Part shown: positions 1 through 64,000 of the stretch, in pieces | Layout: the number at the start of each line of letters is the position of its first letter | Position numbering within the stretch: the first letter of the stretch is position 1 | The notes under the pieces: model-generated | The model's input: only the letters and a program-made list of their open reading frames with translations | Database searches by the model: none | Told to the model about the DNA's origin: nothing | Program-made: the position numbers and the translations under genes | NCBI GenBank assembly: GCA_017513865.1 | Contig: JAFWMN010000006.1 | Coordinates: forward strand, 2,857 to 66,856 | Direction: 5' to 3' | DNA: 64,000 nt | From: Bacilli bacterium | Lineage (GTDB): Bacteria > Bacillota_I > Bacilli_A > RF39 > UBA660

Positions 1-2258
1 GCATTAACTACTAATACATTATTTTTTTGACTAGATGCTAACATAAAGAAATATAATTTATCTTTTTCAATTTCTAATATCTTATTAATCGTTTTTACTT
101 TAGAATCATTTAAATAAGCCTTGAATAATTCATTTTCTTTAAGTTTATCATTAATGTTATGATTTTTTAATAAATCTATATAATCATTGTAATCAATATT
201 TTGCATATTTAAATATGATTTTAATAATTCTTGATCTTCAAACACTTTGTCTTTTCCAAAATTTCCATTAAACCATGAATCCACTCTATTTTTAAAATGA
301 TCTGCTAAAGAAGGATTATCGTCTTTCTTTCTTAAAAATAATGTTACTGTATTTGTGCCAGTAGCGCCAAATGTACCACTAGGTAATTCAACAATACTTA
401 TAATATCAAAATGTTTTAAAATTATTTCACGCGCTGATGAATAAAGAGCACTTCCGTTTGTTAATATTGAAGCAGGTAAAATGATACCAGCAACTCCACC
501 TGGTTTTAATAATTGCTTAGCTCTTTCAACAAAGAAAGTTTCTATTGAATTATTTGTTGAATATGCATTTTTATTAACCAAATTAGTTAAATCAAATTTT
601 GCTCTTTCATCTTCAGTTAATGTTTCTAAAAAACCTTTTACAGAATAAGGAGGATTTGCAATTAATATATCATATTGTCCATCTTTTATATTGTTGTTAT
701 CAGCTAAAGCATCACCATAAGTTATATTAATATTATCTTGTCCATACATAAATGCTGATACTTTTGATACCTTAGACAAACGATATTCTTTTTCTATACC
801 GTCAATACCTGAGTAACAATTTTGTAACTCTTCTTCAGTACCAAAGTACTTTTTAATTTGTGATGCATATTCTGTTAAAAAGTGGCCTGCTCCACAAGCA
901 TAATCTATTACTTTTGGATAATTATCATTATTATCTATAATTTCTTTTAATGGTAAAGATGAAACAATAAATCTAGTTATTGGAAGTGGAGTAAAGAATT
1001 GTCCTTCACTTTGTTTTATACCATCATCAAGAAAACCTTCAAATAAATCGCCTAAGAATTGATTTTGTTCCTCTGTTTTCAATTTAATATCTTGGAACAT
1101 TTTTACCATTTTTAATAATACTTCTGAATTTTGTTTAAATAATTCTTCGTTATGAACATCAATAAATGCAAAATCATTATTTGTATAAAATTTCAATTCT
1201 CTAAAGTATTCCATCACTTTATCTTTTGTTGCATCAGGATCATTTTTAAATAATTTAAATGCATCATTTAATTGTTTGTTATCAATATAAGTTACTTCCT
1301 CGTTAAGGAATTTTTGCATTCCATCTTTATATAACTTTTGAAGTCTATCTTGTAGTTGATAATAATCATCAAATGCAATTCCTTTCCAGTTAAATTTTAA
1401 GCTATTAGGATGTTGTATTTCATCAACTATTTTTGCTAAAAAGATATTTATTAATTTATCAAATGCATTTTCATGTCCAGAAACATTATGTTGTCTTAAT
1501 ATAGTTGCAAACTCATTATATTTCTTTTGTGTATCTTCAAATCCAACACTTTTTAAATCTTTAATAGAGTAAACTTTATTAATTTCGTATGGAGCAACGC
1601 TATCTTCAAATATACCAGTTTCTTCATATTCTAAATTATATATTTCTTTCCACACTTTATATAATTCTTTTACATCAGATGCATCCTTATATTTTAATCT
1701 TTTAGAAGCTTTTAATGTTTTTAGATAATCTTCATTATCTTTTAGAGTCATTATTCTATCAACATATGTAATTTTGTCTTCATCTATATCTGATGCATAT
1801 AAACATAAATATTGAGTTCTTTTAACTTGTTGAGCATAACTGAAAAGTTGATCTCCATCGACAAGTGTTTTTTGCCATGCCTTATCAAATTCATCACCAA
1901 AAGTTTTACATTCAATAATCAAAAACTCATGTCCATTATTATCTTTAACTAATATATCGGCCTTACCACCAGAAGCACCTCTTCCTAATTGCCATCTAGG
2001 TTCTAATTCCAAATTTCTAGCAAAATAACCTTTAGCTAATAATCTTGTAACACACTCTAATACAACAAAGTTTTCAGGATGTTCAAAATTTGAAGTTGTT
2101 TTATCATTTACTTTTAATTCATCTGGATACTTAATAGTTTTTTCTTTTAAATCTACCATTATACAAGCTGAATTATCAAAAAACCTTATATATAAATTTT
2201 CATCTTCTGTTGAATAATGCATTAATTTTAATAAATCTTTTATATTTTCCTTCTTTAT
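1..2258 (-). CDS. Type IIG restriction-modification enzyme (PD-ExK nuclease fused to gamma-class N6-adenine methyltransferase). N-terminal about 750 aa only; the C-terminus with the target-recognition domain lies beyond the window start
   Basis: Minus-strand frame is open from the ATG at 2258 to position 1, read manually. The N-terminus has a D-x(n)-E-C-K nuclease motif (ADILVKD...LIIECK). Downstream are MTase motif X/I (QFFTP, IDYACGAGHF) and motif IV NPPY (LIANPPYS at about 645-656). The ATG at 2258 lies 15 nt after the stop of the upstream XRE gene. Confidence 0.7.
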   Translation of the reverse strand, partial: MKKENIKDLLKLMHYSTEDENLYIRFFDNSACIMVDLKEKTIKYPDELKVNDKTTSNFEHPENFVVLECVTRLLAKGYFARNLELEPRWQLGRGASGGKADILVKDNNGHEFLIIECKTFGDEFDKAWQKTLVDGDQLFSYAQQVKRTQYLCLYASDIDEDKITYVDRIMTLKDNEDYLKTLKASKRLKYKDASDVKELYKVWKEIYNLEYEETGIFEDSVAPYEINKVYSIKDLKSVGFEDTQKKYNEFATILRQHNVSGHENAFDKLINIFLAKIVDEIQHPNSLKFNWKGIAFDDYYQLQDRLQKLYKDGMQKFLNEEVTYIDNKQLNDAFKLFKNDPDATKDKVMEYFRELKFYTNNDFAFIDVHNEELFKQNSEVLLKMVKMFQDIKLKTEEQNQFLGDLFEGFLDDGIKQSEGQFFTPLPITRFIVSSLPLKEIIDNNDNYPKVIDYACGAGHFLTEYASQIKKYFGTEEELQNCYSGIDGIEKEYRLSKVSKVSAFMYGQDNINITYGDALADNNNIKDGQYDILIANPPYSVKGFLETLTEDERAKFDLTNLVNKNAYSTNNSIETFFVERAKQLLKPGGVAGIILPASILTNGSALYSSAREIILKHFDIISIVELPSGTFGATGTNTVTLFLRKKDDNPSLADHFKNRVDSWFNGNFGKDKVFEDQELLKSYLNMQNIDYNDYIDLLKNHNINDKLKENELFKAYLNDSKVKTINKILEIEKDKLYFFMLASSQKNNVLVVN

Positions 2259-2273
2259 CATAACTTCTTCCTC

Positions 2274-2792
2274 CTATGGTTTCTTTGGTAATTTTGAATA
2301 GTCATATTTATGTTGAATCGGTTCTAATTCATTAAATACTTCTTCTATATCTTTTGCTATTTCTTTGTTCGAATATTTTTCTTTATTTCGTTCAGCCATT
2401 TCAATTTTGTTTGTAATTGCATTTAATTTGCTTCTTGCCGATGAACATTGTTTTCTTTTTTGTGCATCCCAATCTAATAAATTCATTTCAGATTGTTGAT
2501 ATTCATCTAAAAGTTCTTTTAATTGTCTATTAGACATTCCAGCATATCTATCAGCACTTAATGATTTTATTACACTATTAAATCCACAAGCTTCTAATAA
2601 ATTTTCTAAATTTAATTCTAATGGAATTGATATTTGATAAAGATCATCTAACTTTATCTTTTTTATTTTTCCATTAACAATATCATTTAAAGTACTTCTA
2701 CTAATACCTGTTAATTTAGCAAGTTGTCTTTGTGATATTTTCTTATTTTCTATAGCATCTAGTATTAAGTTTTGTAGTTTTTCTGAATTCAT
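2274..2792 (-). CDS. XRE-family HTH transcriptional regulator with a 100-aa C-terminal extension; controller or repressor candidate
   Basis: N-terminal HTH (ISQRQLAKLTGISRSTLNDIVNGK). Transcribed divergently from the rep-mob-int genes and 15 nt upstream of the type IIG gene start. Confidence 0.7.
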   Translation of the reverse strand: MNSEKLQNLILDAIENKKISQRQLAKLTGISRSTLNDIVNGKIKKIKLDDLYQISIPLELNLENLLEACGFNSVIKSLSADRYAGMSNRQLKELLDEYQQSEMNLLDWDAQKRKQCSSARSKLNAITNKIEMAERNKEKYSNKEIAKDIEEVFNELEPIQHKYDYSKLPKKP

Positions 2793-2855
2793 AAAATCCC
2801 TACTTTCTTCCCTAATTATTCATACACAATTACATTTTACCACTAAAAAATTTAA

Positions 2856-2934
2856 TTGTCTACATTTTCGGACAAAAAAGTATTGACAACTTTCTCGGAC
2901 AGTGTTATTATTAAATTGTCCAATACTTCGGACA
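2856..2934. promoter_or_regulatory. Divergent promoter/operator region: three TCGGACA direct repeats (2868, 2895, 2928) and two inverted repeats, TTGTC-N10-GACAA and GGACA-N15-TGTCC; -35 TTGACA at 2883-2888
   Basis: Repeats read directly from the sequence. Located between the divergent XRE gene and the 3118 ORF. Confidence 0.35.
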
Positions 2935-3117
2935 CAGAAAGGAGATGATGAATTACAACTTAGTAGTTGCGGAAATCACCGATATGCCGAACTTATAAAA
3001 TGCAAGGTCGAAATAATAACCCTATTGGCACGGGAGTTACGAAATAACTAAAATTTCGAATATATGGGAGAACCCAGGGATAACTCTACTCTATTTTAAA
3101 AGAAAGGAGGTAAGAAA

Positions 3118-3393
3118 ATGGGAAACTTTAAAGTATATAGAGCTTTTGATGAATTTCTAAAAGATCCAAATATATCTTTAAGAGCTAAGGGATTCTTAAC
3201 AATGGTATTAACTAATAATATTACTACTGGATTTGAAGTAGAAAAATATTGTTCAGATTCTAAAGAAGATATTAAAGACGCTTTATTAGAATTAAGAATT
3301 GCTAAGTATATAAGATATAACTCAGAAACTAATATGTTAGAAGCAAATGCTGTTCCATACGATAAATGGAATGAAGAAGAATACGAATTATAA
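3118..3393 (+). CDS. Hypothetical small protein of the mobile element
   Basis: ORF with strong RBS (AAAGGAGGT, 7 nt before ATG); no recognisable motif. Confidence 0.45.
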   Translation: MGNFKVYRAFDEFLKDPNISLRAKGFLTMVLTNNITTGFEVEKYCSDSKEDIKDALLELRIAKYIRYNSETNMLEANAVPYDKWNEEEYEL

Positions 3394-3411
3394 GAAAGGA
3401 TGTGATAATGT

Positions 3412-3654
3412 ATGACAGCAAGTGAAACATTAAAATTAATAGCAAAACAATGGTGTAATTTAAGTGATTTAATGAAACTAGCTGGTGTTGGTAGAAATAA
3501 TGCATTAGTTATTAAAAGCACTATAAAGAAAAAATTAGAAAGTGAAAACTATTATGTTCCAAATAATGCAGTACCAATGCAAGAAGTTGTTAAATACTTA
3601 AATATAGATATTCCATACTTAGAAGCTAGAGCAAATACTATAAAGGAGGCATAA
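3412..3654 (+). CDS. Hypothetical small protein, possible DNA-binding or excisionase-like accessory protein
   Basis: 80-aa ORF immediately upstream of the rep-like gene; weak HTH-like stretch (LAGVGRNNALVIK). Confidence 0.35.
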   Translation: MTASETLKLIAKQWCNLSDLMKLAGVGRNNALVIKSTIKKKLESENYYVPNNAVPMQEVVKYLNIDIPYLEARANTIKEA

Positions 3655-3658
3655 AGAT

Positions 3659-4612
3659 ATGAAGGCTTTTGAAGAACTAAAAGAAACCACAAAAAAAGAC
3701 ATCATAATCGATGGGATAATGAGGTCTAAAGGTGTGTACTTATTAGTATCTAAACCTAAAGTTGGTAAGTCCTTATTTGCGTTACAACTTGCCAACTCAA
3801 TCGCTAACAATAAAGCATTTTTAGGTCATGAGATTCTAAAGCCTTCACCTGTCTTATATATTACTACAGAATTGTCAGATAGTCAATTAAAGGACAGGTG
3901 TAACCTATTAGGAATAAGTTTTGAAAAGAATGAATTCTTTGTAATAGATAGAGATGAAAAACAAAGTATTAACTTTATGGATATTGAATATCAAGTTAAA
4001 GAATTTGCTGAAGAATTAAATGGAAGAATATTAATTCTAGATATGTTAAAAGATATTGATTTCAATATCTCTTATGATATTAATAGTTATCAAGATATAT
4101 CTCAAAAACTTATGCCAAAGATTAGAAGCTATGCTGATAAGTATAATTTAACAATACTATTTGTTCATCATTTGAACAAGTTAGGTAAAACACTAGGCTC
4201 AACTGGATTTGATGCCGTAGTAGATGGAATAATTAGATTAAGTAAAAACAGTTTTGATGATAATATTATCAAAATGGAAATAATAAATAGAGATTTCCCT
4301 GATGAAGAAGAATATCTTCATAAAGATAAGAATCAAGTTTTCTCAATAACAAAAGACAATGCTTTAGAAATAGCTAATCCTGTAATAGTAGCTTTTGTAA
4401 AGTATGCTATTAGAGAAAAGAAATTTGATTTTACGATTAGTGAAATCATAAATAAAGCAAATCTAATGTGTACTCCTACTCAGTTAGGTAAGCTATTAAA
4501 TACTCAAAAAGATTTGCTTGAACAAGAAGGTCTTCATATAAGTAAATATAGAACTACCGAAGGTAGAATGTATCATATTGATTATGAAGAACCTTCTTTA
4601 GAAAATGAATAA
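3659..4612 (+). CDS. AAA_25/RecA-fold replication ATPase (RepA-like) of a mobile element
   Basis: Walker A SKPKVGKS, Walker B ILILD, HHLNK motif; typical partner of MobV and Int in IMEs. Confidence 0.65.
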   Translation: MKAFEELKETTKKDIIIDGIMRSKGVYLLVSKPKVGKSLFALQLANSIANNKAFLGHEILKPSPVLYITTELSDSQLKDRCNLLGISFEKNEFFVIDRDEKQSINFMDIEYQVKEFAEELNGRILILDMLKDIDFNISYDINSYQDISQKLMPKIRSYADKYNLTILFVHHLNKLGKTLGSTGFDAVVDGIIRLSKNSFDDNIIKMEIINRDFPDEEEYLHKDKNQVFSITKDNALEIANPVIVAFVKYAIREKKFDFTISEIINKANLMCTPTQLGKLLNTQKDLLEQEGLHISKYRTTEGRMYHIDYEEPSLENE

Positions 4613-4859
4613 ACGTGGCACGTTTTGTTTCGAAGAAATGAAAGTGGCGATAGTGAATCATTTTCTTGTTTTAGAGAATTGATAAATTCGATAAAACACT
4701 TGTTACACAAGTGGAGCCTTTGAATTTATTTCATTGGCTTCTAACTTTGTAACAAGCATATGGGATTTTTAAGGATCACCTTAAACTCACGGGCTGTGCC
4801 CTAGTGAGATATGGCACACTTATAAATAAGAATGCCAATATTTATGAAAGGAGTACAAA
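4613..4859 (+). promoter_or_regulatory. Candidate oriT / nic region upstream of mob
   Basis: Locally GC-rich inverted repeats in an AT-rich background: AACGTGGCACGTT (4613-4625), CACTTGTTACACAAGTG (about 4698-4714), CTCACGGGCTGTGCCCTAGTGAG (about 4788-4810). Immediately 5' of the MobV relaxase gene. Confidence 0.35.
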
Positions 4860-6287
4860 ATGAATGTAGATTATCAAGTGCTCACTTTTAAGAATCAAAT
4901 AAAACCTAAAGATATTGGTGGACTTGGAGTCGAATTAAATGATAGAAAAGGTTCTGGAAATTATGATAAAGAAAGAACTCAATTTAATATAGAATATGTT
5001 GGATTCGATGGTCATCCTACTCTATCTAGTAAAGTATATGAAACTATCTATACTAATAATATTCATTTCAATAAAGGTGATAATACGAATATATTAAATG
5101 GTTGTGTTGTAACATCTGGTCCAGAGTTTTTTAGAAAACTAGGATTACCTATGAAAGACACAGGAAGAGTTCATGTAGAAGGTAAACATATTGGAGAGCC
5201 TATCTTCTGTCCTGATATCAAATCTAAAGAAGATATACCTGAACCAGTATTAGAATACTTCAATGAATCATATCGATTTTTGTCGAATATTGTCGGTAAA
5301 GAAAATGTAGTTTATGCGGGAGTACATTTTGATGAAGATACTCCACATATGCACTTTTACTTTTTACCAGTAGTAGATTATGTTAGAAGAAAAGTATTTG
5401 AAACAGATGAATCTGGTAAAAGATTAACTAAACAAATATATACTAAAAACAATACAATCAAAAATGTTCCTATTCAAAAGCTAAATGAAAAAGGAAAACC
5501 TATATATGAAGTTGAATATGGAAAGTTTCTAAATACAGATGAGTTTTGGAAACAACTCGGAGGTAAAGCATCATTTGCTAGACTTCAAGATCAATATAAT
5601 GAATATATAACATCTAAAGGTTTTGAATTAGATAGAGGCGAAATTGGTGCTAATAAATATCACCAAGAAAAAGCTGAGCACAATATTAAAGTATTAGAAG
5701 ATAAAATAGATAAATTAAATAAAGAACTTGAAATAACTAAGTCCATAAATGAGATTGAATTAAAAACTAAAGTTGAAATTAAGAATCTAGATGAAGATAC
5801 AGTTTTAAATCCATCTAAAGACTTTTTAAAGCGATATAAAGACAAAGATGTAGAGAAACTTATAGATTATAGTAAAGAGATTAAAAAAGAAAATTTAGCT
5901 ACTAAAAAAGAGTCTGATAAGAAATCTATAGAAATAGAAAAACTTGAAAACCAAATTAAACAATTTAAATCTGGTAAAACTTATAAAGATAAAGATCAAG
6001 TTATAGCTAAACAAGAAACAATCATTAATGAACAAAAAGGAATAATTGAGAATCTTAATAATGAAATAAAGCAATTAAAAGAAAAGATTGAAAGATTAAC
6101 TAATATTATATGGACTAAATTAAATGATGCTTATTTAGCTGTTGCTCACCTACTAGGATTTAAAAATGTTAATAAGGATAATGTTAATCACGATATTATG
6201 GAATATAGAGTTCAAGAAGTTAATAGAAAACACGAACCAAAGCACGAAAAATCAACAAAGAATAAATCTGATGATTACGAATTATAA
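4860..6287 (+). CDS. MobV-family (Mob_Pre) relaxase / plasmid recombination enzyme with C-terminal coiled coil
   Basis: Motif HFDEDTPHMHFYFLP (HxDE...PHxH relaxase motif III); N-terminal relaxase fold, coiled-coil tail. Confidence 0.8.
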   Translation: MNVDYQVLTFKNQIKPKDIGGLGVELNDRKGSGNYDKERTQFNIEYVGFDGHPTLSSKVYETIYTNNIHFNKGDNTNILNGCVVTSGPEFFRKLGLPMKDTGRVHVEGKHIGEPIFCPDIKSKEDIPEPVLEYFNESYRFLSNIVGKENVVYAGVHFDEDTPHMHFYFLPVVDYVRRKVFETDESGKRLTKQIYTKNNTIKNVPIQKLNEKGKPIYEVEYGKFLNTDEFWKQLGGKASFARLQDQYNEYITSKGFELDRGEIGANKYHQEKAEHNIKVLEDKIDKLNKELEITKSINEIELKTKVEIKNLDEDTVLNPSKDFLKRYKDKDVEKLIDYSKEIKKENLATKKESDKKSIEIEKLENQIKQFKSGKTYKDKDQVIAKQETIINEQKGIIENLNNEIKQLKEKIERLTNIIWTKLNDAYLAVAHLLGFKNVNKDNVNHDIMEYRVQEVNRKHEPKHEKSTKNKSDDYEL

Positions 6288-6355
6288 TATAGTTGTGATA
6301 AAATATATATAACGTTGATTTTACGGGCATTAAGATAAGGAGGTAATAATATTAA

Positions 6356-7513
6356 ATGTCTGTAAGAAAACTACCTGATAATAAGGTAACTAAAGATGGA
6401 AGAGCATATGCATTTTATATAAATGAATATGGTCTAGATGGTAAAAGACATCAACATCAATCTAAAGCTTATATGACTTATGAAGAAGCCGTACAAGCTG
6501 AAAAAGATTATATTAATAAATATAAAGATATCGAAATAAATCCTCATATTACTTTCTATCAAGCATATCAAAAAGTATATGATTATAAGAAAGATAAGAT
6601 TAGACCTACTACTCTTAAAACTTATAGAGATAGAATAGTATTTATGAAATTATTTTGGGATGTAGAGTTAGTCGATTTAGATAGTGATTTATATCAACGT
6701 TGGAGAAACCAATTAAATAAAACTAATTTATCCGATAGATATAAAACGGATATACAAAAGTTAATTAAAACAATATGTAATTTTGCAGAAAAACAATGGG
6801 ATTTCAATTTAAGAAAGTTTTATAATAAATTAGAACCTTTTAAAACACCCGGTGCAGTAAAAAAAGAAATGGAAGTATATAAACCTGAGGAGTTCTACAA
6901 ATTCATATCAGTAGTTAATGATCCTCAAATGAGATGTTTGTATAAATCATTATATTACTGTGGATTACGTAGAGGTGAAGCTAGAGGACTTCAATGGAAA
7001 AATGTAGATTTAGAAAATAGAAGAATCTATATTAAACATCAAGTACAAAATGATCCAGTTACTAATAATGATAAGAAATGGGAAATATGTGCTTGTAAAA
7101 CAGCTACTTCACATAGGACAATACCTATTCCAGAAGATTTATATAATGAATTAATTTCACTTAAAGCACAAGAAAAAAGATACAACAGGAACTTCAGAGA
7201 TACTTGGTTTGTATTTGGTGGCAAAGAACCTATTGGAACTCATAAAATGAATAACTGGAAAAATTCATATTGTAAGAAAGCTGGTATAAAACAAATTAGA
7301 TTACATGACTTTAGACATAGTTGTGTATCAGCACTTATTAATGGAAACAATCCAGTAACTACTATATCAGCATTTGTTGGTCACTCTACTCCAACAGAAA
7401 CACTTGATACTTACTCTCATATGTTCGAAGAATCACTAGAAGGAGTAACTAATTATTTCGATAAAATTTACGAAGAAAATAACAAAAAAACATCCGAAGA
7501 TGTTGATAATTGA
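6356..7513 (+). CDS. int: Tyrosine site-specific recombinase (phage-type integrase)
   Basis: C-terminal catalytic residues R...HDFRHSCVSALI...TLDTYSHM (R-HxxR-Y); N-terminal SAM-like domain. Confidence 0.85.
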   Translation: MSVRKLPDNKVTKDGRAYAFYINEYGLDGKRHQHQSKAYMTYEEAVQAEKDYINKYKDIEINPHITFYQAYQKVYDYKKDKIRPTTLKTYRDRIVFMKLFWDVELVDLDSDLYQRWRNQLNKTNLSDRYKTDIQKLIKTICNFAEKQWDFNLRKFYNKLEPFKTPGAVKKEMEVYKPEEFYKFISVVNDPQMRCLYKSLYYCGLRRGEARGLQWKNVDLENRRIYIKHQVQNDPVTNNDKKWEICACKTATSHRTIPIPEDLYNELISLKAQEKRYNRNFRDTWFVFGGKEPIGTHKMNNWKNSYCKKAGIKQIRLHDFRHSCVSALINGNNPVTTISAFVGHSTPTETLDTYSHMFEESLEGVTNYFDKIYEENNKKTSEDVDN

Positions 7514-7831
7514 TGGGTGGTTGATGGGTAGCGCATTTTCAACGTTACCCTGAACCCTTTTAAATTAAAGGCAAAACAGTATTTTCTTTTAACCCACAGG
7601 GGGCGGAATATTTTAGTCACTGATTCGTACACTGTAGTTCGAATTCCTCCCTTATAAAATAAGGCTTTGTACACTATAGTTCATTTTTTCATATTTTTGC
7701 AATATGGTATTTAGATACCTAAAATGGTATGTAAAACTGGTCCTAAATTTTCAAGTAAAATACTTCTTGTTTTTATTACGAAAAATAAGATAAAAGAAAA
7801 AACTAGGATTCCAACGGAAAACTAGTTTTTT

Positions 7832-7864
7832 TTAAAATTAAAAAGCCTCCAAATGGAGGCGCAC
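7832..7864 (-). terminator. Rho-independent terminator, minus strand
   Basis: GCGCCTCC-ATTT-GGAGGC hairpin followed by TTTTTAATTTT on the minus strand, downstream of the 8111-8842 gene. Confidence 0.5.
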
Positions 7865-8110
7865 TTAAAAAGTGAAAAACCACATAAATGTGCACTAATT
7901 AAATGTACTATTATTATATTCAAATACGATTATTTTATTCATATATAAAGCAAAAACTAGCTTACGCTAGTCTTTGAAACACAACTTCCATATATGCAAA
8001 AAACATACATGCATTAATTAAATGTACTTTAATTATACAGATATTTTGATCTTTTGTCAATTTTTTTTTAAAAAGTTTTTGAAAAATTTTACAAAAAAAA
8101 TTTTTAATAA

Positions 8111-8842
8111 TTATTTAAATAAATAATATTTCGAAATTGCTTTTTTTATTTCAGCATAATCTTTCTTTGTTATTATTGCTAGTTTATCCTTTGCAAAATA
8201 AGGTGCATGAATTCTTTTTGAACTTAAATTCATCATATTTTCTATCTTAGCGGTTCCTTCTGCTAAACACTCAAGATCATAGTGAAAATAGTACTTATCA
8301 GATCTTCTTTTCGTAGTAAGCGGTATCATTGCCCACAATTTTTTATCACCTGTTGGCCTCCATAATATTGCTGGTCTTAGCTTTCTTAATTCACTACCAA
8401 TACCTATTCCAAAATCAACCCAGTAAATTGCATTTTGAATTAATTTATCTTCTTCTACATCTTTTTTATTAATTATATATTTATCTCTGCACCATTTTAT
8501 ATAGCTTATTCCCTCAATATCACTTTTTATATTCTTGTTTAAAAATCCAAGCAATGAATTCTTACCTTCTTGTAATATTAAATTAAAATCCTTTTTAGTT
8601 AACTTTAATGGTTTACCATGAACATAAATACATCTATTCATTTTAGATCTATTATAATCAGCAATTTTATTTACATCTACATATTTGTTAATGGAATTGC
8701 AATAAATACAGCCTTCTTTTTCTTTAGAGTATACTGGCATTCCAACATAATGATTTGCTGAAATATCATAGATAATTAAAACCCATTCCTTATCAACTCT
8801 TTCATTAGTTTCATATATTTGTTTAAAATTAATTGTTAACAT
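8111..8842 (-). CDS. MazF/PemK-fold toxin domain (C-terminal about 110 aa) fused to an uncharacterised 130-aa N-terminal Cys-containing domain
   Basis: IYWVDFGIGIGSELRKLRPAILWRP aligns with MazF LIWVDFDPTKGSEQAGHRPAVVL. IPLTTKRR corresponds to MazF CVPCTTQ. No MazE-like small gene upstream. Confidence 0.65.
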   Translation of the reverse strand: MLTINFKQIYETNERVDKEWVLIIYDISANHYVGMPVYSKEKEGCIYCNSINKYVDVNKIADYNRSKMNRCIYVHGKPLKLTKKDFNLILQEGKNSLLGFLNKNIKSDIEGISYIKWCRDKYIINKKDVEEDKLIQNAIYWVDFGIGIGSELRKLRPAILWRPTGDKKLWAMIPLTTKRRSDKYYFHYDLECLAEGTAKIENMMNLSSKRIHAPYFAKDKLAIITKKDYAEIKKAISKYYLFK

Positions 8843-8859
8843 TTACTACACCTCACTAA

Positions 8860-9945
8860 CTAATTACTCCATTTGTATCTTTCTCTATATTTAGCCATAA
8901 AAGAGTAATCATTAATATCATTTTGAATTCGACCTATAACAATACCCGGTTTAACATTTTGAGAATCTGCAAACCTTTTTATTTCAGATAAACTTATATT
9001 GCTATTTTTTATAAATTCTTCATAATCATTTTGATTAATTAACATGTTTCTAGCAAACTTATCAGCTGCTTTTTCTTCTTCACTTTCAATAAATTGATAA
9101 TCTATATATTGATTAGCAAAATCATCATTTGTTAAGTGACCAATCTCATGGAACAAAGTAAACCAAAATATATCAGAGAAAGATTGTCTTATAGTCATAC
9201 ATAAAACAACTTTATCATTTCTTTTTTGAATGAATCCTTGAACAGGTGCTCCGGTAAAATGTTGAACAACTTCAAATGCTATACCACACTCAGCAAAAAT
9301 ATTTTTTAATTCAGTAACCATATCATTTGCAGGTAAAAACATTGTTCTTTTTATATCTTCATATTTTGTTTTCAATTTTTCTATATCATAACTATTAGTA
9401 ATTTTTATTTTATTTGTAAAATACTCACATAATTTCTGCCATGCATATAATACATATACATTTACTTTGTTTGCCTTAGAGCCTCTAAAAGCAGCTTGTT
9501 GTATAGATAAACTTGGTATACTACATAAATTGTTTAAATTAAGAAATTTTCTCATATTTAAAACGGTTATTTCTTTTTTTGAATTACATTCAATTATTTC
9601 TGCAGTTTCACAAAATTTAATAACATCTTTTAAGTCTTTTAAAATATTCAATTCTTTTTCTTCGATGTTACTTAAACTATTAATTTCGAAAACTTCCTTA
9701 TCATAGTTACTTTGAAGATTCGTCCAAAAACTAGCAGGTATCCCTAAAGCATACTCTAATCTGTTTGCAAACTCAGATGATATATCTTTCTTTCCCCTCA
9801 CAACCTCACTAATATGTTTAGGGGAATATTCAGTTCTTATAGCTAATTCTTCTTGCGACATCTTCTTATCTTCCAAAACCTCTTTAATTGTTTCCCCTGG
9901 ATGAACTAACAAATCAATGGATAAGCCATTCACATTTCCCATCAT
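8860..9945 (-). CDS. XRE-HTH fused to an ImmA/IrrE-family (COG2856) zinc metallopeptidase
   Basis: N-terminal HTH (MSQEELAIRTEYSPKHISEVVRG); HEIGHL HExxH motif in the C-terminal half; overlaps the upstream toxin gene by 32 nt. Confidence 0.8.
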   Translation of the reverse strand: MMGNVNGLSIDLLVHPGETIKEVLEDKKMSQEELAIRTEYSPKHISEVVRGKKDISSEFANRLEYALGIPASFWTNLQSNYDKEVFEINSLSNIEEKELNILKDLKDVIKFCETAEIIECNSKKEITVLNMRKFLNLNNLCSIPSLSIQQAAFRGSKANKVNVYVLYAWQKLCEYFTNKIKITNSYDIEKLKTKYEDIKRTMFLPANDMVTELKNIFAECGIAFEVVQHFTGAPVQGFIQKRNDKVVLCMTIRQSFSDIFWFTLFHEIGHLTNDDFANQYIDYQFIESEEEKAADKFARNMLINQNDYEEFIKNSNISLSEIKRFADSQNVKPGIVIGRIQNDINDYSFMAKYRERYKWSN

Positions 9946-10267
9946 GATAATCTGCCACTCCTTTCAAATTAACCTTCTTACATTTTCTTAATGAATCATC
10001 ATCTAATTTTTCAGATAATGGTTCTACTATTAATCTATAATTCCTATTAATTTTAATACCAAAAAGATTATCTAAGTTTCCTACAAGAGGATGAGGATCA
10101 CCCAAGCCGATATCTAAATATTCTTTAAAGTTATCTGCTGCCCTAAGTTGATCAATTTTTTGTTTCAACGCTCTTGTCATATCAATACCAATAGTTCTTT
10201 TTAAATTTTCAATATCGCATAATTTCTTTTCTAACCTTCTGTTATCAGCTTCGATCTGCAACCTCAT
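9914..10267 (-). CDS. HigB/RelE-like type II toxin with a 30-aa N-terminal extension
   Basis: GDPHPLVGNL...NYRLIVEP resembles the HigB signature GYRLHPLKG...WRITFE; RBS GGAGG before the ATG at 10267. Confidence 0.55.
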   Translation of the reverse strand: MRLQIEADNRRLEKKLCDIENLKRTIGIDMTRALKQKIDQLRAADNFKEYLDIGLGDPHPLVGNLDNLFGIKINRNYRLIVEPLSEKLDDDSLRKCKKVNLKGVADYHDGKCEWLIH

Positions 10268-10356
10268 GCCTCCTTTCGTTGTTTAGATTACCTAATAGGT
10301 AATTTTATTATATACTATTTTTGTTTAAAAAACAATACTTAGTAAAAAAATCATCA

Positions 10357-10392
10357 AAAAACCAAGATATATCTAAAATCTTGGTTTTTATA
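10357..10392. terminator. Hairpin terminator, likely bidirectional
   Basis: AAAACCAAGAT-loop-ATCTTGGTTTT with T/A runs on both sides, between the GIY-YIG gene and the toxin operon. Confidence 0.4.
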
Positions 10393-11076
10393 TTACTTCA
10401 ACATTCCTAATTCTTCCATCTTTTCTTCTCTTAGTTTAGCTAGTGTTTTATTTCCACCAACTTTTTTCATAAAAGCATATATTTGTATAGCTTTCCACCC
10501 AGTTATTTCACAACCATATTGATTAAAGGACATTTTTTCACCCTTATATTCAACATTTTTAGCATCAACTACTGTCGCTACTTCTTCTGGATGATTAATT
10601 AAATATACCTCATCACCTATATTAATAATACCTTGATCTATTAGCCAATCCATTTTAGGTAATTGAGTAGATTTTCTTTTAGTAGTAGCTTCATCTTCAT
10701 CTTCCATTTCTTTAGCTGTTGGTTCAACTAAAACTAAATTATCTTCTAGTCCATTTATTTTAGCTATACAACGTAATATATCATATGCATCTTCAGCAGA
10801 CATTTCAAAGAATTCTCTTTTTCTTTCTTTACCATCTATATTATCTTTAGCTCTTAATGAGGGATTTAACTTATCAATAATTTCATGTACTGTTTTATCT
10901 TCTAAACGATGATTAACTTTATAATAAGCATATAATCTAAAAGCAAAAGGTACTGCTGACTTATCATTTAATGTTTTTAATCTTGAATATACATCATCAG
11001 CATATCCTATCTTTATATAATCCGGAAAAGAAGGATTTTTTAAAATATATATTGCACCTACTATATTATTATCCAT
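10393..11076 (-). CDS. GIY-YIG / T5orf172-like nuclease-domain protein with an uncharacterised C-terminal domain
   Basis: N-terminal GAIYILKN...IKIGYADD...RL GIY-YIG-like motif; sits between hsdS and the toxin module. Confidence 0.55.
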   Translation of the reverse strand: MDNNIVGAIYILKNPSFPDYIKIGYADDVYSRLKTLNDKSAVPFAFRLYAYYKVNHRLEDKTVHEIIDKLNPSLRAKDNIDGKERKREFFEMSAEDAYDILRCIAKINGLEDNLVLVEPTAKEMEDEDEATTKRKSTQLPKMDWLIDQGIINIGDEVYLINHPEEVATVVDAKNVEYKGEKMSFNQYGCEITGWKAIQIYAFMKKVGGNKTLAKLREEKMEELGMLK

Positions 11077-11087
11077 ATTATCAACTC

Positions 11088-12572
11088 CTATCCATTAATC
11101 AAATTATCAATATCATTACATAACGGAAGTAATTGCTCGATTTTCTCGACTATCCTTTGCTGTTCTTCTATAGGTGGTAGAGGAATATACATTTCCATAA
11201 CATGTTCCAATTTTAAATTTGACTGTGCTGATCCTCCACCCTTATGGGAAACAGTATAATGAAAATAAAATGAATTAATTGCATAATATAAATATTTAGA
11301 TAAATCATAATTAAAAGGTGTAAGTTTTAAAACTCGTTGATTTAACAATGCAAGATGATTCAAATCATAAATAGCAGTTTTACCCAAAGGTTCAGGATTA
11401 CTAGATTGAGACGATAAACACATTAAAAAATCACCCTTTTCAATTTTAGTTTTTAACATTTGCTCAGTCGGATTTTCCACAAATGAAGTTTGACTATTTA
11501 TTTCTACAATTCTCTTCATTATATTCTGACTTTTAATTACTGGAAAACCATTACCATTTTTTATCGTTTCAGATGGTTTATATGCATAACCATTTTGATA
11601 ACTAAATAACATCCCAAGTTTAACCCATTTCCAATTATTAGGAATAGAAAAAGGAAATTCCTCTTCATTTAAAGATAAATTAAATTTTTTTGAATTATCG
11701 CTATATAAATCACTTGTAGGAATGATAGATTCAACTTTTGAATCTGTTAATTTTTGCTCCGACATATTACCGTGAATGGCATAATCAATTACTGATTTTT
11801 TCATTTCAGTTTTAAAGGCACTTTTAATAGTGATTAATTCATCTTCAATTGGTTTTATTTCATCCAATTTCTCCATCAAGTCCTCTATTTTATTTACAAT
11901 TCTTTGTTGTTCTTCAAGAGGTGGTAATGGAATTGGAATTGTTGAATAATGAGCATATCCAAAATTTGGTTGAATACCACTCAATTGTTCTGCTAATCCT
12001 CTTTTAAAATACTCTGATTTAATAACATAATATAAGTATTTATTATTACCTAAATCCTCAAAAAACCTCATTCTTAATGTACTTGTATTAAGCATTACTT
12101 CATCAGGTTCATTATAGATGGCAACTTTCCCCCATGAACCTCCAGAGCATGCCGTTACTATATCACCAATATTAAGTTTTAAATGAGAATATTTTTTTTG
12201 ATACTCATCGACACTTACATATAGTTGTTTTTTTTCTAAATCAATTTCTCCATCTAATATATTTGTTACAGAAAAAAGCTGAATACCATTTTCTTTATAC
12301 TGATGTTTTCTTATACCAGCACCTTCTTGAATAATTGAAACATTAGACAAGTATGCCCATGCCCAGTTATTGGGTATTTGAAATTTTGGCTCAATATCAT
12401 CATTATTTAAAAAAGGTTTTTTTAGAATTATCTTTTCTTTAGTTAGTTTTTTTCTAGATTCTATTAAATTTTCTTTTAATTCAAATGCTGACATATCTTT
12501 TTCGTTTTGTTCTGTTAGTTTTCCTTGAATAGCATAATCTAATATTGCTTTTTTTAAATCATCAACAATCAT
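11088..12572 (-). CDS. hsdS: Type I restriction-modification specificity subunit HsdS with two target-recognition domains
   Basis: Duplicated conserved spacer IPLPPLEEQQRIV / IPLPPIEEQQRIVEKIE; 4-nt overlap with hsdM. Confidence 0.85.
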   Translation of the reverse strand: MIVDDLKKAILDYAIQGKLTEQNEKDMSAFELKENLIESRKKLTKEKIILKKPFLNNDDIEPKFQIPNNWAWAYLSNVSIIQEGAGIRKHQYKENGIQLFSVTNILDGEIDLEKKQLYVSVDEYQKKYSHLKLNIGDIVTACSGGSWGKVAIYNEPDEVMLNTSTLRMRFFEDLGNNKYLYYVIKSEYFKRGLAEQLSGIQPNFGYAHYSTIPIPLPPLEEQQRIVNKIEDLMEKLDEIKPIEDELITIKSAFKTEMKKSVIDYAIHGNMSEQKLTDSKVESIIPTSDLYSDNSKKFNLSLNEEEFPFSIPNNWKWVKLGMLFSYQNGYAYKPSETIKNGNGFPVIKSQNIMKRIVEINSQTSFVENPTEQMLKTKIEKGDFLMCLSSQSSNPEPLGKTAIYDLNHLALLNQRVLKLTPFNYDLSKYLYYAINSFYFHYTVSHKGGGSAQSNLKLEHVMEMYIPLPPIEEQQRIVEKIEQLLPLCNDIDNLING

Positions 12573-14056
12573 TCTAATTCTCCAATAATATTCATAATTT
12601 CTTGTAATTTTTGATCTAATTCTTTTTCAAGACTTTCTCTTTTATTTATAAAATTATTCATTGTTTCTTTCGGAGGAAGAATAACCTCTTCTTTAGTAGG
12701 AAAACTACATTGATCTAGATTATAATTCATATTAGCTATATCTTCTTTAGAAAATTTTCTTGATTTCCATGTTTCTGTTAATGATTCATCCTTTTTTTCA
12801 TCTTTTATTTCAATTCTATTATTCCACCAAGATATTACTTCATCAAAATGCTTCAGCTCAACTGGTTTAGTCTTGCTAAAAGCTTTATATCCTTTTGGTA
12901 AATCCATTCTATAAAACCATATATCACTAGTTGCACTGGTCTTATCAAAAAACAATAGATTTGTTGCAATTCCAGTATATGGGGCAAATATAGAACCAGG
13001 CAATCTAATAATTGTATGTAAATTACATTCATTTATTAACTTTTGCTTAATAGCAACTTTAGTATTGTCCTGACCAAATAGAAAACCATCTGGCAATACT
13101 ATTCCAACCCTACCATTTTCTTTTAATCTATATAAAATTTCAACCATAAATAAGTCAGCAGTTTCGGAATCTCTCAGTTCAGTTGGAAAATTTTGTTGAA
13201 TAGATTTTTTTTCTGTTCCACCATAAGGAGGATTCATTAAAATAACATCAAATTTATCATTTGCTTCATAGTCTCTTACATTTTTTTCTAATGAGTTCCC
13301 TCTAATAATTTGAGGTTCGTTAATATCATGTAAAAGCATATTTGTAGTACATAATAGATATGGTAATGATTTCTTTTCAACACCATAAAATGATTTTTGC
13401 AATTTTTCATTACCAGTTGTATTGCTTACTTCTTCTTTCATATGATTAAGTGCAGATACTAAAAATCCACCAGTACCACATGCAAAATCAGCTATTAATT
13501 CTCCAACCTTTGGATCAACCATTTTTACTACAAAATCAGTAACGGCTCTTGGAGTATAAAATTCTCCAGATTTACCAGCAGATTGTAAATCTTTAAGTAT
13601 AGTTTCATAAATTTCATTAAATGCATGTCTAACTTTAAAATCTGTTAAATCCATTTCATTTAAAACATTTACAACTTGTCTTATTAAAACTCCATCTTTC
13701 ATGTAGTTATTTAAATCAGTAAATACTTCTTTAACTAACTTTCCTCTAACATCAGTATTCTCATCAACTTCAAGATCTTTTAATGTGGCAAATAATTGGA
13801 TAATAAATGTTGCCATTTCATCTCCGGTTATTGCTTTACCATCCTTATTATCTGGAGCCCAATTTCTCCATCTATATTCTTCTGGAATTATTGATTTATA
13901 ATTATCTTCAAGAATTTCCCATTCAGATTCTTTAGCATCATATAACTTAAGAAATAACATCCAGACAATTTGCTCAATTCTTTGTGCATCACCATTAACA
14001 CCTGCATCTTGTCTCATTATATCTTGCAATCTTTTTATCATTGTTCCTATATTCAT
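12569..14056 (-). CDS. hsdM: Type I restriction-modification N6-adenine DNA methyltransferase HsdM
   Basis: Motif I DFACGTGGFL, motif IV LMNPPYGG, HsdM N-terminal domain. Confidence 0.9.
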   Translation of the reverse strand: MNIGTMIKRLQDIMRQDAGVNGDAQRIEQIVWMLFLKLYDAKESEWEILEDNYKSIIPEEYRWRNWAPDNKDGKAITGDEMATFIIQLFATLKDLEVDENTDVRGKLVKEVFTDLNNYMKDGVLIRQVVNVLNEMDLTDFKVRHAFNEIYETILKDLQSAGKSGEFYTPRAVTDFVVKMVDPKVGELIADFACGTGGFLVSALNHMKEEVSNTTGNEKLQKSFYGVEKKSLPYLLCTTNMLLHDINEPQIIRGNSLEKNVRDYEANDKFDVILMNPPYGGTEKKSIQQNFPTELRDSETADLFMVEILYRLKENGRVGIVLPDGFLFGQDNTKVAIKQKLINECNLHTIIRLPGSIFAPYTGIATNLLFFDKTSATSDIWFYRMDLPKGYKAFSKTKPVELKHFDEVISWWNNRIEIKDEKKDESLTETWKSRKFSKEDIANMNYNLDQCSFPTKEEVILPPKETMNNFINKRESLEKELDQKLQEIMNIIGELE

Positions 14057-14067
14057 TATTAACCTCC

Positions 14068-16389
14068 CTAGCTATATAAAGCGTTTTTTATATTAGAAAT
14101 AACATTAAGATATTTATCTTTACCTCCAAATAAATTTACTATAGGAACTAATCCACCAAATTTATTGAAGTTTTTAACTTCTAATATTCTTATATTTTCT
14201 AATTCAATTACATCGTGATTTTTATAAGTATTTAATAATTCATCAATAACACTCTTTTGAGATTCATTATAACCGTTAATAAAATCACTATTCTTTACTT
14301 TTTCAATTCTATCATCTTTTGATATCACTTCTTCGCCATAAGCCATATTAGATAAGATATCAAATATATCTACATTGTCATTAGCTTTGTCATATAAAGC
14401 ATCTATCATAACACCTTCATTAAATAAATTATTTAAGAAATCTTTTTTAGAATCAGCTCTATACCATTCTTGTTCAAAATCTTCATATCTTTCATATACT
14501 CTTTTTAGATTTTTACCAGAATATTCAACTATTGATTCTGTAATTAATTTACCATCAGCATCATAATATTTAACCGTTTCATTTAATATGGATACTGGAA
14601 CATCTTTAATATAAATCTTTTTAGATTGTCCATCTTCCACTTCGCCACTTATTGGTTTAGGTACTGGTGGATCAACTAATACACCATAACCTGCTCCGCT
14701 TATTGGTTTATCTCCATTACCACCATCTACATCAATAACAACCTCTGCAGGTCCATTAAAGTTAGGATCTGCAAACTTATCTGAATTACTTCTAAAATCC
14801 ATTATAGTAAAATAATTCTTATTTTTATTAGGTAATAATCTTGTACCTCTACCTATTATTTGTTTAAATTCAGTCATACTTTGTATTTCTTCATCTAATA
14901 CAATTAATTTAACTGTTTTAGTATCTACACCAGTAGATAATAATTTAGAAGTTGTAGCAATAACTGGATAAGCAGTATTAGCATCAATAAAGTCATCTAA
15001 TTTAGCTTTACCAACAACATCATTACTTGTAATTCTAACAATGTAATTTTGATTTACTTGCATCATATCTTTATTTTCTTCAGCGAGTGCATTTCTCATT
15101 CTTAATGCATGTTCAGTATCTACACAGAAAACTATAGTTCTAGCCATTCTATCTGTAGATTTCATATATTCAGTAATTCTTTTAGCAACTACCTTAGTTC
15201 TTTCATCAATTACAATAGTTCTATCAAAATCATGAAGAGTATATTCTTTATCTTCTACTTCATATCCATCTTCATCTAGTTTGCCCCTTTCAGGTCTATA
15301 ACCCTCAAGATCTTTATCTAAACTTACTTTAATCACTTTATAAGGCGCTAAGAATCCATCCTCAATACCTTGTTTTAATGAATATGTATATATAGGTTTC
15401 CCAAAATATGTAATATTAGATACATCTACAGTTTCTTTTGGTGTAGCAGTCATACCTATTTGTGTAGCTCCACTAAAATATGTTAAAATTTCATGCCAGT
15501 TAGAGTCATCTTTTGCACTACTTCTATGACACTCATCAACTATAATTAAATCAAAGAAATCAGGTTTAAATTGTTTATAAATTTCTTCTTCATTACTTCT
15601 TAATTGGTGATATAAAGACATATAAATTTCATATGAAGAATCCATATTTCTATGCTCAACCTTAGTCATGACTTTTTGAAAAGGTTTAAAATCATTTTGC
15701 ATTGTTTGATCTATTAAAACATTTCTATCTGCTAAATATAATATTTTTTTCATTTTTCCAGATTTATGTAATCTATGAATTATTTGGAAAGCAGTAAAAG
15801 TTTTTCCTGTACCAGTAGCCATAACTAACAAAATTCTCTTTTGACCTTTAGATATAGCTTCAATAGTTTTATTAATTGCAATTCTTTGATAATATCTTGG
15901 AGTTTTATTAATATCCATAAAATAATATGGTTCTGTAATTAATTCTTCTTGCTCTGGAGTAATTTCTTTTTCTAATAGATATCTTTCCCATAATTGTTTT
16001 GGAGTTGGAAATTCATTTAAAGCAATAGTTCTTTCTTCTCCAGTAATCATATCATGCTCATAAAACTCATCACCATTAGATGAGTAAGCAAAAGGAATAT
16101 CTAAATCTGCTGCATAATCCATACCTTGTTGAATGCCATGAGATGCTAAAACCTTATTGTCTTTTGCTTCAACAATAGCTATAGGAATATTAGCTTTATA
16201 TGATAAAAGATAATCAACTTTTTTACCTTTACCCCTTTGAGCAATATTTTCCCTAACATTTATTTTACCAGCAGTATAATAATACTCACATCTAATTTGA
16301 TTTTTAATATCCCACTCAGCTTCTTGTAATGCAGGTGTAATAAATTTTAACTTTATATCTTCTTCAGTTAAGTCTTTTTTATTAATCAT
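14068..16389 (-). CDS. hsdR: Type I restriction endonuclease subunit HsdR (short form, 773 aa)
   Basis: N-terminal PD-(D/E)xK (VDYLL...IVEAKD), SF2 helicase Walker A MATGTGKT and DECH box; -10/-35 and RBS upstream at about 16400-16460. Confidence 0.85.
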   Translation of the reverse strand: MINKKDLTEEDIKLKFITPALQEAEWDIKNQIRCEYYYTAGKINVRENIAQRGKGKKVDYLLSYKANIPIAIVEAKDNKVLASHGIQQGMDYAADLDIPFAYSSNGDEFYEHDMITGEERTIALNEFPTPKQLWERYLLEKEITPEQEELITEPYYFMDINKTPRYYQRIAINKTIEAISKGQKRILLVMATGTGKTFTAFQIIHRLHKSGKMKKILYLADRNVLIDQTMQNDFKPFQKVMTKVEHRNMDSSYEIYMSLYHQLRSNEEEIYKQFKPDFFDLIIVDECHRSSAKDDSNWHEILTYFSGATQIGMTATPKETVDVSNITYFGKPIYTYSLKQGIEDGFLAPYKVIKVSLDKDLEGYRPERGKLDEDGYEVEDKEYTLHDFDRTIVIDERTKVVAKRITEYMKSTDRMARTIVFCVDTEHALRMRNALAEENKDMMQVNQNYIVRITSNDVVGKAKLDDFIDANTAYPVIATTSKLLSTGVDTKTVKLIVLDEEIQSMTEFKQIIGRGTRLLPNKNKNYFTIMDFRSNSDKFADPNFNGPAEVVIDVDGGNGDKPISGAGYGVLVDPPVPKPISGEVEDGQSKKIYIKDVPVSILNETVKYYDADGKLITESIVEYSGKNLKRVYERYEDFEQEWYRADSKKDFLNNLFNEGVMIDALYDKANDNVDIFDILSNMAYGEEVISKDDRIEKVKNSDFINGYNESQKSVIDELLNTYKNHDVIELENIRILEVKNFNKFGGLVPIVNLFGGKDKYLNVISNIKNALYS

Positions 16390-16771
16390 AAAACCACTCC
16401 AAACCTCATTATCTTTCGTTTAACATTATAGCATAAAATAGTACTATTTTTAATTGTTATACGATTTTTTTGAAATGATTTTGAAATTTTTAGCTATTAT
16501 GCTACCTTAAATGTGTACTGAGATGAACTAGTGTGAACACTCTCTCCAAACAGAAGAAATTGCTGGAATCTAAATGGTGTCTATAATAATTAAAAAGCCT
16601 TATAAAATAAAGCTTTAAAAGGTGTCGTTGTGGTATCAGGGGGAAGGCCCAACACCTGTTTGTAACAATTTAATGTCATGCCAACGTATTATGAAATATG
16701 TCTTTTTCATTTCCTTAAGTTTACTAAAATTTATTAAAATAACTTTTTTTGTTTGGTGTTTATAAAATGCA

Positions 16772-16838
16772 AATGACACAGTGACACATTGTTTGTGAAT
16801 ATCCCGCGTACTTTATTGTGTCCTTGTGTCATTTAATT
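16772..16838. repeat. 18-bp imperfect inverted repeat AAATGACACAGTGACACA ... TGTGTCCTTGTGTCATTT (16/18 match, 31-bp spacer)
   Basis: Read directly from the sequence; lies between the stop of the 618-aa gene and the hsdR promoter; U-rich tract follows on the minus strand. Confidence 0.4.
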
Positions 16839-16903
16839 CTTATTTTATAGTGTTTTTGTTGTGATTTTCAATTAATATTTTTAATATCAATAGTTGTTTA
16901 TAT

Positions 16904-18760
16904 TTATCTAATTTTACTACCACCCTGTTCTCTATGTGTTTTTAAACAATCATCACTGCTCATGAGGCTAGTATATAAATTTGGCTTAGATAATGGTATG
17001 ATTTTAGGTGTTTTGTTTTGCTCATCTTCTTCTTGCAATTTTGAATCAGATGTTACTTCAGCACAAATTTGTTCAAATAATAACTGATTGTCTAAGAGCA
17101 GTGCCTGTAACTTCTCACTATCTGTAAGATTAATTGTTTTTTGATAATCACTTTTTATATCAGATATACGATGCTTCATAAATAATCTTATGGCATTTTC
17201 ATTTGCACTTTTTTTTACCGCTGCTCCTACAATATAAACCAGATTGTTTGGAAACATGTAAGCATAAATTCGCTCTCCTTCGCTACCTTTAATTTTAAAT
17301 AAGAAATTATTTAAATGAGGCTTATGTGCGTAACCACTATCTATAAATCCTTGTAATAATTTTAAAATTTTTATACGACTATCACGCTTTATATATTTTA
17401 AATCAGATAAAAAGCATGTCTCACCATTAGCTGTTTTTCCAAAAATTATTTTTGGAATTTTGTTTTCGTTATCCATATAATTTTGGTCATTATTATCTTT
17501 TTCAGTTTTTGATTTTTCTTCTTTTTTCTCCAAATCACTTTCATTAACAAGGTCCTCTTCATATTCGTTGGTTGTGGTTTCTTTTAACGAAGCATCAGTT
17601 TCTTTATACCTTTCAAGTCTTTGTTGTAATTTTTCTTTTTTTTCTGTAAACATACTTATATATCTAAGTTGTGTAGCATTTTTATTAAATGCATTAGTAT
17701 TCATGATAACTTTGCAATATTTTTCAATTCTATTAAATACACCTCGATCAAACGGTATATTTACGTCATTAACAACCGAACAATGTTTTAAATATATACA
17801 CAAATTCAAATAAACATTTCTAAATATTACTTTTGCATCGAGTGTTAATTCTTTTATTTGATTTATTTCTTCTAGTTTATTTAGTAATACCTCAAATTCG
17901 TCTTTGTTAAAATCATTTTTCATGTAAAATTTTCCTATTATATCGAGCGATTCAATAGCCTTCCTAACACCACTTTTAGGCTTATAAAACGAATAAATAT
18001 CGCTTCTTATTTGATGTTCTAATCGCGATTCTGTATAATCTTGTTCTGCATTTAATGGTGGAAACAATGTTGTCATAACATTTTTTAAACCACCTGACAT
18101 TTCTATTAAAAAATCAATGTCAGCCACTTGCACTTTTCTTATGCCACTACGCATTGCTGCATATCTAAAATCTGAAAAAGCTGTTTTGTTTTTATCTAAT
18201 GAATCAAGCAATTGTTGTGGTAATAGTAAATTTCCACCTTGATCTTGATTAATAATATCATCAGTTAAAATTCCCACATCAATCCAATTAAAAGAAGAAT
18301 CACCATCGTATGATAAAAATTCATGATTAATTAATGTAGAAAATATTGGATTTTGCAATTGATAATATGCGAACAGGTCATGCCCGCCAGTTGATCTTTC
18401 TCCTGTAGTCAAAGACAATGAAATATTTTTCCTAAAATCGTGAGACGGTAATATCGATGCTTGTATTTTTTCTGGCCTCGCTATAAATTGATCTGCTATT
18501 TCTTCAATTTCTTCTACACTTTTAGCAGAGCGCAAAGGGGAATATTTTATCATATCATGATACATAATTGGTGCTTTAAAAAAGTGTTCACAAGCAACAG
18601 CATAGTTAGATGCTGCTGTATCATCTCTCGATGTTTCATCGATATCACGATCAAACCCATCACTTTGAGACATTTCAGCAAACTTTCTTGCCATAATTCC
18701 GGAATTAACATAACGTGTAGCAGCTTCCCTAAAAACTTTTTCTAAATTTATTTCACTCAT
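16904..18760 (-). CDS. Large uncharacterised protein (about 618 aa): N-terminal about 430-aa unknown region, acidic linker, C-terminal Gp49/HigB-like RelE-fold domain
   Basis: C-terminal RIKILKLLQGFIDSG...FKIKGSEGERIYAYMFPNNLVYIVGAAVKKS resembles the Gp49/DUF891 HigB pattern. Start moved to the internal ATG with GGAGG RBS (18760) to remove overlap with yggS. Visibly higher GC than its neighbours. Confidence 0.4.
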   Translation of the reverse strand: MSEINLEKVFREAATRYVNSGIMARKFAEMSQSDGFDRDIDETSRDDTAASNYAVACEHFFKAPIMYHDMIKYSPLRSAKSVEEIEEIADQFIARPEKIQASILPSHDFRKNISLSLTTGERSTGGHDLFAYYQLQNPIFSTLINHEFLSYDGDSSFNWIDVGILTDDIINQDQGGNLLLPQQLLDSLDKNKTAFSDFRYAAMRSGIRKVQVADIDFLIEMSGGLKNVMTTLFPPLNAEQDYTESRLEHQIRSDIYSFYKPKSGVRKAIESLDIIGKFYMKNDFNKDEFEVLLNKLEEINQIKELTLDAKVIFRNVYLNLCIYLKHCSVVNDVNIPFDRGVFNRIEKYCKVIMNTNAFNKNATQLRYISMFTEKKEKLQQRLERYKETDASLKETTTNEYEEDLVNESDLEKKEEKSKTEKDNNDQNYMDNENKIPKIIFGKTANGETCFLSDLKYIKRDSRIKILKLLQGFIDSGYAHKPHLNNFLFKIKGSEGERIYAYMFPNNLVYIVGAAVKKSANENAIRLFMKHRISDIKSDYQKTINLTDSEKLQALLLDNQLLFEQICAEVTSDSKLQEEDEQNKTPKIIPLSKPNLYTSLMSSDDCLKTHREQGGSKIR

Positions 18761-18797
18761 AATATGCCTCCAAACATTATCATACACCTCTTTATAA

Positions 18798-19445
18798 TTA
18801 TAACATATTATTTTTATATCTTCTTTCCCCAAATATTTTAGTACCTATTCTTATTATATTGGTTCCTTCTTCTAGGGCTATTTTATAATCATTACTCATG
18901 CCCATTGATAGTAGTTGTAGATTATATTTATTTTTTAACTCTTTCATTTCTTTAAATGATTTTTTTATTATTTTTGTGTTATTTGTGTTAGGAGCTATAG
19001 CCATTAATCCTTTTAAATTAATGTTTGAAAGTTTTTTTATTTCTTTTATTATGGTTTCTAATTCTTCTTTTTTAATTCCGGTTTTGTTTGGATCATTGGC
19101 TATATTGATTTCTATTAATATGTTTATTTTTTTATTATTTTTGATAGCTTCTTTATTGATTTCTTTAGCTAATTTAATAGAGTCTACTGATTCTATTAAA
19201 TATATATTTCTTTTAATAAGTTCTTTTACTTTGTTTGTTTGTAGATGTCCTATCATGTGCCAATTAATATCTTTTGGGAGACTATCCATTTTAGTTATTA
19301 ATTCTTTTACATAGTTTTCACCAAAGTCTTTAATACCTAGATTATAAGCCTTTAATATTTCTTCATTACTTCTTGTTTTTGATACGGCTACTAAGGTAAT
19401 ATTATTACCTATTTCCCTTTTTATTTCTTCTATTTTTTCTTTCAT
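18798..19445 (-). CDS. yggS: YggS-family pyridoxal-phosphate homeostasis protein
   Basis: TLVAVSKTRS...IGHLQTNKVK...NLKGLMAIAP... conserved YggS/PROSC motifs. Confidence 0.85.
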   Translation of the reverse strand: MKEKIEEIKREIGNNITLVAVSKTRSNEEILKAYNLGIKDFGENYVKELITKMDSLPKDINWHMIGHLQTNKVKELIKRNIYLIESVDSIKLAKEINKEAIKNNKKINILIEINIANDPNKTGIKKEELETIIKEIKKLSNINLKGLMAIAPNTNNTKIIKKSFKEMKELKNKYNLQLLSMGMSNDYKIALEEGTNIIRIGTKIFGERRYKNNML

Positions 19446-20164
19446 TTTATTTTCTCCATTAATGTTTTAGATATTTTAGCTAAATTATCATTAATAACTA
19501 GGTAAGCTCTACTATCATATGGGGTTTTATCATTATTTATTATTACTAGGTATTTACCATTAAAGTAATCTATCATACTGTTTGCCGGAAAAACGGTTAA
19601 GGATGTTCCTAGGACTAATAATAAATCTGACTTAGTAATGGCTTTTATACTTTCTTGATATTCTTTTTCTGGTAAGCTTTCACCATATAAAACAACATCT
19701 GGTTTTATTAGGCCACCACAATCACAAATCGGGATATTTTTTTCATTAAATACTTTTGCTGGGCCATATTCTTTATGACATTTAAGGCAGTGATTTTTAT
19801 ATATAGTCCCGTGTATTTCATAGACCTTTTTGCTACCTGCTTTAGTATGAAGTCCATCAATGTTTTGAGTAATTACAGCTTTTAATTTACCTATATCTTC
19901 TAGTTTTTTTATAAATTTATGGGTATCATTTGGTTTTATATTTAAGCAGTTAAAGTTTTCTTTATAATATTTATAAAACTCTTCTGTTTCATCATAAAAG
20001 CATACATCACTTAGCATATATTCAGCTAATTGTCCTTGCTTATATAGTCCGTCTTTGCTTCTAAAATCTTTAAGACCACTATCTGTTGATACTCCGGCTC
20101 CAGTAAAGACTACAATATTATTTGATTTTTCTATTATTTCTTTTAGTTTTTCTATTTTTTCCAT
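19442..20164 (-). CDS. cobB: NAD-dependent protein deacylase (Sir2/CobB family)
   Basis: GAGVSTDSGLKDFR, QNIDGLH, Zn ribbon CxxC...CxxC (CLKCHKEY...CDCGG). Confidence 0.85.
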   Translation of the reverse strand: MEKIEKLKEIIEKSNNIVVFTGAGVSTDSGLKDFRSKDGLYKQGQLAEYMLSDVCFYDETEEFYKYYKENFNCLNIKPNDTHKFIKKLEDIGKLKAVITQNIDGLHTKAGSKKVYEIHGTIYKNHCLKCHKEYGPAKVFNEKNIPICDCGGLIKPDVVLYGESLPEKEYQESIKAITKSDLLLVLGTSLTVFPANSMIDYFNGKYLVIINNDKTPYDSRAYLVINDNLAKISKTLMEKIK

Positions 20165-20259
20165 ATTTCATCACTATTATTATTTTAGCACATTTTTCTA
20201 TAAGGATTGCTTATTATCTTTATTTGTGCTAAGATAAAGGGCAAATACTGGAGGTATAT

Positions 20260-21003
20260 ATGGCATTTTTTAAGAAGAACGATAAAAAAATGGCAAGTAA
20301 TTCAGATGTTAAATTAGTTGAAAAATTACTTGCAGAAATCATGGATGGTCCACTTGCCACTATAGATTTTAAAATAGTTTCCCCAAATATTTTTGATGGT
20401 TATGAAACCAGTACATATGAGGATGATGTTCTTATATTATCTAGGAATAAGGCCCCTTACGGGAAGGCAAATTATGGGGCATCATGGAACATAGAACTTA
20501 AAAATCATGGGACTGTTTATGACGGTGTTAATGCTTATGATTTAGAATTATGGTATGATCATTTAGTAGGTATTTACAGTAAATCAATTGAAGTAAAAAA
20601 AAGAAAAGTAAATTTAAAACATAAGGTAATACATATTTGTGATTATGTTGAGTCAGGCTATTCTGACGGAATTATTTCAGTTGAATATGAGAAGAGTGTT
20701 AAGAAAAATTTTGATGAAACAAAATCTTTTGATTTATATACCTGTAAAATATTTTTAATTCCTCTTGGCGAATATGTTTATGTAACAGATATGATTAATC
20801 ATGAGCTTCCAGAAATTGCCAGAGTAGGAAAATGGGTTGATTATGTTTCAGGGCTAGTTGATAAATTTGAAGCTGAAAAACGTGCTGAAAAAGAAGCTTT
20901 GTACGCTAGAAGAAAAGCTGAACTTGAAATACAAAAAACTTTGAAAAAAATAAAAGATCAAAGTAAACAGCGCCCTATTGATGACTCACATTTATTTAAT
21001 TGA
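20260..21003 (+). CDS. Hypothetical protein
   Basis: ORF with RBS (GGAGG); no recognised motif. Confidence 0.45.
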   Translation: MAFFKKNDKKMASNSDVKLVEKLLAEIMDGPLATIDFKIVSPNIFDGYETSTYEDDVLILSRNKAPYGKANYGASWNIELKNHGTVYDGVNAYDLELWYDHLVGIYSKSIEVKKRKVNLKHKVIHICDYVESGYSDGIISVEYEKSVKKNFDETKSFDLYTCKIFLIPLGEYVYVTDMINHELPEIARVGKWVDYVSGLVDKFEAEKRAEKEALYARRKAELEIQKTLKKIKDQSKQRPIDDSHLFN

Positions 21004-21056
21004 CCTTTTTAAGGTCTTTTTTATTGACTATAGTAATCTTATATACTAAAATGTAG

Positions 21057-21335
21057 ATGGTGAGGAGTATGAAGCGGGTAGTAATCTTTTTGACTTTGGT
21101 TTTACTCGGATTTTGTATTTATTTAACTTACTCTAGTTATACTAAATATCAAAAGTTTTTAAATGTTAGTGGTAGTAAACAAAAGTTGGAAAAAATAAAT
21201 GTTAAAATTAAAAAAGTGGATGAACAAATAAAGGAAAAAGAAGCAGAAATTAAAAAATTAGAAGAAAGTAACAAAGAAAAAACCTCTTTACTAGAAGTAT
21301 GGCAAAAAGAAGCAGAAAAATTAAAAAATTCGTAG
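21057..21335 (+). CDS. Small membrane-anchored coiled-coil protein
   Basis: N-terminal TM helix followed by KE-rich coiled coil; overlaps the next gene start. Confidence 0.35.
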   Translation: MVRSMKRVVIFLTLVLLGFCIYLTYSSYTKYQKFLNVSGSKQKLEKINVKIKKVDEQIKEKEAEIKKLEESNKEKTSLLEVWQKEAEKLKNS

Positions 21336-22237
21336 TATTTGAACTTATATTTCTTTTTCTTATAATTATTTGTTTAGGATTATATTTTTATTTTGAAAAC
21401 GAAACTAAAACTAACAAAAAGATTTATTATGACTTAAAAAACGAAGTTAAAACTAAAAATAAAGAACTTGATGAACGTAATTCTAAATTATCTTTATTAG
21501 ATGAAAAAATAGAAACTTATAAAGATATTGATAATAGTATTAATAAAATTAGAAGTGATTATTTTAAAGCTATTAAAGATTTAGAAGATAAAATCATCAG
21601 TGGTCAAAGTAATAAAAAAATAGCTTATATGACTTTTGATGATGGTCCTTATTTTAACACTTATAAAGTACTTGATATTTTAGATAAATATAATGTCAAA
21701 GCTACCTTCTTTACAATATCGGCTAATGGCCAATACTGCCACGATAATAAAACTGAAGATTGTTTTAAATTATATAAAGAATATGTTAAAAGAGGGCATA
21801 CTATTGCTAATCACACTTATACTCACGCTATTTTTAAAGGTTTATACAGTAGTTCTGATTCTTTTATGGAAGCAATTATAAAGCAAGAAGAACATATTAA
21901 AGCTCAAACCGGTGGATATGTAACTAATATTACTCGTTTCCCTGGTGGTAGTGCTTCTGCCGGAAAATTAAAAAACGATATTATTGCTAAATTAAGAAAT
22001 AGAGGTTATGGCTGGGTTGATTGGAGTGCTGGCGATGGTGATGGTGGTGGTTTATCTTCTAATGAACAAGCATTTGCTAATTTCAAATCGACGATTAATG
22101 ATAGTATAGAGGTAATATTATTCCACGATTACAGCAAATATACCACGGCTATTTTACCTGATGTAATAAATTATTTAAAAGAAAATGAATATGAAATATA
22201 TCCACTATTTTACGAAAGTAATAAGATAAATAAATAA
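21299..22237 (+). CDS. Membrane-anchored polysaccharide deacetylase (NodB/CE4 domain)
   Basis: MTFDDGPY, HTIANHTYTH, ILFHD motifs; N-terminal TM plus coiled coil. Confidence 0.8.
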   Translation: MAKRSRKIKKFVVFELIFLFLIIICLGLYFYFENETKTNKKIYYDLKNEVKTKNKELDERNSKLSLLDEKIETYKDIDNSINKIRSDYFKAIKDLEDKIISGQSNKKIAYMTFDDGPYFNTYKVLDILDKYNVKATFFTISANGQYCHDNKTEDCFKLYKEYVKRGHTIANHTYTHAIFKGLYSSSDSFMEAIIKQEEHIKAQTGGYVTNITRFPGGSASAGKLKNDIIAKLRNRGYGWVDWSAGDGDGGGLSSNEQAFANFKSTINDSIEVILFHDYSKYTTAILPDVINYLKENEYEIYPLFYESNKINK

Positions 22238-22262
22238 GTCACGCTAGGCGTGACTTTTTATA
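22236..22262. terminator. Bidirectional rho-independent terminator
   Basis: AAGTCACGC-TAG-GCGTGACTT perfect 9-bp stem with TTTTTAT; lies between convergent genes. Confidence 0.6.
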
Positions 22263-22833
22263 TTTTACGGCTATGATTTTCAATAAAACGATCAACATCT
22301 TCCATTTCAGCATCATTTTGTGAGATGTTAGCAATTTGAGTCAATCTTGTTTCATTTTCTTTTTTAGCTTCTTTTTCTAAATTTGATAAAGTTTCAATTA
22401 TGTAATCTTGATTTTTTAAAGTGTCTTCTCTATATTGTTTTTTTACATCTTCCGTTAATGGTAAGGCTTTTTCGTCTAGATTACGAAGTCCTAAAGGATT
22501 TTCATTTATATATTCTACAGCCTTTTGGAAGCTTTGCATATTTTGTATATTATTTGCTGGATTGTTTTCATTTTCGGTATACTTACTGTAACTATCAGTT
22601 ACTTTATGACCAGAGATAAGTTCTAAGAACTGTGAATTTCCTAAATACTGTAATATTAAAAGATGGTCTTCCACATTTTCTTTTGGTGAAGCAACAAATG
22701 TTTCGTATGGGAATAATCCTTGCTGTTTTTTTTGCACTGCATACTCATCTGTTATAAGAAATATTCCTATTTGTGATAGTGGTACAGCGATATGTCCTCC
22801 TATTTTAATTTCTTTTATCATTTCATCATTCAT
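22258..22833 (-). CDS. Hypothetical protein
   Basis: ORF downstream of typA; no recognised motif. Confidence 0.45.
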   Translation of the reverse strand: MNDEMIKEIKIGGHIAVPLSQIGIFLITDEYAVQKKQQGLFPYETFVASPKENVEDHLLILQYLGNSQFLELISGHKVTDSYSKYTENENNPANNIQNMQSFQKAVEYINENPLGLRNLDEKALPLTEDVKKQYREDTLKNQDYIIETLSNLEKEAKKENETRLTQIANISQNDAEMEDVDRFIENHSRKI

Positions 22834-22881
22834 ATTGCATCCTCCGTTTTTATTATATCATAAAAAAATAGATTATTTAAA

Positions 22882-24708
22882 TTAATCTATTTTTCCCATG
22901 CTTTTCTTATTTTCATATTTTTTTCTTTCATTAGTGTTTAGTATTTTCTTACGCATTCTATAATTTAGTGGTGTTACTTCTACTAATTCATCTTCATTAA
23001 TATAATCTAGGCATACTTCTAAGCTCATTTCTCTTGGTCTTTTTAAAACTACCGTATGATCTTTATTCGCACTTCTTGTATTAGTCATTTGTTTTCCCTT
23101 AGTAACATTTACGGCTAAATCGTTTTCATGATTATTTTCACCAACGATCATGCCTTCATAAACTTCAGTTCCTGGTTCAACAAACATTACTCCCCTATCT
23201 TCTAAAGAACCTAAAGCATAAGCTGTTGCTTTACCGCTGTCTATTGATACTAGAACTCCTGCTTTTCTTTGACCGACATTTGTCGATACCATAGGTTCAT
23301 ACGAAGAAAATGTATGGTTTATTATTCCATATCCTTTAGTTAAGGTCATAAATTCGGTCATAAAACCGATTAAGCCTCTTGATGGCATTAAATAATTTAT
23401 TCTGGCACTACCTTCTTTTGTTTCCATATTTTGCATATTGCCACCGCGTAATCCTAGTTTTTCAATTACACTACCCATATATTCTTCTGGAACATCAATT
23501 TGAACTTCTTCAAATGGTTCATATTTTTTACCATCTATTTCTTTGATAATTATTTGTGGTTTAGATACTTCAAGCTCATAGCCTTCTCTTCGCATATTTT
23601 CAATTAAGATTGATAAGTGAAGTTCTCCTCTACCTGATACTATCCAAGATTCTGAATCTAACTGAGATACTTTTAATGATACATCTCTTTCAGTTTCTTT
23701 CATTAGTCTTTCTTCAATTTTTCTTGCTGTTACTAGTTTTCCATCTTTTCCATTAAATGGGGATGTATTAACACCAAAGGTCATTTGTAAAGTAGGCTCA
23801 TCAATTCTAAGTTTTGGTAGGGCTTCTTCTTTTCCTATTTCACAAACTGTTTCTCCAACAGATATATCTGGAAGGCCTGCTATAGCTACTATATCTCCAG
23901 CTTTAGCTTCAGTTACTTCTATTTTATTTAAGCCGAAATAGCCAAATATTTTTTGGATTCTAAATTGTTTAATACTTCCATCTAGTCTAACACAAGATAC
24001 CATACTGTTTAATTTTAATGTTCCTCTTTTAACTAATCCTACACCTATTCTTCCAACATAATCGTTATAGTCTAGTAAAGCTGGTTGGAATTGTAATGAC
24101 CCGTTTGGATTAACATTAGGTTCTGGAATATACTTTATAACAGTATCTAATATTGGTTCCATAGTTTTTTCTTGAGTATTTATGTCAGGATCATAACTTG
24201 ATGTTCCTTCGATTGCAGAAGCATAAATTACTGGAAATTCTAATTGTTCTAGGCTAGCACCTAGTTCAATAAATAAATCCATGACTTCATCGACAACCTC
24301 TTTTGGTCTAGCTGATTCTTTATCTATTTTATTAACGACAACTATTGGTACTACTCCGGCTTCTAAAGCTTTTTTAAGAACAAATCTTGTTTGCGGCATT
24401 GTTCCTTCATAAGCATCAACTACTAGTAATACACCATCAACCATGTTCATGATTCTTTCTACTTCGCCGCCAAAATCGGCATGACCAGGTGTATCTAAAA
24501 TGTTTATTCTATAACCTTTATAATCAATGGCTGTTGTCTTAGCTAAAATAGTAATTCCTCTTTCTCTTTCGATATCATTGGAATCTAAAGCTCTTATTTG
24601 AATTTCTTCATTTTCTCTAAAAGTTCCTGATTTTTTTAATAGTTCATCTACAAGGGTTGTTTTACCATGATCGACATGGGCGATTATCGCTATATTTCTT
24701 TGTTTCAT
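22882..24708 (-). CDS. typA: Ribosome-associated translational GTPase TypA/BipA
   Basis: NIAIIAHVDHGKTTL G1, DTPGHADF G3, NKID G4, EF-G-like C-terminal domains. Confidence 0.9.
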   Translation of the reverse strand: MKQRNIAIIAHVDHGKTTLVDELLKKSGTFRENEEIQIRALDSNDIERERGITILAKTTAIDYKGYRINILDTPGHADFGGEVERIMNMVDGVLLVVDAYEGTMPQTRFVLKKALEAGVVPIVVVNKIDKESARPKEVVDEVMDLFIELGASLEQLEFPVIYASAIEGTSSYDPDINTQEKTMEPILDTVIKYIPEPNVNPNGSLQFQPALLDYNDYVGRIGVGLVKRGTLKLNSMVSCVRLDGSIKQFRIQKIFGYFGLNKIEVTEAKAGDIVAIAGLPDISVGETVCEIGKEEALPKLRIDEPTLQMTFGVNTSPFNGKDGKLVTARKIEERLMKETERDVSLKVSQLDSESWIVSGRGELHLSILIENMRREGYELEVSKPQIIIKEIDGKKYEPFEEVQIDVPEEYMGSVIEKLGLRGGNMQNMETKEGSARINYLMPSRGLIGFMTEFMTLTKGYGIINHTFSSYEPMVSTNVGQRKAGVLVSIDSGKATAYALGSLEDRGVMFVEPGTEVYEGMIVGENNHENDLAVNVTKGKQMTNTRSANKDHTVVLKRPREMSLEVCLDYINEDELVEVTPLNYRMRKKILNTNERKKYENKKSMGKID

Positions 24709-24820
24709 ATAAGTCCCTCTTTTCGCACAGGGTTAATTATATCACTTATAAAATCAAATGACAAGATTATTTTATATAGAATTTATTTTATGAAAGTTAT
24801 ATAATATATATGGTGATGAT

Positions 24821-25438
24821 ATGAAAAAAATATATATCATATTAATATTATTTTTAATAGTTAATGTTTCTTCTGTTAAGGCTGAAGAAATAAAGTTTAA
24901 TAAATGTATTGATGGAGATACTATTAGTTTAAAAGTAAATGGTAAAGTCCGTAAAATGAGATTTTTAGCGGTAGATGCCCCCGAGATTAAACATGGAGAT
25001 GAGAGAGCTGAACCTTATGGCGATGAAGCAAAGATATATACTTGTATGAAATTAAAAACAGCGAAAGAAATTATTTTAGAATATGATAATAATAGTGATA
25101 AAAAAGATAAATATGGTAGGGATTTGGTTTGGGTTTTTACTGATGGTCAGTTACTTCAAGAAAAATTAGTAAAAAAAGGATTAGCTAAAGTAGATTATTT
25201 ATATGGTGATTATAAATATACTGACAAACTATTAATTGCAGAAAACTATGCGAAAAGAAAAAAAATAAATATATGGAGCAATTATAATTATGATCAATTT
25301 ATTATTCTATTTATTTTATTTATTATTATTTTGATTGTTTCTTTATTTAATAAAAAAACTAGAAGGAAAATTATTAATAGGATAAAGAAAAAAGTCTATA
25401 ATAAGACTTTTACAAAAATTAAAAAATTATTTAAATGA
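24821..25438 (+). CDS. Secreted/membrane-anchored thermonuclease (SNase-like)
   Basis: Signal peptide; DGDT...MRFLAVDAPE SNase motifs; C-terminal TM anchor. Confidence 0.75.
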   Translation: MKKIYIILILFLIVNVSSVKAEEIKFNKCIDGDTISLKVNGKVRKMRFLAVDAPEIKHGDERAEPYGDEAKIYTCMKLKTAKEIILEYDNNSDKKDKYGRDLVWVFTDGQLLQEKLVKKGLAKVDYLYGDYKYTDKLLIAENYAKRKKINIWSNYNYDQFIILFILFIIILIVSLFNKKTRRKIINRIKKKVYNKTFTKIKKLFK

Positions 25439-26029
25439 TTTTTTTAAAATATTTATATTTACAAATATTTTAATAAATCTAAATATTTGTTTTATTTCCC
25501 AAATAACAAAGGAACCTATATATAAGTCATTAATATAGCTTTCTTTTTTTGTGAAGTAATTTGATTTTACTATGGCTTTTTGTCTTCTAGTTAAAAGTTT
25601 TAATACATTTATATCTTCGAATGTTAGCATCTTACATCTTTTTTCTACTTCAGTACAGTTAAATAATTTGCATGTTAAATTTTGGGTGGTGCATCCTTTA
25701 GTACTTTGGTATAAACACCATCTGCAGCACCCATTTTTATAATCTTTTTTTAATTTTTGATGATTTATACATATGCCATTTTTAAATCCACAGATGTTTT
25801 TATATTTACAGTTGTCATCTATTTGACGGCACGCTGTGTCAAAAATGTATAATAGACGTTTTTTTCTGTTTTTGATGTTTAAGACATCAATTATTTCTTT
25901 TATTTTAAGTTTGTTTTCATTATGTGTGAAGGTAATATTTTTATAAAATAACGACCTATATAAGGGTATTTTTTTATAAAACTTATATAGGTCCTTTTCA
26001 TCTTTAATTTTTACTTCTTTTATCATTAA
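25427..26029 (-). CDS. Cysteine-rich hypothetical protein (possible metal-binding)
   Basis: Multiple C-x-C / CC clusters (CRQIDDNC, CGFKNGIC, GCCRWC). Start set at ATG with GGAGAAG RBS overlapping the NUDIX stop (TAATG). Confidence 0.4.
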   Translation of the reverse strand, partial: LMIKEVKIKDEKDLYKFYKKIPLYRSLFYKNITFTHNENKLKIKEIIDVLNIKNRKKRLLYIFDTACRQIDDNCKYKNICGFKNGICINHQKLKKDYKNGCCRWCLYQSTKGCTTQNLTCKLFNCTEVEKRCKMLTFEDINVLKLLTRRQKAIVKSNYFTKKESYINDLYIGSFVIWEIKQIFRFIKIFVNINILKKSFK

Positions 26030-26463
26030 TCTTCTCCAAGATATGTTCTTAAAATATAGTCCATGGTTATTTTTACATCTGGGAAAATTGGTAATCGATC
26101 TAGTTCGGCTCTTGTGAACCAACCGATTTCAATACTTTCATTATTTTTGTGTAATTCAGCATCTACATTATTAGGTACCCCCCAATAGATGATGTCAATA
26201 AATCTGGTACCATCTTTTTTACGATTGCACTGGATACCTAGGGGTCTTATTAAATCATCTTCTCTTGGAAAGTGTTCTCCTTTTAAAGTTATTTTAATCC
26301 CTGTTTCTTCATAGACTTCTCTGATAGCTGCTTCTTCAGGATTTTCTTCATCTTCGATGTGGCCTCCTGGTTGAACCCATTTATCATAATCACTATGTTT
26401 TACGAGTAATAGTGTTTTATTTTCTGGGTTTATAACAAAGGCTGATGCACAGTAATGTTTCAT
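26026..26463 (-). CDS. NUDIX hydrolase
   Basis: Nudix box GGHIEDEENPEEAAIREVYEETG. Confidence 0.8.
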   Translation of the reverse strand: MKHYCASAFVINPENKTLLLVKHSDYDKWVQPGGHIEDEENPEEAAIREVYEETGIKITLKGEHFPREDDLIRPLGIQCNRKKDGTRFIDIIYWGVPNNVDAELHKNNESIEIGWFTRAELDRLPIFPDVKITMDYILRTYLGED

Positions 26464-26505
26464 AATATCACCACTTTAAATTATAGCAAATATACAGTTA
26501 TAAAT

Positions 26506-27270
26506 CTAGTTTAGGACATTATAAGTATTGTCATTTACGTTTTTTCCGTAAACTTTTAAGTTATCTTCTAAATCTATAGTGGCTAAGGCGACGTCTTTTA
26601 ATTTGTATCCTTTTACCTTAAGTTCATGCATAAGCCATTTTTCTTTTTTTTGACTTTCTATTAGTGCTTTTTTATTTATATTTCCATCAATTATTAGATT
26701 TAAACATAGTCCTTTTTTGGTTAGGTTTATCTTTAAATCTTTATTGGTTGGTTTTTGATAATTTGGTTTTGCTAAAAAACTTATTTTGCCGTTTGCTTCC
26801 ATTAGGGCATAATCTATTTCTGATATATCAAAATACCCATTTATTCTAGCCTCTTCTAGTAAATCATTAATATCGAATTTAGATTTTTTTAAGCTATTAT
26901 ATAATATTTTTCCGTCTTTTATTAATATATTGGGATCGCCAATTATAAATTTTCTTATTTTTAAATTTTTCATCGTAATTGTCGATACTAAATAAGCTAC
27001 TACACCAAAGACGATAACAGCTATAGTGCCATGTAAGTATGATGATTCTAAATTAATAGCCATTTCAGCCGCAAAATTACCTATTGATATCCCAATTACG
27101 TAATCAAATAAACTAAATTGGGATACTTGTTTTTTACCAATCATTTTGGTTACAAAAAACAGGGTTATTATTGATACCAAACATCTTAAAATAACATCTA
27201 ATAGGTCAATTATTTCCTTTTGCATATTATCACCATTTTTATTATGCATATAAAAAAAGTAATTATTCAT
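26506..27270 (-). CDS. DUF421 (YetF-like) membrane protein
   Basis: Two N-terminal TM helices plus conserved YetF-like C-terminal region. Confidence 0.6.
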   Translation of the reverse strand: MNNYFFYMHNKNGDNMQKEIIDLLDVILRCLVSIITLFFVTKMIGKKQVSQFSLFDYVIGISIGNFAAEMAINLESSYLHGTIAVIVFGVVAYLVSTITMKNLKIRKFIIGDPNILIKDGKILYNSLKKSKFDINDLLEEARINGYFDISEIDYALMEANGKISFLAKPNYQKPTNKDLKINLTKKGLCLNLIIDGNINKKALIESQKKEKWLMHELKVKGYKLKDVALATIDLEDNLKVYGKNVNDNTYNVLN

Positions 27271-28334
27271 TACTTTCTTTTAAGTAGTTTTGGTAATCTT
27301 TCTTTGTCAACAACGATATCGGTTGTTAAAACAAAAGTTAAAACAATTATTGTAAGAATTGTATAAATTATATACCCTAGTTTTCTATCGTGGATAACAT
27401 ATATGATAGAGGCAAAAGCAAATAAAATATCGATTCCATATATAATTAAAACTGTGGCTCTATGAGAAAAGTTTTTCTTTAAAAGTTGATGATGTGAATG
27501 CTTTTTGTCTGGTTTTGATATTTTTTCTCCTTTTAATAATCTTCTTAAAATAGCAAATAAAGTATCAAGTATTGGAATAGCTAATATTAGTAATGGAATT
27601 ATTAAAGAGGTTAATGTAACACTTTTAAATCCTAATAAAGCAATTACGGCAATCATGAAGCCCATGAATAATGATCCAGAATCACCTGCAAATATCGTAG
27701 CTGGGTGAAAGTTATGAACTAGGAATCCTAAAACTGCCCCTAACATTATAAAAGTTAAAATAAAGTCTAAGCCCATTTTACCCATTATTATTGATATTAA
27801 ACCGATGGTGGCAAAATATATTGCACTTATGCCAGCAGCTAGGCCATCTAGGCCATCGATTAAGTTAATGCAGTTTAAGCATCCTAAAACAAAGAATATA
27901 GTTATGGGATATGCGAATATTCCAAAGTTAAAATACATTCCAAATACTGTAATATCTTGTATTATTAATTTACCATATATAGCAATTGTAGCAGCGGAAA
28001 CTACTTGCGCAGCAAATTTAACCGATGATTTTAATGGTTTAATATCATCAATTGTTCCGGCTAGCACGACAATGAAACTACCAATTAAAATAGAATTCAT
28101 CGCACTACTTGGTTCACCAAATATCATATAACCAAGGAGGAACCCTAAAAACATGGCAAGCCCGCCTAGCCTTGGCATTGGGTTTTTATGAACCTTCCTT
28201 TCATTTGGAATATCTAAAGCTCCAATGTGGATGGCCACTTTTTTTATAAATGGAACTAATAGAGTTACGGATATAAAAGTTGTCGCAATCATTAATAATA
28301 TCTTAATCATTACATCTTGATCCATAAAGCTCAC
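27270..28334 (-). CDS. Undecaprenyl/polyprenyl-phosphate N-acetylhexosamine-1-phosphate transferase (glycosyltransferase family 4, MraY/WecA/TagO-like)
   Basis: Polytopic membrane protein; NLIDGLDGLA motif; DDxxP-like loop. Confidence 0.8.
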   Translation of the reverse strand: MSFMDQDVMIKILLMIATTFISVTLLVPFIKKVAIHIGALDIPNERKVHKNPMPRLGGLAMFLGFLLGYMIFGEPSSAMNSILIGSFIVVLAGTIDDIKPLKSSVKFAAQVVSAATIAIYGKLIIQDITVFGMYFNFGIFAYPITIFFVLGCLNCINLIDGLDGLAAGISAIYFATIGLISIIMGKMGLDFILTFIMLGAVLGFLVHNFHPATIFAGDSGSLFMGFMIAVIALLGFKSVTLTSLIIPLLILAIPILDTLFAILRRLLKGEKISKPDKKHSHHQLLKKNFSHRATVLIIYGIDILFAFASIIYVIHDRKLGYIIYTILTIIVLTFVLTTDIVVDKERLPKLLKRK

Positions 28335-28395
28335 CTCTACTCATAATTTTACCATATTTTGCCTGTTTATTCCACTTTTTTTGTTTGTCATATTT

Positions 28396-29760
28396 TTAGT
28401 TTTTATAAAATACTTTATAGGCTTTGTATGAAGTATAAATATCAAATTTGCTAGATATTTCATACGGTGAATGCATTGATAATATTGGAATGCCACAATC
28501 TAAAACATCCATTCCTTTATTGGCTAATATATATGAAATTGTGCCTCCTCCCCCTATTCCTATTTTGCCCATTTCTGATACTTGATAGGTAATATTATTA
28601 CTTATGAATAAGTTTTTTATGTAAGCTAAATATTCAGCATTCGCATCAGATGCTCCCCCTTTTGATGCGGTTCCTGTGTACTTCATTATTGATACGCCTT
28701 TATTTAAAAATGACTCATTATTTTTTTCATATATGTCTGGGTAGTTTGGATTATAAGCTCCAGTTACATCAGCTGATAGTGCTTTTGAGGTGTTATATAT
28801 TTTGTTTTTTTCTTTATTATCTATATTTGCTTTTTCTAATAGTAGGTCTATGAAATAGTCAAAAGTGTTTGAAGACATGCCGGTGTTTCCCATACTGCCA
28901 ATTTCTTCTTTATCGGTTAAGGTACATATAACTGTTTTTTCAGGATTTTCTATTTCAAGTAAGGCTTTTAATGAGGTATAGGCACACACTTTATCATCTT
29001 GGCCATAGCCAGCTATTAATGACCTATCAAAGCCTAAATCTTTAGCTTTAAAATTTGGGGTAAATTCTATTTCAGCACTTTCAAAGTCTTCTTCTTTTAT
29101 ATTATATTTTTCGTTTAAGATATTTAATATATTTAATTTTGTTTTAGTATCTACTTCCTCATTAATGGGAATGCTGCCAATTAATATATTTAAGTTTTCT
29201 CCTTCTATCGCATCTTTCAGTGTTTTATTTTCTTGATTTTTTGATAAGTGCGGAAGTAAATCAGGTATAGTAAATACTGGATCAGTTTCTTTTTCCCCAA
29301 TATTTATTTCTATTTTTTTATCCTTGGTTATGATTATGCCATGCATAGAAAGTGGGATATTTACCCACTGGTATTTTTTTATTCCACCATAATAGTGTGT
29401 TTTAAAAAATGCTAGTTCTTCACTTTCATATATTGGATTGGGTTTTAAATCTATTCTTGGACTATCTAAGTGGGATGTTATCATATTGAAATTTATTTTC
29501 TTACCAATAATTGCTGCATATATATTTTTTCTTCTATTTATATAGTAAACTTTATCATTTGGTTTTAATTTAGCTATGGTTTCGATGTTTTTAAAATTGT
29601 TTTTTTTTAATATTTTTTCAATTGTTTTAACGCACTCTCTTTCTGTTTTATTATTGTTTATAAAATCAATAAATCCTTGGGAAAAGTCATAGATTTTTTG
29701 TTTTTCATCTATATTTATTTTCTCCCAAGGATTTGTTTTTTCTTTTAATAAATTTTTCAT
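28396..29760 (-). CDS. M18-family aminopeptidase
   Basis: GYGQDDKVCAY and SMHSPYE motifs typical of M18/M42 aminopeptidases. Confidence 0.7.
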   Translation of the reverse strand: MKNLLKEKTNPWEKINIDEKQKIYDFSQGFIDFINNNKTERECVKTIEKILKKNNFKNIETIAKLKPNDKVYYINRRKNIYAAIIGKKINFNMITSHLDSPRIDLKPNPIYESEELAFFKTHYYGGIKKYQWVNIPLSMHGIIITKDKKIEINIGEKETDPVFTIPDLLPHLSKNQENKTLKDAIEGENLNILIGSIPINEEVDTKTKLNILNILNEKYNIKEEDFESAEIEFTPNFKAKDLGFDRSLIAGYGQDDKVCAYTSLKALLEIENPEKTVICTLTDKEEIGSMGNTGMSSNTFDYFIDLLLEKANIDNKEKNKIYNTSKALSADVTGAYNPNYPDIYEKNNESFLNKGVSIMKYTGTASKGGASDANAEYLAYIKNLFISNNITYQVSEMGKIGIGGGGTISYILANKGMDVLDCGIPILSMHSPYEISSKFDIYTSYKAYKVFYKN

Positions 29761-29788
29761 AATATCACCTTCCTGGTAATATTATGGT

Positions 29789-30805
29789 CTAATAATTTTT
29801 ATTTAAACCACTTTCTAATACAGGAATGTTATCTAAAAGCACCCCAGTTCCTTCAACTACACATGTAAGTGGTGTTTCGGCTAAAAATACTGGTACTTTA
29901 AGTTCATGACTTAACAGTTTGTCAAAACCATCTACCATAGCTCCGCCACCTGTTAAAACTATGCCTTTATCAATGATATCGGCGGCTAGTTCTGGTGGGG
30001 TCTGTTCTAGTACTTGTTTAGCGGTATTTATTATAATATGTGAACTTTCTCTTAAGGCTTCTTCTACTTCATCAGAGGTCAAAGTTATAGTATGTGGAAG
30101 TCCAGTTACTAAATCTCTTCCTCTAACCTCCATTTTTTCTTGTCTTGATTCAGGGAAGACTGTACCGATTTTAAATTTAATGTCTTCAGCAGTTACTTCA
30201 CCAACTAATAATTTATATTTTTCTCTAATGTATTTGATTATATCATTATCAAATACATTACCAGCTACTTTTATTGATGCTGAATTTACGATTCCTCCTA
30301 GTGATAAAACGGCAACGTCAGCTGTTCCTCCACCAATATCAATTACCATATTACCACTTGGTTTAGAAATATCCATACCAGCACCAATAGCAGCTACTTT
30401 AGGTTCTTCTTCAAGGTATACTTTTCTGGCTCCAGTTTTTTCTGCAGCTTCTCTAATAGCGTTTTTTTCAACTTGTGTTATATTAGATGGACAGCAAATT
30501 AAAATTCTAGGGCGAGCGAAGAAACTTTTACCATTTACTTTTCTAATGAAATTATTAAGCATGATTTCGGTGATTTCAAAATCGGCGATAACTCCATCTT
30601 TCATTGGTCTTATGGCTCTTACTTGTCCTGGTGTTCTCCCTAGCATTTCTTTGGCTTCTCTTCCAACAGCGATTGGTTTTTTTGTGTCTTCATCAATAAC
30701 GACAATGCTTGGTTCATTTAAAACGATTCCTTGCCCCTTTATGTAAATAAGAACATTAGCTGTTCCTAAGTCTATTCCGATATCTTTTGAAAACATTCTT
30801 ATCAC
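29789..30805 (-). CDS. mreB: Actin-like rod-shape protein MreB/Mbl
   Basis: IGIDLGTANV, DIGGGTADVAV, LTGGGA motifs; downstream of spoIIID as in the Bacillus spoIIID-mbl arrangement. Confidence 0.9.
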   Translation of the reverse strand: MIRMFSKDIGIDLGTANVLIYIKGQGIVLNEPSIVVIDEDTKKPIAVGREAKEMLGRTPGQVRAIRPMKDGVIADFEITEIMLNNFIRKVNGKSFFARPRILICCPSNITQVEKNAIREAAEKTGARKVYLEEEPKVAAIGAGMDISKPSGNMVIDIGGGTADVAVLSLGGIVNSASIKVAGNVFDNDIIKYIREKYKLLVGEVTAEDIKFKIGTVFPESRQEKMEVRGRDLVTGLPHTITLTSDEVEEALRESSHIIINTAKQVLEQTPPELAADIIDKGIVLTGGGAMVDGFDKLLSHELKVPVFLAETPLTCVVEGTGVLLDNIPVLESGLNKNY

Positions 30806-30855
30806 CTTTTCCCTTAAAATATATTATAGCACAGAAGTTTTGCTTTTTATATATA

Positions 30856-31107
30856 TTATTGCATTTTTAAATACTTTTTTTTCGTTGATAGTCCTCCTTT
30901 TATGTGTCTTGTTTTTATATGGTGCTTTATGACTTTATTTACTTCTTTATATAGTTCTAAATCTATTTGCTTTAATCTTTCTTTTAAATCTTTATGAACT
31001 GTGCTTTTAGATATATTGTGTTTTTTGGCTATTTTTCTTATGGTATCACCTGTTTTTAACATATATTTGCTTTCTAATAATACTCTTTCTTTGATTTTAT
31101 TTTTCAA
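30856..31107 (-). CDS. spoIIID: Stage III sporulation transcriptional regulator SpoIIID
   Basis: 83 aa, HTH IRKIAKKHNISKSTVHKDL, basic C-terminal tail. Confidence 0.85.
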   Translation of the reverse strand: MKNKIKERVLLESKYMLKTGDTIRKIAKKHNISKSTVHKDLKERLKQIDLELYKEVNKVIKHHIKTRHIKGGLSTKKKYLKMQ

Positions 31108-31195
31108 GAAATACCTCCTTTAATAAAGTATATATTTGTTATTCTTTTATATACTTTTAAAAGAGATTTTTCGATATAAAAACTAGAATTTTATT

Positions 31196-31852
31196 CTAGT
31201 TATTCAATTCAGTTATTTTTTTGTCAAAGCAAGTTTCAGGATTTATGTTTGCTTCATTAATAGTTATTTCAAATAGTAAGTGGTTTCCTAAATTTTTTTC
31301 TAAATTAGATTCCCCTGCCGTTCCGATAACCATTCCTTGTGTTACTTGGTCTCCTTCTTTAACTGTTACTTCTTTTAGGCTTTGATATGTGGTTATTATA
31401 TTGTTTTCATGCGCTATGGTGACGACTTTGCCTAACAGATTGTCTTCTTTAACACTTGTAACATTACCATCTAATACTGTGACAACATCAAAGGTGTCAT
31501 TTATACCACCATATATTGTTCCATTATTTTGCATGTATGTATTTTCATAATTTATGATAGCATTTTCTTGAGTTTTTTCTTCACCTTTATAATCATAAAA
31601 ATTTTTAAGTATTTTTACCTCATTGTTTATATATGGTCTTATAACTGTTGGCGTCGTCGGGGTGTTTACTACAGATTTTATTCCATTATCAAACAATTTT
31701 GTGACATAACTATATTCATCTTTTTTCTCTTTATCTAATGATTTGTTTGATAGGTCAATATAATATATGGTTCCTAACACTAAGAAGGTTATACATATAT
31801 ATATTCCATAAACTACTCCTTTTTTTAATCTTCTATTTTTCATTTTTTTCAC
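31196..31852 (-). CDS. Membrane-anchored LytM/M23-domain protein, SpoIIQ-like (degenerate metal-binding motifs)
   Basis: N-terminal TM and M23 fold. The HxH motif reads NHLLFE and the HxxxD region reads GINDTFD, so the Zn ligands appear lost. Located between spoIID and spoIIID as in clostridia. Confidence 0.55.
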   Translation of the reverse strand: MKKMKNRRLKKGVVYGIYICITFLVLGTIYYIDLSNKSLDKEKKDEYSYVTKLFDNGIKSVVNTPTTPTVIRPYINNEVKILKNFYDYKGEEKTQENAIINYENTYMQNNGTIYGGINDTFDVVTVLDGNVTSVKEDNLLGKVVTIAHENNIITTYQSLKEVTVKEGDQVTQGMVIGTAGESNLEKNLGNHLLFEITINEANINPETCFDKKITELNN

Positions 31853-31889
31853 CTCTACTATAAGTCTTAACTTTAATTATAAAAATATA

Positions 31890-32786
31890 CTACATTTTTT
31901 TAATTTCGGTTTCTACATAATAGTGAGAGAGTATTTCTTTATATTTTTTTCCTTCTTTTGCCATGCCATTTGCCCCATATTGGCTTAAGCCGACACCGTG
32001 ACCATAGCCTTTAGTAATAATTGTTATTTTATTTTCGTTTTTAGTTATTTCAAAGTAGTTTGATTTTAAATTTAGTTTTTGGGAAAAATCTCTTCCTTTA
32101 ATCTCTATATTGTTTATTCTTAATACTTTGATTCTTCCGGTACTAGTTTTTTCTAATATTTCTATATTTAAACTATCATTATATGGAAGTTCTAGTTTTT
32201 GGTAAAACTCTTTTAAATCTAAAGATGTTGTATCAATGAATAATCCTTCATCCCATACACTCGAAACGCTTCTTAAGTATGGTACTTTACTTATGAAAAC
32301 TTCTTCACTATTTTCAGTTTGGCCAGGACTTGATGCAAAAAAAAGCGTGTTAGCTACTTCGCCATTATATATTAAATATTCTCCTTTGGTTTCTTCAACA
32401 GCCTTTTTTATTTTATTTATGTTTTTTGGATATGAATTTTTCCATCTTTCTTTTAACTCTTCAGGTGTTAGATATACTTGATTTGATGTAGTGTTTGTAA
32501 CATCATATTCTTTGCCATTCATATGATATAAAGCATAACTTCTTGAAGCAACTGCCTGTGCTTTTAAAGCTTCTTCTTCGAAATTGGGTCCCATTTCGGC
32601 TGATACTACGCCTTTTATATACTCTTCTAAGGGGATTTCCATTATTTTATTCGTTTTTTCATCTTTTACTTTTATTAAACTGTTTTTTATATAATTAAAT
32701 TTTATTATTTCTTTTTTTGTGAAAATTTTGGTAACAAAAAAAGGTATTAATACGATTAATATAGTTAGTGTTGTAACCTTTTTCAT
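31890..32786 (-). CDS. spoIID: Stage II sporulation protein D (SpoIID/LytB lytic transglycosylase)
   Basis: GYGHGVGLSQYGA hallmark motif; N-terminal TM. Confidence 0.85.
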   Translation of the reverse strand: MKKVTTLTILIVLIPFFVTKIFTKKEIIKFNYIKNSLIKVKDEKTNKIMEIPLEEYIKGVVSAEMGPNFEEEALKAQAVASRSYALYHMNGKEYDVTNTTSNQVYLTPEELKERWKNSYPKNINKIKKAVEETKGEYLIYNGEVANTLFFASSPGQTENSEEVFISKVPYLRSVSSVWDEGLFIDTTSLDLKEFYQKLELPYNDSLNIEILEKTSTGRIKVLRINNIEIKGRDFSQKLNLKSNYFEITKNENKITIITKGYGHGVGLSQYGANGMAKEGKKYKEILSHYYVETEIKKM

Positions 32787-32795
32787 AGAACCTCC

Positions 32796-32990
32796 TTATA
32801 TAATTCTTGCATTAATTATAAAATCATATATAAAGTTTACTACTAGATAGGTTAACGCCATACTTACTATTATGTATAATACCCTTGATTCATAATATCT
32901 ATTTTTTTTAAATAGCCCGGTTATATCAATACTTTCTAAAGCCCAAATTGTGATTATTAAAAATGTTATATATAAAGCAACTTTAACCAT
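32796..32990 (-). CDS. Small two-TM membrane protein
   Basis: 64-aa hydrophobic ORF overlapping rpiB stop region. Confidence 0.3.
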   Translation of the reverse strand: MVKVALYITFLIITIWALESIDITGLFKKNRYYESRVLYIIVSMALTYLVVNFIYDFIINARII

Positions 32991-33501
32991 TATAATTGTT
33001 TAACATCTCATTTCTTTTTTGGTGTCTATCTTCATTACTAAATGGGGTTTTTAAAAAAGTATCAACAATATCTTTGGCTCTATATAATGGCATATTTCCA
33101 TTTAAAGCGATTACATTAGCATCATTATCATTTCTAGTGTATTTTGTTTCTTTTGTGTTATTGACTTTAGCGCATCTTACGCCTTTTACTTTATTACATG
33201 CAATACTGATACCAATGCCACTGCCACAAATGGCAATGCCTCTTTCAACTTCTTTTTTTTGAATGGCTTCACCTAATTTAAAACCAAATTCTGGATAATC
33301 ATGGGAATTTGTATCATCGCACCCATAATCAATTACAGTATATCCTCTTTTATTTAAATAATTTGTAATTTTTTGTTTTAATTTATATCCTCGGTGATCG
33401 CTTGCCATACCAATTTTTTTGTTAGGAATATTTAAATCTAATATTGTTTGTTCTTGATAATCATTTTTTACAATATCTTCTAAAGAAGTTTCTTTATCCA
33501 T
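32983..33501 (-). CDS. rpiB: Ribose-5-phosphate isomerase B / LacAB-family sugar-phosphate isomerase
   Basis: IAICGSGIGISIACNK motif. Confidence 0.75.
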   Translation of the reverse strand: MDKETSLEDIVKNDYQEQTILDLNIPNKKIGMASDHRGYKLKQKITNYLNKRGYTVIDYGCDDTNSHDYPEFGFKLGEAIQKKEVERGIAICGSGIGISIACNKVKGVRCAKVNNTKETKYTRNDNDANVIALNGNMPLYRAKDIVDTFLKTPFSNEDRHQKRNEMLNNYNG

Positions 33502-33620
33502 CTCTATTCCTCCTTACTATTTATAATTATAACATGTATTCGTGTAAATGTTTGTATTTTTTTTTGATTTTATGTTTACTTTTTTTGTTTTTTATTTTAT
33601 ATATTAATTAAGGTGATTTT

Positions 33621-34946
33621 ATGAACAATATTTCTTTTATTTCTGTTAATGAGCAGAAAATGATTAGAATTAGTAAAGATTTTTCAAAATATATGGATAG
33701 CTTACTTGATAAAAGGTGGGCTGGTTTTGATTTTGAAAAAATGTGTGGTGATGATGACTATACTATTACTGATCAAGCTACTTTTTTAGATTATTTATCT
33801 CGCCTTTTTGATTATATTAAAATCACTATTGAAGATATTAATATGGATACTTTTTCTTATAAATTTAGTAATATTATTAATGATTTTGATAATATCAATT
33901 TTGTTATTACGGATGTTTTAGGTCCCCGTGATGGCATTTATTTACAAAGAAAAGTTTCGGCTTTAAATTCTTATTTTATTAAATGTGTCAGTGATGAGGC
34001 TGCATTTAAATTAGAGGAATTAATTAAATTGCTTGATAACTTTTTTTCTTTTCAACTAGAGGTTCGAAAATTAAATGATATGATTTTTTTTAAGGATGAT
34101 TTGTTAAAAGATTTAAGTGACGTTATTGGTGTAGATCAAATTCATAAATACCGAAATAAGTATGATGTTATTTTAAATGACACGCCTATTAATGTTAAAG
34201 AGTTAGAAAAATTATTTAGGACTATTCAAAAAATTATTTTAGATGATTTTAAAAATAGACTTACTGATCCATATGATTATAAAAGGGGTGAGCCTTTTAA
34301 GTTTTTATGCCATTCAACTTATTCTTTGGATTGGGAAGGTGAATACTGGGGTAACTATATTTCAACTTCGCTTTTAACTAGTGAACATAATAGTCCTTTT
34401 AGACTTCCCTTTGGATTTGTTATGAATCCAGAAGATATCGTGATGACGTGCTATGAAGATTTACATGTTTCAAACAAAGGTGATAAAGAGGAAAACCTTA
34501 GGATTAAAAATGTTATGCCGATAGTTCAATCGATGGATCATGTTATTAGAGATACTTATAGATATAACGAAGTATTGATAAAAGGGTTTGATCCAATTGG
34601 TATTTTTTGTGTAACTGATGGTTCTAAAGAATTAAATCCATTTTATTTAAAAGCTTTAGAGTTAAAGGAACAATTTCCTGAATTACCTATTGTCGATTTG
34701 GATATGACTTTATATGATTCGTTTGAAGATAGTGTGACTGCCCGCAATGAACTTGTCGATGTGATGAGAGAGGAATTTAAAATTTTTGATCCGGTGGATG
34801 AAAGCTATTATGCTTCGTTTGAACCTTTTTGGCAAAGCTTTTTAGAACTTAAAAAATCTGGCAATTATACTATTACTGATATATTTAGTTTATTTACTTA
34901 TTATAATGGTATAATTCAGGACCCTGATAAAACTAAAAAAAGATAA
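33621..34946 (+). CDS. Hypothetical cytoplasmic protein (441 aa)
   Basis: ORF only; no recognised motifs. Confidence 0.45.
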   Translation: MNNISFISVNEQKMIRISKDFSKYMDSLLDKRWAGFDFEKMCGDDDYTITDQATFLDYLSRLFDYIKITIEDINMDTFSYKFSNIINDFDNINFVITDVLGPRDGIYLQRKVSALNSYFIKCVSDEAAFKLEELIKLLDNFFSFQLEVRKLNDMIFFKDDLLKDLSDVIGVDQIHKYRNKYDVILNDTPINVKELEKLFRTIQKIILDDFKNRLTDPYDYKRGEPFKFLCHSTYSLDWEGEYWGNYISTSLLTSEHNSPFRLPFGFVMNPEDIVMTCYEDLHVSNKGDKEENLRIKNVMPIVQSMDHVIRDTYRYNEVLIKGFDPIGIFCVTDGSKELNPFYLKALELKEQFPELPIVDLDMTLYDSFEDSVTARNELVDVMREEFKIFDPVDESYYASFEPFWQSFLELKKSGNYTITDIFSLFTYYNGIIQDPDKTKKR

Positions 34947-35031
34947 ATTTAATTGTTTATCTTTTTAATTTTGTATAATTATAAATGAAGTGCCACAAAA
35001 ATTTATAAAAAAACACTTACAAATGTAAGTA

Positions 35032-35247
35032 TTATTTAACGAATGGTAATAAAGCCATAAATCTAGCTTTTTTTACTTCACCAGAGATATATCTTTGGTG
35101 TTTAGCACATGTACCTGTAATTCTTCTTGGTAATATTTTACCTTTATCTAAGCTAACATATTTTTTAATATTTTCATCTTTATATGTTATTTCTTTTCCG
35201 GCACATAATTGGCATACTTTTCTTTTCTTTCTACGATATTCTGCCAT
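35032..35247 (-). CDS. rpsR: 30S ribosomal protein S18
   Basis: CQLCAGKE...[18 protein letters not shown]...KARFMALLP. Confidence 0.9.
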
Positions 35248-35259
35248 ATATATCCTCCT

Positions 35260-35715
35260 TTATTCTAGAAAATTATCATCAATTGAAACGTTATCCCCAA
35301 AGTCGGCGAAAGGATCATCAGCCACATCCACACTATTTTGTGGTTCTTCTGGAGCTGGAGCGTCTTGATAATCATACGGAGTAGAATTTTCTCTTGATCT
35401 TTTTGATTCTAAAAATTGAACAGAATCAGCAACAACATCAGTTGTGTACCTTTTATTTCCATCTTTATCAGTGAAATTTCCTGTTTGAATTCTACCTTCG
35501 ATTGATACTTGACTTCCTTTATCTAGATAGTTTGCAACATTTTCTGCTTGTTTTCTCCAAACAACAATGTTTATAAAATCAGCTTCTCTTTCTCCTTGGG
35601 AATTATTAAAAGTTCTATTAACAGCTAGAGAAAATCTAGTGTATGGAATATTAGAACCTGTATATCTTAATTCTGGTTTAGCAGTCAACCTACCAACTAA
35701 ACAAACTCTATTCAT
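35260..35715 (-). CDS. ssb: Single-stranded DNA-binding protein
   Basis: OB fold [11 protein letters not shown]...; acidic C-terminal tail DDPFADF...DDNFLE. Confidence 0.9.
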
Positions 35716-35731
35716 ATAAATACCTCTTTTC

Positions 35732-36022
35732 TTAGTCTTCTATTTTTGTAATTAAATGACGAATTATATCTTTGCTGATAAGGGCTAAACGATCGAATTC
35801 TTTAATTGCTTTATCATCTTTACCTTCTACTTGAAACACAAAGTAATATCCGCTTTTGAAATTTTTAATCTCGTAAGCAAGTTCTTTTTGTCCCATGGTT
35901 TGTTCATCTGTTACTTTAGAACCGTTTTTCTTGATAGTGTCAGCAAAATCTTTAACTACTTTTTTTGCTTCATCTTCTCCTAAAGTTGGTCTTACGATAA
36001 ACATAATTTCATAATGTTTCAT
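35732..36022 (-). CDS. rpsF: 30S ribosomal protein S6
   Basis: [18 protein letters not shown] start typical of S6; rpsF-ssb-rpsR operon order. Confidence 0.9.
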
Positions 36023-36075
36023 TTTTACACCTCCTTGTGGTCTATTGGCTTCTTTTTAGAAGCAAGGAGTAAATT
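36023..36075 (-). promoter_or_regulatory. rpsF 5' leader hairpin sequestering the RBS (candidate S6:S18 autoregulatory element)
   Basis: Minus-strand RNA: CTCCTTG CTTCT aaaa AGAAGC ... CAAGGAGG, the last element being the rpsF Shine-Dalgarno; -10 TATAAT upstream. Confidence 0.45.
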
Positions 36076-36155
36076 AATTACTCGCTATAGATTATAACAA
36101 ATTATATTTAAAAAGTAAACAAATATTCTAAAAAAAATGAACTATTGTTCATTTC

Positions 36156-37262
36156 TTACACATTGAATCTAAATAGGCAAATGTCCCCATCTTGCATGGT
36201 GTATTCTTTACCTTCTAGTCTTAGTTTTCCGGTTTCTTTTACTTTCTGTTCACTACCTAATTCTTTTAGATCATTAAAGCTCATTACTTCAGCTTTGATA
36301 AATCCTTTTTGAAAATCAGTATGGATTATGCCTGCGCACTCTGGAGCTTTCATCCCATTTTTAAAGGTCCATGCTTTTACTTCATCTTCACCGGCTGTTA
36401 AGAATGTAGATAATCCTAATAATTTATAAGAACTTTTAATTAATTTATCTAATCCGCTTTCTTTAATACCTAGGTCTTCTAAGAATTCTTTTTTATCTTC
36501 ATCTGATAATTCAGCAAGTTCTTCTTCTATTTTCGCACTTATTTTAACCACTTCGGCATTTTCTTTTTCAGCATACTCTTTTAAGGTTTTTACATATTCA
36601 TTATCTTCATTAATGTCGTTTTCGCTTACGTTTGCTACAAAAATAATTGGTTTTATTGTTAATAAATTAAATGGTTTTAATATTTTTATTTCTTCTTCAG
36701 TTAAGTTTAAATTTCTAGGTGGTATGTTTTTTTCTAAATTTTCTTTTACTTTTTCTAATAATTCTAATTCTTTGATGGCTTCTTTATCATTAGCTAGTCT
36801 TGCTTTTTTACCCATTCTAGATATTCTATTTTCAATCACCTCTAAGTCAGCTAGTTCTAATTCAACACTTATTATTTCAGCATCTCTAATTGGATTAATG
36901 TCCCCTGAAACATGAGTTATGTTGCTGTCTTCAAAGCATCTTACGACTTCGCATATGGCATCGACTTCCCTAATGTGAGAAAGAAATTTGTTACCTAGGC
37001 CTTCTCCTTTTGAAGCTCCAGCAACTAATCCAGCAATATCAGTGAATTCAAAAGTTGCAGGAATTGTTTTTCTGGGATTATACATTTTACTTAAGAAATC
37101 CACTCTTTCGTCAGGTACTGTTACAATTCCAACATTCGGTTCAATAGTAGCGAAAGGATAGTTTGCGGCTAATATATTTTGTTTTGTTATAGCGTTAAAT
37201 AAAGTTGATTTTCCGACGTTTGGAAGACCGACTATACCAGCAGTTAAACTCATTTTCATCAC
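36156..37262 (-). CDS. ychF: Ribosome-binding ATPase YchF/Ola1
   Basis: GIVGLPNVGKSTLFNA G1, TGS C-terminal domain. Confidence 0.9.
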   Translation of the reverse strand: MMKMSLTAGIVGLPNVGKSTLFNAITKQNILAANYPFATIEPNVGIVTVPDERVDFLSKMYNPRKTIPATFEFTDIAGLVAGASKGEGLGNKFLSHIREVDAICEVVRCFEDSNITHVSGDINPIRDAEIISVELELADLEVIENRISRMGKKARLANDKEAIKELELLEKVKENLEKNIPPRNLNLTEEEIKILKPFNLLTIKPIIFVANVSENDINEDNEYVKTLKEYAEKENAEVVKISAKIEEELAELSDEDKKEFLEDLGIKESGLDKLIKSSYKLLGLSTFLTAGEDEVKAWTFKNGMKAPECAGIIHTDFQKGFIKAEVMSFNDLKELGSEQKVKETGKLRLEGKEYTMQDGDICLFRFNV

Positions 37263-37332
37263 CGCAAATATTATACTAAAATAGGCATTATTTGTAAATA
37301 AAATTAAAAAAACAAATGATTTTCCATTTGTT

Positions 37333-38844
37333 TTATAAAGTTGGTGTCATGTTTGGTCCTAGTGGCAATCCCATGATAAACCAGCCAACTACTATTAGTA
37401 ACCATACGACCATGAATATAAGAATAGCTGGTCTAAGTAAATTTAAGGTGCCAAAAACAGTTATTTTATTTATTTCTTTATCATTATATTTTTCTAAAAA
37501 GGCAAGCATTATAATAAAATATACAAAGAATGGTGTCATTCCTTTACCAACACTATCTGCAGCTTTGAAAATAAATTGTGTAAAATCTGGGGTGATGTTA
37601 GCTTTCATAAATAGTGGAATTAGTATTGGTGAAGCTATTTGCCATTTGGTTATCGTCTCTGGTATTAATAGTGACATTATTACTATCACTATAAACATAG
37701 TTATTATTAATGGTAACCCGGTAAATTCTAAATTACTCATAAATGAAATTAACCATGAACCAACTACTGTTCCTAAATTAGTCCAATTTAATATGCTTAT
37801 CATTAATGAGGCAAAGAACATCAAAATAAATATATATCCCAAATTATCAAATTCTTTTGAAAGACCAACGCTGAAGTCATTAGTGTTTTTGATGTTTTTC
37901 GATATTTTTCCATATATTCCTGAGCAGATCATGGTTATTATTAAGAAGACAAAGCCAAAGGCATCTTGGAATGGTGCTTTTTCTCCTAGTAATTGTTCTA
38001 CATAACTTACTTTTGTATTATCTAAAAGTAATCCTGACCCAGGAAGTCCTGGTATTATGGTATATATAGAAATTGCCATTAATATTACGAACGCTATTAA
38101 GCTCCATATTAATCCTTTTTTAGATATTTCTAGTTCATCTTCTTCTTTGATTGATTCTTTTACTTTTGGTTTTAAAATTGTTTCAATTATTATAGTTCCT
38201 ACTATTGATAAAATAAATGTTGCAGCAAGCATCGCATAGCTGTTTGACCAGGCATTAAACAAATAATCTTTATCAACATCAACTGTTACGGCTTCTTTGG
38301 TTAGAAGTCCTAGCTGATAGTCATCATAGTTAAATACTAAGCCGGCTCCATAACCCATACTTACACCGATAAAGGCGGTTAAGATACCTAACATCGAATT
38401 TTTACCTAAGTATTGATATATTACAGCAATTAATGGCATTACTAAGATAAATCCATATTCACCAACAAATGAAGAGACGATTCCAACGAATAGGGTTAGA
38501 AAAGTTACAACAGATGGTTTTAAAGTTCTAAGGGGAGTGAATAAAGCTTTAAATAAACCACTTGCTTTACCAATTGATACGGCCATTAATGATATTATTA
38601 GTAGTACTAATGGTTTAAAGTTTTTAAAGGTTTCAACTGGTGAGCTAAAGAAGTATCTTAATCCATCTTTAGATAGAATATTTTTTACTCCAACTACAGA
38701 AGTTTCTAGACTTCCACTAGTTACTTTAGTTATTTCTCCATCTACCCCTAATACTGCACAAATACTACTAATAATCGTAATGGCAAAGGTAAGGATAATA
38801 ATTGTAATAACTGGTCCTAGTAATATATTTCTTTTCTTTTTCAT
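37333..38844 (-). CDS. AbgT/MtrF-family transporter
   Basis: Polytopic; C-terminal WLLIVVGWFIMGLPLGPNMTP matches the AbgT terminus WLLMLLAWYLVGLPIGPGIYP. Confidence 0.7.
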   Translation of the reverse strand: MKKKRNILLGPVITIIILTFAITIISSICAVLGVDGEITKVTSGSLETSVVGVKNILSKDGLRYFFSSPVETFKNFKPLVLLIISLMAVSIGKASGLFKALFTPLRTLKPSVVTFLTLFVGIVSSFVGEYGFILVMPLIAVIYQYLGKNSMLGILTAFIGVSMGYGAGLVFNYDDYQLGLLTKEAVTVDVDKDYLFNAWSNSYAMLAATFILSIVGTIIIETILKPKVKESIKEEDELEISKKGLIWSLIAFVILMAISIYTIIPGLPGSGLLLDNTKVSYVEQLLGEKAPFQDAFGFVFLIITMICSGIYGKISKNIKNTNDFSVGLSKEFDNLGYIFILMFFASLMISILNWTNLGTVVGSWLISFMSNLEFTGLPLIITMFIVIVIMSLLIPETITKWQIASPILIPLFMKANITPDFTQFIFKAADSVGKGMTPFFVYFIIMLAFLEKYNDKEINKITVFGTLNLLRPAILIFMVVWLLIVVGWFIMGLPLGPNMTPTL

Positions 38845-38853
38845 TTTATCCTC

Positions 38854-39039
38854 CTATAGCTTGACTATTTTTTTTAATTTTTTATTAAATTCTATTCGTG
38901 GCATCATTATGCTTCTTCCACAGCCGTTACATTTTATTTTAATATCGGCTCCTATTCTCGTTATTTCCCATTCATTTGTTCCACAAGGGTGTTGTTTCTT
39001 CATAATTACTATACTTCCAAGTTTATATTCGTTTTTCAT
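38854..39039 (-). CDS. DUF951-like small zinc-ribbon protein
   Basis: 61 aa, CxxxxxxC...CNGCG. Confidence 0.55.
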   Translation of the reverse strand: MKNEYKLGSIVIMKKQHPCGTNEWEITRIGADIKIKCNGCGRSIMMPRIEFNKKLKKIVKL

Positions 39040-39814
39040 TGTGAACCTCCAATTGTGGATAAGGAATGGTTAATTTTTCTTTTTTAAATTCTTTTATTAC
39101 CTCTTCAAATAAAGCTCTTTTAAAAGCATAATTATATGTTGGTTTAGTAGTCGCAACTACCCTGATATTTACCGAACTATCTGACAAATCTTCAACGCCT
39201 AAAACTTCAATTTCGCCAGTTACATATTCTTCAGTTTTTAATTTTTCACATACTTTTTCAATAGTTTCTTTAACTTTATCAATATCGTCTTTGTATGAGG
39301 TTGGAATATCGACAACACATTTTGAAGCTTTTAAACTATAATTTATAACTTCGGTTATATTTCTATTGGCAATTATTTTTATTTCACCAGAATAAGCTCT
39401 TACTTTAGTTGTTTTAAGGCCTAGCGAGATAACATCGCCCCTAAAATCACCTATTTTAATATTATCGCCAACTTGAAACTGATCTTCTGTTAAAATAGCT
39501 AATCCAGCAATAATATCTTTTAATAAATCTTGAAGGGCTAATCCCATAATAACCCCGACAACACCAATTGAAGCTAAAAGGGCCTTAGTATCTACACCCC
39601 ATATATCTAATATCAATAATAAAGTTAAGATATAGAGAATATATTTTGCAATATTGGTTGTTACAGTTATAGTAGTTAAAGCTCTTTTATCTGATTTTTT
39701 TTTGGCGTTTTTTAACAATACATTTTTAACAAAATTTTTTACGCTAATGTAAATAACAACTACAATTAAAATGATTATTAATGTTTCAATTAATTGTTTT
39801 TGAAAGTCAGCCAA
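39023..39814 (-). CDS. Small-conductance mechanosensitive channel (MscS family)
   Basis: TM helices plus conserved MscS beta-domain (GDVISLGLKTTKVRAYSGEIKIIANRNI). Confidence 0.75.
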   Translation of the reverse strand: MADFQKQLIETLIIILIVVVIYISVKNFVKNVLLKNAKKKSDKRALTTITVTTNIAKYILYILTLLLILDIWGVDTKALLASIGVVGVIMGLALQDLLKDIIAGLAILTEDQFQVGDNIKIGDFRGDVISLGLKTTKVRAYSGEIKIIANRNITEVINYSLKASKCVVDIPTSYKDDIDKVKETIEKVCEKLKTEEYVTGEIEVLGVEDLSDSSVNIRVVATTKPTYNYAFKRALFEEVIKEFKKEKLTIPYPQLEVHNEKRI

Positions 39815-39818
39815 AATA

Positions 39819-40688
39819 TCACTCCTTTATATTCATAATTTCAAGGATTCTATTTAAATCTGCAGTACTTACAAAAGATATTTCTATTTTTTTATCTTTT
39901 ATTTTTACTTTGGTATCTAATTTTTCTCTTAATAAATCTTGAACATACTCATATTCGTTATATCTTTTATGCGATTTTACAGTATGTTTTTTATCTGAAC
40001 TCTTTTCTTCAGTTATTCTTACTGATAATTTTTCATCGGCTATTTGTTTAGCCATTTTAATTATTTCATCTTCGTTTTCTAATTTACTTAAAGCTCTTGC
40101 GTGTCCCATAGTAAGTTTTTTACTTTGAATCATGTTTTGAACTTCTTTAGGAAGTCTAAGTAATCCTAACATATTAGTAATATGACTTCTACTTTTACTT
40201 ACTTTTTTAGCTAATTGCTCTTGGGTTAGATTTAATTTATCAATTAAACTTTTATAAGCTCTAGCCTCTTCCAAAGCTGTTAAATCTTCTCTTTGTAAGT
40301 TTTCAAGTAGGGCAATTTCGGCCATTTTTTCATCGCTTAATTGTCTAATGATTGCTGGTATTGTTTCTTTTCCAGCTATTTTACTAGCTTTTAATCTTCT
40401 TTCTCCGGCAATTACATCATATCCTTTAATGCTCTTTTTAACAATGATTGGTTCAATAACTCCATTTTCTTTAATAGATTCTGCAAGTTCATTTAATGCA
40501 TTCTCATCAAATACTGTTCTTGGTTGATATGGGTTTGGTCTTAATTCATCAAGTTTTATTTCGACTATTTCTTCAGTTTTGACCTCTTTATATAAGTTTT
40601 TTTCAAAATCACTTACATTTTCTACGTTTAAATTATCTAGATCAAATAATTGTTCTAATCCTTTTCCTAGTGCTCTTCTATTTTCCAT
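39819..40688 (-). CDS. parB: Chromosome partitioning protein ParB/Spo0J
   Basis: ParB box GERRLKAS, HTH, RPNPYQPR motif. Confidence 0.9.
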   Translation of the reverse strand: MENRRALGKGLEQLFDLDNLNVENVSDFEKNLYKEVKTEEIVEIKLDELRPNPYQPRTVFDENALNELAESIKENGVIEPIIVKKSIKGYDVIAGERRLKASKIAGKETIPAIIRQLSDEKMAEIALLENLQREDLTALEEARAYKSLIDKLNLTQEQLAKKVSKSRSHITNMLGLLRLPKEVQNMIQSKKLTMGHARALSKLENEDEIIKMAKQIADEKLSVRITEEKSSDKKHTVKSHKRYNEYEYVQDLLREKLDTKVKIKDKKIEISFVSTADLNRILEIMNIKE

Positions 40689-41463
40689 TTCTACTAATCA
40701 CCTCTTTCGCTAAATTTATATAAGCAAGGGATCCTCTACTTTTTGGGTCGTAGGCGATGATTGGCTTACCATGACTTGGGGCTTCTGATAGTCTTACAAG
40801 TCTCGGTATTATCGTATCGTATACCCTTTCTTTGAAATAACTTTTAATATCTTGCACAACTTCTAAACCTAAGTTTGTTCTATTATCTAGCATTGTAAGT
40901 AAGACTCCTTCAATATCTAATGCGGGATTTAAAGTTTTTTGGGCAAGCATTATTGAGTTTAATAATTGCATTATTCCTTCTAGTGCAAAGAATTCACATT
41001 GCACTGGTATTATTACAGAGTTTGCCGCACACAAAGCATTAGTTGTAAGTAATCCGAGTGATGGTGGACAATCAATAATAATATAATCAAACATGTCTAT
41101 AGCTAATTCAAGTTTGTTTTTAAGTTGCCTACTTTTAGAAAACTCGGGATCTAGTCTACTTTGTTCCATTAATTCAATGTCTGCTCCAGCTAGAGATATT
41201 GTTGCCGGAATAATATATAAATTTTTAAATTTTGTTTTTTTAATAACTTCTTTCAATTCGGCTTTTCCTATCAATAGGTCATAAATGCTTTTTTTGATAT
41301 CCCCTTTATCTATTCCAAGACCTGTTGTACTATTACCTTGTGGATCTAAGTCTATTAACATTACTCTTTTTCCTAGGTAGCCTAAAGAGGCTGCTAAATT
41401 GATGCTTGAAGTTGTTTTACCAACCCCACCTTTTTGATTAACTAGTGCGATTATCTTTCCCAT
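40678..41463 (-). CDS. parA: Chromosome partitioning ATPase ParA/Soj
   Basis: Deviant Walker A NQKGGVGKTT. Confidence 0.9.
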   Translation of the reverse strand: MGKIIALVNQKGGVGKTTSSINLAASLGYLGKRVMLIDLDPQGNSTTGLGIDKGDIKKSIYDLLIGKAELKEVIKKTKFKNLYIIPATISLAGADIELMEQSRLDPEFSKSRQLKNKLELAIDMFDYIIIDCPPSLGLLTTNALCAANSVIIPVQCEFFALEGIMQLLNSIMLAQKTLNPALDIEGVLLTMLDNRTNLGLEVVQDIKSYFKERVYDTIIPRLVRLSEAPSHGKPIIAYDPKSRGSLAYINLAKEVISRNGK

Positions 41464-41592
41464 TTTACCACCATTTTCATTTTTTCTAGTTATTACTATT
41501 TTATCACATTCATTAATATAAATCTATTAATTTGCAAAAAAAGGTTTATTAAACCCTTTTTGTTAATTGTTTTTTATGAAAAAGACAAGGTT

Positions 41593-43605
41593 TTATTCCT
41601 TGTCCTTTTCCTTTAATTTTTTAATAAGTTCTTTTTTATCTAGTTTTTCAGCATTTTTAATATGTTCTTCTTTAGCAATTTGTTGTAGATCTTCTAGAGT
41701 TAAATCTTCTAGTTTGGCTTCTTTGATTTTTGGAGCATCAAAGTCTTCTTCAACATCATCTTCAGGCATTACTCCGTGCTCAACTAGATAATCAATTTGT
41801 TCTTTAGTAATTGTTTCATATTCTAGTAAAGTTTCAGCGATAAGATTTAATAAATCTATATTTTCTTTAATGATTTTTTCAGTTACTTTATATTGTTTAT
41901 TAATTATTTTGCTTACTTCTTCATCTATTTGTTTAGCTACTTCATGTGAGAAGTTTTGAGCTTTATTATAATCTCTTCCTAAGAAGACATTTGACTGTCT
42001 TTCTTCGAATTGAATTGGTCCTAAGTCACTCATTCCATATTCGGTAACCATGGCTCTCGCTATTTTGGTGGCTTTTTCAAAATCGTTTGAAGCTCCGGTT
42101 GTTACTTCGTTAAACATTATTTCTTCGGCTACTCTTCCAGCTAAAAGACCACTTATTGTTTGAAGTAAATCATTTTTAGTTGAAAGATATGTTTCTTCTT
42201 TTGGAAGCATTAAATTATATCCTCCAGCTTGCCCTCGTGGAATAATCGTTATTTTTTGAACGTCGTTAGCTCCTTCTAGTTTTATACCAACAACAGCGTG
42301 TCCAGCTTCATGGTAAGCAACAGTTTTCTTTTCTTTTTCAGTATATTTATGTGACTTTTTAGCAGGTCCCATTAATACTCTGTCGTGGGCTTCATCTATT
42401 TCAGACATTGTGATTGCTTTTTTATTTCTTCTTACAGTAAGTAAGGCTGCTTCATTAAGTAAGTTTTCTAAATCGGCTCCACTAAAGCCAACGGTTCTTT
42501 TGGCTAAATTAGATAAAGTAATATTTGGAGCAAAAGTTTTACCTTTAGCATGAACGCCTAAAATTTCTTCTCTTCCCTTTGCGTCTGGCAAATTAACGGT
42601 TACTTGTCTATCAAATCTTCCTGGTCTAAGTAAGGCTGGATCTAATACATCTGGTCTATTAGTTGCGGCAATTATAATAATTCCTTCATTAGCACCAAAT
42701 CCATCCATTTCAGTTAGTAATTGGTTTAATGTTTGTTCTCTTTCATCATGGCCGCCACCTAATCCAGTTCCTCTTTGTCTTCCAACAGCATCTATTTCAT
42801 CGATAAATATTAAACAAGGTGCACTTTGTTTTGCCTGCTTAAACATGTCTCTAACTCTCGAAGCTCCGACTCCAACAAATAGTTCAACAAAGTCTGAACC
42901 ACTTATAAAGTAAAATGGTACATTGGCTTCGCCGGCAACAGCTCTGGCTAAAAGGGTTTTACCAGTTCCTGGAGGACCTACAAGTAATACTCCTTTAGGA
43001 ATTCGCGCACCCATTTTTTGAAATTTTTTAGGGGCTTTTAAGAAGTCTATTAATTCTTCTAGTTCTTCTTTTTCTTCATCTAAACCGGCAACATCTTTAA
43101 ATGTTACTTTATTTTCACCACCTGATAGTTTAGCTTTTGATCTACCAAAATCCATTGATTTATTACCGTCCATTTGTTTACCAAAAACTCTATTAATAGC
43201 ATATAAAGTTATGCCAATAAGTAGTATGGTTGGTAAGAAATTTAAGATTAATACAACAATTGGACTAGAACTTGCATCAGCTTCTGTTTTAATCGTGAAG
43301 TTAGCTTCTTTTTCGGCTTCTAGTAATTTTACCATTGTTTCATCAGTTAGTGGCATATTAAAAGTAAATAATTCATTACTTTTATAGTCTTTTAATTTTC
43401 CGGTTATTGTATATATACTAGCATTAGTGTGAGGCGTTACAGTTATTTCCTTAACTTCTTTTGTTTCTACTTCTTTCATGAATTTACTATAGTTTAATTC
43501 ATGAACTTCGGTATTCATAGTATTTACTAAAGTCATTATAATTAAGAAAAATACTAATAAAAAGGCGTAAGGTAGTAATCCTCTTTTAACAACTTTCTTG
43601 TTCAT
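41593..43605 (-). CDS. ftsH: ATP-dependent zinc metalloprotease FtsH
   Basis: Two TM helices, [20 protein letters not shown] zinc motif. Confidence 0.95.
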
Positions 43606-43619
43606 TAAAAACTTCCTTT

Positions 43620-44966
43620 CTAAAAATACTTAACTATTATATCATAGTTTTTAGTATTTGCATTATCTAAATTACTTTTTTTTATTCCGGGAATCCAGAG
43701 AATGTTGTCATTATCATCAGTTAATATTGGGTATGTTTTTCTTTCTTTGTTTGGTATTTTAGCATCTATGAAAATATCTTTGATTTTTTTACTTCCCTTT
43801 GTTCCTTTAAGATTAATTTTATCACCATTTTTTCTGTTTCTTACATGAAGTGGTAATTTTATGTCTTTAGAGTTTAGTTTTATTACATTGTTTGATTTTT
43901 CTTCGGTGTTTTCTATCTTCTTTATTATGTGGTTATTCGGTAAGTTTAATTCTCTTTCTAAAATAAAATTGTAATCTTTTGCTTCTTCTTCTTTATTTAT
44001 ATAAGCTATATCATATGTTTTATGAAAAACTTTGTCTTGAGGTAAATCTAGTTTTAAATTTGGTTTTTCATTTTCAAGAAGATCAATTATTGATGTTATA
44101 TGATTTTCTTTGATTAAGTTAATCTTTTCTTTATATTCTTTTTCTAAAATATTATATATTATTTTTTGTTTTATAATATTTTCTTTTTTATTAAATAAAT
44201 TAATATTCAATTTTTTATTTATATATATTTTTTTCATTATTTTAGCTACTTCATTATTGATATAATTATCATAAGCGTCTAATGTGTTACTTAATTTAAT
44301 AAAGTTTTTATGAATTTCTTTGTTTTCATTTTTTAAAGGTGGCAAGACATATTTTCTGAAACGGTTTCTAGTATAAATGTCTTCACTATTTGTTTTATCA
44401 ATGGCGTAAGGAATATTATTTTTATTTATGTAGTTTAAAATATCTTCTTTAGTTACATATATTAATGGTCTATATAATTTATATTCTTTTCTTTCATCTA
44501 TTTTTTTAAATCCTTTAAATCCGTCTAAGTTCGTTCCTCTAGCCAGTCTCATTAAAATTGTTTCCATTAAATCGTCCCCATGGTGAGCGGTTAATAGGTA
44601 TTTTGCTTGATATTTTTTTATTAATTTTTCAAAAAAACTGTATCTTTGCTTTCTAGCGTAGTCTTCCGTATTGCCATTATACTCTTTTATTTCATAATGT
44701 TCATAGGTAATATTATTACCTGTGCAGAAGTCTTTTACCATTTTAGCTTCTTCTTTACTTTCATCTCTTAAATTGTGATTTACATGAGCACATACTAACT
44801 TTAAATTTTTTTCTTTTTTTAAGTTTAATAAAAGATTTAATAAACACATTGAGTCTGGGCCACCTGATGTAGCTACAATTAATGAATAATTGTCTTTTAT
44901 TTCTTTTTTAATATCATTAATTACTTCATTCATCTTGATCACCCCATTTAATTGGCGTAATACCAT
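43620..44966 (-). CDS. tilS: tRNA(Ile)-lysidine synthetase TilS
   Basis: PP-loop SGGPDS; adjacent to ftsH as in Firmicutes (no hprT between them). Confidence 0.85.
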   Translation of the reverse strand: MVLRQLNGVIKMNEVINDIKKEIKDNYSLIVATSGGPDSMCLLNLLLNLKKEKNLKLVCAHVNHNLRDESKEEAKMVKDFCTGNNITYEHYEIKEYNGNTEDYARKQRYSFFEKLIKKYQAKYLLTAHHGDDLMETILMRLARGTNLDGFKGFKKIDERKEYKLYRPLIYVTKEDILNYINKNNIPYAIDKTNSEDIYTRNRFRKYVLPPLKNENKEIHKNFIKLSNTLDAYDNYINNEVAKIMKKIYINKKLNINLFNKKENIIKQKIIYNILEKEYKEKINLIKENHITSIIDLLENEKPNLKLDLPQDKVFHKTYDIAYINKEEEAKDYNFILERELNLPNNHIIKKIENTEEKSNNVIKLNSKDIKLPLHVRNRKNGDKINLKGTKGSKKIKDIFIDAKIPNKERKTYPILTDDNDNILWIPGIKKSNLDNANTKNYDIIVKYF

Positions 44967-45591
44967 GAGTTACTAAGAAGTTGTTGGTTTTGGAAAAAGG
45001 TTTACTTCCAAAAAATCCTCTATAGGCTGAAAGTGGTGATGGATGTGGGGCTTCTATAATATAATGATTCTTATTTGTTATTAATGTTTTTTTACTTCTA
45101 GCATAACTTCCCCATAAAATAAAGACAATTGGTTTTTCTCTATCATTTAATAATTTTATTAAATTATCAGTAAATGTTTCCCATCCTTTATCTTTGTGTG
45201 ATAGAGGTGAATCCTTAATAACTGTCATTATTGAGTTTAATAGGAATACTCCTTGTTTGGCCCAATCAGTTAAATCATTATTTGTTCTTTTGACACCTAA
45301 ATCATTTTGTAATTCTTTAAATATGTTATCTAATGATGGCGGTCTTTTTACCCCTTCTTCTACAGAAAAAGATAAGCCATGAGCCTCTTTAGGACCATGA
45401 TAAGGATCTTGGCCTAAAATTACTACTTTTATGTCATCATAATCAGTATATCTTAAGGCATTGAATATATTTTTATACTCTGGATATACTGTTTTTTTAC
45501 CATATTCATTTTTAATAAAAATTCCTAGTTTTTTAAAGTAAGGTTTCTGCATTTCTTCCTTTAAAATAATATCCCACTTTTTATTGATCAT
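44926..45591 (-). CDS. ung: Uracil-DNA glycosylase
   Basis: VVILGQDPYH, HPSPLSA motifs. Confidence 0.9.
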   Translation of the reverse strand: MINKKWDIILKEEMQKPYFKKLGIFIKNEYGKKTVYPEYKNIFNALRYTDYDDIKVVILGQDPYHGPKEAHGLSFSVEEGVKRPPSLDNIFKELQNDLGVKRTNNDLTDWAKQGVFLLNSIMTVIKDSPLSHKDKGWETFTDNLIKLLNDREKPIVFILWGSYARSKKTLITNKNHYIIEAPHPSPLSAYRGFFGSKPFSKTNNFLVTHGITPIKWGDQDE

Positions 45592-45782
45592 GGTTACACC
45601 TCTTTGCCTTATATTTTAACATTTTATATTAAAAATATCTACTATTTTTTTGTATTTAAAAACTGTTATTTTTTAACAGTTTATTTTGCGCAAAAATACT
45701 TAAAAACAAATATTATAAGTGGCGCGATTAAGCATATTACTTGTATTATGCATTTTGGGTTTCCGTCTATGGGTTTATCTTT

Positions 45783-46529
45783 TTATCTACTTTTTTTAAG
45801 TTTTTCTTCTCTATATTCATTAAACTCAGAATATAATTCGTCAAGTAAATCTATTTTTTCATCATCTGGAGTTTGTGGTAGATTTGTTTCTTCATTATCT
45901 AAATCAGAATCTATAGTTGGTCTTTCATCCGGTACTTCTAAAGCTTCTTCAATAATTCTTCTTTCCTCATCATTTAAACCCATTTTATCTATGTTTAGCG
46001 TTTCTAATTCCGTTGATTCTTCAATTGGTTCTACTTCTTCTTCAATCTCTTCATCCAATTCCAAGTTATCAGAATTTGTTTCTTCAACTTCTTTATTTAA
46101 ATCTTGCTCTGGAAGTTCCGCTTCTATCTCTTCTTTTGTTTCTTCTTTATTATCAAGAATTAAAGTGTCTTTTTCGCTGACAATGCATTCAATAATTTCA
46201 TCATATGTTTCACACACAATATCTTCTACTGGTTTTCCATCATATGTTTTTTTTGTGATTAAAGCTAAAGTTTTTTCTTTGGCTTCATCCACTAATTTTT
46301 TAACAAATTTTCTAAATTCTTTTTCGCTTGCTTTTGGTTTTTCTAATAGAAAATCTGATACTTTTTTTATAACTCCTGTCTCTCTGCCGAAAAACATAGC
46401 ATTTACTTTTTCTCGTTTGCTTTCTCCAACTTTTTCATATTCGGCAACTATGTTCATTAGTGGTCCTTGATAGATTTCTTTTACTTTATAGCATAAGTCT
46501 ATTATTCTTTTTTCTAGTTCTTTGTCCAT
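45783..46529 (-). CDS. Acidic hypothetical protein (Glu/Asp-rich C-terminal half)
   Basis: ORF downstream of ksgA where Bacillus carries yabG-veg; not YabG-like. Confidence 0.45.
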   Translation of the reverse strand: MDKELEKRIIDLCYKVKEIYQGPLMNIVAEYEKVGESKREKVNAMFFGRETGVIKKVSDFLLEKPKASEKEFRKFVKKLVDEAKEKTLALITKKTYDGKPVEDIVCETYDEIIECIVSEKDTLILDNKEETKEEIEAELPEQDLNKEVEETNSDNLELDEEIEEEVEPIEESTELETLNIDKMGLNDEERRIIEEALEVPDERPTIDSDLDNEETNLPQTPDDEKIDLLDELYSEFNEYREEKLKKSR

Positions 46530-46612
46530 ATTATCCTCCTATTTTTATTATATAGGATTTAGTTTTACATATAAAGGTTATTTTTTGTTTCTTTACATTT
46601 CTTGATATTTTT

Positions 46613-47431
46613 TTATAAAGAGTTTGCGATTTCGATGAATATTTCAATTGGTAAGGCTTCTGCTCTAACATTTAAATCTAAATTGTGTTTGTTTAATATT
46701 TCTTCTATTTTTTCAAGGTCATAATTTTTTAAATTGTTTTTAATTGTTTTTCTTTTTTGTTTAAAGGAATCTCTTACTAATTTAAAAAATAATTCTTCGT
46801 TTTTTAATTTTTGTTTTTCTTTTTTAGTAAATTCCACTACTATACTATCAACATTAGGTTTAGGAAGAAAAACGTTTTTACTAACATCTAATATTTTGTT
46901 TACATTAAAATAATAGTTTAAAAATATGGAAAGGGAATTGTATTCCTTTGTATTTGGTTTAGCTTTAAATCTATTGCCAACCTCTTTTTGTACCATAACA
47001 ACTATTTTATCTATATTTATTTTATCTTCTATTAATTTAATTATTATTGGGGTAGTTATATAATATGGAAGGTTAGCTATTACATATAGTTTTTTGTAAC
47101 TGTAATTTTTTATGTCTTCTTTGATATTTTGTTTTAGAAAGTCTTTATATATTATTTTAGTATTACTGTGGATGTTTTTTTCTAGTATTGGTTTTATGCT
47201 TTCGTCGATTTCATAAGCGATAACATTTTTTGCTTCTTCTCCTAATTTTTGGGTTAATGCGCCTGCTCCTGGGCCTATTTCTATTACTAATGTTTCTTTG
47301 TCTATGCTTGCTTTTTTAGCAATATTATCAATGATATTTTTATCTATAATAAAGTTTTGACCATATTTTTTTTTGAAATTAAATTCGTTTTTTTCTAATT
47401 CTTCTTTTATTTTATTTGGTGAATATTCCAT
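46613..47431 (-). CDS. rsmA: 16S rRNA (adenine1518/1519-N6)-dimethyltransferase RsmA/KsgA
   Basis: GQNFI, EIGPGAGALT, NLPY motifs. Confidence 0.9.
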   Translation of the reverse strand: MEYSPNKIKEELEKNEFNFKKKYGQNFIIDKNIIDNIAKKASIDKETLVIEIGPGAGALTQKLGEEAKNVIAYEIDESIKPILEKNIHSNTKIIYKDFLKQNIKEDIKNYSYKKLYVIANLPYYITTPIIIKLIEDKINIDKIVVMVQKEVGNRFKAKPNTKEYNSLSIFLNYYFNVNKILDVSKNVFLPKPNVDSIVVEFTKKEKQKLKNEELFFKLVRDSFKQKRKTIKNNLKNYDLEKIEEILNKHNLDLNVRAEALPIEIFIEIANSL

Positions 47432-47433
47432 AG

Positions 47434-47655
47434 TTATCTCCTTAAAGTTTTTCCGTGTCTGTGAAGGGTTTCTTCAATAATTTCATCAGTATTAAATGGT
47501 TCATAAACTTCATAAATACTTTCTTCATAATCATATTCAGTAGTTAAGGTATATAGATCTGTGTTTCTTATTTTATCAATTATTTCTCTTAACATCATTA
47601 TTTCTTCATTAGCATCCATTAAAGACATATATAAAAAGTTTTCATATTCTTCCAT
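47434..47655 (-). CDS. Small acidic hypothetical protein
   Basis: 73-aa ORF abutting ksgA. Confidence 0.35.
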   Translation of the reverse strand: MEEYENFLYMSLMDANEEIMMLREIIDKIRNTDLYTLTTEYDYEESIYEVYEPFNTDEIIEETLHRHGKTLRR

Positions 47656-47709
47656 TTTTTCACTCCTTTTTTATATTTTATCATATTTTTATAGTAAAAA
47701 AAATGAGGA

Positions 47710-48411
47710 TTAATATCCCCATCTTTGCACACTATATTTAATATTAGTACCTGTGGCCAAATTAACGGCCGGATCATTTTCGGTTTTAAAAGCAAGGTCT
47801 ATATGGACTATTCCATTTCTCCATGCCTTTCGCATGTCGCCGCCTGTATCTAATACTATAGCGTTAAATGTTCCTAGATTGGTATTTTGAATTTTAATAA
47901 TGGTTCCGCATGGGAATTTTTCTAAAGCTGCTGCAATTATTCTTACTTTTCCATATTCATTATCATTATAATATTCACCATCTTTGGTAAGACTGTGAGA
48001 TAGGCCTTCTTTAGTTTTACAAGCTAAAGTTCCATATCCGGAACATCCTTTACAATCTGCTCCATACCCTGTAAGTTTTCCAACATAGTCGGTTTTTTCG
48101 CCGGTTCCAATTTCGATTTCTGCATTTTTTGGACTTTCAATCATTTGAATTATGTTTCCTTTTTCATCAACATAAGCGAGTCCATTATGCCCCTCTTCTT
48201 TTGTAACGACTGTTCCGACTTCCAGGTTTTTATTCTCGGTTTTTACTGTTTCATATTCAATAACTTTAGTTAAAGCTATACTGTTTTTAGCTTTGTTTAA
48301 GTTTTTGACTATGACTTTCTTTTCGGAAATTAGACTACTAGAACTAAATATTCCTACGATAAAGGTTATTACTAGTGCCCCTTTAATAATTCGCAGGTTA
48401 TGCTTATTCAT
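47710..48411 (-). CDS. G5 and 3D (RlpA/MltA-like) domain protein, YabE-like
   Basis: Signal/TM; G5-like EVGTVVTKEEGHNG; 3D motif VLDTGGDM; synteny metG-tatD-yabE-ksgA as in B. subtilis. Confidence 0.65.
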   Translation of the reverse strand: MNKHNLRIIKGALVITFIVGIFSSSSLISEKKVIVKNLNKAKNSIALTKVIEYETVKTENKNLEVGTVVTKEEGHNGLAYVDEKGNIIQMIESPKNAEIEIGTGEKTDYVGKLTGYGADCKGCSGYGTLACKTKEGLSHSLTKDGEYYNDNEYGKVRIIAAALEKFPCGTIIKIQNTNLGTFNAIVLDTGGDMRKAWRNGIVHIDLAFKTENDPAVNLATGTNIKYSVQRWGY

Positions 48412-48492
48412 GTTTCACCTCTAATTTTCAAAATTGAAACCATTTACAGTATACCACTTTTGACGTTTAAAGTCAATGTTTTGCCTTGTTTT

Positions 48493-49251
48493 TCAACGTT
48501 TTATAACAAATTGTCTCAATGTGTTTTTGGTTGTTTCTTCTAAAACTTTTTCTAGCGTTATATCTTTTAATTCAGCTATTTTTTTGGCTACATATATTAT
48601 ATTATAAGGTTCATTTTGTTTGCCTCTTAACGGTTCTGGGCTTAAGTATGGACTGTCGGTTTCTAACAAAAAATTACTTAAGTCTAATGTTCTAACTATT
48701 TCTTTTAAGTTTTTTTCATTTTTAAAGGTTAATATACCACCTATTCCGAGGGTTATACCTTGGCTTGTTATTTTTTTAGCCATTTCTAGGTCGTAACTAT
48801 AGCAGTGCATATTACAATTTATGTTTTTTGCTTTATATTTTTCTATTATATTATATGTGTCTTCTTTAGCATCTCTACTATGAATAACTATTGTTTTATT
48901 ATACGTGTTGGCAAGGTTTATTTGTTTTATGAATAATTCTTTTTGTTTTTCTTTGTTTTCTTTTCCATAATGATAATCTAATCCTATTTCGCCTATTCCA
49001 ACCACTTTAGGATGTGTGAGACTTTTTTCAACTTTTAACAAATCTTCTTCGGTGTATGTGCTTGCAAATTCTGGATGAATTCCAATTGTAGCATAGATGT
49101 TTTTATAATTGTTTATTAATTCTATTATTTCATCTATGTCTTTTGGACTAGCCCCACTTACTATTATTATATTATCTTTCATTTTTTTTATTACTTCTTC
49201 TTTGTTCTCATAATCTTCTTTTAACAAATGACAATGTGAATCTATCATCAT
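48493..49251 (-). CDS. tatD: TatD-family metal-dependent DNase
   Basis: MIDSHCHL, GEIGLDY, HSRDA motifs. Confidence 0.9.
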   Translation of the reverse strand: MMIDSHCHLLKEDYENKEEVIKKMKDNIIIVSGASPKDIDEIIELINNYKNIYATIGIHPEFASTYTEEDLLKVEKSLTHPKVVGIGEIGLDYHYGKENKEKQKELFIKQINLANTYNKTIVIHSRDAKEDTYNIIEKYKAKNINCNMHCYSYDLEMAKKITSQGITLGIGGILTFKNEKNLKEIVRTLDLSNFLLETDSPYLSPEPLRGKQNEPYNIIYVAKKIAELKDITLEKVLEETTKNTLRQFVIKR

Positions 49252-49585
49252 TTTTCATCACCTCTTTAATTATAAACAAAAAAAGAATGTTTGTCATTCT
49301 TTGATTTGTTTAACTTTTCTTATATAAATAAATCTCATAAAACAAAGTATTATAAAAAGTAGATATAGTAAATCTAAAAAGTTAAATTTAAATATTATTT
49401 TAGCACTTTGATAGATAATTCCTACTACAAACATCATACTTATGAAGCTAACCTTATTTGTAGTCATATTTTTTTCCTCTCTATCCTTGCCTTTTTAATA
49501 TAACATGTTTTTCTCTTGTTTTAAATACTTGTTTATCGACATTTTACAACAATTTACAAATTTTCATTTAAAAAAGAGTATTTTA

Positions 49586-51133
49586 TTACTCTTTTTCTTT
49601 AAAGTATTCTTCTTTATCAATTCTTTGGAATAAGATTTCTGGATTGTTTAATGTAATGCCCGGATCCATTCCTTTAAAATCTTTGGTAGAATCAAGCGTT
49701 CTGTTTTGGGTATTCAGTTGTTTAAATATTTTATCGGCAGTTTCTGGAAGAAAGGCTTGAAGATAAACTGTAGCTATTCTAATAGATTCTAAGAGGTTAT
49801 ATAATACTGTTTTTAGTCGTTCTTCTTTTTCTTTATCTTTGGCTAGAACCCAAGGCTCAGTTTCATCGATGTATTTGTTACTTCTTTTATATAAAGTAAA
49901 TATTTCATTTATGGCTTCAGCTATTTTTAATTCATTCATTTTGGTTTCTACTTTTGTGCCTAAGTTTTTTGCTTGTTCTATCAATTCTTTATCAACTTCC
50001 TCAAAAGCTTTTGGTTCATAGACTTTACCTTCGAAATATTTTTTTGACATACTTATGGTTCTGTTTACTAAGTTTCCTAAAACATTGGCTAAATCAGAAT
50101 TATATCGATCTAATATTAAATCTATGCCGATATTTCCATCATTATATATTCCAAGTTCACTTAATAGATAATATCTTACACCGTCCGCGGTAAAATCTTT
50201 GGCTAGGGCATCGGCATATAACATATTACCTTTTGATTTACTCATTTTTTCGCCTTTATTATCAACTAGGAAAGGATGTCCTAAAACTTGTTTGGTTATT
50301 GGTAAATCAAGCGCTTTTAACATAATTGGCCAATATACTGTGTGAAATCTCAATATATCTTTACCTACTATATGTATATCAGCTGGCCAGTATTTATTAA
50401 ATTTTTCTTTATCTGTTCCATAACCGATAAATGTAATATAGTTTGTTAGTGCATCTAACCATACGTATATTACGTGTTTTTCATCGAATGGGACTTTTAT
50501 CCCCCAATCAAATGACGTTCTTGAAACACATAGATCATCTAAGCCTTGTTCAATGAATCTTAACATTTCGTTTTTCTTTGTTTCAGGAACTATATAATCG
50601 TTATTTTCTTCGATATATTCTTTTAACCATTTTTCATATTTTTTTAAATTTAAGAAGTATGCCTCTTCTTTAGTTTTGTGAACATCTCTTCCACAATCTG
50701 GACATTTTCCATCTATCAATTGTGATTCTGTGAAAAATGATTCACAAGGTGTACAGTATAGTCCTTCATATGTTCCTTTATATATATCCCCTTTATCATA
50801 TAATTTTTGAAATATTTCTTGTACTTGTTTTTTGTGATTTGGATTTGTTGTTCTGGCAAAATTTGTATAATCTACATTAACTGATTCTAATACTCTTTTT
50901 ACCTCTAAAGATATTTCGTCAACAAAATCTTGAGGATTTTTGCCAGCTTCTTTGGCTTTATTTTGAACCTTTTGTCCATGTTCATCCATTCCAGTTTGAA
51001 AAACGACATCATATCCTTGTAATTTCTTATATCTAGCGATTGCATCAGCTAGAACTGCACTGTAGGCATTTCCGACTTGAGGTTTTCCTGATGCATAAAA
51101 TATAGGGGTTGTTATATAAAATGTTTTATCCAT
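49586..51133 (-). CDS. metG: Methionyl-tRNA synthetase (short form without C-terminal tRNA-binding domain)
   Basis: HIGH-type motif (PQVGNAYS region), KMSKS, zinc knuckle CPDCG. Confidence 0.9.
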   Translation of the reverse strand: MDKTFYITTPIFYASGKPQVGNAYSAVLADAIARYKKLQGYDVVFQTGMDEHGQKVQNKAKEAGKNPQDFVDEISLEVKRVLESVNVDYTNFARTTNPNHKKQVQEIFQKLYDKGDIYKGTYEGLYCTPCESFFTESQLIDGKCPDCGRDVHKTKEEAYFLNLKKYEKWLKEYIEENNDYIVPETKKNEMLRFIEQGLDDLCVSRTSFDWGIKVPFDEKHVIYVWLDALTNYITFIGYGTDKEKFNKYWPADIHIVGKDILRFHTVYWPIMLKALDLPITKQVLGHPFLVDNKGEKMSKSKGNMLYADALAKDFTADGVRYYLLSELGIYNDGNIGIDLILDRYNSDLANVLGNLVNRTISMSKKYFEGKVYEPKAFEEVDKELIEQAKNLGTKVETKMNELKIAEAINEIFTLYKRSNKYIDETEPWVLAKDKEKEERLKTVLYNLLESIRIATVYLQAFLPETADKIFKQLNTQNRTLDSTKDFKGMDPGITLNNPEILFQRIDKEEYFKEKE

Positions 51134-51149
51134 ATTTATTCCTCCTTTT

Positions 51150-51375
51150 TAATATAAAAACGCCCTTAATATAAGGACGTTATAAACGTGGTACCACCTT
51201 AATTTGTAAGTGTTACTTACCTCTAGTTTTTAACGCATTATTACGGGTTAATTTAATTATTTGATTAACCTGCTCCAGAGCCATTCGGAGTAGTTCCCTT
51301 GTTTATTTTCACCAGCCATAAACTCTCTATAAAGTTTCCTACTTTTCTTTCCTTCTTCGCATTTACGTGAATTAT
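51150..51375 (-). ncRNA. T-box riboswitch leader (Met specifier) controlling metG
   Basis: On the minus strand: promoter TTGAAT-17-TGTTATAAT; stem I with AGAGA and an AUG codon in the candidate specifier loop; T-box sequence AATTAAGGTGGTACCACG (plus coordinates 51187-51204); terminator AACGTCCTTATATTAAGGGCGTT followed by UUUUUAU, immediately 5' of the metG RBS. Confidence 0.6.
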
Positions 51376-51391
51376 AACACGTTTTTTTATT

Positions 51392-51883
51392 CTATTCAAT
51401 ATATTTTATTAAAAAGTTAATTAAAACGTCAATTATAATTTTTTCTGTTTCACTTAATTCTTTTTTGTTTGGTACTATTAAAGCGCCGATGGCTTTTCCT
51501 TCTTTTACGATTGGTTTTATTAGGGAATTTATTATTTTAACTTTTGTTATTTTTATTTCTTCTTTAGTTATTTGCTCTTTATTAATAATTATTTGTTCAA
51601 CTTCCTTACTGATTTTTTCATTTATACTTTTATTTGATGTGTCAATTATTATTTTATCGGTATCTGTCAATATTATATGTGTGTTTAATTTTTCTTTTAA
51701 TATTTCTGTTATTATTTTTTCAATATCTTTTATTTTGTTTAATTTTGAATGTTTTTTTAATACTATATTTTTATTTTCTATAAATATTTCTAGATTGTCT
51801 CCACTTTTTATTCTTAAAGCTTCTCTTAAGTCTTTGGGAAGGACTATTCTGCCTAATTCATCAATTCTTCTTACTATTTTCAT
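51392..51883 (-). CDS. spoVT: Stage V sporulation transcriptional regulator SpoVT (AbrB-N plus GAF-like C-terminal domain)
   Basis: MKIVRRIDELGRIVLPKDLREALRIKSGDNLEIF parallels B. subtilis SpoVT; located downstream of mfd as in Bacillus. Confidence 0.7.
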   Translation of the reverse strand: MKIVRRIDELGRIVLPKDLREALRIKSGDNLEIFIENKNIVLKKHSKLNKIKDIEKIITEILKEKLNTHIILTDTDKIIIDTSNKSINEKISKEVEQIIINKEQITKEEIKITKVKIINSLIKPIVKEGKAIGALIVPNKKELSETEKIIIDVLINFLIKYIE

Positions 51884-51981
51884 TTTGTTTTTTCCTTCTT
51901 TCTAAAGGATATTCTGCGTAAAATTGTTGGAATTATACTTTAAACATGTTATAATAAGGTTGATTTAAAGGAGTTGGTTTT

Positions 51982-53607
51982 ATGGCAAAAACACTTATTT
52001 TTGGTCATCAAAAGCCGGATACTGATTCAGTTACTTCGGCTATTGTTTTATCTTATTTAAAAAATAAACTTGGTTTTAATACAGAACCTAGGGTTCTGGG
52101 TGACATTAATAATGAAACAAAATTTGTTTTAGATTATTTTGGGTTTAAAACTCCTAAATATTTAAGTGATGTAAGGCTTCAAGTTAGGGATGTAAAATAT
52201 AATAAAAATTGTTTTTTATATGAGCGTGATTCTGTTTTTCATGCTTATAAATACATGAATGAAACAAAAGTTAGTACTATCCCGGTTGTCGATGATAATG
52301 GTTTTTATTTAGGGGCAATTTCGATGAAATATATTACTAATGATTTGATTGACGGTAATTTAGGCTTTTTAGATGCTTCATATGATAATATTTTGGAATC
52401 TTTGCAGGGTAAAAAAATACTTAAGTTTGATGAGGAAATAAAAGGTAATATTATTTTACCATCTTATAAAAGTGAAACTTTTAAAGAAGTTGTTCCTATT
52501 GATAAAGGTAGTATTATTATTGTCGGTGATCGTTATAAAATTATTGAGCACGCTATTCAAAATAAAGTTTCACTAATTATTTTGGATAATGGAGTTACGA
52601 TTGGAAAAGAGCTTTTGGATCTTGCAAAAAAGAATCGTATAAATATTATAAGTACTAAGTATAGTGGCGTTTTTTCAGCCAATTTATCCGTTTTAAGTAA
52701 CTATATTAGAAATAAAATGGAAAAAGCGGAAATTATTACGGTTAATGAAAATGATTCTCTTTATGATGCTTTGGAATTAGCTAACAGAAAAAAATTTAGT
52801 AATTATCCGGTTTTAAATAATGCGGGAAAATGTTTGGGAATTTTTTGTGCGACTATTTCGAATAATAAAAGACCTAAACAAGTTATTTTGGTCGATCATA
52901 ATGAAATTGAGCAAAGCGTTATAGGTCTTGATGAGGCAGAAATTATTGAGGTTGTTGATCATCATAAAATTGGAAATATCGGTACTTCTTTACCTATTAA
53001 TTTTAGAAATATGCCTTTGGGATCTACTAATACAATTTTATATTTAATGTTTAAAGAGCGAAATGTAAAAATTCCTAAGGATATTGCTGGATTGATGCTT
53101 TCTGGAATTATTTCCGACACTTTACTTTTATCTTCACCCACTACTACGGAAGTTGATAAAAAAGTTTTATTGAGACTTAGTGAAATTGCTGGGGTTGATT
53201 ATGAAAAATATGGTATGGAAATGTTTAAAGCAGGCTCTTCTATTAAAGGTAAATCGGTAGGTGAAGTAATACATGGTGATTTCAAAGTATTTATGGTGGA
53301 TAACCAAAAAATTGGTGTCGGTCAAGTTTCGACGATGAATACTGAAGAAATTATCCAACGACAAGATGAGTTTGTTAAAGCTTTGAATGAGCTTGCCCAT
53401 GATGAAGATTATGCGGCTATTGCATTATTTGTAACAGATATTATGAAAAATGGTTCTTATATTTTTTATAATGAAGATAGTACAAAGATTTTTGCGGAAT
53501 CGTTTAATTATCCAAAAATTAAAGAAGGTACTTTCTTTAAAGGTGTTGTTTCTAGGAAAAAACAAATTATTCCTAAAATTATGAATTATATGGATAATAA
53601 TTCTTAA
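51982..53607 (+). CDS. ppaC: Family II (DHH/DHHA2) manganese-dependent inorganic pyrophosphatase with CBS-domain insert
   Basis: MAKTLIFGHQKPDTDSV DHH start; about 540 aa, typical of clostridial CBS-PPases; DHHA2 C-terminal. Confidence 0.8.
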   Translation: MAKTLIFGHQKPDTDSVTSAIVLSYLKNKLGFNTEPRVLGDINNETKFVLDYFGFKTPKYLSDVRLQVRDVKYNKNCFLYERDSVFHAYKYMNETKVSTIPVVDDNGFYLGAISMKYITNDLIDGNLGFLDASYDNILESLQGKKILKFDEEIKGNIILPSYKSETFKEVVPIDKGSIIIVGDRYKIIEHAIQNKVSLIILDNGVTIGKELLDLAKKNRINIISTKYSGVFSANLSVLSNYIRNKMEKAEIITVNENDSLYDALELANRKKFSNYPVLNNAGKCLGIFCATISNNKRPKQVILVDHNEIEQSVIGLDEAEIIEVVDHHKIGNIGTSLPINFRNMPLGSTNTILYLMFKERNVKIPKDIAGLMLSGIISDTLLLSSPTTTEVDKKVLLRLSEIAGVDYEKYGMEMFKAGSSIKGKSVGEVIHGDFKVFMVDNQKIGVGQVSTMNTEEIIQRQDEFVKALNELAHDEDYAAIALFVTDIMKNGSYIFYNEDSTKIFAESFNYPKIKEGTFFKGVVSRKKQIIPKIMNYMDNNS

Positions 53608-53610
53608 TTA

Positions 53611-53640
53611 AAAAAGTCAGTTATTTCTGACTTTTTTTAA
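53611..53640. terminator. Bidirectional terminator between convergent ppaC and mfd
   Basis: AAAAAGTCAG-TTATTT-CTGACTTTTTTT. Confidence 0.5.
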
Positions 53641-56600
53641 TTATTTCCATTAGATCAATTAAATAATATATATAATGTTTTTCTAGTTTTACGGTGTCTA
53701 GTATTATACATAAGTTATTTAGTTTACTAGTAAATCTAAACATTTTACCAATTTTAGATAATTCATAAAATAGTTTTTCACCGTCGATATTATTTGCTTC
53801 TTTTTTATTTATCGGAATTTCGATAAAGTTTTTTGTTTGTCTTATATTGGTTATGTTTAATTCATTAACTAATTTTTCCAAGTATTCTTCATACATATAT
53901 ATTTTTAATTTTTCATCAATTTTACCAAACCTATCTTCTATTTCATTTTTAACTTCTTTTATTTTTTCTTTAGAATCAATAGTATTTATTAATTTGTGTA
54001 TTTCTATTTTTAGTTCTTCTTCTTTAACATAACTGTCATCTATAGTTGTATCGACATCAATAACTGAGTTCTTTTCTTCTTTTTCTTCCTCTTTTACTTC
54101 TATTCCTTTTAATTTGTTAATTTCTTCATTTAACATTTCCAAGAATAATTCTATTCCGACAGTATCAATAAAGCCTGCTTGCTCTTTTCCTAAAATGTCT
54201 CCTGCTCCTCTTATTGATAAATCTCTCATCGCAATGGCAAAACCACTTCCTAATTCGGTAAATTCTTTGATTACTTTTAGTCTTTTGGTAGCTATTTCTG
54301 ATAATACTTTTCTATTGTTATACATTAGATAACAATAAGCAACTTTATTGCTTCTTCCTATTCTTCCTCTGATTTGATATAGTTGGGAAAGCCCAAATTT
54401 GTCGGCATCAATTATTATTAGAGTATTTACGGTTGGAATATCAATTCCTGTTTCAATGATTGTTGTGCATAGTAGACAGTCAAATTCGTGATTTGAAAAT
54501 CTTAACATTATATCTTCAAGTTTATTTTTATCCATTCTTCCGTGGGCTATTTCGATTTTGGCATCTGGGACTAGTTTTTGTATTTCTGTTTTTTTCGATT
54601 CAATATCTGCAATTTTATTATATAAGATAAATGTTTGTCCCATTCTTGATAATTCTTTGTTAATGGCTTCTTTTATTATTTGATTATTTTCGGCCAAAAC
54701 GTATGTCTGAATTGGATATCTTTCTGCTGGTGGTGTTTCAATCATAGATAAACTTCTAAGCCCGGCCATTGACATTTGCAGAGTCCTTGGAATTGGGGTT
54801 GCGGATAAGGTTAAAACATCGATGTTATTTTTATATTCTTTTATTTTTTCTTTATGTTTAACGCCAAATCTTTGTTCTTCATCAATTACGAGTAATCCTA
54901 AATCTTTGAATTTTACATCTTCTGAAAGGATTCTATGTGTTCCTATTAATAAGTCTATTTGTCCTTTTTCTAATTTTTCTAATGTTTCTTTTAATTCTTT
55001 GTTTGTTACAAATCTATTTAATATAGCAATATCAACAGGATATGATTTAAATCTATCTACAGCGTTTTGGAAGTGTTGGGATGATAGGATGGTTGTTGGA
55101 CATAGTAAGGCTGTTTGTTTTCCGGATAGTATGCATTTAAATATAGCTCTAAAGGCAACTTCGGTTTTTCCATAACCAACGTCCCCGCAAAGCAGTCTAT
55201 CCATTGGTTTATTAGATTCCATATCTTTTTTTATTTCTTCTGTTACTTTTATTTGGTCTTTTGTTTCTTCATATTTGAATTCTTTTTCAAAATTTATTTG
55301 ATCTATGTCATCTTCATTAAATTTGTAACCTTTTTTTGATTCCCTTATAGCATATAGTTTCAATAAATCTTCGGCAATATCTTCGGCTCTTTTTCTAGCT
55401 CTTGCTTTAGCTTTTTCCCAATCGTGACCCCCTAATTTATTTAATCTTGGAACGGTTCCTTCTTTTCCAGAGTATTTAGTAATTAATTCTATTTTTTCCA
55501 CAGGAATATATAATTTGTCCCCACCTTGGTATTCAACGGTTAGGTAATCTTTTTTTATTCCTTGTTTATCAATAGTTTTTAATCCTAAATATTTTCCTAT
55601 GCCGTGAGCGCCGTGAACAACAAAATCGCCACTATTTAGTTTTGTTATATCTTTTATTTTACTGCCATATCTGAAGTGTGTTTTATATAAACTTTCTGAT
55701 TTTTTACCCCATAATTCTTTGTTTGTTATTACAATATATTCATCTGTTTCAAATCCACTATTTAGTTCTTTTACGATTAAATTTATCTTTTTAGGATATA
55801 TTTCGTTTTCATTTGTGTATATGATATTTTTATTTTCTAATTCGTCAATTATTTTATTTATTTGATATCTGTTGTTTTGGCATATTATTACTTTTTTGTT
55901 TGTATTTAAAAGATTATTGAGTTTTTTGTTTATATTTGTTTTTCCTTTTGAAAAATCTTCTATTTGGTAAGTTTTATATGTTTTTGCATTTTTATTTGTC
56001 TTATTGTCAAATGTTTCAAAGACAATTGCGTTTTTGTTTTTTACTTTATTAAAGTCATGCATATAAGTTGTTTCTTTTTCTCTTTCGGTACTTATATTGT
56101 AAGATTGTATTTCTTCTTTTAGGTTTGCATAACTATTTTCAATGTCACTTAAATTATCATATATAACAATTGGATTGTTTAAATATCTTTCAATATTGGT
56201 TACTTCTATATATTTATCTATTTCACGGTATGGAATATCAAAAGAATTTTTTATTAGTTTCTCGGTGTTTGGAAAAATAATTATTTCTTCTATTTCTTTT
56301 TCCGTTCTTTGAGTATCAGTATCGAAAACTTTAATACTTTCAGCTGTGTCTCCCCAAAACTCTACTCTTATAGGTTTTTCACTATTTATTGGAAATATAT
56401 CTATAACAAAGCCTCTTATAGCTACTTCGCCTGTCATCGTTACTATGGTTTCTTTTTTATATCCTAAATCAAACAAATTTTCTTTTAATTCTTTTATTGA
56501 TACTTCTTGATCTTTTTTTATTTTTATATAACTTTTTCTAAATGTTTCTTTGGGAACTAAATATCTTAAATATCCCATTAGATTTGTTATTAATATTTGT

Positions 56601-56896
56601 TTTTCATCATTTAATATTTCATTTATTGTTTCTAATCTTGTTGTCTTAAATTCTGGTGATATGGCAATGGCTTCACTTGTTAAAAAATCATCCATCGGGA
56701 AAAACCTTACTTTGTCAGTAAGGGTACCTATATTATTATAAATTTTACTAGCTTCATTTAAACTTGATGTGACTAATAAGATTGGCTTTTTTTCTTTTTT
56801 AAATTTTTGATAAATGTATAAACTTTTTAATTCTGTTGTTAAGCCAATTATTTCTTTTTCATCTTCTATTTTGAAGATTTTATCAAGAAAGCTCAT
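53621..56896 (-). CDS. mfd: Transcription-repair coupling factor Mfd
   Basis: 1091 aa; UvrB-homology N-terminus, RNAP-interacting domain, SF2 translocase (GDVGYGKTEVA, DEEQRFG), TRG motif. Confidence 0.9.
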   Translation of the reverse strand: MSFLDKIFKIEDEKEIIGLTTELKSLYIYQKFKKEKKPILLVTSSLNEASKIYNNIGTLTDKVRFFPMDDFLTSEAIAISPEFKTTRLETINEILNDEKQILITNLMGYLRYLVPKETFRKSYIKIKKDQEVSIKELKENLFDLGYKKETIVTMTGEVAIRGFVIDIFPINSEKPIRVEFWGDTAESIKVFDTDTQRTEKEIEEIIIFPNTEKLIKNSFDIPYREIDKYIEVTNIERYLNNPIVIYDNLSDIENSYANLKEEIQSYNISTEREKETTYMHDFNKVKNKNAIVFETFDNKTNKNAKTYKTYQIEDFSKGKTNINKKLNNLLNTNKKVIICQNNRYQINKIIDELENKNIIYTNENEIYPKKINLIVKELNSGFETDEYIVITNKELWGKKSESLYKTHFRYGSKIKDITKLNSGDFVVHGAHGIGKYLGLKTIDKQGIKKDYLTVEYQGGDKLYIPVEKIELITKYSGKEGTVPRLNKLGGHDWEKAKARARKRAEDIAEDLLKLYAIRESKKGYKFNEDDIDQINFEKEFKYEETKDQIKVTEEIKKDMESNKPMDRLLCGDVGYGKTEVAFRAIFKCILSGKQTALLCPTTILSSQHFQNAVDRFKSYPVDIAILNRFVTNKELKETLEKLEKGQIDLLIGTHRILSEDVKFKDLGLLVIDEEQRFGVKHKEKIKEYKNNIDVLTLSATPIPRTLQMSMAGLRSLSMIETPPAERYPIQTYVLAENNQIIKEAINKELSRMGQTFILYNKIADIESKKTEIQKLVPDAKIEIAHGRMDKNKLEDIMLRFSNHEFDCLLCTTIIETGIDIPTVNTLIIIDADKFGLSQLYQIRGRIGRSNKVAYCYLMYNNRKVLSEIATKRLKVIKEFTELGSGFAIAMRDLSIRGAGDILGKEQAGFIDTVGIELFLEMLNEEINKLKGIEVKEEEKEEKNSVIDVDTTIDDSYVKEEELKIEIHKLINTIDSKEKIKEVKNEIEDRFGKIDEKLKIYMYEEYLEKLVNELNITNIRQTKNFIEIPINKKEANNIDGEKLFYELSKIGKMFRFTSKLNNLCIILDTVKLEKHYIYYLIDLMEIIKKSQK

Positions 56897-56900
56897 ATTA

Positions 56901-57482
56901 TCACCTTCTTTTTGATTTAAAGTTTTTTAAGGATTTTTCAATGTTTACTTTATACCTTCTCGTGATTTTAAATCTTTCGTTTTTTTCTTCTATGTCATAT
57001 ATTTTTTCAATAAATTCTCCACTGTTTTGTTCGATTATTTTTATAGATCCCTTGTTTGTGTCGAAGCATGTAATTATCGCTTCTTTAAACCCTAATTCTT
57101 GCATTTTTTTTAAAAGCAAATGGCATAATATTGTTCCATAACCTTGTTTTCTTTTAGAAGGAACTATTTGATAAAATATATGTCCACAATAGATCTTTGT
57201 CCTTTCATCTACTTCAGGGTTTAATCTTATTCCTCCGGCTCCAATTATTTTATCGCCTTCCATAAACCAATAGAATATTTCTTTTACTCCATCATTACCA
57301 ATTCCTTGTTTTTTTTCTTCTACTTCTTTTAAAAAGTTTTCGAAATTTTCTTTGGTTACAAAGGGCTTCCAATCTGGAAAATTATCATGAAAATCTTTAT
57401 TATATTCATCTATTTTAGAAAAATCTGTCATGTATTTATCTTCTAATATATATAATTCTTTCATTTTTATATTCCTATACAT
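56901..57482 (-). CDS. GNAT-family N-acetyltransferase
   Basis: Q/R-x-x-G-x-G/A motif (KRKQGYGTIL) in the acetyl-CoA-binding region. Confidence 0.65.
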   Translation of the reverse strand: MYRNIKMKELYILEDKYMTDFSKIDEYNKDFHDNFPDWKPFVTKENFENFLKEVEEKKQGIGNDGVKEIFYWFMEGDKIIGAGGIRLNPEVDERTKIYCGHIFYQIVPSKRKQGYGTILCHLLLKKMQELGFKEAIITCFDTNKGSIKIIEQNSGEFIEKIYDIEEKNERFKITRRYKVNIEKSLKNFKSKRR

Positions 57483-58032
57483 TATATTTGTTCATTAAAT
57501 TATCAAATGTTATGGTAAGAAAATCGTCAATTAACTCTTCTGCGTGTTTGTTTACACTATTAATTTTTTCTAATTCTTTTTTCGAGATTTTTCCAATAAC
57601 ATAATCTATTTTTTCTTCATCTTTATTATTTGATATTCCAATTTTTACTCTTTTATATTCGTTTGTATGAAGATTATCTTCGATGTTTTTAAGACCATTA
57701 TGCCCGCCTGATGATCCTTTATATTTTAGCTTTAAAGTTCCAGCTTCAGTATCTAAATCATCACATATAATTAGAATATCTTCTATACTTATTTTATAAA
57801 AATCTATGAATGCCTTTATTACTTCTCCTGATAGGTTTATATATTTTTGCGGTTTTAATAATATTATTTTTTCATTTTTAAAATTAAATGTTGTATAAAG
57901 TCCTTTAAATTTTTCTTTATTGAATTCTAAATTTTTCTTTTTGGCATATTCATCGATAAATCTAAACCCAGCATTGTGTCTTGTTTTTTCATATTCTTTT
58001 CCGGGGTTTCCTAGGCCAACTATCAATTTCAT
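57475..58032 (-). CDS. pth: Peptidyl-tRNA hydrolase
   Basis: MKLIVGLGNPG...TRHNAGF...GHNGLK motifs. Confidence 0.9.
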   Translation of the reverse strand: MKLIVGLGNPGKEYEKTRHNAGFRFIDEYAKKKNLEFNKEKFKGLYTTFNFKNEKIILLKPQKYINLSGEVIKAFIDFYKISIEDILIICDDLDTEAGTLKLKYKGSSGGHNGLKNIEDNLHTNEYKRVKIGISNNKDEEKIDYVIGKISKKELEKINSVNKHAEELIDDFLTITFDNLMNKYNV

Positions 58033-58099
58033 AAAATCACCTTTTTCCCGTTAGTATTATACTATTTAAATATAAAAGAAGTCAATTTTTGACTTCTTA

Positions 58100-58228
58100 T
58101 TTTAGATCTTCTATTTCCATTCTTTTCTTTAAGTTTGAAATTTCGACTTTTTTGATTTCTAATTTGATTTTTTCAATAAGCATTTCTAGTTCTTCTTCAG
58201 ATAATTTATTTAATTTATCTCTGACCAT
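58100..58228 (-). CDS. Candidate 42-aa small ORF (MVRDKLNKLSEEELEMLIEKIKLEIKKVEISNLKKRMEIEDL)
   Basis: Manually translated; RBS GGTGG; below the ORF-track cutoff; amphipathic/coiled-coil. Confidence 0.25.
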
Positions 58229-59738
58229 AGCTACCACCTATTTCTTTTTGAATTTGTTCATTAATTTTTCTTAATTCTTCATCTAATCTTGCGGCTTCTT
58301 CACGTACTTCCATTAATCTTCTTAATAAAAATTCAGCGACATTTATTAAATTCTCTTTTCTTTCATTGTTTTTTGTTTCTTCATCGATTTGGTTTGTAAG
58401 TTTTAGAACTAGATCTGCTGTTTCTTCTATTTCTGGAACTTTTGGTGTTTCTGGTTCTGGTAGGGATTGTGGCATTTCTTCGATATTCCTATCCTCTGGT
58501 TTTTCTGTTTCTTCTATTTCTGGAACTTTTGGTGTTTCTGGTTCTGGTAAGGATTGTGGCATTTCTTCGATATTCCTATCCTCTGGTTTTTCTGTTTCTT
58601 CTATTTTTGGAACTTTTGGTGTTTCTGGTTCTGGTAGGGATTGTGGTATTTCTTCGATATTCCTATCCTCTATTTTTTCTGTTTCTTCTATTTCTGAAAC
58701 TTTTGGTGTTTCTGGTTCTGGGATATCTAATACTTCTACATTTTTGTAATTGTTTAGATCTGCTGTTGATTTGATTGTTCCGTCTTTATAATATGTCACC
58801 ATTTCATTATTTTCTAATTTTACTTTTACTATTCCATTTCTTTCTTTTATTGCTTTTTTCTTATCTTTTCCAGCTTGTGTTGTTTGTTCCCATACAATTT
58901 CAATAGAATCTAAAGCATCAATATATTCTTGTGGTAATGTTCCTTTTTTATAATCATATTTTTGGTTTTGGAGCCATTTATTTACATCTATGTCATCATA
59001 TATGTATTTTTGTGGTATAAATATGTGTCCAAAATTTTCATAGATTTGTTTTAAGAAATTAAAAATTTGATACCATCTTTCTTTATTTTTTTCATGTCTT
59101 TTTCTATCTTTTTCTTCTTTTTCTGGCTCTTTTTGTTCTTCATTTGTTGTTTTTATTTTGCTTGTTAGTTCGCTTATGTTGTTTATTTTATTTAGTGTTA
59201 AACCATATTGATTAAGCACTTCTTCTACTTTTAATATTTGTGATACTTTTAGTATTCTATCTAAAAATAGTTCGATGGCGTTGAATAGTAACAATTCTTC
59301 AATTGTTTTTATCCCACAGTTTTTTAATTGTATAATGACTTTTTCTGGTAATTTTAGGGCTTCAATATCTTTTTTTAACAGTGAATCAATATCTATTTGT
59401 TTTCTTTTTTGTTCGTTTTCTTTTTCTATTTCTTCGATTATCCTATCTCTTTCATTTCTTTCTTTGTATGTTGCTTTTGAATCCATCTCTGCTCTATCAA
59501 AGGCTTTTCTTTCTTCTTCGTCTAACGTTGATTTGATGTCTAATCTCTTGTTTGCTAGATTTGTGGTTATTTCATTTAGCAATTCTTTATTATCTGAGAG
59601 GTTTTGTTTCAAAAGATTTCTTATTGTAAATATATTAAGATATTCTAAACTTGCTAATGCTTTTTCGCTTAATCCTAATTTTAATACGCTGTCATTTAAT
59701 TTATATAATGTTTCTTCTTTCATACTTTCTCCTTTCAC
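58215..59738 (-). CDS. Repeat-containing protein with two RNAP alpha-CTD-like HhH motifs, a helicase-associated (HA) domain and four PE-rich 26-aa tandem repeats
   Basis: LKLGLSEKALASLEYLNIFTIRNLL and LKLPEKVIIQLKNCGIKTIEELL resemble alpha-CTD. WYQIFNFLKQIYENFGHIFIPQKY...WL resembles the HA domain. Repeat unit PEPETPKVPEIEETEKPEDRNIEEMPQSL. Confidence 0.5.
   Translation of the reverse strand: MKGESMKEETLYKLNDSVLKLGLSEKALASLEYLNIFTIRNLLKQNLSDNKELLNEITTNLANKRLDIKSTLDEEERKAFDRAEMDSKATYKERNERDRIIEEIEKENEQKRKQIDIDSLLKKDIEALKLPEKVIIQLKNCGIKTIEELLLFNAIELFLDRILKVSQILKVEEVLNQYGLTLNKINNISELTSKIKTTNEEQKEPEKEEKDRKRHEKNKERWYQIFNFLKQIYENFGHIFIPQKYIYDDIDVNKWLQNQKYDYKKGTLPQEYIDALDSIEIVWEQTTQAGKDKKKAIKERNGIVKVKLENNEMVTYYKDGTIKSTADLNNYKNVEVLDIPEPETPKVSEIEETEKIEDRNIEEIPQSLPEPETPKVPKIEETEKPEDRNIEEMPQSLPEPETPKVPEIEETEKPEDRNIEEMPQSLPEPETPKVPEIEETADLVLKLTNQIDEETKNNERKENLINVAEFLLRRLMEVREEAARLDEELRKINEQIQKEIGGSYGQR
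58420..58740. repeat. Intragenic 78-bp tandem repeat, about 4 near-identical copies
   Basis: Unit ttctatttctggaacttttggtgtttctggttctggtagggattgtggcatttcttcgatattcctatcctctggtttttctgtttc repeats in phase. Confidence 0.85.
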
Positions 59739-61582
59739 TGTTTTTTTATTCTTTCTTTTACAATTTTCATTTGTTCAATTATACTTAACAAATACGTTAA
59801 CTCCTGTGAATCCATTATTTTTATTTGTTCATAAATTAATAAGTATACAGTTAACGATTCAATTTTGTCTGGTGTTTTTTCAACTATTTTTTCAACTTTA
59901 GCCATGTCAATTTGTGGGGTGATTAGTCGTTTTCCCATTTCTTCTATTTTTTCTAACACATATCTTAATTCGTCTGGATTCATTTCTTTTAAGTTTTGTC
60001 TTATTAGTTTCCTTAAGATGATTTCTTTCACTCTTCCTTTATCTTCTACTATTTCTTGTTGTGGTTCTGCTGGTGTTGGTTCGTCTACTAGTGGTTCTAT
60101 TATTTCGATTGAAGGAACTTCTGAACTTTGTTCTTCTTTACCTCTTTCTTCTATAAATTCAGCGTGTTTTTTTTCTATGAAGCTTATAAATCCAGCATCT
60201 GTTGCCTCCATTAACTTTCTTTTTCTTCCTTCAGTTATTTTATATTCTCTAATTAAACCATGGATGTATTTTCCGATTTCATATCTTCCATATGAATTTA
60301 TGATAACTATCAAATTTTCTGGAATATCATATGTTTGTTCTCTTTTATAAAACTCATGGAGGGCAGCTATGGTATTATTAGTCCATCTTTCTCTATCTAG
60401 TCTCTCACCATTTAAGTCAATTTTATATAGTATTTCACCATTTTCATCTTCTTTAAATCTTGGTTCTTTTTCGATTTGCGGTGTTTCTGTTTCCTCATTA
60501 TCTTTTTTTCTTCGTTTTCCTTCTATTATTTCTTCCATTGTCTTACCATTTAATTCTTCTATTTTAAGCGGGTCAATCCACGATATGGCTTTTTCTGAAT
60601 CTGGGATTATTTCTAATATTCTTTTTATTTCAACATCACTAAACCTTCTGGATGCTCTAGAAAGCCATTTACCCAATTCTATTAGTTTTCCGTCTTCATC
60701 TTGTGTTTTGTAGTCTATTGGAACTTCTAGATCACCATATTTTTCATAATATTTTTTTAATTGTTTTATTCCTTCCTCTGTTGTTATTCTTTTTCTTTCT
60801 ATTTTTGTTCTTGGTTTAATAAGCTCTTCTATTCTTTTAAATTCTTCCTCTTCTTCTTTTAAAATTCTTTCTCTTTCTTGTGGATCTTTTAATCTTTGTT
60901 TTAATTCTTCATATTGTTCACTGACGTCTTTTTTTCTTCCAATTAACCAATCTTGCCATTTTGTTGTAACGTTACCTTTTTTACTATATGCGCCTATAAT
61001 AAATATAACATCACCAATTTGATAGCAGTAGAATCGTTCTTGTCTTCCTCTAGATGTTGGTTTTATTTTAAATAAATCACGTATTTTTTCATGACTTGTT
61101 AATTTATCATCGCCAGTTAATTGATAGTCTCTAACATCGATGAATTTTTTGAGCAAATCCCAAAATAAATAATAGTTTTCTCTTTTTATTTCATTTTCAC
61201 AATCTTTTAACTCATCATAGCAATAAGATTCTCCGCTTGGTTTTCTAGCCCAAACAATTCTTATTGGTCTTGGTGAGATTATTTCAAATTCATCCTCTTC
61301 TTTTTTTTGTAAGCTTTCAAAAAAACTATCTATTTCTTTTATTTTTGCTTTAATTTCTTTTATTAACTCTTCTTTAAATTCTTCTTCTAAGGCTTCATCT
61401 TGAGAAACTTTTTCTATTTCTTGTTCTAATAAATCTTTTATATTTCCTATCACTTCTTCATTTCCATCCAATTGAGTTTTTAAAAAATGAGCTAAATCTT
61501 CTATTTTACTAATTCTTAAAACTTGGGTATACATTTGTTGAATATATTCTTTGTTTCTTTCGTTTTCTGTCATTTTTTTCAC
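59735..61582 (-). CDS. Uncharacterised protein with two helicase-associated (HA) domain-like repeats and charged coiled-coil regions
   Basis: KQLKKYYEKYGDLEVPIDYKTQDEDGKLIELGKWLSRASRR and TIAALHEFYKREQTYDIPENL...GKYIHGLIREY match the HA pattern (Y..L..Y..G.L.VP...G..LG.W); 4-nt overlap with the downstream gene. Confidence 0.5.
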   Translation of the reverse strand: MKKMTENERNKEYIQQMYTQVLRISKIEDLAHFLKTQLDGNEEVIGNIKDLLEQEIEKVSQDEALEEEFKEELIKEIKAKIKEIDSFFESLQKKEEDEFEIISPRPIRIVWARKPSGESYCYDELKDCENEIKRENYYLFWDLLKKFIDVRDYQLTGDDKLTSHEKIRDLFKIKPTSRGRQERFYCYQIGDVIFIIGAYSKKGNVTTKWQDWLIGRKKDVSEQYEELKQRLKDPQERERILKEEEEEFKRIEELIKPRTKIERKRITTEEGIKQLKKYYEKYGDLEVPIDYKTQDEDGKLIELGKWLSRASRRFSDVEIKRILEIIPDSEKAISWIDPLKIEELNGKTMEEIIEGKRRKKDNEETETPQIEKEPRFKEDENGEILYKIDLNGERLDRERWTNNTIAALHEFYKREQTYDIPENLIVIINSYGRYEIGKYIHGLIREYKITEGRKRKLMEATDAGFISFIEKKHAEFIEERGKEEQSSEVPSIEIIEPLVDEPTPAEPQQEIVEDKGRVKEIILRKLIRQNLKEMNPDELRYVLEKIEEMGKRLITPQIDMAKVEKIVEKTPDKIESLTVYLLIYEQIKIMDSQELTYLLSIIEQMKIVKERIKKQ

Positions 61583-61661
61583 CGCTTTCTACTTTACTTA
61601 AGTATATCATATTATTTTTTTGTAATCAAAAAAAACAAATATATAATTTGTTTTTTTACAT

Positions 61662-63209
61662 TTACTTTATTCTTTTAACTATTTCTGGGTGTCTTAATTT
61701 TTTCAAAGCTATTGATTCTATTTGTCTAACACGTTCGTCAGTTACACCAATTATTTTTCCTACTTCTTCACAGCTTTTTGGATTATCAAAATCAAAACCA
61801 AATCTTAATCTCATAATTTTTTCTTCTCTCTTAGTTATAAGTCTATACGTTTTTTCTTCGTTTCCTTGTTGCTTTTCTTTTACTCTGATTGTGAAAAGCT
61901 CTTTTACTGCTTCATTTGTATAGTTTCTAATTGCTTTTTCTTCTGTGGTTTCTTCTAATACCGTTTCATTTTCTAATAAGATTGTTCCCTCTATTTCTGG
62001 CGATAATTCGCCTTCTTCAAGCATTTCATCTAAACTGCTTAGACCATAAGTGAGTTTTTCAATTTTCATAGCTTCTTCTATTTCTTTTGTTGATACTTCC
62101 GGCATTCTGTTTTTTATGTCTTCGATTGTTACTTTTTCTTTTTCTTTTTCAAGGTCTCTTTTTACTCTTAAATACTTGAAAAATATTTGTTTTTTGGCAC
62201 TTAATGGGATTTCTTCAAAGTATCTATATCTGTTTAAGTTCCAGCTGATTGCCCAGTATACAAAAGTACTTAAAGCATATTCTTTACCATACCTTCCGTT
62301 GTTTGGTAATTTTATATCATAATTTTTTATATATTTGTCGATTCCTTTTATTAATCCCTCATATATGAAGGACATTTTATCCTCGGCGTTTCTTCCAAAC
62401 ACATCATTATCTATCTGATATTGAAATGCGAGTCTTAAAGAGTGGCTAATTAATTCTTTTCTTAATGGATAATAGAAATTTTCTATACCTTTTAATTTTA
62501 TTGTTTCTTTTTTTAATTCTTTTAACAGTTCTTTTAATTCGTCTTGTAAATCATCTTGTTGATTATTTTCAAGCTTTAAAATTTGTTCGTTTAAAAAGTT
62601 TATTCTTTCTTCTGTTTGTTTTTTTAGTTTGTATAATTTAGATAATCTTGCGACCATTTCCCTTCGTCTTATTTCACTATAAGGTCTTGTTGCTCTATCT
62701 ATATTAATATGGTGATTTTGAGCTACTCTTTTAAATCCATCTTCCCCCTGGATTGTTAAATCTACTCCTCTTATATTATATCCTTTGTCACTGAGATACT
62801 GATATATATATACAAGTTCCCATGGCATTAGGCCAAGATTAAGTATTTTGAAGTGAGGAATGTTTACTTCATATTCATATTCTTCATTTAATGTTGTAAA
62901 GTCTGAAGCAAGTTCTTCTATTATTGTTTTAATTTCCTTTTGTCTTTCTGGCGCTATTTTTATATCCGCTTCTGTTGACATTTTTAATATTAATTGATGA
63001 TCATAGGTTTCAACTTTTTCAAATTGCTGAATATCTATGATATTATATCCTTTTTGTTTGAAGTATTCTATTACCTCTTCCGCATTATATTTAAATTTTT
63101 TATATATTTTGTGATTTGGAATATAGTATACTGTTTGATTTAAGGAATTCTGGTATCTATAATTTTGGGCAAAATTATTTGCTTTTTCTTTTTGTTTTCT
63201 ATTTAGCAT
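61662..63209 (-). CDS. Sigma-70 family sigma factor with about 230-aa uncharacterised N-terminal extension
   Basis: Region 2-like GLIKGIDKY...YALSTFVYWAISWNLNRY; region 4.2 EEKIMRLRFGFDFDNPKSCEEVGKIIGVTDERVRQIESIALKKLRHP. Confidence 0.6.
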   Translation of the reverse strand: MLNRKQKEKANNFAQNYRYQNSLNQTVYYIPNHKIYKKFKYNAEEVIEYFKQKGYNIIDIQQFEKVETYDHQLILKMSTEADIKIAPERQKEIKTIIEELASDFTTLNEEYEYEVNIPHFKILNLGLMPWELVYIYQYLSDKGYNIRGVDLTIQGEDGFKRVAQNHHINIDRATRPYSEIRRREMVARLSKLYKLKKQTEERINFLNEQILKLENNQQDDLQDELKELLKELKKETIKLKGIENFYYPLRKELISHSLRLAFQYQIDNDVFGRNAEDKMSFIYEGLIKGIDKYIKNYDIKLPNNGRYGKEYALSTFVYWAISWNLNRYRYFEEIPLSAKKQIFFKYLRVKRDLEKEKEKVTIEDIKNRMPEVSTKEIEEAMKIEKLTYGLSSLDEMLEEGELSPEIEGTILLENETVLEETTEEKAIRNYTNEAVKELFTIRVKEKQQGNEEKTYRLITKREEKIMRLRFGFDFDNPKSCEEVGKIIGVTDERVRQIESIALKKLRHPEIVKRIK

Positions 63210-63318
63210 TATTTTCCCTCCTTTTTTATTCTTTATGGTTTCTTAAAAATACATGAGAAAAGCCCCTTTTTTCTTTGGGACTTATTATAATATATTTTGC
63301 ATATTTGTCAAATTAGAT

Positions 63319-64000
63319 TTATTCTAATTCTTGTTCATATAATTCTTTATATAGCTTGTTTTTCTTTAATAACTCATTATGTGTTCCTTCATCTATAACT
63401 TTACCATCATCAATTAGTAAAATTCGATCAGAATCTATAACAGTTGATAGTCTATGAGCAATTATTAAAATTGTATATTCACCTTTCATATTATTTATGG
63501 CTTTTTGAATGGCTTTTTGTGTTTCATTATCTAGGGCGCTTGTTGCTTCATCAAAAAGAATAATTTCGGTTTTTTTAAGAAGGGCTCTGGCGATAGCTAG
63601 TCTTTGTCGTTGACCACCTGATAGTGTCACTCCGCCTTCTCCAACTATTGTGTCATATTTTTTTGGAAGGGTCATAATGAAGTTATGGAGTTGAGCTATT
63701 TTACATGCTTCTATTATTTCTTCATCAGTAACATCTTCTTTAGTTATTTTTAAGTTTTCTTTGATTGTAAAATTAAATATATATGGGGCCTGAGTAATAA
63801 TTGAAATATTATCTCTAATACTATCTTTATCTAGTTCATTTATATCTATATTATCTATAGTTATTTTACCTTTGTCTGTCTTATATAATCTGTCTATTAG
63901 ATTAAATACCGTTGTTTTTCCAGAGCCACTTTTTCCGACGAAAGCAACTGTCTCGTTAGCATTTACTTTAAAAGACATGTCTCTAAGAATTTTTTTCTTA
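63319..64000 (-). CDS. ABC transporter ATP-binding domain (C-terminal part of a fused permease-ATPase; gene continues past window end)
   Basis: Walker A GKSGSGKTT, signature LSGGQRQR, Walker B ILLIDEATSALD, H-loop; frame open to 64000. Confidence 0.8.
   Translation of the reverse strand, partial: KKKILRDMSFKVNANETVAFVGKSGSGKTTVFNLIDRLYKTDKGKITIDNIDINELDKDSIRDNISIITQAPYIFNFTIKENLKITKEDVTDEEIIEACKIAQLHNFIMTLPKKYDTIVGEGGVTLSGGQRQRLAIARALLKKTEIILFDEATSALDNETQKAIQKAINNMKGEYTILIIAHRLSTVIDSDRILLIDDGKVIDEGTHNELLKKNKLYKELYEQELE

What the first reader, a model, noticed from the sequence alone, without database searches (positions are those of the whole stretch)
8111..8842. MazF-fold toxin with an extra 130-aa N-terminal domain and no MazE partner
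The C-terminal 110 aa carry a clear MazF/PemK signature (IYWVDFGIGIGSELRKLRPAIL). MazF toxins are normally about 110 aa and are preceded by a small antitoxin gene. Here the domain is appended to an unrecognised Cys-containing N-terminal domain, and the upstream gene is the XRE-peptidase. The N-terminal domain could be a cis-inhibitory or sensor domain released by proteolysis.
Basis: seen in the sequence. Interest (0 to 1): 0.6.

Follow-up and report, generated by a model that had tools for sequence, protein, structure and literature searches.

The report
Tandem MazF toxin with small-RNA partners
The gene encodes two MazF-type RNA-cutting folds fused in one chain, and its constant companion is a pair of small RNA genes just downstream rather than a protein antidote, which points to an undescribed RNA-neutralised toxin module in uncultured gut bacteria.

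Summary
ORF 8111-8842 (-) encodes 243 aa, and residues 137-238 match Pfam PemK_toxin above its threshold. The interpretation needs revising.

1. The "unrecognised" N-terminal domain has no sequence match to any family. Its confident AlphaFold model is itself a MazF/CcdB fold that appears to lack the catalytic Arg and Thr. The protein is therefore a single-chain tandem MazF.

2. The XRE-M78 peptidase gene and the HigB-like gene upstream resemble PD-lambda-2 A/B. They accompany only one clade of this family. At least a dozen homologues stand alone.

3. The invariable partner is a roughly 220-nt non-coding module downstream (about 7838-8060, - strand). It holds two paralogous small RNA genes, each with its own promoter (the first a perfect TTGACA-17-TATAAT) and terminator.
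   - It is present in every evaluable locus, including homologues of about 35-45% identity.
   - It is more conserved than the gene itself.
   - Its helices covary.
   - It matches no Rfam family.
   - RNA genes survive where the protein gene has decayed. The reverse was never seen.

Best explanation (inferred, not shown): a type III-like toxin-antitoxin or abortive-infection module with a MazF-family toxin and RNA antitoxins. In this window it sits under an XRE-peptidase regulator inside a defence island. I rate it a new variant of a known kind.

The parts
8111..8842 (-). Gene C: 243-aa tandem MazF-fold protein. N-terminal domain is aa 1-104, linker helix about aa 105-135, C-terminal domain aa 136-243.
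   Evidence: ORF; family of 361 homologues; full-length AlphaFold model.
8531..8842 (-). N-terminal domain (aa 1-104). A diverged MazF/CcdB fold in which the catalytic Arg and Thr positions appear to be replaced (KEW and PVYS), so it is probably a non-catalytic pseudo-subunit.
   Evidence: AlphaFold model of the domain alone, pLDDT 86.9. Foldseek top hits are all MazF. No Pfam hit for any of 32 members. Alignment with MazF sequences.
8438..8530 (-). Conserved linker helix (about aa 105-135) carrying the invariant K116-W117-C118-x-D120-K121 motif. Its role is unknown.
   Evidence: Invariant columns; helix 108-129 in the model.
8114..8437 (-). C-terminal PemK/MazF domain (aa 136-243). GSELRKLRP (R156) and IPLTTK (T176/T177) align with the motifs I recall as carrying the catalytic Arg and Thr of E. 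coli and B. subtilis MazF.
8032..8060 (-). Promoter P1 of the small-RNA module: a perfect TTGACA-17 nt-TATAAT. Both hexamers are invariant in all loci while the spacer varies.
7946..8031 (-). Small RNA gene 1 (about 80 nt). It has a 5' single-stranded UACAUUUAAUUAAUG, an 8-9 bp hairpin, GGAAG, a U-rich spacer and an intrinsic terminator (stem 7951-7976).
   Evidence: Covariance-model hit at 98.8 bits. Covariation in both helices. Terminator scan. Found downstream of every homologue, including those of about 35-45% identity.
7834..7918 (-). Small RNA gene 2 (about 70 nt) with its own TATAAT box (7913-7918). It shares the 5' motif UACAUUUAAUUAGUG, then has nested hairpins and an intrinsic terminator (stem 7845-7860). 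It is a paralogue of RNA 1.
   Evidence: The RNA-1 model matches it at 31.1 bits, E 0.002.
8860..9945 (-). Gene B: HigA-type HTH plus M78 (ImmA/IrrE) peptidase with HEIGH. PD-lambda-2_B-like and also similar to CapH/CapP. Probably a regulator or antitoxin-like component of the operon in this lineage only.
   Evidence: PADLOC PD-Lambda-2_B 9.1e-32, capP 3.6e-8, capH 2.8e-5. TIGR02607 HigA at 56.4 bits. Pfam HTH_3 above its cut-off; Peptidase_M78 at 18.7 bits is below its cut-off of 22.
9914..10267 (-). Gene A: 117-aa HigB/RelE-like protein. Its end overlaps the start of B by 32 nt.
   Evidence: Pfam HigB-like_toxin at 26.0 bits, just under the cut-off of 27. PHROG 3066 'toxin of TA system' at 3.3e-7.

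Best explanation
Gene C and the two small RNA genes behind it form one autonomous, mobile two-part module.

The protein is a single-chain pseudo-dimer of the MazF endoribonuclease fold. The C-terminal domain keeps residues that align with the catalytic Arg and Thr of MazF. The N-terminal domain keeps the fold but appears to have lost them, and it probably takes the place of the second subunit of the usual MazF homodimer.

The two small RNAs are transcribed from their own promoters, the first a perfect consensus, and both end at intrinsic terminators. I propose that they bind and neutralise the protein in the way RNA antitoxins do in type III toxin-antitoxin systems. When their synthesis stops or they are degraded, for example on phage-induced shut-off, the RNase would be freed to cleave cellular or phage RNA.

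In this window the module is the third gene of an operon headed by a HigB-like gene and an XRE-M78 peptidase gene (PD-lambda-2 A/B-like). That pair most likely adds transcriptional or proteolytic control.

Shown here: the fold of both domains, the family-wide linkage of protein and RNA, the RNA structure and its conservation, and the optional nature of the peptidase.

Inferred, not shown: RNase activity, toxicity, neutralisation by the RNA, and a defence role.
For: Protein:
- PemK_toxin hit above the Pfam threshold.
- GSE..RP and PLTT align with the motifs of E. coli and B. subtilis MazF that I recall as carrying the catalytic Arg and Thr, and are invariant in the family.
- The N-terminal domain model (pLDDT 86.9) has MazF as its top fold matches.

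Linkage:
- All 12 compared loci, stand-alone ones included, carry the same downstream module. Conservation begins exactly at the -35 box and ends at the second terminator.
- A metagenome scan with an RNA-only pattern returned 19 loci. All 17 that can be evaluated have the gene, or in L031 a remnant of it, directly upstream.
- Homologues of about 35-45% identity (L041, L043, L044, L045) still carry RNA 1, with compensatory changes.

Selection on the RNA: identity to the window is 86% for RNA 1 and 84% for RNA 2. It is 77% for the gene, 68% for third codon positions and 53-56% for flanks.

Structure: 99.6% of cells are paired. 14 of 20 pairs changed on both sides, against 1.9 in shuffles (0 of 500 reach it) and 1-4 when partners are slid.

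Expression logic: the RNA promoter is a perfect consensus in every close-family locus. In most stand-alone loci no near-consensus promoter precedes the gene; several show TG-extended -10-like boxes by eye.

Asymmetry expected of toxin and antitoxin: RNAs persist beside a deleted gene (L031), beside a frameshifted gene (L036), or alone (L032). An intact gene without the RNA was never seen.

A divergent homologue (L046) also has, upstream, a promoter, about 2 direct repeats of 51 nt and a terminator abutting the RBS. That is the canonical type III layout.

Type III toxins are known to share the MazF/Kid fold (PMC5086642).
Against: - No experiment supports any step. Toxicity, RNase activity and RNA binding are untested.
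- The RNA genes lie downstream with their own promoters. In known type III systems they lie upstream as short tandem repeats in the same transcript.
- The C-terminal domain was modelled with low confidence in the full-length prediction (pLDDT about 55-65, pTM 0.45). The pseudo-dimer packing of the two domains is therefore not shown.
- Sequence similarity between the N- and C-terminal domains is not significant (hhalign E 0.02 at probability 2%, BLASTP E 0.64).
- The RNA-side scan used an exact pattern and so samples close relatives.
- The decayed-locus asymmetry rests on three or four metagenomic contigs.
- The covariation alignment was fitted to the model structure.
Confidence: 0.55

Rival explanations
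1. The protein is not a growth-inhibiting toxin. It is a dedicated processing or binding partner of the two small RNAs, and the RNAs are the functional output, for example regulators acting on host or phage transcripts.
For: Protein and RNA are strictly linked, and the RNA sequence is more conserved than the protein. The near-invariant single-stranded 5' motif could be a seed for a target. One RNA-2-like gene stands alone with a full promoter (L032).
Against: The module sits in defence islands, prophage lysis cassettes and mobile elements, and moves between unrelated neighbourhoods like a toxin-antitoxin module. The residues aligned with the MazF catalytic positions are retained. No complementarity to the module's own mRNA beyond shuffled controls. 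No other target was searched for.
Confidence: 0.2
2. This is a three-protein PD-lambda-2-type system. HigB-like A, XRE-M78 B and C act together, and the peptidase activates or releases the MazF domain. The downstream RNAs would be incidental.
For: B matches PADLOC PD-Lambda-2_B at 9.1e-32 over its full length. The gene order HigB-like, XRE-peptidase, third gene is the same as in PD-lambda-2, where C is required for defence (PMC9519451). B and C are 17 nt apart. A second, only 24.5% identical XRE-M78 gene precedes gene C in L011. Makarova et al. predicted three-component COG2856 systems (PMC2701414).
Against: Gene C and its RNAs occur without A or B in at least a dozen distinct loci. C gives no PADLOC hit, so it is not PD-Lambda-2_C. 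The N-terminal domain is a compact MazF fold, not a removable pro-domain. The RNAs are the universally conserved partner.
Confidence: 0.12
3. The protein is a self-contained, auto-inhibited toxin. The inactive N-terminal MazF-like domain, or the conserved Trp-containing linker (KWCxDK), occupies the RNA groove of the active domain in cis, as the C-terminal tail of MazE does in trans. No separate antitoxin would be needed.
For: There is no protein antitoxin in stand-alone loci. The linker is invariant. The N-terminal domain appears to lack the catalytic residues.
Against: This does not explain the obligatory, strongly conserved RNA genes. No trigger is evident. The relative placement of the domains could not be modelled with confidence.
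Confidence: 0.08
4. The roles are reversed. One or both small RNAs are harmful, and the MazF-type RNase is the antitoxin that cleaves them, in the manner of type V or VIII systems.
For: The RNAs are driven by a very strong promoter. The RNAs carry UACAU, which I recall as the cleavage site of Bacillota MazF, at conserved positions.
Against: RNA genes persist where the protein gene is deleted or frameshifted (L031, L032, L036). That should be lethal if the RNA were the toxin.
Confidence: 0.05

Closest known systems
MazF/PemK/Kid type II toxins (Pfam PF02452)
   Same: The C-terminal domain is a family member by sequence and keeps the residues that align with the catalytic Arg and Thr. The N-terminal domain has the same fold.
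   Different: This is one 243-aa chain with two MazF folds rather than a homodimer of about 110-aa subunits. One fold appears catalytically degenerate. There is no MazE/PemI protein antitoxin. The conserved partner is RNA.
Type III toxin-antitoxin systems (ToxIN, CptIN, TenpIN, AbiQ)
   Same: A protein with a MazF/Kid-like core is paired with a dedicated, repeated, structured non-coding RNA bounded by intrinsic terminators. CptN (4rmo) is among the fold matches. The modules sit in phage-defence and mobile contexts. The excess of RNA over protein is built into the gene layout.
   Different: The toxin belongs to the PemK family, not to ToxN, CptN or TenpN (no PADLOC hit). The RNA genes lie downstream, each with its own promoter and terminator. 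The units are about 70-85 nt with a 119-nt period, not 35-45-nt repeats cut from one precursor. Processing and complex formation are unknown.
PD-lambda-2 (Vassallo et al. 2022, PMC9519451) and the Xre-COG2856 three-component systems predicted by Makarova et al. 2009 (PMC2701414)
   Same: The same first two genes are present: a HigB-like protein followed by a HigA-HTH-M78 peptidase fusion (B matches at 9.1e-32). A third gene follows in the same operon.
   Different: The third gene here is a tandem MazF with its own RNAs, not the P4-antitoxin-like PD-lambda-2C. Gene A misses the PADLOC model. The A/B pair is dispensable for most members of the gene C family.
CapH/CapP-type HTH plus M78 regulators of immune operons (bioRxiv 10.1101/2022.04.27.489752)
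   Same: B combines both activities and matches the capP and capH models. It sits directly upstream of a putative effector.
   Different: In B the two activities are fused in one protein and preceded by a HigB-like gene. No evidence was gathered here for DNA-damage sensing or repression.

Membership tests
MazF/PemK toxin family (PF02452) | Sequence match to the family profile above the curated threshold | tested here: met
   Residues 137-238 score 35.9 bits against a cut-off of 23.1. All listed full-length homologues carry a precomputed PF02452 hit.
MazF/PemK toxin family (PF02452) | Catalytic Arg (E. coli R29, B. subtilis R25) and Thr (T52, T48) present | tested here: met
   R156 in GSELRKLRP and T176/T177 in IPLTTK align with the corresponding motifs and are invariant in 34 sequences. 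The two reference MazF sequences and the residue numbering were supplied from memory. The N-terminal domain has KEW and PVYS at these positions.
MazF/PemK toxin family (PF02452) | Subunit of about 110 aa acting as a homodimer | tested here: not met
   The protein is a 243-aa chain with two MazF folds. Its oligomeric state cannot be tested here.
MazF/PemK toxin family (PF02452) | Cognate MazE/PemI-type protein antitoxin encoded immediately upstream | tested here: not met
   The upstream gene is an XRE-M78 peptidase in this lineage and an unrelated housekeeping or defence gene in others. Two loci have an unannotated 120-130-aa ORF upstream.
Type III toxin-antitoxin systems | Toxin with a MazF/Kid-like endoribonuclease core | tested here: met
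   Met at the level of fold only: Foldseek matches to MazF and CptN. RNase activity was not tested.
Type III toxin-antitoxin systems | Toxin belongs to the ToxN/AbiQ, CptN or TenpN sequence families | tested here: not met
   No PADLOC hit at E<=1. The only Pfam hit is PemK_toxin.
Type III toxin-antitoxin systems | Antitoxin is a tandem array of short nucleotide repeats upstream of the toxin gene, in the same transcript, separated from it by an intrinsic terminator (PMC5086642) | tested here: not met
   Two paralogous units lie downstream, each with a promoter and terminator. One divergent homologue (L046) does have the canonical upstream repeat-terminator layout as well.
Type III toxin-antitoxin systems | RNA is processed by the toxin and neutralises it in a protein-RNA complex | not testable with these tools
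   This requires co-expression, RNA-cleavage and binding assays or a structure.
PD-lambda-2 defence system | Component B: HigA-like HTH fused to a C-terminal peptidase | tested here: met
   PADLOC PD-Lambda-2_B at 9.1e-32, covering residues 15-353 against 59-386 of 402 profile positions.
PD-lambda-2 defence system | Component A: HigB-like toxin-like protein upstream | tested here: inconclusive
   Pfam HigB-like_toxin at 26.0 bits against a cut-off of 27. PHROG 'toxin of TA system' at 3.3e-7. No PADLOC PD-Lambda-2_A hit.
PD-lambda-2 defence system | Component C related to a P4 phage antitoxin | tested here: not met
   The 243-aa protein has no PADLOC hit at all. It is a tandem MazF.

The most novel reading that the evidence does not exclude
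This would be a previously undescribed class of RNA-neutralised toxin-antitoxin or abortive-infection module. A natural single-chain pseudo-dimeric MazF endoribonuclease, with one active and one degenerate subunit, would be held in check by dedicated small RNAs. Those RNAs are encoded downstream from their own strong promoters. That would link the type II MazF family to the type III (RNA antitoxin) mode of control. The module is mobile among uncultured gut Bacilli and their prophages, and some lineages place it under an XRE-M78 peptidase switch.
Probability: 0.45. Interest if true: 0.8.

Novelty: new variant of a known kind. Interest (0 to 1): 0.68.

Why it matters
MazF toxins are the textbook protein-neutralised (type II) toxins. 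Type III toxins share their fold but no detectable sequence relationship with them. A true PemK-family member whose only conserved partner is RNA would be a direct evolutionary and mechanistic bridge between the two types.

It would also show that many "solo" MazF genes may have overlooked RNA partners. A natural single-chain MazF with one active site would be a useful object for studying specificity and for engineering.

The two small RNAs form an unannotated, strongly conserved RNA family in abundant but uncultured human-gut Bacilli. The link to XRE-M78 regulators offers a tractable case of how such switches are wired to effectors.

Tried and rejected
- **Sequence search of solved structures.** The full protein, the N-terminal profile and the C-terminal profile gave no MazF hit and only chance matches. 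The family is too diverged for PDB sequence matching.
- **Sequence test of internal duplication.** hhalign of the N- against the C-terminal domain gave E 0.02 at probability 2%, and BLASTP gave E 0.64. The weak match is topologically consistent but is not proof.
- **Pfam scan of the N-terminal domains.** No PemK hit in any of 32 members.
- **Antisense idea.** Predicted duplexes between each RNA and the gene C mRNA are no stronger than for shuffled RNAs, and their positions are not conserved. Rejected.
- **Small peptide in RNA 1.** The reading frame is broken by a 1-nt length difference in the hairpin loop between loci (read directly). Rejected.
- **Rfam.** No family at E<=1 over 7400-10500. 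Only sub-threshold chance hits on the RNA region alone.
- **tRNA or tmRNA near the integrase.** None found.
- **Phage collections.** The viral contig scan with the RNA pattern gave 0 hits. GenBank phages gave no protein match and only a 31-nt chance DNA match.
- **MAFFT alignment of divergent RNA 1 copies.** It misaligned the hairpins. It was replaced by a covariance-model alignment.
- **Literature searches.** No report of natural tandem MazF proteins or of MazF-family toxins with RNA antitoxins was found in the library searched.
Full report
**1. The observation**

The ORF is real. It runs 8111..8842 on the minus strand and encodes 243 aa from an ATG start. Residues 137-238 match Pfam PemK_toxin (PF02452) at 35.9 bits, E 9.4e-9, against a curated cut-off of 23.1, covering profile positions 3-107 of 109. 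The gene 17 nt upstream on the same strand is 8860..9945 and encodes 361 aa. It combines a HigA-type helix-turn-helix (TIGR02607, 56.4 bits) with an M78/ImmA-IrrE-type metallopeptidase region containing HEIGH. The peptidase assignment rests mainly on the PADLOC and PHROG matches, because Pfam Peptidase_M78 scores 18.7 bits, below its cut-off of 22. No MazE- or PemI-like ORF is present.

The protein belongs to a well-conserved family. There are 361 homologues at E<=1e-3, nearly all 241-261 aa and matching end to end. Both halves are under constraint, with 76% mean column identity in 34 sequences down to 63% identity. C45 and C48 vary, C118 is invariant and C71 nearly so, which gives no support for a metal-binding Cys cluster.

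**2. The N-terminal half**

By sequence it matches nothing. No Pfam family is hit by any of 32 family members, and no solved structure is hit. A profile search of 1.84 billion representative proteins returned only 54 hits. All are members or fragments of this same family, with full-length members of 244-273 aa.

Structure prediction is informative. In the full-length model, residues 1-104 have pLDDT around 90 and a strand and helix order that mirrors the C-terminal half. Modelled alone, the domain reaches pLDDT 86.9 and pTM 0.73. Its best Foldseek matches in the PDB are all MazF toxins:
- M. tuberculosis 5xe3 (E 1.3e-4, TM-score 0.72 on the target) and 6kyt;
- S. aureus MazF, B. subtilis YdcE (1ne8) and E. 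coli MazF.

These are followed by the type III toxin CptN (4rmo) and CcdB.

I aligned both halves with E. coli and B. subtilis MazF. The C-terminal domain keeps GSE..RP (R156, aligned with the Arg I recall as R29/R25) and PLTT (T176/T177, aligned with the Thr I recall as T52/T48). The N-terminal domain has KEW and PVYS at these positions. Both domains share a tail motif, SK(R/M)..(Y/F)..K(L/P)..TKKD(Y/F), with a short insertion that canonical MazF lacks. Direct N-versus-C sequence similarity is nonetheless not significant (hhalign E 0.02 at probability 2%, BLASTP E 0.64).

My conclusion is that the protein is a tandem of two MazF folds, the second apparently catalytically competent and the first probably not. 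That the two pack like a MazF dimer is an inference. The C-terminal domain and the inter-domain geometry were modelled with low confidence (pTM 0.45).

**3. Surroundings in the window**

Reading along the minus strand, the island contains:
- a type I restriction-modification system: HsdR 14068-16389, HsdM 12569-14056, HsdS 11088-12572;
- a T5orf172 protein matching the PADLOC candidate PDC-S57 at 6.6e-73 (10393-11076);
- a 117-aa HigB/RelE-like gene A (9914-10267; Pfam 26.0 bits against a cut-off of 27; PHROG toxin 3.3e-7);
- the XRE-peptidase gene B;
- the tandem-MazF gene C.

Beyond it lies an integrase (6356-7513, + strand) with Mob_Pre relaxase and AAA_25 genes, which looks like an integrated mobilisable element.

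B matches the PADLOC model PD-Lambda-2_B at 9.1e-32 over its whole length, and also capP and capH. PD-lambda-2 is an experimentally validated three-gene E. coli defence system. Its first gene is HigB-like, its second a HigA-HTH-peptidase fusion, and its third "related to a P4 phage antitoxin" and required for defence (PMC9519451). Such Xre-COG2856 operons were predicted to be three-component systems by Makarova et al. (PMC2701414). Gene C has no PADLOC hit. The window therefore carries a PD-lambda-2-like A/B pair with a different third gene.

**4. The peptidase is not the constant partner**

The A-B-C triad is conserved, with varying flanks, in relatives whose gene C product is 88% or more identical: L001-L006, L008-L010, L022, L027, L033-L036 and L039. 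L020 keeps A and B but only a decayed gene C. One further locus (L011) has a different XRE-M78 gene, only 24.5% identical, abutting gene C.

In at least a dozen other loci the gene stands alone. There it follows a class II aminoacyl-tRNA synthetase, Spo0A, Lon protease, AbiEii, a Bro-N protein or unannotated ORFs. A divergent member lies between the holin and a putative endolysin of a prophage (L041). Activation by the neighbouring peptidase cannot be the general mechanism.

**5. The constant partner is RNA**

Downstream of the stop codon lies a perfect sigma-70-type promoter, TTGACA-17-TATAAT, at 8060-8032. It is followed by about 80 nt ending in an intrinsic terminator (stem 7976-7951). Then comes a second TATAAT (7918-7913), about 70 nt, and a second terminator (7860-7845). 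Both transcribed units begin with the same motif, TACATTTAATTA(A/G)TGCA. That motif occurs only at these two places in the 64-kb window.

The module is present behind the gene in all 12 loci first compared, including every stand-alone one. Conservation starts exactly at the -35 box, skips the promoter spacer and stops at the second terminator.

Mean identity to the window across the stand-alone loci:

| Region | Identity to window |
|---|---|
| RNA 1 | 86% |
| RNA 2 | 84% |
| Gene C | 77% |
| Third codon positions | 68% |
| Promoter spacer | 62% |
| Flanks | 53-56% |

I then searched from the RNA side. An exact pattern from RNA 2 found 19 metagenomic loci. All 17 that can be evaluated have gene C, or in L031 a remnant of it, directly upstream in the expected orientation.

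Homologues of only about 35-45% identity still carry RNA 1. L043 carries both RNAs. L041, L044 and L045 carry RNA 1 alone. Their hairpin arms differ but still pair: CAUGU/ACAUG, CACAC/GUGUG, CAUAUC/GAUAUG and CAUGUAC/GUACAUG.

A covariance model of RNA 1 gave these scores:
- 89-112 bits for close-family copies;
- 33-69 bits for the divergent copies;
- about 20-35 bits for RNA 2, which is therefore a paralogue.

On the model-fitted alignment, 99.6% of cells pair. Fourteen of 20 pairs show changes on both sides, against 1.9 in column shuffles (0 of 500 reach the observed value) and 1-4 when partners are slid. The fitted alignment favours the structure somewhat.

The region matches no Rfam family and no GenBank phage. 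It does not encode a conserved peptide, because a 1-nt loop length difference between loci breaks the frame (read). It has no complementarity to the gene's own mRNA beyond shuffled controls.

**6. How it most likely works**

Six facts bear on mechanism:
- The protein has a MazF-type RNase fold and retains residues aligned with the MazF catalytic positions.
- A structured RNA pair is its only universal partner.
- The RNA promoter is a perfect consensus in every close-family locus. In most stand-alone loci I found no near-consensus promoter upstream of the gene; several show TG-extended -10-like boxes by eye.
- No terminator lies between the gene and RNA 1, so the mRNA probably also carries RNA 1 in its 3' end (read).
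- The module moves as a unit among defence islands, prophages and mobile elements.
- RNA genes persist where the protein gene is deleted (L031), frameshifted (L036) or absent (L032). An intact gene without the RNA was never seen.

This is the pattern expected of a toxin with an RNA antitoxin that acts by binding the protein, which is the type III logic. Type III toxins are already known to share the MazF/Kid fold (PMC5086642).

One divergent homologue (L046) also has a promoter, about two 51-nt direct repeats and a terminator abutting its RBS. That is the canonical type III layout.

The conserved 5' single strand contains UACAU, which I recall as the site cut by Bacillota MazF enzymes. It could be a pseudo-substrate, but this is speculative.

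In this window the HigB-like and XRE-M78 pair probably adds a control layer. CapH/CapP-type HTH and M78 modules are known to de-repress immune operons (bioRxiv 10.1101/2022.04.27.489752). No step of this mechanism has been shown. I put it at about 0.55.

**7. Comparison with known systems and novelty**

The C-terminal domain is a member of the PemK/MazF family. The protein as a whole fails two features usual for MazF toxins: it is not a 110-aa homodimer subunit, and it has no MazE-type partner. It works, I propose, like a type III system. It is not a member of the ToxIN, CptIN or TenpIN families, and its gene layout differs: the RNA lies downstream, in autonomous transcription units of longer length. 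It shares A and B with PD-lambda-2 but not C.

I found no report of natural tandem MazF proteins or of PemK-family toxins with RNA antitoxins in the library searched. That library is incomplete.

The family is narrow. The genome records that carry it are mostly MAGs labelled uncultured Bacilli, Bacillota, Mollicutes or Mycoplasma, and many of the metagenomic contigs come from human-gut assemblies.

I classify it as a new variant of a known kind, with moderately high interest. The anatomical findings are solid: the tandem fold, the obligate RNA partner and the optional peptidase. The mechanism remains to be tested.

Noticed in passing
L046:305-454 (upstream of divergent homologue P0138): A promoter-like TTGACA is followed by about two direct repeats of 51 nt (AATATGTGAGCCGCAGCTTTACCTGCGG...), each with a hairpin. 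A terminator then sits directly against the RBS of the tandem-MazF gene. This is the canonical type III layout, and the locus also has RNA 1 downstream. No Rfam match.
   Followed up: partly
L032:690-800: A solitary RNA-2-like gene with a full TTGACA-17-TACAAT promoter and a terminator. No tandem-MazF gene lies within the 700 nt held upstream. It looks like a recombinant between the shared 5' motifs of RNA 1 and RNA 2, and may be an orphan antitoxin.
   Followed up: partly
L031:159-524; L036:3732-4459; L020:5001-5595: These are decayed copies. In L031, gene C is deleted after about aa 53, RNA 1 has an internal deletion and RNA 2 is intact. In L036 the gene has a 1-nt frameshift and the RNA-2 pattern is intact. 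In L020 the gene has an in-frame stop, is truncated, and the RNA module was not detected.
   Followed up: yes
L041:2229-4852 (and L042): A 249-aa family member with RNA 1 sits between a Dp-1-type holin gene and a NAGPA-domain (putative endolysin) gene. The module is therefore carried inside a prophage lysis cassette.
   Followed up: no
window 6356-7830; L001:7006-7329: A tyrosine integrase gene, full length in the window and a 107-aa remnant in relatives, converges on the terminator of RNA 2. In relatives it lies within about 20 nt of it. In the window it is followed by Mob_Pre and AAA_25 genes. The end of the RNA module may be an integration site, or the cassette may ride on an integrative element. 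No tRNA or tmRNA is present.
   Followed up: partly
window 10393-11076 (-): A T5orf172/MUG113 protein with a C-terminal extension matches the PADLOC candidate defence family PDC-S57 at 6.6e-73. It lies between the type I R-M operon and the HigB-like gene. A 52% identical copy flanks the triad in L001.
   Followed up: no
window 16904-18832 (-): A 642-aa ORF next to the type I R-M genes has no Pfam match.
   Followed up: no
L015:1142-1534; L016:3132-3494; L044:164-592: Unannotated ORFs of 120-142 aa lie 14-60 nt upstream of stand-alone tandem-MazF genes and have no Pfam hit. They could be an alternative protein partner in some lineages.
   Followed up: partly
window 8438-8530 (aa 105-135 of gene C): The linker between the two MazF folds carries an invariant K-W-C-x-D-K motif. 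An invariant IS.NHYVG.P loop lies in the N-terminal domain. Conservation this strong suggests a composite RNA-binding or catalytic surface.
   Followed up: no

What the first reader, a model, noticed from the sequence alone, without database searches (positions are those of the whole stretch)
58215..63209. Three-gene cluster: sigma-70 protein with novel N-terminal domain plus two HA-domain proteins, one with alpha-CTD-like repeats
Three co-directional, overlapping or tightly spaced genes lie upstream of pth. The sigma factor carries clear regions 2 and 4.2 and also a 230-aa unrecognised N-terminal domain. Its two partners both contain helicase-associated (HA) domain-like repeats. One of them also carries two helix-hairpin-helix motifs resembling the RNA polymerase alpha C-terminal domain. 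An alpha-CTD mimic co-encoded with a dedicated sigma factor suggests a transcription-hijacking or specialised regulatory module. I do not recognise this as a named system.
Basis: partly seen in the sequence, partly recalled or inferred. Interest (0 to 1): 0.58.

Follow-up and report, generated by a model that had tools for sequence, protein, structure and literature searches.

The report
Rare sigma factor with alpha-CTD-like partners
A gut or rumen-type, AT-rich Bacilli genome carries a very rare sigma factor next to two DNA-binding "helicase-associated" proteins (one with two copies of an RNA polymerase alpha C-terminal-like domain) and a 43-residue protein; the same gene set recurs in distant relatives, so it is probably an undescribed transcription module whose function is still unknown.

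Summary
On the minus strand lie a 515-aa sigma-70-family protein (61662-63209), a 612-aa HA protein (59735-61573), a 502-aa HA protein (58215-59723) and an overlooked 43-aa ORF (58097-58228), all upstream of pth.

- **Sigma:** the family profile matches primary sigma factors over regions 2-4 (B. subtilis SigA, E 1e-52). The first ~165 residues form a confidently modelled alpha/beta domain with no detectable relatives outside this family.
- **Alpha-CTD-like repeats:** a profile of the two repeats in gene 3 and its orthologues hits almost only RNA polymerase alpha-CTD chains in the PDB (29 of 36 hits, best E 2.4e-5).
- **HA domains:** each partner has one significant HA domain, not repeats.
- **Rarity:** in 1.84 billion representative proteins only about five other clusters share the N-terminal domain.
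- **Synteny:** two relatives at ~30% identity keep sigma, the HA/alpha-CTD protein and the small ORF together in different flanks. Three sit beside an HA-family SF2 helicase.
- **Caveat:** two closer relatives have the HA genes at the same ABC-pth position without sigma.

No phage, plasmid, PADLOC or literature match was found. The best reading is a specialised sigma module with trans-acting promoter-binding partners. "Hijacking" is unsupported.

The parts
63284..63311 (-). Perfect consensus promoter (TTGACA-16-TATAAT) in front of the sigma gene
   Evidence: 12 of 12 matches. Only 2 such sites occur in the 64-kb window, against 0.12 expected. A perfect TTGACA-N16/17-TATAAT site, which by eye extends to AATTTGACA...TATAATAA (GATTTGACA in L017), precedes the sigma orthologue in L017, L018, L019 and L020.
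61662..63209 (-). Sigma-70-family protein, 515 aa. Layout: alpha/beta N-terminal domain (aa 1-~165), long helical hairpin (aa ~179-256), sigma regions 2 and 3, acidic linker, region 4
   Evidence: Identical protein MBR3198721.1, annotated 'hypothetical protein, Bacilli bacterium'.
62715..63209 (-). Family-specific N-terminal domain of sigma (aa 1-165). It has two subdomains, each a helix followed by a KGY-x-I strand. Subdomain B carries the motif IPH..iL..LMPWEL..Y.Y...GY.IRG.DLT
   Evidence: No Pfam, NCBIfam or PDB sequence match. pLDDT ~75-93. Conserved in P0126, P0128, P0129, P0132 and P0241. There is weak A-to-B self-similarity (iE 0.004-0.07).
61665..62462 (-). Sigma regions 2, 3 and 4 (aa ~250-515)
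   Evidence: The family profile matches SigA/RpoD chains, regions 2-3 and 4, at E 1e-52. Pfam Sigma70_r4 E 5.6e-12. NCBIfam TIGR02997 aligns aa 226-506.
61629..61657 (-). A/U-rich 12-bp hairpin running into a U tract, just after the sigma stop codon (terminator-like)
   Evidence: RNA fold -8.9 kcal/mol, z -2.95, 0 of 200 shuffles as stable. The G+C-based scan did not call it.
61601..61629 (-). Promoter-like site for the gene2-gene3-43aa operon (TTGATT-17-TATACT with TG extension)
   Evidence: The -10 block AATATGnTATACT and the leader GTAGAAAG(C/T)GGTGAAAA are conserved upstream of gene 2 in L001; the -10 block and a more divergent GGTGAAAA leader are kept in L004. Both lack sigma.
59735..61573 (-). 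Gene 2, 612 aa. Layout: helical N-terminus, conserved 'M' domain, one HA domain, a further conserved region, helical C-terminus
   Evidence: Protein MBR3198720.1, 'helicase associated domain-containing protein'.
60884..61273 (-). 'M' domain of gene 2 (aa 101-230), with a strand/helix pattern. It also occurs in the L017 775-aa protein and in window ORF 16904-18832
   Evidence: Alignment A8 and HMM hits. The AF2 model is of low confidence here. HigB1 ranks 2nd in Foldseek but is not significant (E 1.0).
60641..60778 (-). HA (PF03457) domain of gene 2
   Evidence: Pfam E 1.4e-8, 35.4 bits against a cut-off of 28.4. An HMM built from the P0124 repeats gives iE 4.8e-10.
58215..59723 (-). Gene 3, 502 aa. 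Layout: two alpha-CTD-like domains, one HA domain, a short beta motif, an acidic/proline tandem repeat, a C-terminal coiled coil
   Evidence: Protein MBR3198719.1.
59529..59708 (-). Alpha-CTD-like (HhH)2 domain 1 (aa 6-65)
   Evidence: Repeat-profile domain hit at aa 6-65 (built from this and seven other repeats, so self-consistent by construction). The same profile against the PDB hits alpha-CTD.
59187..59387 (-). Alpha-CTD-like (HhH)2 domain 2 (aa 113-179)
   Evidence: Pfam RNA_pol_A_CTD best stretch at aa 116-155. The profile against the PDB gives 29 of 36 hits to RNAP alpha-CTD, best E 2.4e-5.
58884..59075 (-). HA (PF03457) domain of gene 3
   Evidence: Pfam E 6.3e-8, 33.2 bits. HMM iE 5.9e-9.
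58418..58721 (-). 87-nt tandem repeat, 3.5 copies, encoding the 29-aa unit PEPETPKVPEIEETEKPEDRNIEEMPQSL. Copy number varies between samples
   Evidence: TRF: 96% matches, score 566. P0125 (473 aa) lacks one unit relative to the 502-aa form.
58097..58228 (-). 43-aa coiled-coil ORF whose ATG overlaps the end of gene 3 (ATGgtcagagaTAA)
   Evidence: Sequence. Conserved in L001 (84%), L017 (46%), L018 (53%) and L022, with 13 invariant positions.
58076..58098 (-). Intrinsic terminator closing the operon. The pth promoter (58085-58056) follows
   Evidence: 10-bp stem followed by a T run.

Best explanation
This is a chromosomal, four-gene specialised transcription module.

What is shown:
- A diverged offshoot of the primary-sigma lineage keeps regions 2, 3 and 4. 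Its region 4 is almost SigA-like. The usual N-terminus is replaced by a family-specific alpha/beta domain.
- It is co-inherited with a protein that carries two alpha-CTD-like (HhH)2 domains, one HA three-helix domain and a C-terminal coiled coil.
- It is also co-inherited with a translationally coupled 43-aa coiled-coil peptide and, in most loci, a second HA protein (gene 2) and/or an HA-family SF2 helicase.

What is inferred (mechanism):
- Sigma binds core RNA polymerase and reads -35 TTGACA-type promoters.
- Gene 3, oligomerised through its coiled coil with the 43-aa peptide, binds AT-rich DNA upstream of the promoter with its alpha-CTD-like and HA domains.
- Gene 3 contacts the sigma factor, most likely through its unique N-terminal domain or region 4. 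It would then act as a trans-acting 'extra alpha-CTD' that tethers or gates this holoenzyme at its targets.
- Gene 2 is an accessory or regulatory partner.

Sigma itself is made from a strong, separately terminated consensus promoter, so its activity is probably controlled at the protein level by these partners. Its target genes are unknown.
For: - Sigma identity: family profile against PDB SigA E 1e-52 over regions 2-4; Foldseek top 50 are all primary sigma factors; Pfam r4.
- The N-terminal domain is conserved only within a tiny family. Exhaustive phmmer over 1.84 billion representatives gave 4 hits at E<=1e-30, and about 5 other clusters share the domain.
- Synteny at ~30% identity in different flanks: L017 has sigma, a 775-aa gene2-like gene, a 487-aa gene3-like gene and a 43-aa ORF. 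L018 has helicase, sigma, a 92-aa HhH ORF, a 475-aa gene3-like gene and a 54-aa ORF. L019 and L020 have sigma next to the helicase.
- The helicase core is 32% identical (E 2e-61) to a classical ResIII/Helicase_C helicase with five HA repeats.
- Alpha-CTD likeness: 29 of 36 PDB profile hits are RNAP alpha-CTD, full-domain, best E 2.4e-5. Pfam RNA_pol_A_CTD gives E 1.4e-4 on the L017 orthologue, and rpoA TIGR02027 matches positions 233-295.
- The L018 orthologue of gene 3 has acquired a sigma region-4-like HTH (Pfam E 9e-4, NCBIfam ~1e-6, family HMM 6e-10). This is a second module borrowed from the RNAP promoter-recognition apparatus.
- HA is reported as DNA-binding, according to the title of Mills et al. 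2013 as cited in PMC12191111.
- The gene3-43aa start/stop overlap is conserved across the loci that carry the small ORF.
- A perfect consensus promoter precedes sigma in all five loci.
Against: - No experiment exists, and the organism is known only as a MAG.
- Two related lineages keep gene2/gene3/small ORF at the same ABC-pth site without an adjacent sigma (L001/L002 and L022). They have the same extended -10 promoter, so the HA genes neither need this sigma for expression nor always travel with it.
- The region 2.3/2.4 residues that melt and read the -10 element are poorly conserved within the family (alignment A3; read by eye).
- In the alpha-CTD-like repeats, the R265-equivalent is Lys in the second repeat of the three aligned orthologues (window, L017, L018) and is not conserved in repeat 1. 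The N268 and G296 equivalents are not kept (alignment A6; read by eye). UP-element-type DNA binding is therefore not assured.
- No interaction between sigma and gene 3 was tested.
- The helicase partners resemble restriction/defence helicases (PbeA E 8e-25, type IV REase E 3e-18).
Confidence: 0.45

Rival explanations
1. It is a conflict (anti-phage or anti-mobile-element) system. The sigma-like protein would be a regulator or specificity subunit, as MzaA is in MZA. The HA-family SF2 helicase would be the motor or effector. The gene 3 protein, with its alpha-CTD-like and sigma-4-like modules, would be a decoy or sensor for phage factors that attack RNA polymerase.
For: - The sigma-linked helicases score best against defence helicases: PbeA 8e-25, type IV methyl-directed REase 3e-18, dnd restriction enzyme 4.6e-18.
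- MzaA is the only PADLOC hit for sigma.
- Architectures are highly variable (split, fused, domain insertions). A repeat changes copy number between samples.
- The 'M' domain of gene 2 recurs in a 642-aa protein next to a type I R-M system, a T5orf172 gene and an integrase in the same window.
- HA helicases are reported near retrons and in acr-aca operons (PMC13551039).
Against: - The MzaA match covers region 4 only (51 bits against a cut-off of 800), and no MzaB-E genes are present.
- Genes 2 and 3 and the X protein have no meaningful PADLOC hits; gene 2's only entry is LeoBC at E 0.39.
- The window cluster has no helicase, nuclease or other effector.
- The locus is in a conserved core-chromosome segment, not an island.
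- Helicase scores are far below the family cut-offs and reflect the shared SF2 core.
Confidence: 0.2
2. The HA proteins and the small ORF are an independent DNA-binding or nucleoid/repair-related unit. The sigma gene is an unrelated alternative sigma factor that merely sits nearby in some lineages.
For: - L001/L002 and L022 have gene2/gene3/small ORF at the same site without sigma.
- Sigma has its own promoter and terminator.
- The gene 2 promoter is conserved whether or not sigma is present.
- The neighbours are DNA-transaction genes (mfd, recR, holB).
Against: - The adjacency of sigma and gene 3 is kept in three lineages at ~30% identity with different flanks (W, L017, L018).
- Three other or overlapping sigma loci carry the HA-family helicase.
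- Gene 3 orthologues contain RNAP-derived modules (alpha-CTD-like, sigma-4-like).
Confidence: 0.25
3. The cluster is a decaying remnant with no current function: a diverged sigma paralogue and split pseudogenes of a once-single HA protein.
For: - Gene 2 plus gene 3 correspond to single fused proteins in relatives (816-aa P0122, 914-aa P0277).
- One relative carries an in-frame stop (L004).
Against: - All window ORFs are intact at 500-600 aa in a 28% G+C genome.
- The gene2/gene3 junction is a clean TGA-AAGGAG-ATG.
- The two-gene layout is shared with L017.
- The identical sigma protein occurs on at least 8 contigs from different samples.
- Promoters, ribosome-binding sites and the 43-aa ORF are conserved.
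Confidence: 0.05

Closest known systems
Primary and primary-like sigma factors (group 1/2: SigA, RpoD, HrdB)
   Same: Regions 2, 3 and 4 align with high significance (E 1e-52 for the family profile). Region 4 is nearly canonical (LRFGFD...EEVG...VT.ERVRQIE.KALKKLRHP). The best structural matches are SigA/RpoD.
   Different: There is no detectable region 1.1; a ~165-aa alpha/beta domain unique to about six protein clusters stands in its place. There is a ~10-aa insertion between regions 2.2 and 2.3. The -10-reading and melting residues are variable. Identity is about 20-30% at most. NCBIfam scores (<=63 bits) are far below the RpoD cut-offs (350-570 bits). It is therefore not a housekeeping RpoD.
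C-terminal domain of the RNA polymerase alpha subunit (PF03118)
   Same: Two ~60-aa domains match alpha-CTD over its whole length (profile positions 3-62 of 63). Alpha-CTD is almost the only PDB family hit.
   Different: They are not attached to an alpha N-terminal domain. They occur in tandem within an HA/coiled-coil protein. The R265-equivalent is Lys in repeat 2 only, and the N268 and G296 equivalents are not conserved (read by eye from A6). Pfam scores are below the gathering threshold (18-22 bits against 23.8).
HA-domain SF2 helicases (ResIII, Helicase_C and PF03457 repeats, e.g. P0124)
   Same: The HA domain is above threshold in both partners. The helicase next to sigma in L018, L019 and L020 shares its core with such helicases (32% identity, E 2e-61).
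   Different: In the window, the HA domains are single copies in proteins with no helicase core. The sigma-linked helicases have no detectable HA repeats in their ~440-aa C-terminal halves.
MzaA, the sigma-70-family protein of the MZA anti-phage system
   Same: It is a sigma-like protein in a multi-gene module, and it is the only PADLOC hit.
   Different: The match is confined to region 4 (51 bits against a cut-off of 800). No MzaB-E homologues are present.
Sigma / anti-sigma (or co-sigma) gene pairs of alternative sigma factors
   Same: An alternative sigma is encoded beside conserved partner proteins that probably control or assist it.
   Different: The partners have no anti-sigma domains. 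They carry DNA-binding and RNAP-like modules instead. They are transcribed separately from sigma and persist without it in some lineages.

Membership tests
Sigma-70 family | Region 4 (4.1-4.2 HTH) | tested here: met
   Pfam Sigma70_r4 E 5.6e-12, 45.4 bits against a cut-off of 24.1.
Sigma-70 family | Region 2 (core binding, -10 recognition and melting) | tested here: met
   Pfam r2 does not hit the single sequence. TIGR02997 aligns aa 226-506. The family profile aligns regions 2-3 to SigA residues 125-283 (domain E 3e-23). Individual melting residues are not well conserved (read by eye).
Sigma-70 family | Binds core RNA polymerase and directs promoter-specific initiation | not testable with these tools
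   Needs biochemistry.
Group 1 (housekeeping) sigma, RpoD/SigA | Region 1.1/1.2 and a full-length score above the curated cut-offs | tested here: not met
   No Sigma70_r1_1 or r1_2 hit. The best NCBIfam RpoD score is 63 bits against cut-offs of 354-572.
RNA polymerase alpha C-terminal domain (PF03118) | Whole-domain sequence match to alpha-CTD | tested here: met
   The repeat profile hits alpha-CTD chains in 29 of 36 PDB matches (best E 2.4e-5), covering positions 3-62 of 63. Single-sequence Pfam scores are below the gathering threshold (18.2 and 22.0 bits against 23.8).
RNA polymerase alpha C-terminal domain (PF03118) | DNA-binding '265 determinant' (R265, N268, G296, K298, S299) | tested here: not met
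   Read by eye from A6. Lys replaces R265 in repeat 2 of window, L017 and L018 (Glu in the fourth copy), and the position varies in repeat 1. The N268 and G296 equivalents are not conserved.
RNA polymerase alpha subunit (RpoA) | Alpha N-terminal (assembly) domain preceding the CTD | tested here: not met
   There is no RNA_pol_A_bac or RNA_pol_L hit. The domains sit in an HA/coiled-coil protein.
HA, helicase-associated domain (PF03457) | Score above Pfam gathering threshold | tested here: met
   Gene 2 scores 35.4 bits and gene 3 scores 33.2 bits, against 28.4. Confirmed with an HMM built from the P0124 repeats.
HA-domain helicases | SF2 helicase core in the same protein, with several HA repeats | tested here: not met
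   Genes 2 and 3 have no helicase domain. Each has one significant HA domain, and the second candidate in gene 2 gives hhalign E 0.094.
MZA anti-phage system | Full-length MzaA plus MzaB-E neighbours | tested here: not met
   51 bits against a cut-off of 800, region 4 only. Neither partner matches any Mza protein in PADLOC; gene 2's only entry is LeoBC at E 0.39 and gene 3 has none.
RelE/HigB (Gp49-like) toxin fold, considered for the gene 2 'M' domain | Significant sequence or fold match | tested here: inconclusive
   The AF2 model of aa 90-204 has pLDDT below 50. HigB1 (7nbu_Y) ranks 2nd in Foldseek but at E 1.0. Profile searches against the PDB find nothing. The weak phrog_2523 hit has E 0.015.

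The most novel reading that the evidence does not exclude
The cassette is a non-canonical initiation system. It would be a sigma-70-type factor with a degenerate -10-reading and melting region that cannot work alone. It would depend on trans-acting factors built from RNAP promoter-recognition modules (tandem alpha-CTD-like domains, in one lineage also a sigma-4-like HTH) and, in several genomes, on an SF2 helicase. That would be a bacterial sigma-70 analogue of the activator- or ATPase-dependent initiation known for sigma-54, and of archaeal and eukaryotic pre-initiation complexes.
Probability: 0.08. Interest if true: 0.85.

Novelty: new variant of a known kind. Interest (0 to 1): 0.55.

Why it matters
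Alternative sigma factors are normally paired with anti-sigma factors. A conserved pairing with proteins that carry free-standing copies of RNA polymerase's own promoter-contacting modules has not, as far as I could find, been described. Here those modules are alpha-CTD-like domains and, in one orthologue, a sigma-4-like HTH.

If the partners really act at promoters, this would be a new way of recruiting or gating a holoenzyme. It would also give the poorly understood HA domain its first functional context outside helicases.

The family is tiny, about six 50%-identity clusters among 1.84 billion representatives, and is known only from metagenomes. Its general importance is therefore limited unless the mechanism proves unusual.

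Tried and rejected
- **RelE/HigB-like fold for the gene 2 middle domain.** The by-eye pattern and a HigB1 Foldseek rank of 2 were not significant, and the model confidence there is low. Left as inconclusive.
- **A second HA domain in gene 2 (aa ~395-470).** hhalign finds the expected register, but at E 0.094.
- **Similarity between the C-terminal ~100 aa of gene 2 and the C-terminus of the L017 775-aa protein.** None by BLASTP.
- **Phage or plasmid origin.** There is no tblastn match for the sigma N-terminal part, gene 2 or gene 3 in 50,697 phage records. In 72,556 plasmid records the only matches are generic HA domains. IMG/VR has no relatives. BFVD fold hits are generic phage sigma factors, weaker than cellular SigA.
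- **More loci.** The GTDB representative genomes returned only housekeeping RpoD false positives. Two JGI metagenome scans found nothing. A six-sequence alignment was too divergent to scan with.
- **The 484-aa gene beside the fusion in L022 as a displaced sigma.** It is not. It is instead homologous to the N-terminus of window ORF 16904-18832.
- **The helicase hit in the window (15349-15891).** This is the HsdR of a type I R-M system, not the sigma-linked helicase.
- **RNA elements.** There is no Rfam family in 57900-63400. The sigma leader fold is not better than shuffles.
- **P0052 (RpoD of a 'Bacilli bacterium') as this organism's housekeeping sigma.** It comes from a different MAG, so the presence of a separate RpoD in this genome is assumed, not shown.

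Full report
**1. What is there**

Five co-directional genes lie on the minus strand:
- the end of an ABC exporter (63319-63978);
- a 515-aa ORF (61662-63209);
- a 612/615-aa ORF (59735-61573/61582);
- a 502/507-aa ORF (58215-59723/59738);
- pth (57475-58032), followed by a GNAT gene and mfd.

Reading the junctions refines this picture:
- The first gene has its own perfect promoter, TTGACA-16-TATAAT, at 63311-63284.
- It has a strong ribosome-binding site.
- After its stop codon lies a 12-bp A/U hairpin (-8.9 kcal/mol, z -2.95) running into a U tract.
- A second promoter-like site (TTGATT-17-TATACT with a TG extension, 61629-61601) precedes gene 2.
- Gene 2 ends TGA-AAGGAG-N6-ATG, so gene 3 starts at 59723.
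- A 43-aa ORF (58097-58228) starts inside the last codons of gene 3. A good terminator (58098-58076) follows it.

The unit is therefore sigma on its own, plus a three-cistron operon.

The proteins are identical to MBR3198721.1, MBR3198720.1 and MBR3198719.1 of a 'Bacilli bacterium' MAG. The window has 28% G+C.

**2. The sigma factor**

- Pfam sees only region 4 (E 5.6e-12).
- NCBIfam RpoD-type models align aa 226/307-515, but at scores of 63 bits or less against cut-offs above 350.
- The word-indexed search of 5.8 billion proteins found only the protein itself and region-4-only hits.
- The exhaustive phmmer over 1.84 billion representatives found full-length relatives at ~30% identity: P0126 (E 3e-43) and P0128 (E 1e-38). 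It also found shorter relatives, P0129, P0132 and P0241.
- A profile of the six sequences matches B. subtilis SigA at E 1e-52. It covers regions 2-3 (SigA 125-283) and region 4 (SigA 288-369).
- The AF2 model (mean pLDDT 70.7) retrieves only primary sigma factors from the PDB. From BFVD it retrieves generic phage sigma factors more weakly.

The N-terminal ~165 residues have no match anywhere outside this family, yet they are modelled confidently (pLDDT ~75-93). They form two small alpha/beta subdomains. Each ends in a helix followed by a 'KGY-x-I' strand. Subdomain B carries the family motif IPH..iL..LMPWEL..Y.Y...GY.IRG.DLT. The self-similarity between subdomains A and B is weak.

Region 4 is almost SigA-like. 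The region 2.3/2.4 residues vary within the family (read by eye).

**3. The partners**

- *HA domains.* Both partners have one HA domain above Pfam's threshold (confirmed). A second HA-like stretch in gene 2 is not significant.
- *Alpha-CTD-like domains.* Gene 3 starts with two ~60-aa repeats. Pfam RNA_pol_A_CTD is sub-threshold on the window protein (E 0.002) and on the L017 orthologue (E 1.4e-4). A profile of eight repeat copies from four lineages (A6) hits RNA polymerase alpha-CTD in 29 of 36 PDB matches. It covers the whole domain, best E 2.4e-5. The 'alpha-CTD-like' call is therefore specific and not a generic helix-hairpin-helix match. The classical DNA-contact residues are only partly kept.
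- *Rest of gene 3.* It continues with a short conserved beta motif, an 87-nt x 3.5 tandem repeat and a C-terminal coiled coil. The repeat encodes an acidic, proline-rich linker and varies in copy number between samples.
- *The 43-aa ORF.* It is conserved, with 13 invariant positions, in L001, L017, L018 and L022.
- *Gene 2.* It has a confidently helical N-terminus and a conserved middle 'M' domain of unknown fold.

**4. Is it a unit?**

*Evidence for a unit.* L017 has the same four genes in the same order: sigma, a 775-aa M+HA protein, a 487-aa HhH x2 + HA protein and a 43-aa ORF. L018 has an 883-aa SF2 helicase, sigma, a 92-aa HhH protein, a 475-aa HhH+HA protein and a 54-aa ORF. In L019 and L020, sigma is followed by the same helicase.
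- Identities to the window proteins are 26-33%, and the flanking genes all differ.
- The helicase core is 32% identical (E 2e-61) to a classical helicase with five HA repeats. HA proteins and an HA-type helicase are therefore alternative or joint neighbours of this sigma family.
- The L018 gene 3 orthologue has a sigma region-4-like HTH inserted in its linker.
- All five sigma genes sit behind a perfect TTGACA-N16/17-TATAAT promoter that extends to AATTTGACA...TATAATAA (GATTTGACA in L017). Such a site occurs only twice in the 64-kb window, against 0.12 expected.

*Evidence against strict dependence.* In L001/L002 (60% identity) a single 816-aa protein equals gene 2 aa 1-511 fused to gene 3 aa 213-502. 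It lacks the alpha-CTD-like region. In L022/L023 (54% identity) a 914-aa protein fuses gene 2 aa 1-350 to a complete gene 3. Both sit between the same ABC gene and pth, have the small ORF, and have no sigma. Their promoter matches that of window gene 2. The HA operon is therefore not expressed through this sigma.

**5. Context and what it is not**

- The locus lies in the conserved origin-proximal segment: dnaX-ybaB-recR-holB-...-rsmI-ABC | cluster | pth-GNAT-mfd ... spoVT-metG.
- No relatives exist in phage, plasmid or IMG/VR collections.
- PADLOC gives only a region-4 match to MzaA for sigma. For the helicases of other loci it gives generic SF2 matches (PbeA, type IV REase).
- No Rfam element is present.
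- Full-text searches found nothing that describes such a module. HA is cited as a DNA-binding three-helix domain, and HA helicases are noted near retrons and in acr-aca operons.

**6. Interpretation**

The best-supported reading (confidence ~0.45) is a specialised transcription module. It would consist of a primary-sigma-derived alternative sigma with a private N-terminal domain, working with a coiled-coil protein that offers alpha-CTD-like and HA DNA-binding domains in trans, together with the small peptide, gene 2 and/or a helicase. The steps from 'co-inherited' to 'binds sigma and acts at promoters' are inference.

The rivals are:
- an independent HA-protein unit with fortuitous or loose linkage to sigma (~0.25);
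- a conflict or defence system (~0.2);
- decay (~0.05).

'Transcription hijacking' by a mobile element has no support.

**7. Verdict**

The finding is real and its domain calls are largely right. It is a rare, undescribed variant of the alternative-sigma theme and is moderately interesting. It is known only from metagenomes and has no functional evidence.

Noticed in passing
window 6356-18832: A probable genomic island. It holds a tyrosine integrase (6356-7513, +), a T5orf172 protein (10393-11076, -), a type I R-M system hsdS/hsdM/hsdR (11088-16389, -) and a 642-aa protein with no Pfam hit (16904-18832, -).
   Followed up: partly
window 16904-18832 (-) and L022 9951-11405: The 642-aa protein looks like a 'Rosetta stone' fusion. 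Its C-terminus (aa 456-571) carries the same 'M' domain as gene 2. Its N-terminus (aa 66-389) is 29% identical (E 7e-32) to a 484-aa protein that sits right after the gene2/gene3 fusion and small ORF in L022. This X domain is therefore linked to the HA-protein operon both by fusion and by adjacency.
   Followed up: partly
window 8032-8060 (-): The only other perfect TTGACA-17-TATAAT promoter in the window. It points into about 500 bp (7514-8031) that has no ORF of 35 aa or more, no tRNA and no Rfam hit. It may drive a small RNA or a leader.
   Followed up: partly
window 63243-63254 (-): A three-codon uORF (ATG TAT TTT TAA) preceded by GGGG lies in the sigma leader. It sits at the distance from the promoter where the sigma start codon lies in L017-L020. 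The window gene starts ~45 nt further on, with its own AAAGGAGGG.
   Followed up: no
L004/L005 3270-3272: An in-frame TAA truncates the HA/alpha-CTD fusion protein to 517 aa (P0123), and homology to gene 3 continues past it. Sister contigs L022/L023 encode the intact 914-aa form (P0277). It is either a strain-level pseudogene or an assembly or sequencing error.
   Followed up: partly
L018 5879-7306 (aa 241-295): The gene 3 orthologue carries an inserted sigma region-4-like HTH (LRLRYGLDDG...EEVG...). NCBIfam RpoD models give E ~1e-6, and the sigma-family HMM gives E 6e-10.
   Followed up: yes
L009-L014: An unrelated 474-aa sigma (regions 2 and 4, with a duplicated region 4) is followed by a 1177-aa DEAD helicase and a NERD/UvrD helicase. 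It lies inside an element with a serine recombinase in a 48% G+C organism. This is another sigma-plus-helicase pairing, possibly a defence module.
   Followed up: no
window 51170-51366 (-): A T-box leader (117 bits) lies upstream of metG (49586-51133).
   Followed up: no
L006 5094-7177 and L018 70-1071: 333-aa proteins with no Pfam domain. They are tandem paralogues in the window's genome, just outside the window. A 25%-identical homologue lies immediately upstream of the helicase-sigma cassette in L018, behind another perfect consensus promoter (L018 17-44).
   Followed up: no
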